From Jimgerdemannia flammicorona (lineage: Eukaryota): a DNA stretch of 33,930 nucleotides. Position 1 is the stretch's first letter. Every line of letters begins with the position of its first letter. Below, piece after piece: positions 1 through 33,930 of the stretch. The notes below the pieces were generated by a model. It was not told the DNA's origin. It searched no databases and saw nothing but the letters and a program-made list of their open reading frames with translations. The stretch spans positions 1 to 33,930 of the forward strand of contig RBNJ01000292.1 in NCBI GenBank assembly GCA_003990765.1, given 5' to 3'. The translations under genes were made by a program, and so were the position numbers.

Positions 1-33
<33 letters not shown>
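1..33 (+). repeat. poly(A) run at the window start, possibly the tail of an upstream retroposon
   Basis: 33 consecutive A; upstream context is not visible. Confidence 0.6.
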
Positions 34-38
<5 letters not shown>

Positions 39-1330
39 GATAATTACATTTAAAAGTTATCTTAGAACTTTAGTTGCTACTTTCAAAGATCTTGTTGATG
101 GGAATACCACCTTCCAGAGCCTCAGTAGAGGTCTCAGCACAGACTGAATGAGAGTGATGAATCAGATCAATATTAGCAGTCACTATATACTCAGAGAACT
201 AGATATATAGATATATAATCAGAAGTAAGAGAGAGTATATACTAATAAAGAGATAATTACTATTCAAGAGTAGTCAGAGAGATTTCATTTTCTAGATTTA
301 TTAAAAAGTTCAAAATACTGAATATATATATATCTTTATCTTCTATAAAGATAAAAATAGAACAGAATATCTTAGTGAGAGTATCTAATATATATTTCTT
401 AATTATATCAGCAGTAGAGACTATCTTGGTAGATTAATTATTAGTATAATCTCTGAAACTATATATTATTTTGCAAAGTTATTTATATATAATTTATTAA
501 GAGATATATAATGTAAGAAGAGTGTGTATCTTTTTTCTATATTGTATTTTTTACTTAATGAAATTATAAAGTTTCAGAGAAATCAAGAATAAGATAAGAG
601 TTATTATATTTCAGTAATTAGTCTTAGTCTTAAATAAAGAGAAGTAGAGATTAACTACTATAAATTAAATATATAATAGTTAGTAGTTTAGAAAGCTATA
701 TATTATTTACTATAAGTATCTATTAGCTAATAACTATCTAGATATTTCAAAATTTATATATATTTATTTTATTCTAAAAAAGTTATATAAGTAGTATTTA
801 GAATAAATCAAATTAAATTTATTTATTTAGAAGTATTATATAAGATAGTTAGTATATTATTTAGCAAAAGTATATATATAAGAAATTAATAAGTTATTAA
901 TAATATTAATAACTATAATATTAATATACTAATTTATAGTTTATAGAGAAAGATACTCAGATATTCTCTCAGATAAGTTTATAAATCTATAATATTAATA
1001 TTATAATATCTAAATATTATTACTAATTAGTTATATCAGTATATCTTATTTGTTATCTGAGTTATCTTTTTAGTTCTTATTAGAAGATAGTAGAAAAGAA
1101 AAATTATAGAAATAGTTACTATCTTGAGAAGTTTGAATTACCAACTTTATTATTTCTAAAATATATATATATATAATGAGAATAAACTATTAATATTTAT
1201 TTTTCATAACCTTATAAAGAGAGTAATTTAAGAGAATTCAGAGAGAGTTTATATATATTCTAAAGATTGATTAAAGATGTTTAAATATATTAATATCTAA
1301 TATGTAAGAGTTTATCTACTATATAACTAT

Positions 1331-1816
1331 TGTAATAGTTGATCTGAATTAGTAACATAAATCAGGAGAATAAGACATTTGATCACAGTACCTGAATCTG
1401 ATTTTCAAATATAATATAGCCTATATAGCAGTCATTTCACAACTGTTAAAGTTTTTATGAATGTTAAACTATTCACAGATGTTAAACTCTTCAATGATTG
1501 TTAAAGATTTAACAGATATCAAGGATTTAACACTTGTGAAAGAAATGACTTATAGAAAATATAGTCATAACTTAGCCATCTCATAGCTAGTAAAACTTGT
1601 ATAAATAACCTAGTATCTTAGAGTAAATAAAGCCTCAGATTGAAATAGTTCAAAGTAAAGAGATAGTAAAGGAACTAGTAAGCCTGTGGGCAGATATACT
1701 TCAAACTCACCCATCCTCCCCTACAACTCAAAGGACTCTGCAAGAGTCAGAACAGTCAAGTTCTCAAGATACAGAAATCTGACATACTTTCAAGAGTAAG
1801 TGTTCACTATATTACA
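1331..1816 (+). repeat. 5' LTR of element A
   Basis: Begins TGTAATAG and ends ATTACA; aligns with 11654-12139 at equal length; TATAAATA near 1600 and AATAAA near 1626. Confidence 0.95.
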
Positions 1817-1819
1817 ACT

Positions 1820-1836
1820 TGGTGCCCATTGGTTAG
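1820..1836 (+). promoter_or_regulatory. primer-binding site of element A
   Basis: TGGTGCCCATTGG begins 3 nt after the LTR; the same sequence occurs in B at 22291-22306 (-). The priming tRNA was not identified. Confidence 0.75.
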
Positions 1837-1930
1837 TAATTCAAGATGAATCTCTCACTTTTAAGCTAAATAATGAACAATCACCACTATCTGAACAACT
1901 ATATAAACTGAGCCCCAATACTCAGACAAG

Positions 1931-2236
1931 ATGGATATGAGACTACCAGTATTCTACAGATATACCTCAGATGAATCAATCATCACCTTCATTGATGATT
2001 TCAAGCAGTATGCTGCTGTAAGGACTCTGACAGTAGCACAGCAAGTAGCCCTTATGCCCTTTAGCCTATGAGGCCCTACAAGAGTAGCATTCACAGCTGC
2101 AAACTATGTGGGAAATGATGCTAATGCTACACTGATAGCACAGAAGACCTGGCTTTGAACTACCTACTATACAGACAAGATCAAGCAAGTTCTAAAGGAC
2201 CAGCTCAACACAATATGTGAAGGAATGAGTGAAGAT
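1931..2236 (+). pseudogene. element A gag, N-terminal part (interrupted by the LINE)
   Basis: MDMRLPVFYRYTSDESIITFIDDFKQY... with in-frame TGA stops; colinear with uninterrupted B gag starting at 22195 (-). Confidence 0.85.
2220..2236 (+). repeat. left target-site duplication of the LINE
   Basis: AAGGAATGAGTGAAGAT is repeated exactly at 8234-8250; B has a single diverged copy at ~21890-21906. Confidence 0.95.
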
Positions 2237-2322
2237 GGTACATTTTTCTCCAGTAACATTCAGGTTACACAACCCTTTGGCAACACTTTCAACATAGTTT
2301 CTGGAGAAAAGCTACTAGTATC

Positions 2323-4352
2323 ATGGCGATCAACGAGCGTCTGGAGGTGCATACTGGGCAGAGTGGCCCTGGAGCATTTGAATGGCAATAAGTGAGGAGA
2401 GGCCCTGGCTTGGAGGGAAGCATGAGGGGCCTGCTGGCGGGGGGCCATGGTGGAGGAGGGGGCGGAGCTGGAGGTCAAGGGTCTGGCAGGGCGAGCTTTG
2501 CGGAGATGATGAAGGGGGGTTGGCAGGGAGCTGGACTAGAGAGCTGGCTAAGAGGGGGGAAGGTACCAGTGGTGGCTTCCAGGCTATAGCCTCTTGGGGG
2601 TACCTCTCTAGAGGGCTATAGGAGTGGGGCTGGGGGGGTAGCGGCTGGGGCAGAGACTGCTGATGGGGGTGTGACAGGTGATCTGGAAAAAAATCTAGAT
2701 AGGACTGCTGATGGTGGGCCAAGTAGTGGGAAGGGCATGAGGCCCGGGGACCTGGCGGATGATGTAATGGGCCTGGTGGTGGCTCCATTACTTAAGAAGT
2801 CGATCTCAGTGTTCGCAGTCATGCTGTGCTTCCAGGGCTTAGCGGTGATAGCAAAAATGGTGTTGGGGCTTATCGCTAAGCAGGTGGCAGGAGCAGCTTT
2901 GGTGAAGTTTCTGAAGGGACTAGAGGGGGTGGAGGTGGGATTTGAGGAGGTTGGACCACTGGAGGAGGTGCTGAAGGTTGGGTTGGTAGTTGGGGAGGTA
3001 TGTGTTCTGATGGTACAGTGTCTGAAATGGGATCTGAGGGTGGTCCAACTGTTGGTGAATGGCATACCCACAGTGATGGCGATGGAGATGAGGAAGAGAG
3101 TGAAAGATGTCATGGCAGAGTATGGAGAGGTAGTAGATATCAGGTTCAGGGTCTGGGAAGGGACCACACTCAGGACTGGAGATGTGGATGTGAGAATTCG
3201 GCTGGCTGGGAAAGAGGCTACTGGAAAGATGAGGGACTGGCCTTCAGTGTTGATCTGGGGAGCTTTTCTGTGCAAGGTGACATGGGTGAAAGGGAGTGAA
3301 GAAGAGGAGGAAGATTTATTGGAAGTGCTGGAGGAGCTGGATGGGGCTGTGGAATAGCGAGCTAAGGTCTGGAAGTCTTTTGAGGAGTCGACACTCCTGG
3401 AGGTAGTGGATGGAAAGAGAATTCGGGTGGACAAGGTGCAGTGGGAAAGGGCTCAGAGGTGGAAGAGGCAGAAGGATCTGCTGGCTAAGTTGGGGGGTGG
3501 ACCACAGAAGGATGCGAGTGTGAAGATGGGGGCCGAAGGGGCCAGAGCGAGTGTCTGGGCTGGTGAGAGGAGTGGGAATGAGGGGGCAAAGTCAGGGAAG
3601 GCTAAGGAGGCAAAGGGCAGCGACCTATATGCTGACAGCACCTTGGAGGTTTGGGAGGAAGTCTGGGAGAACTCCCCCACCCCTTCCCCTCTTATCAGGC
3701 ATGGCCCGGCTTCCAGGAACAAGTCTGGGGAGGACGTGACGATGCTGGGGACCCAGCAGGTGAAATTTAGCATTCCGGAGGTATTGGATGGGGACTGAGT
3801 CATGGCAGCAGGGGAGGAGAAACTGGTGGATGTCCCGGAGGTGTGGGATGAGGACACGAGTGTGGGAGCTGACACCATGATGCTGGATGGAGGGAGGCCA
3901 GTGACCCCTGGTGGAAAGGAGGTGGGGAACCTACTTTGGATGTGTCAGATGATGAATAACCTGGTGGCAGAAGAGCTGGGGGAGGTGGACTTGCGTGGGA
4001 TGGGGGATGAGCACTGGGTAAGAATTTTGCAGGGAGAAGAAGTGGTGATGGCACTGAAGGCAGAAATTCTGGCAGTGTATCTGGAGGAGGAGGGTATGAG
4101 GTAGATAAGGAGAGGGAGGCGGAGTTGGCAGTGGTTGCTGGGGAGAAGGCTGAGTACTATTGGAACAGGCATCATGGGTTGCAGCTCTGGTAAGAGGCTT
4201 GCATCGAGTACTGAGAGGAGTTTGAGGAGAAGGCTGATGAGGAGATGAATGAGCTGTTGGCTGGACTGGAGGCTCAGAGGGCAGAAGAGGAGGAGGTGAT
4301 GGCTGAACATAATCTGGACATAGCGTGGGAGGAGAGGGGCATAGAGCAGTAG
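2323..4352 (+). pseudogene. LINE ORF1 (RRM-like nucleic-acid-binding protein), disrupted
   Basis: ORF pieces at 2392, 2671, 3406 and 3802 share one frame from the ATG at 2323. RRM-like segment LLVNGIP...VMAEYGEVVDI...RTGDVDVRIRL. A probable 1-nt frameshift near 4095 leads into an acidic tail. Confidence 0.7.
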
Positions 4353-4381
4353 GGATTGAATGAGAACAACCATATTTTACT

Positions 4382-7300
4382 ATGAACAGTACAACCAATA
4401 TTTTTTCTTTGAACGTGAATGGACTGAGGGGCGCAGTTCAACATAGGAACATTTTTATTTGATTGAAGGGATTGGAGGCCGATCTCTTCCTCTTGCAGGA
4501 TATCAGGTGCGAGGATGATGCTAATAGGATGGAATGGACTAAGGAATGGGGTGGTATGGTGACTTGGAACAGTAAGGTCGGTATTCTGGTTCAGAAAGGC
4601 AGAGGGGAGATAAAGGATGTGAGGAGCTGGGGGGAAAGATTGGTCTGGGGTGAGTGGATCCATGCGGGGTGGGAGTCAGTCACTGTTGGCTCCTGTTACT
4701 GCCCTGCTGTGCAGAGGGAGCATGTGGATTGGGTGAACAGGCTCCTGGAGAGTGGGATCCTTGCTGAAGCTGGGTTGGATATGCTTGGAGGAGATTTCAA
4801 TATGGTTTGGGATGTACAGCTGGATAGAACTGATAGAGGATGGGGTGCGGAGAGCAGGAGTAGGGGGTTGGCAACATGGGTGGAGGTTGAAAGGCTTGGA
4901 GCACTGGTGGATGCTGGCAGGGAGTACTGGGGGGACAGGAGGATATACATGCATTGGGCTGGAGGTCTGGGGACAAGAATTGACTGGATTCTGACAGCCA
5001 ACTGTTGGGGCCGTGATGTTTGGAAGATGATAGAGGTAGAATGGTGTCCATGGTCAGATCACTGGGGCCTCTTGGGACAGGGGTGCTTTGGGGGAAGTAG
5101 AGATGGGCCTGGACATTGGTGCCTAAATTCCTCCTTGTTGAATGATGAGGCCCAGTGGGAGGAGTGGGCAAATGACATTCAGCTGAAGGTAGTGAATTGG
5201 CAGCAGGAAGGGGCCACGATTGGGATTCAGTGGATGAGGTTGAAAGAGATGGCCAGGATGTATTGGAGCGAGGCTGGCAGAGTGGCTGGGAAGCAGCGAA
5301 GGCAGAAAGTGCATTGGGCTTCTACTAGATTGGCTAGGCTCCTGGAGGAGTGGGCAAGAATGGTGGCAGTAGAGGGAGAAGAGGAGTGGAGAATAATGAG
5401 GGTGAAGATAGAGGTTGGAGAACTGCAACAGGTGCTGCGGGAAGAGGAAGAGTCAAGGGTGCAAGGCCTGATGGCACAGCTTTGTTGGCAGGGGCTGGAG
5501 GAAGGGGAGAGGCCTTCTAAGTTTCTCACAAGGACACTTCGAGCGAGAAGGGTGCAGCAGTGGTGGGAAGGGGTACTTGACTCAGATGATGTACTAGTGC
5601 ATGGTGTACAGGACATTCTTGGAATGCTGAAGGCACAATGGAGTAGATTGTGGAGTGAGGAGGAGGGTGGGGCAGATGCTATGGCCATTGATCAAACATT
5701 AGAGGATTGGCACCCACCACATGCTGAGAGACTAGGTGACCTGGTGTTGCCTGTAAAGGAGGTCGAGATCCACCAGGTTCTTGCTGCGACAGCCTCGGGT
5801 ATGGCGCCTGGGGAGGATGGCCTCCCCTGGGACTTCTGGAAGTGAATAGTTGGAGTCCCAGGTATATTGGAGGAGTTGACAGCACTGTGTGACTCTATAT
5901 TGCAGTCAGGGAGATGGGTGGGGGAGCAAGACCTTGGGCTGGTGATGCTGCTTTATAAGAACAAGAGAAGGTGAGAGGATTGGAAGAACTGGCAGCCGAT
6001 AATGTTGCTAGATATGGACAGGAAGTTGGTGACTAAGGTGGTAGTCGCAAGGCTACAGAAGGTAGCCCAGCAAATTGTGGGTGTTGAGCAGAGGGGCTTC
6101 ATAGGGTGTCGGCTTATTAGAGATGGTACAGCCTGGGTACATGGAGTTATTGAAGGTGCTCGAGCCTGTGGACTAGATGGGCATCTTGTCTTCTTGGATC
6201 AGGAGAAGGCTTATGACTGGGTGCGGCGAGTCTGGCTGGCAAAAGTATTAGATAGAATTGGAGTTCCAGACCCATTTCAGTTGGCAATGGTCAGCCTACT
6301 GGAAAGGAGTAGGGCTGTGCTCGTGTGCAATGGGCATCAAGGGGTGGCTTTCCCTCTGGGTAGGGGAGTGCCCCAGGGGGACCCACTGTCCCCCATTTTA
6401 TATGCTCTTTCCTTGGAACCTCTAATGGACAGGATTTGACAGAAGATTGTGGGGCTCTCTATCTATGGTGTTGGCTGGAAGGTTGGAGCCTTTGCGGACG
6501 ATATGGTGGTTGGTTTGGGAGTGACTGCGGATGTCGAGGAGCTCCGGAAGACTGTAGAGTGGTATGAGGAGAACTCTGGAGCGAAGCTGAATTGGCACAA
6601 GTGCGAAACAATGGTGCTGGGCAATGGCTTGGTGGGTGGAGAGGTTATTGGAACAATTGTCCCCACCGAAGAGGCAGTGTGGTACTTGGGCATCTATTTA
6701 TCGGTCTATGGGTCTGTTTTGCCCAGGCTGTGGTGAGAGCAGCGGATTGGAATTTGGGAGGAGGACTTGTGGGGTTGGGGGGGTAGACACTTCTCTCTGG
6801 CTGGAAGGGTCTCAATTCTGAATGTATATTGGTTGCCAAAGCTGTGGTATTTAGCCTATCATCTGGACTTCCCAGCCTGGGTAGTAAAGAGATTGGTGAA
6901 GGTGGCCAAGGGATGGATTTGGGCTGGCAGACAGAGTCAGATTGACTGGGAGACTTTGTTCCTACCGGTGGCAAGGGGTGGTCTTGGGCTGGTGGACTTT
7001 CCCAAAAGACTACACTGCTTGAGGGCTTGGTGGCTGAGGAGGGTGGTGGAGCTGCATGGAGGGGGCTGGGTTCCCCTGTTGCAGAAGATATGGGAGAGGC
7101 AGACATCGCCTAGAGGCTTGACTGGTGATCTTCTTTCATTAGTTGGGCTTCAGAACACTGTGCAACTGAGATATAAAGGCTTCTAGTGGGGGATAGCCAA
7201 GGGGGCACACCACATTGGTATTCACTGGCAAGGGGATGAGGGGGAGCGGGCTTGGGACTTAGCGATGTGGAGATGGGATAGCATTCTTCTGGGAGGCATG

Positions 7301-8038
7301 CCTTTACTGGAGTTCAACATTAGTAATAGCATCGAATGCCAAAGGGGTCCAGGCCAGGATCTGTGGCCTAGTGGTTGGCAAGAAGTCGGAATTGGTGAGG
7401 AGTGAGACTGGCATAGAGTTTGGACCTGGAGTGCCACAGTGAAAAATTGGATGCTGCTGAAGTACTGGATAGTCTGGTGGCGTGTGCTGAGGAGGAATGT
7501 GATGCTTAACTTTCACTTGGGACACCTTGTTGTAGGGGGCTGCTTTGACTGCGAGGAGTGCCATAATGTTGGGCAGGAAGGGGGATTGGTACAGATGCCA
7601 GAACATTGGCTAGGGGAGTGTGAGATGTTGGGAGACTTTTGGCAGACCATTAGTGACCACTTGGGGGTAAGGCGTAGGGGGGATGATGTACGGGGGAGGT
7701 GGGAGGACCTGAGGGATTGATTGATAGGAGGGGTAGGGGAAGAGTGGATTACTCTAGGCTGGGCATTGGCTATTTGGGTTGGGCTGGCCAGATACTGGCT
7801 ATTTGTATTTGAGGGGGAGAAGCAACAGAGCTTGGGGAGCTGGTTGGCAAGATGGCAGTACCTTATGGAGGATACCTTGATAGGCTGGTGGCTTGGTTGG
7901 GGGCTGCAGGGGGGTCGGAGGTGCTGCTTGGTGGTGAAAATCTGTGGCCAGAGTGGTGAGAGGGTGGGAGTTGTTGGTGAGAGGGTGGTCTTTATACATG
8001 ATAAGGTAGGGTGGGGCCCCCCAATGGAGATCGGATAG
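4382..8038 (+). pseudogene. LINE ORF2: AP endonuclease, reverse transcriptase and C-terminal Cys/His domain
   Basis: SLNVNGL, GGDFN, RID and SDH (APE); FLDQEKAYD, GVPQGDPLSP, AFADD and YLG (RT); CFDC...EHWLGEC. All ORF pieces share one frame and are broken only by stop codons. Confidence 0.95.
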
Positions 8039-8233
8039 TGGGTGGTGATATTGTATACTTATTCATAGACTGGTAATAAAGATGGAGTCCAAGGGACTAT
8101 AAAAAAAAAAATGGCTGGTCTGTATATACAATCCAGCGAAAGAGCTGATTTTGAAATTCTGCCAAAGAGTATGGCTAAATATTTTTGATTAAATGACATT
8201 GTTGGTACAGAAAAAAAAAAAAAAAAAAAAAAA

Positions 8234-8250
8234 AAGGAATGAGTGAAGAT
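8234..8250 (+). repeat. right target-site duplication of the LINE
   Basis: Identical to 2220-2236. Confidence 0.95.
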
Positions 8251-11200
8251 CCAAACACATTCTACACAAGAATCTAATACTAGATAATCCTTGTAGATTA
8301 TGCTGATATTATCTGAGACCAAGTAGCTGAAGCAACCTTCATGAAAGGAGTCTACCCAGAGATAACTATGGCCATCTGCTCATTACCAGTGATTCTGGAT
8401 CTGCCACAGAAGGTCACCTATGCTCAGCAATACTGGATAGCCAGACATCCACAAGACCATACAATGGAGAGGATCACAGGAGTCAGAATTAAAGCACCTA
8501 AGGCAACCAGTGTAATCTCTACCACAATGATCAATCAAAACACACCTTAGCCCAAAGCTACAAAGTAGCAAAAGAACAGTAACTCTTTGGAGAAACTTAC
8601 CAAGAGGTTTGCAGAAATGACTACCCACCTGGGAGATGTAGTAAAAGAGATCAGAGGAAGAGACTGCCACTTTGTTTAGAAGTTTGCTGCCACCTCAGAT
8701 AAGAAGAAAGATATCTGCTACACCTGTGGAGAAGAAGGCCACTACTCCTATAAATATATGAGCAAAACCAAGTACAAGGCCCAGCCAAGTAATGCCACTA
8801 GAAACAAGGAGCAGGCCAATATAATTATCTTCGAAGAAATTGCAGATTCTGACAAAGAAGAATGGGAGGCCTATCCTGCCCAGACCACTAAGAAGGATGT
8901 TTACAAAAAGCCCTACAAGAGACTGCTGGAAAGACCCAAGAAGAACCCAGTAGAAAAGCAGATGGAAACTGCCACAGAAAGTCAAGCCAAAGAGATGGAC
9001 CAAGATATGGAGCTGGAGCAAGCAGTTCAAGATATTATTCAAGGAACCACTCCAGCCAGTGAAGGAGAAAAAGAAAAGAAACTTTATAAGACCAAGACTT
9101 TCAAGTATGATATCTTCAAGGATCTTAGCCAACAAAAGGTCAATGCAACTTTTGGTCAGCTCACAGAAATCCCAACATTCAGACAGCAAATGAGGTTTGG
9201 ACTCACTGAAACAACTAAGGAGCAAGGATGGAAGATAACTGAGGCCAATAATGTTCAAGAGGACTCAGGAGAAGAAAGTGAAGATAATCACAAAACCTCT
9301 GCCTATGCAATATGCCAGATTGAGGATAGAATCTTTGAAGCTATCATTGATACTGGAGCAGAAGGATGTCTTCTCAGCAAGAAGGCAGCAGACCACCTAG
9401 GTTGGGAGGTTGAAGAAGTAATCAAGTTGGTGTTTGTCACAGCAGATGGCACAAGAGCCACCCCTCTGGGAAGGATCTGAGATGTCTCCATCAATATTGG
9501 AGGAGCAACCATTCCAGTAGATGTAATCATAACCAATGCCACAAACTATGACATCCTCATCAGCAATTAATAGCTTTACAAAGCTAGGGCAGTAATTGAC
9601 CTCAATGCTCAGAAGATGCAAATAATCTATCAGAGACAGAAGATATGAATTCCCATCAATGTCAACAAAAGAGTCTTGCCTGATATGGAGAAAAAAGAGA
9701 ACAAGCAAGAGGAAGCTTATATGGTAACTATTCTGAAGAAGAAAGTAGAATGGATGAGTGAAGAAGAATAGTGCAAGAAGATCACAGAAGGCTATGCACT
9801 ACAAGGAGTCTGTCCTCACAGGATCAAGATATACTATATGCAGCATATCAATGATTGCTATCAGTGCACCATCAGAATCAAAAAGATCCACCAGGAAAGA
9901 AGACAGAAAGCTCTCAAAAAACAGGTCAGAGAAGAGAAGGAGGAGGAAGATAATGAACCACCAGCTCTTCTGGAGGACAGTGACAATGAAGAAATCAAGG
10001 TCAAGATTCGAAGGACCCACCCTGATGCAGTCCTGCCAGAATACCAGTCAGAAAATATAGCTGGAATAGATATCACCACAGTAGAAGAAGCCATACTGGA
10101 ACTCCAGACAACCACCCTACTCACAACTGGACTAGAGATAACTATTCCAAAGGATCATGTTGGGATCCTCAAGACAAGAAGCAGCCTAGCCAGAAGCAAA
10201 ATTACTATTGAAGGAGGAGTCATCAATTCTGACTATACTGGAGAAATCCTGTTCATTATCAGGAATCACAATTCTACAATTTCATTCCCAGTCAAGAAGA
10301 AGGACTGATTGGCACAGATGCTGATCTTTCTAATTCTACAACCAAGGATCATAGAAGTCAAGAATTTGGAGAAAATGAAAAGAGAAAAGAAAGGATTTAG
10401 ATCTATAGGAAGAGGAGTATTCACCAGTACCAAGATCACCAAACTGGAGTATAAGAAGGAAGAAACCACAAACAAGCACAGCTACACCATTGGAAATGAA
10501 TTCCCACTCAAGGAAGAACTCAAGAAAATACTCCATGAATTCGAGGATATCCTTACTACAGATTTCAAGGATATCAAAGGAAAGACTCCACACTACTATC
10601 ATGAGGTAGATACTAGAGACACCAAACCAATTTACCAGAAGGCAAGACCTGTCCTGCCAGTCTACCAAGAATAGCTCAGAGAAGAAATCAAGCAGATGGA
10701 AGAAGCTGGTATTATCAAAGAAGCCAGTAGTCCCTGGTCTTCACCAGTTGTACTAGCCCTGAAAAAAGGAAGTAAGTCTGGAGAATTTGCCCCAAGACTC
10801 TGTATTAACTACAGAAAGCTCAATGTGGTTACCAAGAAGAATCGCCAACAACTGCCCCTCATCAGCGACATCCTTATAATACTAGGAGATGAAGCACACT
10901 ACTACAGCACCTTAGACTTATACTCAGGATTCCACAAAATTGGACTCACAGAAATGGCAAGTAAAAAGTCAGCCTTCATCACCTCTGATGGAACCTATAT
11001 CTACCTGTGAATGCCATTTGGGATGTGCAATACACCAGCAAGCTTCCAGCAAATGATGAACAAAATCTTCTGCTATGACATGGGAAGATGGATGATAGTT
11101 TATGTTGATGATGTAATTATCTACAGCAAGATACTTGAGGAATATCTGCAGCACATATGGCAGATAATAAAGAGACTAAGACAACATGGCCTTTACATCA

Positions 11201-11312
11201 AACCCAAGAAGTACAAGTTTGCAGAAATTGAGATCTCCTACCTTGGCTATGTTATCAATCAAGATGGAACACATATGGACTCCCTTAAGATATAAGTAGT
11301 AGTGGTATATCC
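8251..11312 (+). pseudogene. element A gag-pol remainder: capsid, CCHC knuckle, aspartic protease, Zn motif, dUTPase, RT (no RNase H or integrase)
   Basis: CYTCGEEGH (~8715), AIIDTGA (~9340), PWSSPVV, LDLYSGFH, MPFG, YVDD and YLGY. ORF pieces at 8341, 8758, 9838, 10309, 10696 and 11011 share one frame. Confidence 0.93.
9994..10410 (+). pseudogene. dut: trimeric-type dUTPase domain in element A polyprotein
   Basis: Five motifs in order: AGID, RSSLA, GGVINSDYTGE, LAQML and REKKGFRSIG. Confidence 0.93.
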
Positions 11313-11675
11313 AAGGCCTATTAGAACTGAACTGAGTTTCAGAAATACTTCAAACTGAGACAACTACTGAATTCACAGCCAGAGATGGGAAAAGAAGACT
11401 GGATTAGAGAGTGCTAGCTTTTCCATACTTAGATCATAATTACCAAATGAATCAACAAGTTGTTCAAAGATGATAAACCAGCCTTAGCCCACTTTTGAGG
11501 AGTAGTCCCAGGAGATTTCGGACATATCAAAAGACATCATTGGGAGAATATAATGACACAAATTGCACAGTACAAGGAGATACAAATCATAGAAGCATGA
11601 GAGTTTGAGTAAATAGGATGTTTCAGGGATGAATTACCTATTCAGGAAGAAGTTGTGACAGTTGATCTGAATTAG
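11313..11675 (+). pseudogene. element A post-integrase ORF3, 5'-truncated, unknown product
   Basis: Colinear, indel-free translation matches B 16517-16880; ends TAG TAA inside the 3' LTR. Confidence 0.65.
11644..11653 (+). promoter_or_regulatory. polypurine tract of element A
   Basis: AGGAAGAAGT abuts the 3' LTR; B has AGGAGGAAGA at 16539-16548 (-). Confidence 0.75.
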
Positions 11676-12139
11676 TAACATGAATCAGAGGAATAAGATA
11701 TTTGATCACAATATCTGAATTTGATTTCCAAATATAGTATAGCCCAGATAGTAGTCATTTCACAAATGTTAAAGTTTTCATAAATATTAAACTATTTACA
11801 AATGTTAAACTCTTTGATAATTGTCAAAAATTTAACAGATGTCAAGAATTTAACACTTGTGAAAGAAATGACTCATAGGAAATATAGTCATAACTTAGCC
11901 ATCTCATAGCTAGCAAAACTTGTATAAATAACCTAGTATCTTAGAGTGAATAAAGCCTCAGATTGAAATAGTTCAAAGCAAAGAGATAACAAAGGAACTA
12001 ATAAGTCTGTTGACAGATATACTTCAAACTCACCCACCCTCCCCTGCAACTCAAAGGACTCTGCAAGAGTCAGAACAGTCAAGTTCTCAAGATATAGAAA
12101 TCTGATATACTTTCAAGAGTAAGCATCTACTATATTACA
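11654..12139 (+). repeat. 3' LTR of element A
   Basis: TGTGACAG...ATTACA, 486 bp, followed by the CTAT TSD. Confidence 0.95.
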
Positions 12140-12801
12140 CTATATAACTAAAGAGTCTAGATTATTACTTTTGAGATAAAAAAATATAAATAAATAGAGC
12201 TCCATCTCTAAAGATATTAGAAGACTATAAAATAGAGTTACTAATTATTAGAATTAAAGTAAATATAACTGAGAAAGTTTATCTATATTTTTTATCTTGA
12301 GTAAATATTCTATAAAGAGACAGATTCTTCTCATTAAATAAATATAGTAAATCTAAATGATAATATTATCTAGATAATATAAAGAGTTTTATTTATTTAT
12401 TTATATTAAGACTATATAACTCCTTTAGTATTAATTATTAATTTAAAAAGTGAAGAGAACTATTTTGTATTTATAGTAGTTAATAAATTATCTCTATTTT
12501 ATCTAAATTTATATATATCTTATATATAAAGAGTAGTTTTGTTTTAATAAGATATAATGATCTCAAAGTCTTATCTATAGTTATTTATATATATTTATAT
12601 TAATAGTAACTTTATAAGAAGTATGTAATTAATCATTTTACTTAACTAATTTATTAAATTACTATTATAAATTTATTTAAAATTTTATTGAAATAGTTAT
12701 AAATATTAGAATAGTAACTCAATATATCAATATATAATTATATTATTCTATTAGTTTTATATCATTTATCAGTAATATGTGAAATATATAACCTATATAA
12801 C

Positions 12802-13697
12802 TTTTTTTTTTTTTTTTACAGACTAGGAGTTCTATAGATTTTTATTAGAAGGGAACCTAGACTATATAGGCCAAAACTCTCTCCCACCGCCTATCAAGCA
12901 CTGCCCTCCCATTAATCTAGGCTAGCTATTATCTAGTAGCTCAATCATACTAGGTACAGCAGGGCCTATAGTAGCCTATATCTCATTCTATATACCATAT
13001 TCTCCCAGCTATCAGAGGGAACTCAGCTATATACTAATAACTGAAAGTGTATGCCTGAAACTCCAATATATGTATAAGGTTATGCTCAAGCTGAATAGAA
13101 TAGCTTCTATCACCCTAAGAAGAATAATAGGTAAAGAAAAAACTCTCATCAAAGTATATCACAGTAGATAGGGCCTAGTTCTTCCAGATAAGGTAAGTAA
13201 AGAACTTAAATACCCTACTACTCAAGCTTGTCAGTCTTGATCATATTGCTATATCAGCTCTTAGTTCCAGTTAAGTATAGCCAAGATATCTGAAATAGAT
13301 AGTCTTGGGCCCCTCAACCCTCTTCAATAACTGAGGCCTAACCCTACATATTATTAAAAGAAGCTAAAAGTGACACCTATCACTTAACTACTTTATGCCA
13401 ATCAAAAGGCCCCACCAAAGCAGTACTTATACTAGTCCTGATAACTGCCCCCAGTCTGGCATCCTACTGGTTCACTATTATTGTTCTTTCTCCTATCTGT
13501 GATAGCTATCTTTTCTCTCATCCTGATAATACTCAAAAAACAGTCACCTATACTAGAACTACACTTACCTGAAAGCTTGCCAAAGCCAGAGAGCCCCACT
13601 ATAGATACCAAGAATCTGTATATAACCTATACTGGATACTTAATACCCAAGGTCAGCCAATTCTCTATATAATCTATAATGTACCAAAACAACATCT
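12802..13697 (-). mobile_element. 3' end of a decayed polyadenylated retroposon (probably a LINE), cut by the Copia insertion
   Basis: T16 at 12802-12817 with a minus-strand AATAAA at 12841-12846; GC is higher than the left flank; no diagnostic protein motif recovered. Confidence 0.5.
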
Positions 13698-13997
13698 TGT
13701 TGATAATAGCAAAAGAAAGAAGGTGCTGCATCAAAATGAGTATATTCCAGATATAGCTGAAGGCATCAGTAACTGTAAAAAAAGTAGAGAAGACATTAAT
13801 TAAATACTAATAAAAGGGCAACTCATCACTATTGCCTCCCTCCTACTACTCTATAACAGATATAGCAAATTAACTTAAGATAGAGAAAGTATTAATTATG
13901 GAAAGTAGACTCAGAAAATTATCTACCAAACTATTGTAATCAGTAAGATAGCAGAGAAATGAGTATTAATAAAGTATCTCTTTCTCTCTTTATAATA
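13698..13997 (+). repeat. putative Copia 5' LTR
   Basis: Starts TGTTG and ends TAATA (decayed CAACA); followed by GATTATAAGTCT (14000-14011), readable as the Copia PBS GGTTATGAGCCC after transitions. No partner LTR in the window. Confidence 0.6.
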
Positions 13998-14069
13998 AAG
14001 ATTATAAGTCTTATAATATTAAATAGCTATAATATATAAATATATTTCTTTAAATACACTTTACTAGAA

Positions 14070-16069
14070 ATGTCAGATGACCAGCCTAGTGATATAAGTA
14101 TAGAAATAGATATACTAATTATGAGTATTTTAGCAATATAAGTTCTCATTAATATCATAAATATAATCATAACAATAGATATAGGAAATATAGTCTTAGT
14201 TATAAGTATAAATATAGCCAAGAGGTCTATTCTAATCTTAGATAGGAAAGATTATATGATCTGAACATTCTATATGATAAATCTCCTTGATAAATATAGC
14301 TTTATAGAGTATATGAAGTCATAAGTACTGATTCAAGATTATAATACCATAAATGACTATTGAGCATTATAAGAGATTATATTCATATTATCAAACTCTC
14401 AAATGAAACCATAATATATATAATAACTACTCATGAGGTACTCTATATAATTATTATATACAAATATCTATATCAAATCAATTTAATCTGAAATCTCAGC
14501 TATTTAGTCTATAAATGAAGCCTAAGGAGACTATCTATAAATATGTCAGTTATATTGATGATCTGATGAATCAGGTAAATTCTCTAAGCACATTAGTATA
14601 GTATATAAGTGATAAAGACAAGGTCTTGGCTCTTATAAAAAACCTCTCCAAAATGTATCATATCATAGTAGTAGCTATATAGAAGAGTGGCAAACTTATA
14701 AACTATACCTATATAATAATGAGTCTCATAAATAAGGAAATGTACCAAGGAAACAGTGCTGCTGATGATGATGAAAACATATTCTATAAGTCCCACAGAT
14801 ATAGTAGTATCAAATGAGGTCAAAAGTATAGATAACAATAAGACCAATAAATTCAAACCCAAGCTCAACAATGAGATAATAACTAGTCCACACAATCATC
14901 TAAGTATAATAGTTACTATGAGTACTATAGCAAATATAGATATAGGAAATATAATTATTATTACTAGAAAAATAATAAAAAGAGTAGTAAAAATAATAAG
15001 TAATAATGTGAAAGCTGGTATTAGTAATATGGAGATAGCAGAAAGATCTATTGAAGCAAAAAAAAAGTATGACAATATAAATACCACCAAAACTGATAAA
15101 AATAGTAGTATGTTCTTTATACAAGCAATATATATAGATTATAGTTTTACTGTCAAATCTACTAACCTATCATCTATGAATTCCAGTCAATAGCAAAACA
15201 CTTTTCACTCAATAAAAAGTAGTAATAATATAAGTACTGCCAGTAATAAATATATTATAAATATAGCTAATAATAACAATGTCTAACTAATAGATTCTAG
15301 AGCTATGCAATATATGACACTATATAGAAAATAGTTCTCTATATATAAGTCTTTTGAATACTCTATACTTATTAAACTAAAAGATAATAATATCATCTAT
15401 ACTCAAGAAAAAGAAAATATAGAGATACATCTTCATAGTAATATTATAGAATCTACTGATACCTTCTTAGATATACTATATACTTTAGAAATTAGCAAAA
15501 ATATCTTTTTAATAGAGAAGATAATATTATGTAGTAATAAAGAAATATATATATATATAAAAGATATAATAGTATATATGATATTGAACTAATAATAGTC
15601 TCAAAATGTGACAATCTTTATATATATAATCAATTAGATACTGAATAGTATAAGAACCTCTATATATATAATAACTATATCTAATATATCTAATATATAA
15701 TATTAATACTTAGGATATATTAGCAAATCAAGCCTTAGAAAGATGATTCAAAGTAGCTTAGTGAATGAACTACTGATATATATATCTGGAGGATGACTTT
15801 TACAAAGCATATATAGAAAACAGGACATTCTGATGACTATTTAAAGAATAATTGAAATATGTCTTGGGGATCCTAAATCTTATCTATACTAATACATATA
15901 TATAGCCCTATATATACTATCATATTCTAGAAAGAAGTATTTTATTATATTTATTGATAATTATATATATAAAGTATTTCTATTGATAAAAAGCAAAGCC
16001 TTGGAAAAATTCAAAGAATTCAAAGTGATTATCCAGAATGAGATAAGATATAGAGTACATGCTATATGA
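14070..16069 (+). pseudogene. Copia gag, protease, GAG-pre-integrase and integrase N-part
   Basis: LDRKDYMI*TFYMINLL; NLKSQLFSL*MKPKETI...ISDKDKVLALI (UBN2-type gag); V*LIDSRAMQYMT (~15281, from WLIDSGAT.HMT); *Y*YLGYIS (WH.RLGH); KKYFIIFIDNY; KSKALEKFKEFK. Confidence 0.85.
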
Positions 16070-16538
16070 TATAATATAGCAGATGCTTACTCTTGAAAGT
16101 ATGTCAGATTTCTATATCTTGAAAACTTGATCTTCTCTGACTCCTCAGAGTCCTTTGAGTTGTAGGAGAGGGGGTGAGTTCAAAGTATATCTGCCCATAG
16201 GCTTACTAGTTCCTTTGCTATCTCTTTGCTTTTGAACTATTTCAATCTGAGGTTTATTCACTCTAAGATACTGGGTTATTTATATAAGTTTTGCTAACTA
16301 TAAGGTGGCTAAGTAATAGCTTATTTTACAAGTGTTGAATCTTTTAATATCTGCTAAGATTTCACTGATTGTGAAGATTCTAACATCTCTTAAATCTTTG
16401 CAAATGTTAAAGTTTCTGCACTTTGCAGAATATGGCTGCTATTTATGAGGCTAAGCTATATTGGGAATCAGATTCAGGTACCATGATCAAATGTCCAATT
16501 TCCTTGTTTCATATTACTAATTTGGATCAGCCATCATA
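16070..16538 (-). repeat. 3' LTR of element B
   Basis: Same length as and colinear with 22310-22778; the PPT abuts at 16539. Confidence 0.93.
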
Positions 16539-17041
16539 TCTTCCTCCTGAATAGGTGATTCATCTTGGGAGCATCCTATTCACTCGAATTCCCAGACTTC
16601 TACAATTTGTATTTTCTTATACTGTATGATTTATATCATTATATCCTTCCAATATTGTCTCTTGATATATCCAAAGTCTCCTAGAGTTACTCCTCAGAAA
16701 TGGGCTAAGGCTGACTTGTCGTCTTTAAATAACTTGTGCACTCTTTTTACAATTGTGATCTGAGTGTAATAGAGCTGACATTCTCTGATCCAGTCTTCTT
16801 TTCCCATCTTTGGTCTTGAATTCAGTAGCTGTCCCAACTTGAAGTATTCCTAAAACTCAGTTTGGTTCTGGTAGGTCTTGAAATATGAGATTTATGATAA
16901 GTGTGTTTGCACTATACTCTGGATACTATCAAAGGATTCTTCTATTATTGGTGGCTCGGTGGAACACTACTGTCTTTTGATGGCTCACTGGGCTACACTA
17001 GTAATTCTGAGGGCAGCAGTATTACTTCATTGACTGGTCAT
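16517..17041 (-). pseudogene. element B ORF3 (~174 aa, unknown product)
   Basis: ATG at 17041 overlaps the end of pol; 175 codons without frameshift to a TAG inside the LTR; internal stops are reversible by single transitions. Confidence 0.65.
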
Positions 17042-20000
17042 GATACTTCTTGAGTCAGTTTCAGTGGATAGTAGTGGAGATGATTGTGCCTGAGAGTTTT
17101 CATACCCAAAAGGTGGTTCCTTTTATATCTTGCACAAGGTAAGGTCCTTCCCACTTGGGCTCCAGTTTTCATGACCATGAGACTTCTACCATGTTCTGAT
17201 ACACTAGGACTTTGTCTCCTATCTTAATAATCTCCAGGGCTTGTGGGTTTTTTTCCACATTCTTCCATTGTAATGCCTGTGCCTTCATTATATAATCCTC
17301 AGCCTTCTTTCTGATTTGGTGTAGTCTCTGTATTTCTCCATCCACATGTCTCCATATAGCATCTTCATTAGACAATAGGATTTCTCAAGAACTTTCTTCT
17401 CCAAACAGCATCTCTCGAGGGGTAAAGTGGGTACTTTGTGATCTGATATCCCAGAGAGCAGATAATGCTATTGGCAGATAGTGATCCCAGTTTTCATAGT
17501 TATCATAGATCTTGGCAATAACATTCTTGAGGGTCTTCTTGGTCCTTTCTGCTTGTCCATTTCCTTGGGGATAATAGGCTGTGGTCCAAATATACTGGAT
17601 CTTGTACTTCTTGTAGAGAATCTCAAAGAACTGGTTTATGAATTCTGTTCCTTTATCTATAGTTACTTGCATTGGAGTCTTGAACCAGCAGATGATTTCT
17701 TTGTGGAAGAAATCAGTGATTGACTGTGCATTGGCTTCCTTGAGGGGTCCTGCTTCTACCCATTTTGTAAAAAGGTCTATGATAACAATAATATATTGGT
17801 TACCAGTCAGGGTCAAGAGTAGAGGGCCAATTACATCCATTGCTATGTGGGCAAATGGTACTGGTTCTATATGTGCTGATCCTGGGGCTTGGTTTTATTG
17901 GTCTTGTTTCTGTTTCTGGCATTTGTCACAGGTTTCTGATATCTTTCTCTATTCCTGGCCACCATATCATTCTTCTTGCCTTTTCATATATATTCATTCC
18001 TCCTAGATGGCCAAGTTTATGTACTGATTTCATTGTTTGCTCCTTCTTGTGTTCTGGTATGACTAGTAGTTTTCCTTTCTTCAGTATTTGTCTGTCAGTT
18101 TTGAATTGTTTCCATGTTCTGTTGATAATCATTTGCATCCATTCTTCCAGATATTGGGGCATCTTTCACTGTCCCAGATATGTGATAATTCCATAGTAGA
18201 GCTCCTTATTCATAATTGATTTGTTGGTTGGAGATATTTCAAGGTATCCATGAGAGAGCATCTACATTAGAATTTGTTCTTCCAGAGCAGTGTACAATGG
18301 TTACATCATAGACTTATAGCTTCATTATCCATCTGGTGTAGATTCCTTTGAGTTGTTTGGTTATCAGTAGCCAGGTGAGAGCTGAGTGGTCTGTCTGGAT
18401 GGTGAAGTATCTTTCAGCCAGATAGTAGTGGAACTTTTCCACAGCCCAGATAACTGCAAGGCATTCCAACTTGTAGGATTCATATTCTTTTTCAGCTCCT
18501 TGAGTTCCATGGCTAAGGTATATAATAATGTACTCTTTTTTGTCTTTCTTTTGAGCTAGGACTGCTCCTAGTCTCTGTGTACTTACGTCTATCTACAGAA
18601 TGAATTCTTGAGTCCAATTGGGTCATCTAAGGATAGGTGCCTGAGTTAGTCTGATCTTGAGTTCATCAAATGCTTTTTGTTGTCTGTCAGTCCACTGGAA
18701 CTTAGTATTCTTCTTATTGAGTTCATAGATTGGGCCTGTGATGTTAGAGAATCCTCTAATAAATCTGCAATAGTAGAAGGCAAGTACCATGAAGGCTTGA
18801 GCTTCTGTAACAGTAGTGGGCCTTGGGTATGCTGCTACCACTTATATCTTGAGTGGGTCTGTATATATTCCATCTCGATTGATAATATGGCCAAGGTAGG
18901 AGATCTTGATTTCTGCAAACTTGCACTTCTTGAGTTTGATGTAAAGGCCATATTGTCTTAGTCTCTCTATTATCTACTATATATGCTGCAGATGTTCCTC
19001 AGGTGTCTTGCTGTAGATAATTACATCATCGATATAGACCATCATCTATCTTCCCATATCATAGTAGAAGATTTTGTTCATCATTCACTGAAAGCTTGCT
19101 GGTGTATTGCACATCCTGAATGGCATTCATAGGTAGATGTAGGTTCCATCTAGGGTGATGAAGGCTGACTTTTCACTTACCATCTCTGTGAGTCCAATTT
19201 GGTGGAATCCCAAGTATAAGTCCAAGGTGCTGTAGTACTGTACTTCGTCTCCCAGTATTATAAGGATGTCACTGATGAGGGGCAGTGGTTGGCGATCCTT
19301 CTTGGTAACTGCATTGAGCTTTCTGTAGTCAACACAGAGTTTTGGGGCGAATTCTCTAGGTTTGCTTCCTTTTTTTAGGGCTAGTACAACTGGTGAAGAC
19401 CAGGGGCTGCTGGCTTCTTTAATAATACCAGCTTCTTCCATCTGCTTGATTTCTTCTCTGAGCCATTCTCAGTAGGCTGGTGGGACAGGTCTTGCCTTCT
19501 GGTAAATTGGTTCGGTGTCTCCAGTATCTACCTCATGATAGTAGTGTGGAGTCTTTCTCTTGATATCCTTGAAATCTGTGGCAAGGATATCCTCGAATTC
19601 GTGGAGTATTTTCTTGAGTTCCTCCTTGAGTGGGAATTCATTTCCAATGGTGTAACTGTGCTTGTTTGTGATTTCCTCCTTCTTATACTCCAGTTCAGTG
19701 ATCTTGATACTGGTGAATACTCCTCTTCCTATGGATCCGAACCCTTTCTTTTCTCTTTTTGTTTCCTCCAAATTCTTAACTTCTATGATCCTTGGTTGTG
19801 GGATTGGAAAGATCAACATCTGTACCAATCAGTCCTTCTTTTTGACCAGGAATGGAATTGTAGGATTGTGATTCCTAACAATGAGCAGGATTTCTCTAGT
19901 ATAGTCAGAATCGATGACTCCTCCTTCAATCGTAATTTTGCTTCTGGCCAGGCTAATTCTTGTCTTGAGGATCCTGACATGATCCTTTGGGATAGTCATC

Positions 20001-22195
20001 TCCAGTCCAGTTGCAAGTAGGGTAGTTATTTGGGGTTCTAGTATAGCTTCTTCTACTGTGGCAATGTCCATTCCAGCTGTATTTTCCGACTTGTATTCTG
20101 GCAAGACTGCATCAGAGTGGGTCCTTCAGATCTTGACCTTAATTTCTTCTTCATCATTGCTATCCTCCAGGAGGGCAGGTGGTTCATTATCTTCCTTCTT
20201 CTTTTTTTCTCTGATCTGTTTTTTGAGAGCTTTCTGTCTTCTTTCCTGGTGGATTTTCTTGATTCTGATGGTACACTGATAGCAATCATTGACATGCTCC
20301 ATACAGTATATCTTGATCCTGTGAGGACAGACTCCTTGTGGTGTATAGTCTTCTGTGATCTTCTTGTACCATTCTTCTTCACTCATTCATCCTACTTTCC
20401 TCTTCAGAATAGTTACCATATAAGCTTCCTCCTGCTCGCTCTCTTCTTCCTCTATGTCAGGCAAGACTTCTTTGTTGACATTGATGGGAATTCATATCCT
20501 CTGTCCTTGGTAGGTGATTTGTATCTTCTGGGCATTGAGATTGATTACTGCCCTGGCTTTATAAAGCCATTGATTGCTGATGAGGATGTCATAGTTGGTG
20601 GCATTGGTTACAATCATGTCTACTGGGATGGTTGCTCCTCCAATCTTGATGAGAACATCTCAGATCTTTCCCAGAGGGGTGGCTCTTGTGCCATCTGCTA
20701 TGACAAACACCAACTTGGTTGCTTCTTCAACCTCCCAACCTAGGCAGTCTGCTGTCTTCTTGCTGAAAAGACATTCTTCTGCTTCAGTATTGATGATGGC
20801 TTCAAAGACTCTATCTTCGATTTGGCATATTACATAGGCAGAGGTTTTGCGATTGTCTTCACTTTCTTCTCCTGAGTTCTCTTGAATATTATTGGCCTTG
20901 GTTATCTTCCATCCTTACTCCTTGGTTGTTTTGGCAAGTCCAAACCTCATTTGTTGTCTGAATATTGGGATTTCTGTGAGCTGACCAAAGGTTGCATAGA
21001 TCTTTTGTTGGCTAAGGTCCTTAAAGATATTGTACTTAAAAGTCTTGGTCTTGTGAAGTTTCTTTTCTTTTTCTCCTTCACTGGCTGGAGTAGTTCCTCA
21101 GATAATATCTTGAACTGCTTACTCCAGCTCTATATCTTGGTCCATCTCTTCAGCTTGGCTTTTGGTGGCTGTTTCCATCTACTTTTCTACTGGGTTCTTC
21201 TTGGGTCTTTCTGGTGATCTCTTGTAGGGTTCCTTGTGAACATCCTTCTTGGTAGTCTGAGCAGGATAGACCTCCTATTCTTCTTCATTAGAATCTCCAA
21301 TTTCCTCGAAGGTAATTATATTGGCCTGCTCCTTGTTTTGTATAGTATTGCTTAGTTGAGCCTTGTACTTAGTTTCACTCATGCATTCATAGGAGTAGTG
21401 GCCTTCTTCTCCGCAAGTATAGCAGGTGCCTTTCTTCTTATCTGAGGTGGCAGCAAACTTCTGGACAGGGTGGCAGTCTCTTCCTCTGATCTCCTTTACT
21501 ACATCCCCCAAGTGAGCAGTCATTTCTATGAATCTCTTGGTAAGTTCCTCCAAAGGGTCACTGTTCTTTTGCTGCTCTGTAGCTTTAGACTGAGGTGTGT
21601 TTCAATTGATCATTATGGTGGGGATCACACTGGTTGACTTAGGTGCCTTGATTCTGACTCCTGTAACTCTCTCCATTATATAGTCTTGTGAGTATCTGGC
21701 TATCCAGTATTACTGAGCATAGGTGACCTTCTGTGGTAGATCCAGATTCACTGGTGATGAGTGGATGGCCATAGCTATTTCTGGGTGGACTCCTTTTATA
21801 AAGGTTGCTTTGGCTACTTGATCTCAGATAGCAGCAGCATAATCTGCAAGAATTATCTGATATCGAATTCTGATATAAAATGTGTTTGGATCCTCACTTA
21901 TTTCTTATCATGTTGTGTTGAGCTGATCCTTTAGGACTTGCTTGATCTCATCTGTATAATATATATTTTGGAGCCAGGTCTTCTGTACTGTCAGTATAGT
22001 ATTGGTATCATTTTCTGCATGAGTTGTGGCTATGAATGCTGCTCTGACAGGACCTCATAGGCTGAAGGGCATGAGGGCTACTTGCTGTATTGCTGTCAGA
22101 GTCCTTACAGTGGTATACTGCTTGAAATCATCAATGAAGGTGATGATTGATTCATCTGAGGTATATTCATAGAATACTGGTAGTCTCATATCCAT
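17022..22195 (-). pseudogene. element B gag-pol polyprotein (gag, CCHC, PR, Zn motif, dUTPase, RT, RNase H, integrase with GPY/F; no chromodomain seen)
   Basis: CYTCGEEGHYSYEC; PWSSPVV; FQWTDRQQKAFDELK; HKLGHLGG; MDVIGP, DKGTEF and TAYYPQGNGQAER; KLEPKWEGPY. One frame from 22195 to ~18620, with frameshifts later. Confidence 0.95.
19727..20143 (-). pseudogene. dut: dUTPase domain in element B polyprotein
   Basis: AGMD, RISLA, GGVIDSDYTRE, LVQML and REKKGFGSIG. Confidence 0.93.
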
Positions 22196-22309
22196 CTTGT
22201 CTAGGTATTGGGGCTTGGTTTATATGGTTGTTCAGGTAGGGGTAGTTGTTTGTTGTTCAGCTTGAAAGTGAGGAATTTGTCTTGAATTACCAGCCAATGG
22301 GCACTAAGT

Positions 22310-22778
22310 TATAATGTAGTGGATGCTTACTCTTGAAAGTATGTCAGATTTCTGTATCTTGAAAACTTGATCTTCTCTGACTCCTCAGAGTCCTTTGAGT
22401 TGCAGGGGAGGGGGTGAGTTCAAAGTGTATCTGCCCACAGGCTTACTAGTTCCTTTGCTATTTCTTTACTTTTGAACTATTTCGATCTGAGGTTTATTCA
22501 CTCTAAGATACTGGGTTATTTATACAAGTTTTGCTAACTATAAGGTAGTTAAGTAATGGCTTATTTCGCAAGTGTTGAATCTTTTAACATCTGCTAAGAT
22601 TTCGCTGATTGCAAAAATTCTAATATCTTCTAAATCTTTGCAAATGTTAAAGTTTCTGCACTTTGTGGAATGTGGCTGCTATTTATGAGGCTAAGCTATA
22701 TTGGGAATCAGATTTAGATACTACAATCAAATCTCTAATTCCCCTATTTCATGTTATTAATTTGGATCAGCCATCACA
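22310..22778 (-). repeat. 5' LTR of element B
   Basis: Minus-strand TGTGATGG start at 22778; PBS follows at 22306-22291. Confidence 0.93.
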
Positions 22779-22782
22779 ATAA

Positions 22783-23220
22783 TTAGATAATAAATATAAA
22801 AATATCAATAATATATTCAGGCAGTTTTTGAAAAAATATAATATATATATATCTCATTAAATAATAGTACTCTATATATCTCAGCAGAATAGTATAGCTG
22901 AGTAATTTAACTGTATGATCATTGAAATGGCTTGAATGATAATCAATTCTATTAGATTATTGTATTTTTACTAGATTGAAGTCATTAATATAGTAGTATA
23001 TATATATAATTAGTGCATTTCTCAAGTACTGAGTAACAATTTCGGCAATAATAAGTATTTCAGAGATGATAATCTTACCTCTGAAGAATTATACAGTAGA
23101 ACCAAGCCTGATGTATCATATGTATCTATATATATTCAGATGTAATATATATGTCTTCAATATGAGCAATATCAATCAATATAAATTTGAACTGAAAGCT
23201 AGTATATAATTCTGAGAAAA
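22783..23220 (+). pseudogene. Copia integrase core, C-part (resumes after element B)
   Basis: LDN (RSDNG motif split by B); YISQQNSIAE*FNCMIIEMA (PYTPQQNG.AER.NRT); ELYSRTKPDVS; IFRC; KFELKA. Confidence 0.85.
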
Positions 23221-23407
23221 GAGAGAAAATGGTTCAAAGATCTATATAGATATATTGATCAAGATATCTATATCAATGTTCTAGTCAGTACAAATATAAT
23301 ACTCAAAGTAACCATTACTAATCTCTTCAGTAGTTAATCAAAATTATTTTCAACCACTATATGAGTCTGAGTCAGAGTTATCTGAGCTAAGAATAATAAA
23401 GATCAAA

Positions 23408-26400
23408 TATAAGAGGGTTACTTTATTAGAATACTGTTATATAGTTCTGAAAGAGTTTTCTAGATATTCTGGATATTCTAGAAGACTGTTTTCTTTAGAT
23501 CAAAATCAATTTCATATAGAGTACATCCTCTATACTTATTGATTTCAAGAATAGATTAATGTCTCAACCAAAGTCCTTTTTTGGACTAGTTCTGGATGTT
23601 TAGGATTTTCTATATTTTAGAAAGTTCAAAAAACTAAGACTAGCTTAGTTGAATTGGTATATTGTTGTAGATAATACCTAATTAGAAAATTTTAAGATCT
23701 GATTAAAGTGAGACCTAATAGAGTATAGATTTACTTAAGAGTGGTTTGTGGGTTATTAAATAGATTTATTTACTATTTATGATATTGCTATACTAGAAGT
23801 AGTATATGAAGAGATATTTATATAGAGAAGTATTCTTAAGTTGTTCTTATCTGTTTAAGTCTGTTTATGTCTATTTAAGTCTAAGTTTCTAAGATCTGGG
23901 GAAATAGATATTTATACTAATGAGAGACTATCTGGACTATACTAAATGTAGATATAGTACTTAGTACTTTGATAAGTCAGAATATAGTTATATAGTATAA
24001 GTTGTAAACTAACATATTAAGAGATTGTCTAACTACTGAGTCAGTATATAGTCATATAGTATAAGGCTAATATAACTATACTAATAACTGCTAAGCTATC
24101 TACATATTTAGATACTATCTAGGTATTCTTCAATAAGGTTACTATTAATAACATTATCTCTGATAAAGTAGTTATCTAGGAAGAGTAGTTCTTGGATTAT
24201 ATCTCTCTGTTTATTTATTATAAGCACACAACCTCCAAGCCACCAAAATTGCATGGTATCCTCAGAACTAATTCAGAAACCACATGCGAGACTACAAAAC
24301 AAGAGATCATCTGGTTACACGAAATATGCCAGCAAGCATGAGAACCCACCACCAAGATACAAAAATACTAGAAGAAGTACTACAACCATAAGACGGACTC
24401 TGAACTGTTATAACTAGTTTGGTGTACTGTACTATTACAAAAGAAACTGAAAGTACCAAACTCAAATCAAGATAAGAAGAACCCTATCTCACCCATCAAA
24501 AGGTTCACAAACTGCACTTATCAACCCAAGACTAAGATATACCATGACTATACAAGACCTCATTACTTAGCAGAAGCAAAATGCATTTGAACAACTCCAT
24601 TCGCTTTATCTATGTCACCTCCGTTGGAGAGTGATGGATACTTTATCTGAACTCAAGAAAGCCAACAATGTTGAAACCAATCTCAAGCCATCCATGTGAC
24701 AGATATTACTACTAGAAATTGCCTTGAATTACAGAAAATATCATTTCCGAGAGGTTTGAACCCCCAGCCGTGACATTAGGAGTCCTCACCCTAGATGAGA
24801 ATGGCCAGTCCTCACAAATGCGCCAGCAGACCAAAAAAAAAAGAGAACCAAGATCTGTTATCCTTGTACAACCACCGCCACTAAGGACAGCCTTAATCTT
24901 GCAAGAGATAGAAGTGATGATACCTTGAAACTGATGAGGTCAGAAGTCAGAAAACTGCTCAGACTTTGCCAGTGATGATGTCATCAATAGTGATATCATC
25001 AAGGACTAACCAGACAGTGCCTAAATCTATAAATAGTCTAGCAGTCATAGCATAGTTAGATTAGCCTTGTACGATATAACTGTGAACTGACTCAGCAATC
25101 AGATGATCTCTTGACATATCAGATCACACTTATACTACGTGACTGCATTCCGACTCAGCAAGACACTTAGTGCTACATCCATATTCAGCATAGTCCAGAT
25201 AGCCCCTCACTAGTATAAATACCCCCTCCCCCAGACCTCAGAATCTCAGACTTGAACAATCCGAACACAACTCTTGAGCACTTCCCCACAATATTCCTTC
25301 ACACAAATACTCCTAGTATAGCAATATCATGAATAGCGAATAAACCTATTTAATAATCCACAAATCACTCTTAAGTAAATCCACTCCCTGTTAGGTCTTA
25401 CTCCTAACTCCATCACGAAATTTCCTAATTGGGTATTGTCTGCAGCGATACGCCAATTCAACTAAGCTGGTCTTAGTATCTTGAACTTCCTGAAATACAG
25501 AAAATCCCGAATATCCAGAACTAGTCCGAAAAAGGGACTTTGGTTGAGATGTCAACCCGATCTTGAAATCAATAAGTGTAGAGGATATACTCCATACAAA
25601 ATTGATCTTGACCATAAGAAAACGGTCTTCCAGAATATCTAGAACTTCCAGAAAACCTTCTAGAACTACGTAATGGCTACCCTAAAAAGTAACCCTCTTA
25701 CATTTATATAATAATAGATTGAAACTATATTATCATTCTATAGAATAGCATCATCTGTCTTATATACTAGATAGGGTGTTAGTGAGTAGAGAAGGGATAC
25801 ATTATCTTTACTTTCATCAGATTTGCTATTAGTATATCTTTGATATATTATAGTACTATATATTATAAGATTATAGTATACTGGTAGCTATGGTTTATTT
25901 TATTCATAGTTAAGAGATGGGGTTGTTGGTTCAATCTCAAGAGTTGTCTAGAGATATAGGTTATATTCTTTGATCTCTTCATTATAGTTGAAGTGATTAG
26001 TATAAATATAGATTAGTATTCATGCCAGTGGTCATTATCCTAATAGGTCTCATAGGTAATTATAAACTATTATAAGTTCATCTGCTTTGTTATTATCAAA
26101 CTAGATTATATTATAGATATTCTTTATTATATATCTAACTTGGGGTATTTGTAGAATATAATCATTAGAGTATAGAAAGAGTCTATCTGTAGTTTGGGCA
26201 TACTTGATATACTTGTGATTGAGTTCTTATACCATATTATCAATTTGTCTATAGGACAGAATAACAACTATTTCAATAGTAGTAACTCAGAGATAGGGAA
26301 TAAAGATACTATACTCATAGAAGAGTTCTTAGAGTTTACAGGTGATGAGTTTCTAGTATTGAGACATTTCAGTAATATCTGTATTATAGTGATAGCTAAC

Positions 26401-26497
26401 TATATCTTCCAGGAGATAGCTGATCTAATAGTAGCTTAAGATTTATCCAATTCAGTAGGCCTCACTAAGTATGTTCAGAATATTCTATTGAGCTTCT

Positions 26498-26537
<40 letters not shown>

Positions 26538-26935
26538 GTTCTATCAAGCTTTTATAAAATAAAGAAGTGCTAGACTATAGATATTCATGAGAAGCAGGAG
26601 AGCTGTGGCTCAGTTGATAATGACATTTCAAATATCAGTATAGATATAGTTATAGATTTCAGTAGTTATGTTTGGTATATGTTTGAGAGTTATAGTTGTT
26701 TATTTAGTTTATTGTAGTTCTCTATTTTAATATACCTATATATTTAGTATATATGTTTTTAGTTCTGATTAGTAAGATTTTATTTTTGTAAATCTTATAT
26801 TTTGTGACTTCAAGTTAACTTAGCTTCATAATCTGTGACTTTAGTTTGACTCAGCTTTATAATCTTACATATGGTTTCTAAATTTATTCTGAGGATAACA
26901 GGTGATTTCAGTAGCTTAGAGGTTGTATACTTATA
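23408..26935 (-). repeat. 3' LTR of element D (~2.04 kb after removing the nested solo LTR)
   Basis: The minus-strand start TATAAGTATACAACCTCTAAGC at 26935 follows the PPT AGAAGAGAAGAGT and matches the solo-LTR start; 23408-23915 matches 33369-33885. Confidence 0.8.
24219..25702 (+). mobile_element. solo LTR (1484 bp) of a family related to D, inserted inverted in D's 3' LTR
   Basis: TATAAG (decayed TGTAAG)...CTTACA termini; 5-bp TSD TTTAT at 24214-24218 and 25703-25707; TATAAATA near 25214 and AATAAA near 25339. Confidence 0.88.
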
Positions 26936-27370
26936 ACTCTTCTCTTCTTAGCTTTTGATATCTTTATTGAGATCTTCTAATTTGGTCTAATATTGTTATA
27001 TCATTTGGATGGTCAAAAGTCTGGTAATATCTATTTTTTTCAGAAAGTAGCATACTTATAGTATAGTTGTCTAATATGTTGGATTTATATATTAAAGGGT
27101 CATATATTCAATACTATATACTAGAAGTAATTCTGATATTATTCACTACTGGAGAATTTTCTTTAAGAAATCTTTTTAAATATCTATATCTCATTTCTCA
27201 CTAGTAGTATAGAGAGAATAGACTGGCTTTCAGTTTTGCTATTTTTTTAGAGAGTTAGTATTTCTTTTGTCTTAACTTACTGAGTTCTTAATTTATTCAT
27301 AAGTACTTTTAATAATATTTGGAAGGAGTAATATATAGTATAGAGCTAATAGGTATTAGAGTATTCAGGT

Positions 27371-27535
27371 TTAGTTATTCAAGGAATTATATTCTTAAAC
27401 TAAGTCAGTGGTATTCTGGAGGTTGGTTTTGGATTTCTATGTTATATTATGGATCAGATAATCTTTCTATTTGATAAGGTATTCTGGATAATTCTTATGA
27501 CTACATTTGTTCAACTTCATATTCTTCCTGGTCAT
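27371..27535 (-). pseudogene. chromodomain at the integrase C-terminus of D
   Basis: DQEEYEVEQ...EYLIK*KDY...T*KSKTNL matches EYEVE..YL.KW.GY....TWEP..NL, with W codons turned to TAG and a small indel. Confidence 0.85.
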
Positions 27536-30500
27536 TAATGATAACAGGTACTAGTGGTTTTGTAATTTGATTTGGGAATAGCTTATCATTATTTTTGTTA
27601 TATTGCTTGAGATATTGAACATGAAGACAGTGTAAATCTTGATGGTATCTGATAATATCAATTTGTAGAAAGTTGGAAAAACTTATATAATAACTTCAAA
27701 TGGTCTAATAAATTTGCAATTCAGCTTTGTAGAGAGTCTGTACTTGAGGTTGTCAACTCAGTATCCTTGAATATCTAGTAGAACTTTTTCTCTAATATCA
27801 AAGTTTCTTCTCAGTAGTACTGGTTGATATACTATGATTATTGCTTCTGAGCTTACAATAAATTCTTAATTGTAATCTGGCTTAAGTTGTATATTTGGAA
27901 CAGAAATTCTTCAATAGCTTCTACAGTAAAGAGTTTATCAGTAGTTTAGATAAGTATTAGAAGAGTGTGTAGATTTTGTCCTATATTGGCAAAGAATAGA
28001 ATTATTCCAAGAGAGGCTTATTTGCTATTATTATAGATAAACTCAACTGCAGTAAGATATTTATATCAATTATCTTATCTATAGAAAACATAGCTCTTTA
28101 GTATTTGCTCTAAAGTTTGATTTATCCTTTTAGTTTAGTTATTAGTTTTGGGGTAAAAGACTATAAATAGACATTAATTACTAACAATGATCTTGGAAAG
28201 ATCATAATAGTAGAAGATATTATCAAATAAGAGTATAGTGATTTCTGATACTATTGTAGTTGTAGCAGTAGATATGAAGTGGACTTATTTGCCAAAATAG
28301 TCTATAAAGATAATAATTGCATCTTTTCTATTCTTGGTTCAGAGTAGTTGTATAATAAAGTCTATAGAGATTTATTCCCAATTAGCAGATAGTAGAATAG
28401 GGTGAAGTAGGTCAGATTTTACTAATATTGAGAACTTATTGCATTAGTAGATATTATAAGAAGTGATGTGGGTCTTTAGCTAATCTGCTATATATGATCA
28501 ATAGAAGTTTTAGAAAATAACTTTATAATATTTGTCAAATTCTAAATATCTGACTATAGAGATATCATGACATTCAAATAAGATAGTTCTTTGGAGATCT
28601 AAATTATTAGGAATATATAATCTGTTCTTATTGTAGATATTATTGTCCTTTAGTTAGTATTAATGATACTGAGAGTATTTGTCAATATCATTATTACTTA
28701 GGATTTCTCAGGATTCTTAAGCTTCTTTATTATCAGTGTATGCTGTGATAATTTATTCTATATTTGAGTTGGTAACTAAGGTGAGAGTTTGTATAACTTC
28801 TTTGATTAGTGGTCTGAAAATTGTATCAGCAATAATATTTTTCTTACTGAGGCAGTATTGGATTTCATAGTCAAAATTGGTGAAGACTTTCATCTATCTG
28901 GCTTGTTTTCAAGAAAGGGTAGTCTGGATCTTAATACTGACTAATGATTTGTGATCTGTCAAAATAGTGAAGTATACTCCTTTAAAATATGGTTGCTATT
29001 TAATCAGAGTGTCTATGATGGCTAATATTTCCTTCTTATGGGTTGTATAGTTGATTTTGGTATCATTGAACTTATAAGAATGATAGGCCACAGAGTGTTC
29101 TTCTTGTATAAGTACTGTCCCAAGAGCTAGATCTGAGACATTAGTATAATAGGGCAGAATTTACCACTTGAAGTACTGGAGTAATTATCAAGATATCTTT
29201 TAGTACTTAAAAGACTGTATCTTATTTGAGTCTATAATTTATGAGATTGTTGAAGTCTTTTTCTTAGTTTGTAGTTCAGAGCTGTCCTTCTTTTTTTTAC
29301 AATACTTAGTCATTTGGATAAGGATAGTAGTAATCTTGGTGAAGTTTGTAACAAATCATCAGTAATAGTTTACTAGTCCCAAGAATGATTGGAGGTCTTT
29401 CAGCTTCTTAGATCTAGATCATTCCTTGATTATGGAGATTTTACTAGAGTTTACTTTAATTCTATTGAGAGTGATAATATGTCCAAAGAATTGAATTTTC
29501 TTTAGAAGAAATTTATACTTACTGAGTTTTATAAAGAGTTAATTTTCTTAAAACTTCAGTAGTACTAGTCCAAGATGTTTGAGATATTCCTCCAGGGTTT
29601 TACTGAAGACTAAAATATCATCAATATAGATAATAATATATTTGTCTAAATATGGATATAGAATAGTATTCATTAGTATCTAGAAGGTTGTAGAAGTATT
29701 AGTTAAGCCAAAAAGCATAACTAAGAACTTGAAATATCTATAGTAAGTTTGGAAGATAGTTTTGTAAATATCTTCTTCTTTTATGGTAATTTTCCAGTAG
29801 CTATTTCATAATTCAAAAGAGCTCATAAACTGTGGGTTGGTAAGTCTATCAAATATTTTATTGATTTGGGGTAGTGAGCAATAGTTCTTAATAGTCTGTT
29901 CATTGAGGTCTTAGTAGTCAATATATATTTATAGATCTTCTCCTTTCTTGACAACAAAGAGGACTGGTATACTATATAGTGATATACTAGGTCTAATGAA
30001 TTCTTGTTTTAGGAGTTTATTAATTTTCTTCTTGAGTATATTAATTTTTTTAAGAGATATGTAGTAGATTGACTTGAAGGCTAGCCCAGTATCCGGGATA
30101 GTCTTGATAGTATAGTCAACTACTTATTTATATAGTAGACCTTTTAGAAGTTTCTTTGGAAATATATTTCAGAATTTCTGAAGTAAGAATCTAACATAGC
30201 TATCAACTTGAAAAAGTCTTCTTCAAGGTTCTTAGGTTCTTCTTTAGATAGATTCATATATAGAGATAGCAAAGAGAGGATATTTCTTAGCTAATTTCTT
30301 AAGTTGTAGTTTATAGATATGAGGTCTGGGTCACTAGAACTAAGTGAGTCTCTTTTGTCTTATAGTTTGAAATTGTGACATCCTTTCTTAATAGTCAGAA
30401 AATAATTTATTCAATCAATCATAGAGTTCTCTTATTTTAATCATGGAGTCCTAAGGATGATCTCATTGTTAGAAAGTAGTATAATTTGGAGTATAATACA

Positions 30501-30945
30501 TATATACTCAGTAGTCACTGCTTCAGAAGGATAGATTGTAGACTTCTTTGCTAATAACATGAGAGGTTCTATTAACTATAGTATATAACAGCTTAAGTCT
30601 ATTGTACTGGAGAGATCAGGACCTTGAGTCTATTGGCTATTTCTTCATTGATGAAGTTACCTAAGATACCACTGTCTATCATAATCTTGACAGATACTTG
30701 ATTAACAAAAACTTGGAGGATAAGCAGTTTGTCTGATCCAATAGTGGTAACTTCAGTTATAGGAGATTTCCTTCTATTGGTTCTCCTTTGGGCCAGTTCA
30801 TTGATATAAAAAAAGTAATTGTCAATTATTTGAGAAGAGTATATTTTAATATTATGGGGGTATTAGCCACTTGGTACAAATCCATCTCCAATTTTCTTAT
30901 AGAATTGTTCTTTCTTATTTGTAGTAGGTTATACTGAGGATTTTT

Positions 30946-31357
30946 TTAATAAGCCAAATCTTTATAATTCTCAAATAGTAGGCAGTAGTTCAGAAACTTC
31001 CTTAGCTGTCAGAGTTAACTCAATTTTCTCAAATAAGATCTGTGTGATACAAAAACCAATAGAGATCTTGAATGGTGTCTAGCTATAGTTTTGGATGAGG
31101 ACAATGATTTTATCTGTATAATTTTCATCAATGATTTCTCCTTCTACTGAGAGTTATTTTAATACTAGGCTGCTGTAACAGTATATTCTTCTAATATATC
31201 CTTCAGAAATTTGAATATTGATTCCCATATAGACTTGCTTAACTTCTTGATTAGAAACTATAGCTTTTTCAACTATATATAAATCATATTAAGCTGTTTT
31301 TTGGCTTTCTTTAGTTGGAGCTATAGCAGTTATTCTCAGCTTAACAAAGTCTAATAT
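30946..31357 (-). pseudogene. dut: dUTPase domain of element D, between the Gag zinc knuckle and protease (absent from the ORF track)
   Basis: LDFVKLRITAIAPTKESQKTA*YDLY...GINIQISEGYIRRIYCYSSLVLK*LSVEGEIIDENYTDKIIVLIQNYS*TPFKISIGFCITQILFEKI...TI*EL*RFGLL; all five motifs in order, no frameshift. Confidence 0.88.
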
Positions 31358-33368
31358 CTTAATAGTCAGATTGTTGAGGTGATGCAGAGTAGTAATAGTT
31401 ATTCATATTGCTATTTAAGGTTTTTAGTTGGGGCAGACACTAGCTATATGTCTTGTCTTTTAACAATAGAAGCATACTCTGCTTCTTCAGAGTTCATTTC
31501 TTTCTCCTTTGGTAAGTTTCTTGAAGATACTCAGCTGAGTGGGTTCAGGATTTCAGAGTATCTAAGAGATGAATGTGGAGAAAGCTTGGGATACTTTATA
31601 TTTGGATTCTTCTTTCTTAGTTCTTATTGTTGAATTGTTTTTAAGGTAAAATTGGTCTAGCTATCAGAATTCACTTGATCATAGTCTTGATTCTTGCTAA
31701 GTAGCATTGTTAGTGATCACAATCAGCTAGGTATCCTTGTTCTCAGATATTTCTTATGAGCTATTCTGGTAGCATATCAAATAAATGATCTGCTCTTATA
31801 CTATTTCATACTTCATCATTGGCAATATATTCTAGGCCAATAGTATTCAAGAGTAACTCAAGTTTTGTACAAAAGGTTTCAAATTCCTTCTTACTATATA
31901 TATATATATCAAATTTGAGATTGTGGAGTTTTACTTAAGATTTAGCAATCAAAGTTTTACTATGATATTGAGCAATTGTAAGTTATTTAAGTCCAGGGGC
32001 TATAGAGTGATCTCTATACTCAGAGATATTATTTGCTATATTTTAGGTAATAACTATATGTCAAATATCTTATATGAGAGGTTTTTTTAGAAAGGATTTA
32101 CCACTATTCTTCAGTAGATTCTTAGAAGAATATAATAACTCAACAGATATACATAGGCTATAGTAGTAGTAAAAAGTTGTTTGATAGTGTAGTCTTGATT
32201 ATTTATCAGAAAGTAGTTAGCCACTCATTTGTTGGTCTATTGGTTGGCTTTGAAATTGATATCAATTATACTAATGAAGCTTTGGACTTCTTGTATAGTA
32301 CTATTGAAGATAGGTAGGCTCAGACTTTTTGTTGATTGGATCTATTCAGCTAAGGTAGTAATGGTTGCTGTTATTATAGTTATCTGGGTAGTAAGATCTA
32401 AATTTGTTAGTTTGTCATATTTATTAGAGATAGTTAGACTACTGATAGTGGGGTTACTGGTACAACTTGAGATACTGATATAGTGTGTTATAGTGTTTTT
32501 TGAGTCTGTGTGAGTTGCTAGAGTAATTATTGTAGATCTGGTATAAAGGCTTGATAAATAACTATCTATTGCTCTATAGGTGTATTTTGTCCTAAGGGAG
32601 ATATATCTCCTATAATAGTATATTTGGAATTGAATTCAGTAAGATATACCTCCTTCTCTTTACTTTGATCTCTATATAGTTGAGTTTATTTAGTATTGAA
32701 GTAGATAGTATTAGTTATATATCTGATTTCAGATGAGCTTAATTCAAAAGCTGGTTCAGGTTCAACATTGGCTTCAGATTCAAATAACTGGGCCTGCTTT
32801 CAGTTCAGAATCAGATTATTAATAAAGGGTTACCCTGACTTCTTCCTTAAGAATATAGTGGACCTTGTAATTCTAAAAATAGTAATATAAGACAGTCTTG
32901 GTCTTAGTTTAGTAATAGTTAGTAGAGTTGAGCCACTTAACTATAGAGACTTGTGTTTTGTAAGAAATTAAGACTAGAAAGACAGCTACTAGTTGTCCTA
33001 AGTTACTCGAGTTTATAAAGCTAACAAAACTCTTATTGAGAAGAGTAAAGAAGACTTCTATAAAACCTTCTTCATTTTGACTTATGAAGTGTAGAGTAAG
33101 AAGTTCAGTTTATAGAGTTTTGTCTATCTGCTGATTTAATTGAAGTACTTTTTTTTGTAAATAAAGTCTGTCTCACTTATTACAGATATGGAGATCAAAT
33201 TGTCCTTGTACATTAGGTTCAATTTACTTCAGATTATCAGATAGTTTAAAATAAATTTCAGTTCAAAGATTAGGCTTTATACTAACTTGTAGAAATTTCT
33301 TATAAGGTTTATAGCAGAGTGAGAAAGTATTTTGAAGCAAAATTAGATTATAACTACTGCTATCAAGT

Positions 33369-33885
33369 TGTAAGAGAGTTACTTTATTAGAGTACTATTA
33401 TATAGTTCTAGAAGGGTTTTCTGGAAGTTCTGGATGTTCTGGATTTTCTGAAAGACTGTTTTCTTTAGGTTAAGATCAATTTTATATAGAGTATATCCTC
33501 TATATTTATTGATTTTAAGAATAAGTTGATATCTTAACAAAAGTTCTTTTTTAGACTAGTTCTGAATATTTAGGATTTTCTATATTTCAGAAAGTTTAAA
33601 AAACTAAGACTAGCTTAGTTAAATTGTCATATTGCTGCAGACAATCCCAATTAGGAAATTTCAGAATCTGGTTAAGAGTGGGACCTAATAGGGTGCAGAT
33701 TTACTTAAGAGTGATTTGTAAATTATTAAATAGATTTATTTATTATTTATAATATTGCTATACTAGGAGTAGTATGTAAAGAGATATTTGTATAGAAAAG
33801 TATTTTTGAGTTAATCTTGTCTGTTTGAGTCTGTTCATATCTGTTTGAGTCTGAGTTTCTAAGATCTGGAGAAGTAGGTATTTAT
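33369..33885 (-). repeat. 5' LTR of element D (U5, R and TATA part only)
   Basis: Matches 23408-23915; similarity stops abruptly within the TATA box. Confidence 0.85.
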
Positions 33886-33930
33886 TCCTTCATTAGTATT
33901 GAAATGCAGCCAAATTTGGCTACAAAAAAA
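33886..33930 (+). other. short foreign segment ending in poly(A); possible truncated retroposon insertion
   Basis: Not homologous to the corresponding part of the other LTR copies; a 14-bp palindrome is followed by an A-run at the window end. Confidence 0.4.

What the first reader, a model, noticed from the sequence alone, without database searches (positions are those of the whole stretch)
16517..17041. Hidden third ORF after integrase that runs through the PPT and stops inside the 3' LTR
Seen: B has an ATG overlapping the pol end and 175 indel-free codons; A keeps the last 121 codons (11313-11675). Most stops in one copy are sense codons in the other (TAG/CAG, TGA/AGA, TGA/TGG, TAA/CAA). 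The two stops shared by both copies fit an ancestral CGA. Consensus core: TEFQEYFKLGQLLNS.P.MGKEDWIRECQL.HTQI.I.KRVHKLFKDDKPALAHFRGV.PGDFGHIKR.HWE.IM.QI.QYKEIQI.E.WEFE. It occupies the env position but is short and hydrophilic, with no evident signal peptide or TM helix. Inference: an accessory protein of unknown role, for example anti-silencing or targeting in a family that lacks a chromodomain.
Basis: partly seen in the sequence, partly recalled or inferred. Interest (0 to 1): 0.7.

Follow-up and report, generated by a model that had tools for sequence, protein, structure and literature searches.

The report
Extra gene in fungal Gypsy retrotransposon
A decayed jumping gene of a fungus carries a real, selectively maintained third gene for a small soluble protein of no known family, but the gene is shorter than first read and ends before the terminal repeat, and its job is still a guess.

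Summary
The ORF is real, but the headline is wrong. It lies on the minus strand (17041-16580) of a dUTPase-bearing Ty3/Gypsy element of a fungus. It has 153 codons, not 175. Codon 154 is a stop in 51 of 51 copies and in four natural 153-aa proteins. A further subfamily stops there with TAG and reads the PPT in another frame. So the ORF does not run through the PPT into the LTR.

Purifying selection matches integrase (transversion pN/pS 0.16 vs 0.15). No TM segment; no significant Pfam, PHROG, PDB or BFVD match. The element is tricistronic: gag-to-RNase H, a separate integrase, then ORF3, each ATG overlapping the upstream ORF's end.

A sister family lacks ORF3 but carries a weakly similar domain inside its LTR; a chromovirus carries a probable third relative. 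That weakens the chromodomain-substitute idea. A low-confidence model has an HTH-like core. Best guess (0.35): a nucleic-acid-binding regulator of its own element.

This scan noted the split integrase and shared accessory ORF earlier on other pieces of this genome. New variant of a known kind.

The parts
16580..17041 (-). ORF3 of copy B: ATG at 17041, 153 sense positions (7 now stops) and terminator TGA at 16582-16580
   Evidence: natural 153-aa homologues
16539..16579 (-). Non-coding, strongly conserved stretch between the ORF3 stop and the LTR, ending in the polypurine tract (16548-16539); can form a hairpin starting at the stop codon
   Evidence: (1 near-fixed transversion in 60 nt); hairpin not significant; 4 nt shorter in subfamily F
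16070..16538 (-).
17022..18213 (-). ORF2: integrase as its own ORF (H2C2, rve, SH3/GPY-type end, no chromodomain); ATG 18213 overlaps the ORF1 stop; private frameshift near 17925 in B
18206..22195 (-). ORF1: gag (CCHC)-protease-dUTPase-RT-RNase H in one frame
22294..22306 (-). Putative primer-binding site 3 nt inside the 5' LTR end; tRNA not identified
22310..22778 (-). 5' LTR of copy B, 91.4% identical to the 3' LTR
11313..11612 (+). Copy A: last ~100 codons of ORF3 with terminator TAA at 11610-11612, joined by a deletion to the RT region
11654..12139 (+). 3' LTR of copy A
1330..1816 (+). 5' LTR of copy A (90.6% identical to its 3' LTR)

Best explanation
SHOWN: ORF3 is a 153-codon gene under purifying selection, the last of three chained ORFs in a fungal dUTPase-bearing Gypsy family. 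It ends 31 nt (27 nt in subfamily F) before the purine run of the PPT region. Its product is soluble and predicted all-helical. INFERRED: it is made as a separate protein from its own ATG, either from a spliced/subgenomic RNA (about 0.45) or by ribosome stop-and-restart at the overlapping integrase stop (about 0.4). INFERRED, weakly: residues ~61-107 form an HTH-like three-helix core. With it the protein binds its own element's nucleic acid (most likely LTR DNA) and raises or protects the element's expression, as a trans-activator or a family-specific counter-silencing factor. Related domains sit inside the LTRs of two other Gypsy families, there with long acidic tails. That the gene is real: about 0.97. 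The confidence given below is for the function.
For: Gene: (pN/pS 0.16; shifted frames 1.40 and 2.79). Own start: the ATG stays fixed while the integrase stop drifts to 5, 8, 17 or 41 nt downstream; ATG kept in 74 of 83 copies. Fold: in the second model the best-supported part is residues 61-110 (pLDDT 61-72). It aligns to HTH DNA-binding domains of SopB (Z 5.1, rmsd 2.6, 56 residues), VirB (Z 4.8, rmsd 1.9, 41), ParB (Z 4.7, rmsd 2.2, 43) and sigmaF (Z 4.9, rmsd 2.7, 48). Relatives: family G's LTR ORF matches ORF3 residues 52-131 (hhalign E 0.0017; 0 of 60 block shuffles reach the score). Family H's LTR ORF matches G (0 of 60). Copies show CpG-biased C-to-T decay (CpG o/e 0.10 vs 0.43), the kind of silencing such a factor would counter.
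Against: Both models are low confidence (mean pLDDT 53 and 52). The protein is not consistently basic (pI 5.7-8.8). hhalign probabilities are only 15% (ORF3-G), 11% (G-H) and 2% (ORF3-H; 3 of 60 shuffles reach it), and H was picked out by a profile that includes ORF3. No binding, expression or functional data. For reinitiation: the 41-nt spacing in L091 exceeds the ~20-30 nt range given in PMC10275272, and no structured signal was found.
Confidence: 0.35

Rival explanations
1. RNA-level helper: binds the genomic RNA for export or packaging (CERV/Rev-like), or promotes reinitiation on the downstream ORFs (cauliflower mosaic virus TAV-like).
For: A tricistronic RNA needs unusual translation or export. 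Precedents: CERV of Cer1 (PMC10309623, abstract) and TAV (PMC10275272, passage).
Against: Family H has a continuous RT-RH-IN-chromo pol yet carries a probable relative, so a split integrase is not what calls for it. No arginine-rich motif is evident.
Confidence: 0.22
2. Integrase partner: a targeting tether replacing a chromodomain, or an adaptor loading the separately made integrase into particles.
For: Translationally adjacent to integrase; this integrase has no chromodomain and is not fused to Gag.
Against: A probable relative occurs in a chromodomain-bearing family. Family G has a 76% identical integrase but only a ~20% identical domain, elsewhere in the element. Subfamilies A and B share a nearly identical integrase with clearly different ORF3s.
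Confidence: 0.2
3. ORF3 is a C-terminal extension of integrase reached by +1 frameshifting.
For: The ORF3 frame is open for about 27 codons upstream of its ATG; Ty1 and Ty3 use +1 shifts (PMC5911963, passage).
Against: Fixed ATG at both junctions; no Ty1/Ty3-type shift motif seen by eye (motifs recalled); no longer fused protein found (weak evidence by the tool's note); G and H carry the domain apart from pol.
Confidence: 0.08
4. Env-like fusion or membrane protein in the env position.
For: Position only.
Against: Max KD19 0.19-0.46; 1-2 Cys; 153 aa; no Pfam match.
Confidence: 0.03
5. One reading: a 175-codon product running through the PPT into the LTR, natively or by readthrough of codon 154.
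For: Codons 155-174 have no fixed stop in subfamilies A-E and L091, and are highly conserved; the stop sits at the base of a possible hairpin.
Against: Stop in 51 of 51 copies with three different stop codons across subfamilies. In subfamily F the spacer is 4 nt shorter, so the PPT is read in another frame and a stop follows at codon 168. The conservation covers all three codon positions, as expected of a cis element.
Confidence: 0.02

Closest known systems
Sense 3' additional ORFs (aORF/ORF3) of Ty3/Gypsy elements: plant Athila/Tat (PMC11728184, passages), bdelloid Juno/Vesta/TelKA ORF3s (PMC5408684, abstract and passages), 'add. ORF' of fungal elements (PMC2864245, figure legend)
   Same: Extra ORF between integrase and 3' LTR, conserved across a family, function unknown; the rotifer elements also carry a dUTPase domain.
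   Different: No match to env, GDSL, DEDDy or any Pfam family; start codon overlaps the integrase end; integrase is itself a separate ORF; relatives sit inside LTRs of other families.
Fungal dUTPase-bearing Gypsy elements: PosPlaTy3-5 (Postia), Phanerochaete elements, Tuber Tmt1 (PMC2864245, passages)
   Same: dUTPase between protease and RT, as in PosPlaTy3-5.
   Different: Here no chromodomain, a split integrase and an ORF3. Sequence relationship to those elements was not tested.
Coupled termination-reinitiation: calicivirus and influenza B TURBS, SART1 (PMC10275272, passages), CHV1 UAAUG (PMC2699510, listing only)
   Same: Downstream AUG within a few bases of the upstream stop: 5 nt at the RNase H/integrase junction in nearly all copies, 5-17 nt at integrase/ORF3 in genome subfamilies.
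   Different: No UGGGA within 110 nt and no stable structure found; 41-nt spacing in L091; not reported for LTR retrotransposons in my searches.
VANC21/VANC6 of VANDAL DNA transposons (PMC6719617, passages); foamy virus Tas and MMTV sag (recalled, no call)
   Same: Functional analogy only: element-encoded accessory factor acting on its own family; 3' or in-LTR location.
   Different: No sequence or fold similarity shown; function untested here.

Membership tests
Ty3/Gypsy (Metaviridae) | Domain order PR-RT-RH-IN | tested here: met
Ty3/Gypsy (Metaviridae) | LTRs TG...CA, PBS, PPT, target-site duplication | tested here: met
   4-bp duplications in 12 of 17 LTR pairs, read by eye
Ty3/Gypsy (Metaviridae) | Integrase continuous with RT-RH in one pol ORF (usual layout) | tested here: not met
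   ORF1 stop in 53 of 54, 21 of 21 and 30 of 30 copies; integrase starts at its own ATG. A departure in layout, not in the enzymes.
Ty3/Gypsy (Metaviridae) | RT phylogeny within a named clade | not tested
   no reference RT set on hand
Chromovirus | Chromodomain at integrase C-terminus | tested here: not met
   (SH3/MLVIN_C-like end only); family H as positive control, E 3.4e-18
Env / env-like ORF3 | Signal peptide and transmembrane helix | tested here: not met
   hydropathy only; no dedicated predictor available
Sense 3' additional ORF of Gypsy elements | Separate ORF between integrase and PPT, conserved and under purifying selection | tested here: met
Sense 3' additional ORF of Gypsy elements | Expressed as RNA and protein | not testable with these tools
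   one search listed no RNA holder
ORF overlapping PPT/U3 (nef- or sag-like layout; recalled) | Reading frame continues into the LTR | tested here: not met
   for this family; family G's ORF does lie in its LTR
TURBS-type termination-reinitiation | Start and stop within about 20 nt | tested here: inconclusive
   5, 8, 17 nt in genome subfamilies; 41 nt in L091
TURBS-type termination-reinitiation | Upstream 18S-complementary structured element | tested here: inconclusive
   no motif within 110 nt, no stable fold; low synonymous change upstream, p=0.12
HTH DNA-binding domains (ParB/SopB type) | Three-helix core with recognition helix | tested here: inconclusive
   Z 4.7-5.1 on a low-confidence model
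VANC-type anti-silencing factors | Sequence-specific demethylation of the cognate element | not testable with these tools
   needs expression in the host

The most novel reading that the evidence does not exclude
ORF3 belongs to an unnamed HTH-like protein family that several unrelated fungal Gypsy lineages (split-integrase families and a chromovirus) pass around as a 3' module, placed either after integrase or inside the LTR. It would be a sequence-specific counter-silencing or trans-activating factor of fungal LTR retrotransposons, made here from a tricistronic RNA by two successive stop-restart events.
Probability: 0.15. Interest if true: 0.8.

Novelty: new variant of a known kind. Interest (0 to 1): 0.48.

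Why it matters
Extra ORFs in Gypsy elements are a known class whose functions are mostly unknown. This one has natural intact versions to express, selection as strong as integrase, and probable relatives that change position between lineages. That makes it a tractable test of whether fungal retrotransposons encode their own regulators or silencing antagonists. The separate integrase ORF raises a second testable question, how the element makes and packages integrase.

Tried and rejected
No family or structure found: Pfam, PHROGs, PDB sequences, Foldseek BFVD and PDB, VIA-align (best Z 5.0 and 6.4, both non-specific). ESM Atlas returned only unnamed clusters and low-count leads (Translat_reg, DUF6192, HTH_3, Closter_coat). 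The phmmer search of 50% representatives gave 5 hits: 3 family members and 2 chance repeat proteins (P0012, P0013; rejected). Its query carried 7 X residues, which lowers sensitivity. No longer fused form and no viral-contig locus. L092 is a short chance match.

The hairpin at the stop codon is not significant (z -0.85 to 1.31). The codon-154 tally for subfamily F came from a misaligned blastn gap and was replaced by direct translation. Searches with divergent integrases returned mostly subfamily F and family G, not more distant families. A resemblance to DUF3102-type proteins is recalled only and found no support in the Pfam scans. The host's phylum was not established.

Literature searches that found no description of this ORF or of a separate-integrase Gypsy clade. 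The library lacks most subscription papers and Repbase, and I opened no supplements.

Full report
Setting. The window holds two copies of one LTR retrotransposon family: B on the minus strand (LTRs 22778-22310 and 16538-16070, 91.4% identical) and A on the plus strand (LTRs 1330-1816 and 11654-12139, 90.6%). A is interrupted by a 6-kb insert and deleted from the RT end into ORF3. Pfam gives CCHC, aspartic protease, dUTPase, RT and RNase H for B, and H2C2, rve and an SH3-type end for the integrase of a near-intact metagenome relative, L091. The genome has full-length Chitin_synth_1 matches, so the host is a fungus; I did not establish its phylum. The family is abundant: 1334 first-look candidates, 40 scored. 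Copies are decayed by C-to-T changes, strongest at CpG (0.365 against 0.175-0.23 in other contexts relative to L091; CpG o/e 0.10 in B, 0.43 in L091).

Is the ORF real? I aligned 51 of 60 fetched loci (1 duplicate and 8 non-spanning loci dropped; B included, A not), which fall into five subfamilies. Among codons 11-173 only one column of the ORF3 frame is a stop in >=75% of copies. The other sense frames have 9 and 3 such columns, and the antisense frames 5, 10 and 5. The integrase frame has 0. Indels occur in 10 of 51 copies, each private. Near-fixed transversions between subfamilies fall 8/1/16 on codon positions 1/2/3 (P=0.0016), against 10/12/8 in the LTR. Against L091, transversion-only pN/pS over 58 copies is 0.16 for ORF3, 0.15 for integrase and 0.08 for the RNase H end; shifted frames give 1.40 and 2.79. 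The copies are not independent, but the site count agrees (6/2/19). No stop-free copy was among 46 gap-free genome copies examined.

Where does it end? The one fixed column is codon 154 (16582-16580): 51 of 51, TGA in most B, C and D copies, TAA in most A copies. An overlapping set gave 45 of 46, L089 being the exception. Four natural database proteins, 69-88% identical to P0014, are exactly 153 aa and end at the same residue (P0001, P0014, P0017, P0021). P0014 appears to be L091's own protein, so these are not fully independent of it. A sixth subfamily, F, stops there with TAG in 23 of 24 distinct copies. Its spacer to the purine run is 27 nt instead of 31, so any readthrough would use another frame and stop at codon 168. 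The 60 nt after the stop are conserved at all three codon positions, as a cis element holding the PPT and LTR edge would be. The LTR starts at 16538, fixed by 5'/3' LTR comparison.

Architecture. In L091, ORF1 runs from gag to RNase H and stops; integrase lies in the +1 frame with an ATG 5 nt before that stop. The stop is kept in 53 of 54 genome copies and the ATG in 47 of 54, and both in 30 of 30 F copies. Three database integrases at 41-51% identity begin at the same methionine; two closer ones were called from an upstream Met, and that search was limited to 224-714 aa, which favours stand-alone forms. At the second junction the ORF3 ATG is fixed (74 of 83) while the integrase stop lies 5 nt (A, C, E), 8 nt (F), 17 nt (B, D) or 41 nt (L091) downstream. 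Stop-restart translation fits the first junction well: fixed geometry and no YAG acceptor within 145 nt upstream in L091. It fits the second less well: PMC10275272 (passages) gives within 20 nt, falling off beyond about 30 nt. A CAG 51 nt upstream of the ORF3 ATG is kept in 77 of 83 copies and could be an acceptor; PMC5408684 (passages) says ORF3s are typically expressed from spliced messages. A +1 frameshift is not excluded, since both downstream frames are open for 27-30 codons upstream of their ATGs. I had no RNA data.

The protein. About 18 kDa, pI 5.7-8.8, maximum 19-residue hydropathy 0.19-0.46: not env-like. No significant library match was found (see Tried and rejected). Two AlphaFold2 models are all-helical and low in confidence (mean pLDDT 53 and 52). 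The best-supported part of the second model, residues 61-110, aligns to HTH domains of SopB, VirB, ParB and sigmaF at Z 4.7-5.1. These lie below unrelated top rows (best Z 6.4) and inside the tool's non-specific range, so this is a lead only.

Relatives in other families. After reading earlier scan notes I tested their claim that such ORFs also sit inside LTRs. Family G (integrase about 76% identical to L091, also with its own ATG) has no ORF3 before its PPT. Its 1.2-1.3 kb LTR holds an ORF of about 300 codons with an acidic tail. Part of it matches ORF3 residues 52-131 (hhalign E 0.0017, probability 15%, 23% identity), and 0 of 60 block shuffles reach that score. In 5236 translated fragments, 19 of the 20 cross-family hits of the ORF3 profile (8-30 bits) were copies of this one domain; best 13.1 bits against 6.0 on reversed fragments. 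Family H is a chromovirus with a continuous pol (Chromo E 3.4e-18). It has an ORF downstream of its PPT, inferred to lie in the LTR (no LTR pair recovered). It matches G (0 of 60 shuffles) but ORF3 only marginally (3 of 60), and it was picked by a profile containing ORF3. I put ORF3-G homology at about 0.8 and the three-way family at about 0.6 (judgement).

Mechanism. A soluble domain kept under selection, present whether or not the element has a chromodomain or a split integrase, and free to sit after integrase or inside the LTR, is best read as a trans-acting factor independent of Pol processing. With the HTH-like lead and the acidic tails of G and H, I favour a nucleic-acid-binding regulator of the element's own LTR, activating or counter-silencing (0.35). 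Rivals: RNA export or reinitiation helper (0.22), integrase adaptor (0.2), frameshift fusion (0.08). None of these functions is shown.

Comparison and novelty. Extra 3' ORFs are a known class in Gypsy elements (PMC11728184, PMC5408684, PMC2864245; passages read), and dUTPase between protease and RT is known in fungi (PMC2864245, PMC6431247; passages). VANC (PMC6719617, passages) and CERV (PMC10309623, abstract) are functional analogies only. PMC5911963 and PMC3248453 (passages) do not describe this layout. My searches found no description of this protein or of a separate-integrase Gypsy clade; the library is incomplete and I opened no supplements. This scan had noted the split integrase and the shared accessory ORF on other pieces of the same genome. 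I found the split integrase before looking; the in-LTR relatives were their lead.

Noticed in passing
window 18213-18206 (-); L091 4612-4619: Integrase is its own ORF; its ATG lies 5 nt before the gag-to-RNase H stop in nearly all copies, in family G, and probably in relatives at 41-51% identity.
   Followed up: yes
L164 688-1975 and 7680-8970 (family G): LTRs of 1.2-1.3 kb each hold an ORF of about 300 codons with an ORF3-like domain and acidic tail; 6150 first-look candidates in the genome, many stop-free in the domain.
   Followed up: partly
L112 ~1700-2800; L178, L185, L196 (family H): Chromovirus with an open frame of about 410 codons just after its PPT, holding a probable relative of the same domain and a long acidic, Pro-rich tail; 4064 first-look candidates.
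   Followed up: partly
window 18000-16070 (-), subfamilies A vs B: Integrase shows 1 near-fixed transversion in 957 nt between subfamilies A and B, ORF3 18 in 459 nt and the LTR 22 in about 405 nt: suggests exchange of ORF3-LTR modules on a shared backbone.
   Followed up: partly
window 16582-16549 (-); L091 6254-6287: Possible hairpin from the ORF3 stop to the PPT edge; not significant against shuffles.
   Followed up: partly
L096-L115 flanks: 4-bp target-site duplications, often ATAT or ATAG, in 12 of 17 LTR pairs read by eye.
   Followed up: partly
L091 5522-5792 (last 270 nt of integrase): Fewer synonymous transversions than the rest of integrase (4 of 41 vs 20 of 102 sites, p=0.12): possible expression signal for ORF3.
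   Followed up: partly
window 2236-8234: GC-rich 6-kb insert in copy A with an endonuclease/phosphatase-type domain (4463-5845 +, E 1.9e-4) and a poly(A) run near 8211-8235: LINE-like.
   Followed up: no
window 23410-23915, 33371-33885 (direct), 24963-25705 (inverted): Another repeat family of about 0.5 kb, LTR-like, 75-84% identical; no ORF3-like hit in it.
   Followed up: no
L146, L148, L153 just after the integrase stop (family G): An ATG follows the integrase stop by 4 nt and opens a short frame in the 377-nt stretch before the LTR; not tested for selection.
   Followed up: no

What the first reader, a model, noticed from the sequence alone, without database searches (positions are those of the whole stretch)
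30800..31357. A dUTPase + CPH...CxxC module shared by two distinct Gypsy lineages in opposite domain order
Seen: D reads, in frame between dUTPase and protease, EQFYKKIGDGFVPSG*YPHNIKIYSSQIIDNYFFYI (~30910-30800). B reads EEWYKKITEDYTPQGVCPHRIKIYCMEHVNDCYQCT (~20380-20275), and A has the same motif at ~9760-9870. The two align without gaps (YKKI, P.G, PH.IKIY). The three Tyr in D at Cys positions are TAC/TAT, one G>A step from TGC/TGT. A/B order is PR-Zn-dUT-RT; D order is Gag-dUT-Zn-PR. In both the motif lies between dUTPase and protease. A/B and D differ in LTR, PBS and chromodomain. Inference: a C-x-H...C-xx-C Zn-binding microdomain travels with dUTPase as an accessory cassette that was exchanged and reshuffled between retrotransposon families. 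I do not recognise it as a named domain.
Basis: partly seen in the sequence, partly recalled or inferred. Interest (0 to 1): 0.85.

Follow-up and report, generated by a model that had tools for sequence, protein, structure and literature searches.

The report
Zinc-finger-like module beside retrotransposon dUTPase
Two unrelated families of Gypsy-type jumping genes in this window carry the same small, undescribed cysteine/histidine module next to their dUTPase enzyme, in opposite order, which points to domain shuffling between retroelements.

Summary
The three peptides lie at 30910..30803 (D), 20377..20270 (B) and 9772..9870 (A). B and D align without gaps, 13 of 34 residues identical, E=1e-6. 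Pfam confirms the orders: B is Gag knuckle-PR-motif-dUTPase(-RT), D is Gag knuckle-dUTPase-motif-PR.

Database searches found 15 natural proteins with the motif. Thirteen carry dUTPase; the other two are short fragments. Three have the A/B order and ten the D order.

An intact relative of D, P0018, has Cys where D has Tyr. Of 58 D/P0018 differences, 45 are undone by reversing G>A or C>T.

The conserved ligand set is C-P-H-x12-C-x2-C. It has no Pfam family, no PDB sequence match and no clear fold match. AlphaFold2 predicts a confident small helix-hairpin-helix module (pLDDT 87.5).

The RT tree puts A/B and D in different Gypsy groups. Holding them as one clade is rejected (p-AU 0.017). Some dUTPase-bearing relatives lack the motif (P0075, P0099).

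Zinc binding, function and the exchange route remain inferred. No cellular dUTPase outgroup was available.

The parts
30803..30910 (-). D element: degenerate copy of the CHCC module. It contains a stop codon, and all three conserved Cys now read Tyr.
   Evidence: Aligned to intact relative P0018.
30953..31327 (-). D element: dUTPase domain with several stop codons
   Evidence: Pfam PF00692, E=2.1e-16, residues 52-161 of window:30503-31480:-. The alignment to P0012 runs to residue 176.
31427..31480 (-). D element: Gag CX2CX4HX4C zinc knuckle, with a stop codon inside
   Evidence: Read, coordinates. Pfam did not call it in D.
30605..30730 (-). D element: N-terminal part of the aspartic protease, including the D-S-G active-site region
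   Evidence: Weak Pfam hits for Asp_protease_2 and gag-asp_proteas at residues 256-292 (E about 0.03). It aligns with the PR of P0018.
29362..30108 (-). D element: reverse transcriptase core
   Evidence: It groups with P0018 at 100*.
25290..33885 (-). D element as a whole, bounded by LTRs at 25290-25702 and 33371-33885
   Evidence: Self-blastn gives 81% identity over 424 nt between the two LTRs.
20270..20377 (-). B element: CHCC module with all ligand residues present
   Evidence: It was the query of the library search.
19733..20110 (-). B element: dUTPase
   Evidence: Pfam PF00692, E=2.5e-19, residues 444-569.
20510..20839 (-). B element: aspartic protease
   Evidence: Pfam RVP_2 and Asp_protease at residues 201-310.
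21380..21430 (-). B element: Gag CCHC zinc knuckle
   Evidence: Pfam zf-CCHC, E=1.3e-5, residues 4-20.
18770..19537 (-). B element: reverse transcriptase core
   Evidence: It groups with P0015 at 99-100*.
16070..22776 (-). B element as a whole, bounded by LTRs at 16070-16536 and 22310-22776
   Evidence: Self-blastn gives 91.4% identity over 467 nt between the two LTRs.
9772..9870 (+). A element: CHCC module. One non-core Cys reads Tyr, and there is a stop codon just upstream.
10030..10284 (+). A element: dUTPase
   Evidence: Pfam PF00692, E=4.1e-17, residues 87-171 of window:9772-10308:+.

Best explanation
The motif is a real, roughly 48-residue autonomous module with the conserved core [W/F]-Y-x-[K/R]-[I/L]-x-x-G-[Y/F]-x-P-x-G-x-C-P-H-x-I-x-M-Y-x7-C-x-x-C followed by a basic helix. 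It is most likely a small zinc-binding finger whose ligands are Cys, His, Cys, Cys. It serves as an accessory to the dUTPase encoded by Ty3/Gypsy LTR retrotransposons. It lies between dUTPase and protease in two RT-distinct Gypsy lineages, giving PR-module-dUTPase-RT in the A/B lineage and Gag-dUTPase-module-PR-RT in the D lineage. All three copies in this window are dead. D is a heavily C>T/G>A-mutated copy whose three core Cys now read Tyr.

Shown: conservation, the two domain orders, the link with dUTPase, the non-sister RTs, and the absence of any named family.

Inferred: (1) Zinc binding. (2) The module and dUTPase reached one lineage from the other, or both from a third, by recombination between co-resident elements rather than by descent from a common ancestor. 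(3) The module, with its basic C-terminal helix, tethers the processed dUTPase to nucleic acid or the nucleoprotein core where reverse transcription runs. That would be the role the NC zinc knuckles are thought to play in betaretroviral NC-dUTPase fusions; this comparison is recalled, not tested.

My odds: real conserved module tied to retroelement dUTPase 0.9; binds zinc 0.7; transfer between lineages 0.55; nucleic-acid tether 0.3.
For: 1. B versus D: E=1e-6, no gaps.
2. phmmer with B's 49 aa against 1.84 billion representatives gave 12 hits at E<=0.001. Eight are true relatives with E from 2e-15 to 4e-4.
3. A profile search gave 14 hits, 13 of them with dUTPase on record. Together that makes 15 proteins.
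4. Pfam finds dUTPase in 13 of the 15. The order is PR/module/dUTPase in P0001, P0015 and P0019. It is dUTPase/module(/PR) in P0002, P0003, P0004, P0011, P0012, P0013, P0014, P0016, P0017 and P0018.
5. In the 16-row alignment, the first Cys, the Pro after it and the last Cys are invariant. The His is present in 15 of 16 rows and the Cys of C-x-x-C in 14 of 16.
6. AlphaFold2 on the module gives mean pLDDT 87.5: helix 9-17, hairpin 24-32, helices 35-40 and 42-68.
7. In whole P0012 the module is a confident island (pLDDT 78-83 over residues 210-260) between linkers below 50.
8. D versus P0018: 134 of 192 residues identical, and 45 of 58 differences are undone by reversing G>A/C>T. Shuffled pairings gave a mean of 0.17 and a maximum of 0.35.
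9. RT trees: B+P0015(+P0053) sit in a group without chromodomains, D+P0018 in a group rich in chromodomain elements. The split is 100*, and one clade for the four is rejected (delta lnL 45.2, p-AU 0.017).
10. By my hand count, 67 of the 120 listed RT relatives carry a protease family with RT, and 64 of those 67 have no dUTPase on record.
11. Module identity across the two orders is 47-58% for P0015 against order-2 proteins, compared with 37.5-42% for RT.
Against: 1. Zinc binding rests only on the residue pattern and a predicted fold. I could not inspect the model's ligand geometry.
2. No known fold matched, so function cannot be transferred from a relative.
3. The dUTPase tree splits by order (86/84). 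dUTPase identity across orders (37-47%) is about the same as RT identity. This fits old co-divergence as well as it fits transfer.
4. The module's position relative to dUTPase is inverted in the two lineages, so one cut-and-paste of a fixed cassette cannot explain both.
5. dUTPase works in these lineages without the module. P0075 has the D order, its dUTPase is 61% identical to that of P0012, and it has no module. P0099 is PR-dUTPase-RT with no module.
6. P0005 and P0008 show the module without a visible dUTPase, though both are short fragments.
7. All 15 relatives are single-member clusters, mostly on contigs of 1-3.6 kb and of unknown origin. I chose the AU-test group after seeing the first tree.
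Confidence: 0.6

Rival explanations
1. Vertical descent. One ancient Gypsy ancestor acquired dUTPase plus the module. The two orders arose by an internal rearrangement around the protease, and most descendants later lost both.
For: The dUTPase tree splits into the same two groups as the RT tree (86/84). Cross-group identity of dUTPase (37-47%) is about that of RT (37.5-42%). At least one loss of the module is visible: P0075 is nested among module-bearing dUTPases.
Against: The RT of module-bearing elements is not one clade (100* split, p-AU 0.017). By my hand count, 64 of 67 listed RT relatives with PR and RT have no dUTPase. Vertical descent would therefore need many independent losses in both large groups, which include plant, animal and fungal elements.
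Confidence: 0.25
2. The module belongs functionally to the protease rather than to dUTPase. It could be a flanking domain that controls protease folding, dimerisation or cleavage, and it lies beside dUTPase only because dUTPase was inserted next to the protease.
For: In both orders the module lies between PR and dUTPase, separated from the PR domain by about 13-50 residues.
Against: None of the 119 new proteins from the RT search has the module. By my hand count that includes 64 proteins with PR and RT but no dUTPase. P0075 has PR and dUTPase in the D order without the module. So the protease does not need it, and it has not been seen with a protease alone.
Confidence: 0.1
3. Chance or compositional similarity between two decayed, AT-rich sequences, with no real domain.
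For: Both window copies are mutated, and the match is only 34 residues long.
Against: E=1e-6 pairwise. There are 15 natural relatives with intact Cys and His and E as low as 2e-15 against 1.84 billion proteins. The fold prediction is confident.
Confidence: 0.02

Closest known systems
dUTPase-bearing Ty3/Gypsy elements of fungi (PosPlaTy3-3/-4/-5 of Postia placenta, elements of Phanerochaete chrysosporium, Tmt1 of Tuber). Source: PMC2864245, passages read.
   Same: Gypsy elements carry dUTPase at variable places, including the N-terminus of Pol and between PR and RT. The authors suggest independent acquisition from different sources. P0099 here (PR-dUTPase-RT, no module) fits that description.
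   Different: The passages I saw mention no Cys/His module beside the dUTPase. The structure table and dUTPase tree are in supplements I could not open. I could not compare their sequences.
Juno LTR retrotransposons of bdelloid rotifers. Source: PMC5408684, passages read.
   Same: dUTPase lies between PR and RT and is followed by an extra Zn knuckle in pol. So a zinc module next to a retroelement dUTPase has a precedent.
   Different: It is described there as a Zn knuckle upstream of RT, placed between dUTPase and RT rather than between PR and dUTPase. The pattern here is C-x-H-x12-C-x2-C, not CX2CX4HX4C.
Betaretroviral Gag-Pro arrangement with an NC-dUTPase fusion protein (recalled from memory, no call)
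   Same: The order NC zinc knuckle-dUTPase-protease matches the D lineage. A zinc-binding nucleic-acid module attached to a trimeric dUTPase is the working analogy for function.
   Different: The retroviral zinc modules are the CCHC knuckles of NC. The module here is an additional, different finger on the other side of dUTPase (D lineage), or it stands in the place of NC (A/B lineage).
Classical beta-beta-alpha (C2H2) zinc fingers
   Same: The predicted hairpin followed by a helix carrying two ligands resembles them. The best, though non-significant, Foldseek rows are Zif268-type fingers (E about 5).
   Different: The ligand order and spacing differ: C-x-H in the hairpin and C-x-x-C at the start of the helix. 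There is no significant sequence or fold match.

Membership tests
Ty3/Gypsy (Metaviridae) LTR retrotransposon (host elements A/B and D) | LTRs flanking Gag (Zn knuckle)-PR-RT-RNase H-IN in that order | tested here: met
   LTR pairs. Pfam finds zf-CCHC, PR, dUTPase, rve and Integrase_H2C2. The RT groups with Gypsy polyproteins.
dUTPase (PF00692), the neighbouring domain | Match to the family profile above the curated cut-off | tested here: met
   B scores 69.8 bits, D 60.3 bits and A 62.6 bits against a cut-off of 22.
zf-CCHC Gag-type zinc knuckle (PF00098) | C-x2-C-x4-H-x4-C spacing and a profile match | tested here: not met
   The module is C-x-H-x12-C-x2-C. None of the 9 members scanned gave a PF00098 hit at E<=10.
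zf-C5HC2 (PF02928) | Profile match above the cut-off of 22 bits | tested here: not met
   Only 1 of 9 members matched, at 15.3 bits and E=0.025.
Classical C2H2 beta-beta-alpha zinc finger | C-x2-4-C...H-x3-5-H ligands on a hairpin plus helix | tested here: inconclusive
   The ligand pattern differs. Foldseek rows to Zif268-type fingers have E about 5. The best VIA-align Z is 4.4 and is driven by the long helix.
Any solved structure (PDB) by sequence | Profile hit with E<=0.001 | tested here: not met
   The best hit has E=0.36: a copper chaperone, 22 residues aligned.
Chromovirus (for D) | Chromodomain C-terminal to the integrase | tested here: inconclusive
   No PF00385 hit in three frames of D's 3' part. 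A chromodomain-like stretch is visible by eye. D's RT lies in the group that holds the chromodomain-bearing rows.
Zinc-binding domain in general | Stoichiometric zinc bound by four Cys/His ligands | not testable with these tools
   I have only the conserved C, H, C, C pattern and a confident predicted fold.

The most novel reading that the evidence does not exclude
The CHCC module is a previously undescribed zinc-finger fold. Together with dUTPase it forms a two-part accessory unit that has moved between unrelated Ty3/Gypsy lineages by recombination, being re-ordered on the way. It works as a dedicated nucleic-acid tether that places dUTPase at the site of reverse transcription. That would be a retrotransposon counterpart, reached independently, of the retroviral NC-dUTPase fusion.
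Probability: 0.25. Interest if true: 0.6.

Novelty: new variant of a known kind. Interest (0 to 1): 0.45.

Why it matters
Why retroelements carry dUTPase, and how they pick up and reshuffle accessory domains, is only loosely understood. This module is short and sharply conserved, and it marks a subset of retroelement dUTPases in two RT-distinct lineages. It offers three things:

- a new profile for annotating transposable elements;
- a concrete case for testing domain exchange between retroelement lineages against dUTPase and RT trees;
- a small, easily expressed protein for testing whether retroelement dUTPases need a tether to the replication complex.

It is a modest advance, not a new kind of system. 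Variable dUTPase positions in fungal Gypsy elements and an extra Zn knuckle beside dUTPase in rotifer elements are already in print.

Tried and rejected
- Word-index search of the motif region among proteins of 632-2013 aa: 2 candidates, none scored.
- ESM Atlas with B's 49 aa: best score 0.87, unnamed clusters only, no lead.
- Four of the 12 phmmer hits (P0006, P0007, P0009, P0010) are repetitive proteins matched in 5-9 stretches and lack the C-P-H...C-x-x-C pattern. I dropped them as spurious.
- The search for related loci with the motif alignment in metagenome contigs (20 pattern matches, none confirmed) and in viral contigs (8, none).
- The search for related loci with the dUTPase-motif alignment in metagenome contigs (13, none).
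- Fold searches against PDB (Foldseek), 48,161 PDB representatives (VIA-align, best Z 4.4) and BFVD: nothing significant. This does not show that the fold is new.
- P0053, an A/B-type relative with a roughly 250-aa Cys/His-rich spacer between PR and dUTPase, gives only a 6.8-bit match around an R-C-P-H stretch. I kept it as a lead and did not count it as a member.
- The search of earlier findings by place and by sequence returned nothing.
- Could not be done: whole-genome copy census (no genome held); cluster members and accessions of the relatives (database off); co-folding of the module with a dUTPase trimer (tool unavailable).
- Literature searches found no description of this motif. One search was uninformative because no listed paper held the term dUTPase.

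Full report
WHAT THE WINDOW HOLDS. Self-comparison, six-frame reading and Pfam show three decayed Ty3/Gypsy LTR retrotransposons.

- Element B is on the minus strand, with LTRs at 16070-16536 and 22310-22776 that are 91.4% identical. It is nearly full length.
- Element A is on the plus strand. It is 88% identical to B over 8234-11318, is interrupted by a non-LTR retrotransposon at about 2236-8234, and lacks most of RT-RH-IN.
- Element D is on the minus strand, with LTRs at 25290-25702 and 33371-33885.

The LTRs of A/B and D share no blastn match. A and B differ by 349 transitions and 23 transversions, with a preference for C/T differences before A and G/A differences after T. CpG observed/expected is 0.04-0.13 in A and B and 0.01 in D. 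The copies were therefore eroded by a RIP-like or deamination process. No whole genome is held for this window.

THE OBSERVATION. D's three Tyr at Cys positions are TAC, TAC and TAT. BLASTP of the B segment (580 aa) against the D segment (326 aa) gives two significant matches. One is dUTPase (29 of 99 identical, E=2e-11). The other is the motif (13 of 34 identical, 23 positive, no gaps, E=1e-6).

Pfam fixes the order. In B it is Zn knuckle 4-20, PR 201-310, motif about 355-390, dUTPase 444-569, then RT. In D it is Zn knuckle, dUTPase 52-161, motif about 191-226, and PR from about 251.

IS IT A REAL DOMAIN? B's 49-aa stretch was run with phmmer against 1.84 billion representative proteins. It gave 12 hits at E<=0.001. 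Eight are clear relatives: P0001-P0005, P0008, P0011 and P0012. Four are repetitive proteins matched in many stretches, and I dropped them. A profile of nine motif stretches (A2) then found 14 proteins at E<=0.01, and 13 of them have dUTPase on record. The union is 15 proteins.

In A3 the first Cys, the following Pro and the last Cys are invariant. The His is present in 15 of 16 rows, and the first Cys of C-x-x-C in 14 of 16. The fourth Cys of B (after M-Y) is Ser or Ala in 6 of the 16 rows, including all close relatives of D. The constant ligand set is therefore C-P-H-x12-C-x2-C.

No Pfam family matches; the best is zf-C5HC2 at 15.3 bits against a cut-off of 22, in 1 of 9 members. No PDB sequence matches either (best E=0.36).

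D'S TYROSINES ARE MUTATED CYSTEINES. P0018 (537 aa: dUTPase end-motif-PR-RT) is an intact relative of D, with 134 of 192 aligned residues identical. Where D reads Tyr at the three core positions, P0018 reads Cys. Of the 58 differences, 45 can be produced by undoing only G>A or C>T changes in D's codons. Shuffled pairings gave a mean of 0.17 and a maximum of 0.35.

DOMAIN ORDER IN THE RELATIVES. Results come from Pfam and the profile positions.

- PR-motif-dUTPase(-RT): P0001, P0015 and P0019, as in A and B.
- (Gag knuckle-)dUTPase-motif(-PR-RT): P0002, P0003, P0004, P0011, P0012, P0013, P0014, P0016, P0017 and P0018, as in D.
- P0005 (82 aa) and P0008 (157 aa) show no dUTPase. Both are too short to cover the place where dUTPase would lie in the A/B order.

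Both orders are thus natural, recurrent architectures and not accidents of the decayed window copies.

PREDICTED STRUCTURE. AlphaFold2 was run on the module with its 16-row alignment, with a stretch of P0015 as first row. It gives mean pLDDT 87.5: a helix (9-17), a hairpin carrying C-P-H (24-32), a short helix (35-40), and a long helix that starts at C-x-x-C (42-68).

In whole P0012, folded with 9 rows, overall confidence is poor (mean 53.5). The module is nevertheless an island of pLDDT 78-83 (residues 210-260) with the same secondary structure. It is separated from the dUTPase core (60-84) and from the protease start by stretches below 50. That fits an autonomous mini-domain on flexible linkers.

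Foldseek against the PDB, VIA-align against 48,161 representatives (best Z 4.4) and BFVD gave nothing significant. The weak top Foldseek rows are classical zinc fingers.

ARE THE TWO LINEAGES SISTERS? B's and D's RT cores are 30-32% identical. A profile of both returned 2223 proteins at E<=1e-10, of which the best 120 are listed. By my hand count of the precomputed Pfam column, 67 of these 120 carry a protease family together with RT. Only 3 of those 67 carry dUTPase (P0018, P0053, P0075). P0099 also carries dUTPase but has no protease family on record.

The first RT tree used FastTree on 121 rows. P0029 and P0063 were dropped because their RT stretch was under 200 aa. It separates two groups at 100*.

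- A 41-row group holds B+P0015 (99*), with P0053 as their sister (99*). It also holds rows named from Glomeromycotina, a pseudoscorpion, a mite and a clam.
- An 80-row group holds D+P0018 (100*) together with all 31 rows that have a chromodomain on record.

The second tree used IQ-TREE (quick search) on 47 rows, which I picked to represent the clades of the first tree. It gives the same picture. Forcing B, P0015, D and P0018 into one clade costs 45.2 log-likelihood units (p-AU 0.017).

DOES THE MODULE ALWAYS GO WITH dUTPase, AND WERE THEY EXCHANGED TOGETHER? dUTPase occurs without the module.

- P0075 has Gag knuckle-dUTPase-PR-RT-RH-IN with only about 25 residues between dUTPase and PR. Its dUTPase is 61% identical to that of P0012 and nests among module-bearing dUTPases. 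A loss of the module is therefore the simplest reading.
- P0099 has PR-dUTPase-RT with short linkers and no module.
- P0053, the sister of B+P0015 in the RT tree, has a roughly 250-residue Cys/His-rich spacer in the module's place. The profile matches it only around an R-C-P-H stretch (6.8 bits).

The dUTPase tree (17 rows, no cellular outgroup available) splits into an A/B-order group and a D-order group (86/84). Between the groups, the module is 47-58% identical (P0015 against order-2 proteins), dUTPase 37-47% and RT 37.5-42%.

The module is clearly homologous across the two lineages and is better conserved than its neighbours. Nothing shows a recent exchange, and the inverted order rules out a simple transfer of a fixed cassette. 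Transfer between lineages is the more economical reading, because dUTPase is rare among the RT relatives of both groups. Ancient presence followed by many losses is not excluded.

MECHANISM (INFERRED). The constant C, H, C, C set, the hairpin-plus-helix prediction and the Lys/Arg-rich helix after C-x-x-C suggest a small zinc finger that could bind nucleic acid. It always sits on a flexible linker next to dUTPase. I therefore think it most likely keeps the processed dUTPase at the nucleoprotein complex where reverse transcription takes place. This would be comparable to the NC-dUTPase fusion of betaretroviruses; that comparison is recalled and was not tested here. I put this at about 0.3. A role in stabilising the trimer, or in protease processing, is possible.

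WHAT IS KNOWN. PMC2864245 (passages read) reports dUTPase at the N-terminus of Pol, at the C-terminus of Pol, or between PR and RT in Postia placenta Gypsy families, and suggests independent acquisitions. PMC5408684 (passages read) reports dUTPase between PR and RT in rotifer elements, followed by an extra Zn knuckle upstream of RT in Juno. A bioRxiv preprint on Entomophthora muscae (one passage) reports enrichment of dUTPase with retroviral protease domains.

None of the four literature searches turned up this C-P-H...C-x-x-C module. The supplements of these papers, which I could not open, may hold element maps that bear on this.

VERDICT. The module is a real, unnamed, probably zinc-binding accessory of retroelement dUTPases, shared by two non-sister Gypsy lineages in opposite order. 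Zinc binding, function and the route of exchange remain to be shown. It is a new variant within a known theme (accessory domains of LTR retrotransposons) and is of moderate interest.

Noticed in passing
window 2236-8234 (+): A non-LTR retrotransposon is inserted into element A just after its 5' LTR region. Pfam gives RVT_1 (E=1.4e-16) and a weak Exo_endo_phos match below the cut-off. Its GC is 51-55% in a 20-30% GC neighbourhood. Its coding strand is strongly G-rich and C-poor (G 0.38, C 0.15, GC skew +0.35 to +0.5). The asymmetry is unexplained.
   Followed up: partly
window 8234-11318 versus 18819-21906: A and B differ by 349 transitions and 23 transversions. There is an excess of C/T differences before A (82) and G/A differences after T (49). 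CpG observed/expected is 0.04-0.13. D is more extreme, with GC about 0.29 and CpG observed/expected 0.01. This is a RIP-like or deamination signature.
   Followed up: partly
window 11312-12146: Element A jumps from the middle of RT directly to the 3' end and LTR. The region matches B 16880-16063. A therefore has an internal deletion of about 1.9 kb that removes RNase H and integrase.
   Followed up: no
window 23405-24169 and 24963-25705: There are further D-type LTR-like copies, 75-84% identical to D's LTRs. They lie in opposite orientation to each other, between B and D. They may be solo LTRs or remnants of another D-family element.
   Followed up: no
P0053, residues about 590-832: This is an A/B-type relative with the order Gag-PR-spacer-dUTPase-RT. 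Its roughly 250-residue spacer is rich in Cys and His and contains an R-C-P-H stretch that the module profile matches weakly (6.8 bits). It may be a divergent or expanded form of the module.
   Followed up: partly
P0075, residues 195-221: This is a D-order element whose dUTPase is 61% identical to that of module-bearing P0012. It has only a short acidic linker where the module should be. It is a likely natural deletion of the module.
   Followed up: partly
table: The nearest named relatives of the A/B-type RT come from Glomeromycotina (Dentiscutata, Entrophospora, Rhizophagus; 42-46% identity). Rows from arthropods and a mollusc fall in the same group. The window's own organism was not determined.
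   Followed up: no

What the first reader, a model, noticed from the sequence alone, without database searches (positions are those of the whole stretch)
30946..31480. Chromovirus with a dUTPase fused directly after the Gag zinc knuckle
Seen: the CCHC knuckle, dUTPase and protease share one minus-strand frame, hidden from ORF callers by stop codons. Established: canonical chromoviruses lack dUTPase, and the gag-dUT-PR position is that of betaretroviruses (NC-dUTPase of MMTV and M-PMV). Inference: convergent capture of an encapsidated dUTPase that limits uracil in cDNA. The three stops just after the knuckle could be decay (CAA/CGA), or one could be a real gag stop with recoding.
Basis: partly seen in the sequence, partly recalled or inferred. 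Interest (0 to 1): 0.75.

Follow-up and report, generated by a model that had tools for sequence, protein, structure and literature searches.

The report
Fungal chromovirus with Gag-fused dUTPase
This is a dead copy of an abundant fungal jumping gene whose single long protein carries a dUTP-destroying enzyme right behind its RNA-binding zinc knuckle; the layout is real and was kept by selection, but dUTPase-carrying fungal elements of this kind are already described.

Summary
Observation confirmed. Knuckle (31474-31433), dUTPase (PF00692, E 3e-17) and protease DSG share one minus frame of a decayed Ty3/gypsy element in a fungal genome. A less decayed copy has a chromodomain (E 4e-17), and the RT groups with chromoviruses. 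The dUTPase belongs to the family: none of 30 loci found with gag alone leaves it out. The recoding idea fails: 27 of 113 scored copies have no stop across knuckle-dUTPase-protease, one reads 796 codons from Gag into RT, and the stop positions are mostly CGA in young copies. So Gag-Pol is one frame, unlike the frameshifted betaretroviral NC-dUTPase. The domain keeps all five motifs and shows purifying selection (9 synonymous : 5 non-synonymous shared transversions, p 2.5e-4). dUTPase in fungal chromoviruses, including at the start of Pol (PosPlaTy3-3), is published (PMC2864245). Extras: a second chromovirus lineage in the genome has the same order with a different dUTPase, and a non-chromoviral family in this window has a dUTPase after the protease and shares a small Cys/His module. 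The origin of the dUTPase is unresolved. This scan noted the same layout before on other pieces of this genome.

The parts
33369..33885 (-). 3' part of the 5' LTR (cut by the contig end)
   Evidence: 84% identical to 23410-23915; matches positions 1545-2042 of the 2042-bp LTR of the C1480 copy
31475..33205 (-). gag region, decayed (stops and frameshifts); start codon not determined; no Pfam hit for the N-terminal 425 aa
   Evidence: tblastn of L078 pieces; Pfam; 37% identity of the Gag C-terminal part to P0013/P0026
31433..31474 (-). CCHC zinc knuckle (nucleocapsid)
   Evidence: sequence; PF00098 on copy L049
31346..31432 (-). linker of about 28 codons holding the three decay stops (31426, 31417, 31405)
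   Evidence: codon tallies over copies
30946..31345 (-). trimeric-type dUTPase domain, decayed in this copy; RSS-type motif II and GGVID-type motif III in young copies
   Evidence: PF00692 E 3e-17 here, 7e-36 in L049; motif tallies; selection
30770..30915 (-). small Cys/His module (CxH...CxxC in young copies) between dUTPase and protease, shared with the second family in the window
   Evidence: alignment; score 122 against a shuffle maximum of 50 in 5000; no Pfam, Atlas or Foldseek hit
30400..30730 (-). aspartic protease (DSG at 30676-30668); copy-specific frameshift in the second half
28912..30279 (-). reverse transcriptase and RNase H region
   Evidence: PF00078 E 1.3e-16; tblastn
27880..28908 (-). 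integrase
   Evidence: tblastn of L078 pieces; PF00665 on L078
27374..27790 (-). SH3-like domain and chromodomain (chromodomain split by a frameshift in this copy)
   Evidence: PF24626 and PF00385 (E 3.9e-17) on L078; 70% identity to window 27514-27374; no direct Pfam hit on the window's own three frames
23410..26926 (-). 3' LTR (about 2 kb when whole) holding a decayed extra sense ORF (26819-24111); interrupted by an inverted, younger 5' fragment of the same family (24218-25702) and an A/T run (26500-26533)

Best explanation
The stretch is the gag-pol junction of a dead copy of a high-copy fungal chromovirus (Ty3/gypsy, Metaviridae), here called family D. In the replicating element one reading frame encoded Gag - CCHC knuckle - dUTPase - small Cys/His module - protease - RT - RNase H - integrase - chromodomain, with no stop or frameshift at the gag-dUTPase junction (shown). 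The dUTPase kept its five catalytic motifs under purifying selection like the neighbouring domains (shown). Most likely the polyprotein is packaged into the virus-like particle and cut by the element's protease, leaving an active trimeric dUTPase, perhaps still attached to the knuckle, that lowers dUTP at the site of reverse transcription and so keeps uracil out of the cDNA (inferred by analogy with retroviral dUTPases; activity, cleavage sites and trimer formation not tested). The stops in the window copy come from C-to-T decay after insertion, strongest at CpG and CpA (shown).
For: Domains and order. One frame: 27 of 113 scored copies have no stop over the 360-aa knuckle-dUTPase-protease stretch; L049 is open for 796 codons from Gag to RT; all six gag-pol pieces of L078 share a frame up to the chromodomain; no X XXY YYZ slippery site in L049 300-1300. 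Junction codons in 29 of 30 gag-selected loci (one had no motif match): CGA 26, 24 (+5 CGG), 29 and 25 at the four stop positions. Family-wide: 16 of 30 gag-selected loci run through the dUTPase and 14 stop at a contig end in it or just before it; none leaves the family sequence. Motifs over 34 copies: D of motif I 34/34, S of II 34/34, D and Y of III 34/34, Q of IV 34/34, F of V 34/34. Selection: transversions shared by 3 or more of 40 DNA-selected copies, dUTPase 9 synonymous: 5 non-synonymous, w 0.13, p 2.5e-4; protease 11:3, RT side 19:4. Decay: 184 of 238 differences between the window copy and L049 are C>T or G>A; CpG 37/56, CpA 80/171, CpC 43/120, CpT 24/159. Role of retroviral dUTPases: PMC4531489, passages.
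Against: In the 40 old copies, position 31405 is a stop in 35 (28 TGA, 7 TAA, 2 CAA), more one-sided than other CGA sites; it is overruled by the young copies, but the strand bias is unexplained. Motif IV lacks the usual acidic residue (GFCIAQ against GDRIAQ in most rows of the alignment), and the sister protein P0013 has VSS in place of RSS in motif II, so activity may be reduced in this lineage. The selection count rests on few sites, and the copies are not independent. No enzyme data. The host has its own intron-bearing dUTPase gene (L127), so the need for a second one is an inference.
Confidence: 0.75

Rival explanations
1. gag ends at a real stop after the knuckle (31405) and dUTPase-pol is made by readthrough or another kind of recoding.
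For: 35 of 40 old copies have a stop at 31405, with only 2 CAA; 11 of 30 protein-selected copies have TGA there.
Against: 17 of 30 and 25 of 29 (the two sets share four places) young copies have CGA there; 27 of 113 copies have no stop at all across the junction; no slippery heptamer.
Confidence: 0.02
2. The dUTPase fold is kept for a non-catalytic job, for example as a trimerising or nucleic-acid-binding partner of the knuckle during particle assembly, or as a decoy; catalysis is weak or secondary.
For: In a single frame every Gag carries the domain; motif IV is atypical; P0013 has lost the motif II Arg; the M-PMV NC-dUTPase is described in a cited title as of low catalytic efficiency (reference list of PMC4531489).
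Against: The catalytic and substrate-binding residues of motifs I, II, III and V vary in D only by C>T/G>A-type decay or rare singletons, which fits selection on catalysis.
Confidence: 0.18
3. The dUTPase is a passenger or a secondary insertion in this copy or a few copies.
For: Only 2 of 150 representative relatives and 1 of 120 listed RT relatives (the family's own P0012) carry a dUTPase, so it is rare among chromoviruses.
Against: No gag-selected locus lacks it; purifying selection; a sister family from another data set (P0013/P0026; Gag 37%, dUTPase 51%, protease 45% identical) has the same order.
Confidence: 0.02
4. On origin: the dUTPase and the adjoining Cys/His module came into family D from another retroelement of the same host lineage (such as the ancestor of non-chromoviral family B), not straight from a cellular gene.
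For: D and B share the module, the RSS motif II, the one-residue-shorter linker before motif III and GGVID, although their RTs are only 35% identical and B lies outside the chromovirus clade. D is 43% identical to the host-type dUTPase, less than to P0013 (51%).
Against: The dUTPase tree does not join D and B; its backbone is unresolved (16 of 30 inner branches open), and AU tests reject none of D+host, D+E/F or D+B (p 0.19, 0.20, 0.19). The same signature occurs in unrelated rows (P0008, P0021) and the short linker in the 2okd structure. The order of module and dUTPase is reversed between D and B, and P0013 lacks the module.
Confidence: 0.3

Closest known systems
PosPlaTy3-3 of Postia placenta and the other dUTPase-bearing fungal Ty3/gypsy elements (PosPlaTy3-4, -5; Phanerochaete chrysosporium elements; Tmt1 of Tuber melanosporum), PMC2864245 section 5
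   Same: Fungal Gypsy elements with a dUTPase (its supplement caption calls them CHD-containing); in PosPlaTy3-3 the domain is at the amino terminus of Pol, before the protease; the same role was proposed and several independent acquisitions suggested.
   Different: Here gag and pol are one frame, so the dUTPase follows the knuckle directly, and a Cys/His module follows it. Whether PosPlaTy3-3 has one or two frames could not be seen (Figure 3 and the .DOC supplements are not readable). No sequence comparison with PosPlaTy3-3 was possible.
Betaretroviral NC-dUTPase (MMTV p30, M-PMV), PMC4531489
   Same: dUTPase between the nucleocapsid knuckle and the protease.
   Different: Made there by a gag-pro ribosomal frameshift; here no frameshift. 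Retroviridae against Metaviridae. The best solved-structure matches are cellular and poxviral enzymes (E about 3e-27), lentiviral ones are at 2e-16 and 8e-14, and no entry that I recall as betaretroviral is among the best 60 of 72 (organism assignment of PDB codes is recalled).
Bdelloid rotifer Juno, Vesta and TelKA LTR retrotransposons, PMC5408684
   Same: Ty3/gypsy-like elements with a dUTPase; Juno has an extra Zn knuckle next to it; extra ORFs.
   Different: dUTPase lies between protease and RT; no chromodomain.
Unnamed environmental protein P0013/P0026 (ENA)
   Same: Homologous Gag, knuckle, dUTPase of the same short-linker GGVID type, protease and RT start in one frame.
   Different: About 340 extra residues between knuckle and dUTPase; no Cys/His module after the dUTPase; VSS in motif II.

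Membership tests
Ty3/gypsy LTR retrotransposon (Metaviridae) | Order PR-RT-RH-IN | tested here: met
Ty3/gypsy LTR retrotransposon (Metaviridae) | Two LTRs with TG...CA ends, polypurine tract, target-site duplication | tested here: met
   Family copy on C1480: 2042-bp LTRs, 94.9% identical, TG...CA, purine run before the 3' LTR, CTGAG on both flanks. In the window the 5' LTR is cut by the contig end.
Chromovirus | Chromodomain at the integrase C-terminus | tested here: met
   PF00385 E 3.9e-17 in L078; 70% identical, frameshifted remnant in the window
Chromovirus | RT groups with chromoviruses | tested here: met
   D is sister to chromodomain-bearing P0291/P0300 (99/92), inside a starred clade with Closterium, Chara and flowering-plant elements (59 rows, 172 columns, LG+G4). 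No named reference elements were in the tree.
Chromovirus | Assignment to a named clade such as Tcn1 | not tested
Trimeric dUTPase (PF00692) | Profile match over the cut-off and five conserved motifs | tested here: met
   63 bits in the window, 123 bits in L049, cut-off 22; motif tallies; motif II is RSS and motif IV lacks its acidic residue
Trimeric dUTPase (PF00692) | dUTP hydrolysis and homotrimer | not testable with these tools
   needs an enzyme assay
Betaretrovirus-type NC-dUTPase | dUTPase between nucleocapsid and protease | tested here: met
Betaretrovirus-type NC-dUTPase | Transframe product of a gag-pro frameshift | tested here: not met
   one open frame; no slippery heptamer
Betaretrovirus-type NC-dUTPase | Mature protein keeps NC attached to the dUTPase | not testable with these tools
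   cleavage sites unknown

The most novel reading that the evidence does not exclude
In this fungal lineage dUTPase is so useful to retrotransposons that at least three lineages carry it (two chromovirus lineages with different dUTPases at the same knuckle-proximal site, and a non-chromoviral one after the protease), and family D took its dUTPase together with an undescribed Zn-binding module from another retroelement. Because D has one reading frame, every Gag would bring a trimerising NC-dUTPase into the particle without any recoding. That would point to a host condition or defence based on high dUTP or uracil-DNA repair acting on retrotransposon cDNA in fungi.
Probability: 0.2. Interest if true: 0.6.

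Novelty: new member of a known kind. Interest (0 to 1): 0.3.

Why it matters
It adds a well-supported case of a fungal chromovirus with the dUTPase directly behind the nucleocapsid knuckle in a single frame, and shows that the domain was under purifying selection, which I did not see reported in the passages read on fungal elements. The role of dUTPase in retrotransposons is stated as unclear in PMC2864245; a genome with several abundant dUTPase-bearing families in two positions is a good place to test it. It is not a new kind of system and holds no recoding signal.

Tried and rejected
Recoding at 31405: looked plausible from old copies, rejected with young copies. Secondary insertion: the first copy sets (70 of 70 loci, 69 places, with all three domains) were chosen with queries that span the dUTPase and are biased, so the test was redone with a gag-only query. 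dN/dS: the first count used protein-selected copies and transitions and is biased low; it was redone with transversions and DNA-selected copies. dUTPase origin: tree unresolved and AU tests uninformative; L127 was left out of the tree because its translation holds introns, and the retrocopy L096 stood in for the host. P0026 was left out of the RT tree (match too short); L067, L100 and L112 had no RT long enough. A search for a diverged D-like family in the genome with the P0013 dUTPase gave top scores no better than those of family D copies (the new loci were not inspected). Structure: the single-sequence model of knuckle-to-protease is useless (pLDDT 29); the module model (pLDDT 64, helix-hairpin-helix) has no Foldseek match at E 0.001; the Atlas gave no usable hit for the module and only scores under 0.9 for P0013. 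Expression: no RNA holder listed. Contigs of two runs of one study cover the stretch without joints; they may not be independent, and no piece spans it. Literature searches; none gave a paper on a single-frame knuckle-dUTPase chromovirus, but the library lacks most subscription papers, including Novikova and Blinov 2008 and Riccioni 2008, seen only as citations. The .DOC supplements of PMC2864245 (element structures, dUTPase tree) could not be read and may bear on novelty.

Full report
1. Observation. The window is contig C292 of a 231-Mb assembly in 35,354 contigs. The host is most likely a fungus: five matches to Chitin_synth_1 over the cut-off (that this family marks fungi and oomycetes is my own knowledge), and an intron-bearing dUTPase gene. 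Read on the minus strand with X at stops, 31798-30569 gives in one frame a CX2CX4HX4C knuckle (31474-31433), a dUTPase and the protease DSG (30676-30668). Pfam finds PF00692 at E 3.1e-17, 63 bits against a cut-off of 22.

2. The element. A DNA search of the genome with 30700-31600 scored 40 of 1908 candidates, all covering at least 830 of the 901 bases; a protein search scored 113 of 9485. These are lower bounds, not copy numbers. Copy L078 shows the whole layout: six gag-pol pieces in one frame ending in an SH3-like domain and a chromodomain (PF00385, E 3.9e-17), then a 412-codon sense ORF without a Pfam hit above cut-off. In the window the chromodomain remnant is at 27514-27374. In an RT tree of 59 rows and 172 columns, family D is sister to two chromodomain-bearing environmental proteins (99/92) inside a starred clade with Closterium, Chara and flowering-plant elements. 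No named reference elements were in it, so the chromovirus clade is not assigned.

3. Decay or recoding? In 40 old copies position 31405 is a stop in 35 (28 TGA, 7 TAA; 2 CAA), more one-sided than other CGA-type sites, which at first looked like a real gag stop. Young copies settle it. 27 of 113 scored copies have no stop over the 360-residue knuckle-dUTPase-protease stretch (counted from the table). L049 is open for 796 codons from Gag into RT, with knuckle, dUTPase, protease and RT in order. At 31405, 17 of 30 protein-selected loci and 25 of 29 readable gag-selected loci (four places are in both sets) have CGA; the other three stop positions behave alike. L049 has no X XXY YYZ heptamer in 300-1300. 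The window copy differs from L049 at 238 sites over this region, 184 of them C>T or G>A, with 37 of 56 CpG, 80 of 171 CpA, 43 of 120 CpC and 24 of 159 CpT cytosines changed: RIP-like or methylation-driven decay (my reading). So gag and pol form one frame and there is no recoding here. Why that one CpG decays mostly on the top strand is unexplained.

4. Is the dUTPase part of the family, and was it working? With a gag-only query, all 30 loci run on in register past the knuckle: 16 through the dUTPase (one is the query's own place), 14 to a contig end inside it or just before it; none leaves the family sequence. Across 34 young copies the key residues of motifs I-V are invariant or vary mostly by C>T/G>A-type change; motif II is RSS, and motif IV lacks its usual acidic residue. 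Counting only transversions shared by three or more of the 40 DNA-selected copies, the dUTPase has 9 synonymous and 5 non-synonymous changes (w 0.13, p 2.5e-4), against 13:4 for gag, 11:3 for the protease and 19:4 for the RT side; the module has 2:1 (p 0.054). Counts are small and copies are related, but the domain was under purifying selection in the replicating lineage.

5. Relatives and origin. dUTPase is rare among close relatives: 2 of 150 representatives, both protease-dUTPase-RT, and 1 of 120 listed RT relatives, the family's own P0012. One environmental sister, P0013/P0026, has homologous Gag, knuckle, dUTPase and protease in the same order (37, 52, 51 and 45% identity). In the same genome a second lineage (E/F) has capsid-knuckle-dUTPase-protease-RT and a chromodomain-like end, but its dUTPase is of the RSG type and only 36-43% identical to D's, and its RT branches apart from D's. 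A third family (B; two copies in this window) has protease-module-dUTPase-RT, lies outside the chromovirus clade, and shares with D a module of about 50 residues with a CxH...CxxC pattern (15 invariant columns of 64 without gaps; score 122 against a shuffle mean of 22 and maximum of 50) and the RSS / short linker / GGVID signature. The host gene (L127) and its intronless copy (L096, 97-99% identical in exons) are 43% identical to D's domain. Best solved-structure matches are cellular and poxviral (E about 3e-27), with lentiviral enzymes lower (organisms of the PDB codes are recalled). The dUTPase tree leaves the backbone open, and AU tests reject none of D+host, D+E/F or D+B. Descent from betaretroviruses is unlikely, but the donor is unknown.

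6. Mechanism. Shown: one polyprotein frame with the dUTPase about 28 codons behind the knuckle; motifs and selection. Inferred: packaging with Gag, release by the element's protease, trimer formation, and removal of dUTP during reverse transcription, by analogy with retroviral dUTPases, whose loss raises mutation rates in non-dividing cells (PMC4531489, passages). I put this at 0.75, a mainly structural role at 0.18, and recoding or passenger status at 0.02 each. The enzyme would not protect against the cytosine decay seen in the copies, which does not come from dUTP incorporation (my reasoning).

7. Comparison with what is known. PMC2864245 (passages and section 5 read; figure and .DOC supplements not readable) reports dUTPase in Postia placenta Gypsy elements at the amino terminus of Pol (PosPlaTy3-3), at its carboxyl terminus (-4) and between PR and RT (-5), cites earlier cases in Phanerochaete and Tuber (seen only as citations), suggests independent acquisitions and calls the role unclear. 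PMC5408684 (passages) reports PR-dUTPase-RT in bdelloid elements. PMC4531489 (passages) describes the betaretroviral NC-dUTPase as a frameshift product. bioRxiv 10.1101/2023.09.13.557621 (one passage) notes enrichment of dUTPase, protease and zf-CCHC domains in Entomophthora muscae. The element is therefore a member of the chromoviruses and of the known group of dUTPase-bearing fungal elements. It resembles the betaretroviral NC-dUTPase in position but is not one (no frameshift). Five searches gave no paper on a single-frame knuckle-dUTPase chromovirus or on the module, within the library's limits. Earlier notes of this scan report the same layout and the shared module on other pieces of this genome; I had found both before reading them, and they are not independent support.

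8. Verdict. Real, correctly located and family-wide; decay explains the stops; a new member of a known kind. Interest 0.3. The boldest reading left open, transfer of a dUTPase-plus-module cassette between retrotransposon clades under a host pressure from dUTP, has probability about 0.2 and would merit 0.6.

Noticed in passing
window 8221-11323 (+; dUTPase 10027-10404) and 18814-21919 (-; dUTPase 20110-19721): A second, non-chromoviral Ty3/gypsy family (B), also abundant (144 scored of 10482 candidates), carries a dUTPase between protease and RT, preceded by the same Cys/His module that follows the dUTPase in family D.
   Followed up: partly
L097-L125 (except L116), L128, L130, L133; L178-L180: Another chromovirus lineage in the genome (E/F) has the same knuckle-dUTPase-protease order with an RSG-type dUTPase only 36-43% identical to D's and no Cys/His module.
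   Followed up: partly
window 26819-24111 (-); L078 7924-9162; L077 6040-7278: A 412-codon sense ORF with no Pfam hit above cut-off lies inside the 2-kb LTR of family D and is open in two copies.
   Followed up: partly
L071, L075, L079 (junction equals window about 30155 to about 27560): Three of the seven places fetched as long stretches share one internal deletion that keeps gag, dUTPase and protease, removes RT, RNase H and integrase, and joins in frame to the start of the chromodomain: a possible non-autonomous subfamily.
   Followed up: partly
L096 1492-2118 (-) and L127: An intronless copy of the host dUTPase gene (97-99% identical to the exons of L127) with changes in motif II: a recent processed retrocopy.
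   Followed up: partly
window 24218-25702 (+): A younger 5' fragment of family D (about 91% identical to young copies) is nested in inverted orientation in the 3' LTR of the older copy.
   Followed up: partly
window about 2240-8235: A GC-richer insertion (51-55%) ending in an A run inside a family B copy; an ORF at 4463-5845 has a weak Exo_endo_phos match (E 2e-4, under the cut-off): probably a LINE.
   Followed up: no
window 33205-32400 (-); L078 1423-2240: The gag frame runs for about 270 codons upstream of its first Met in L078, and no ATG was seen at its 5' end in the copies printed; the start of translation is unclear.
   Followed up: partly
window 31405: This CpG decays almost only on the top strand (TGA 28 : CAA 2 in old copies, 11 : 1 in protein-selected ones), unlike most other CGA sites.
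   Followed up: partly
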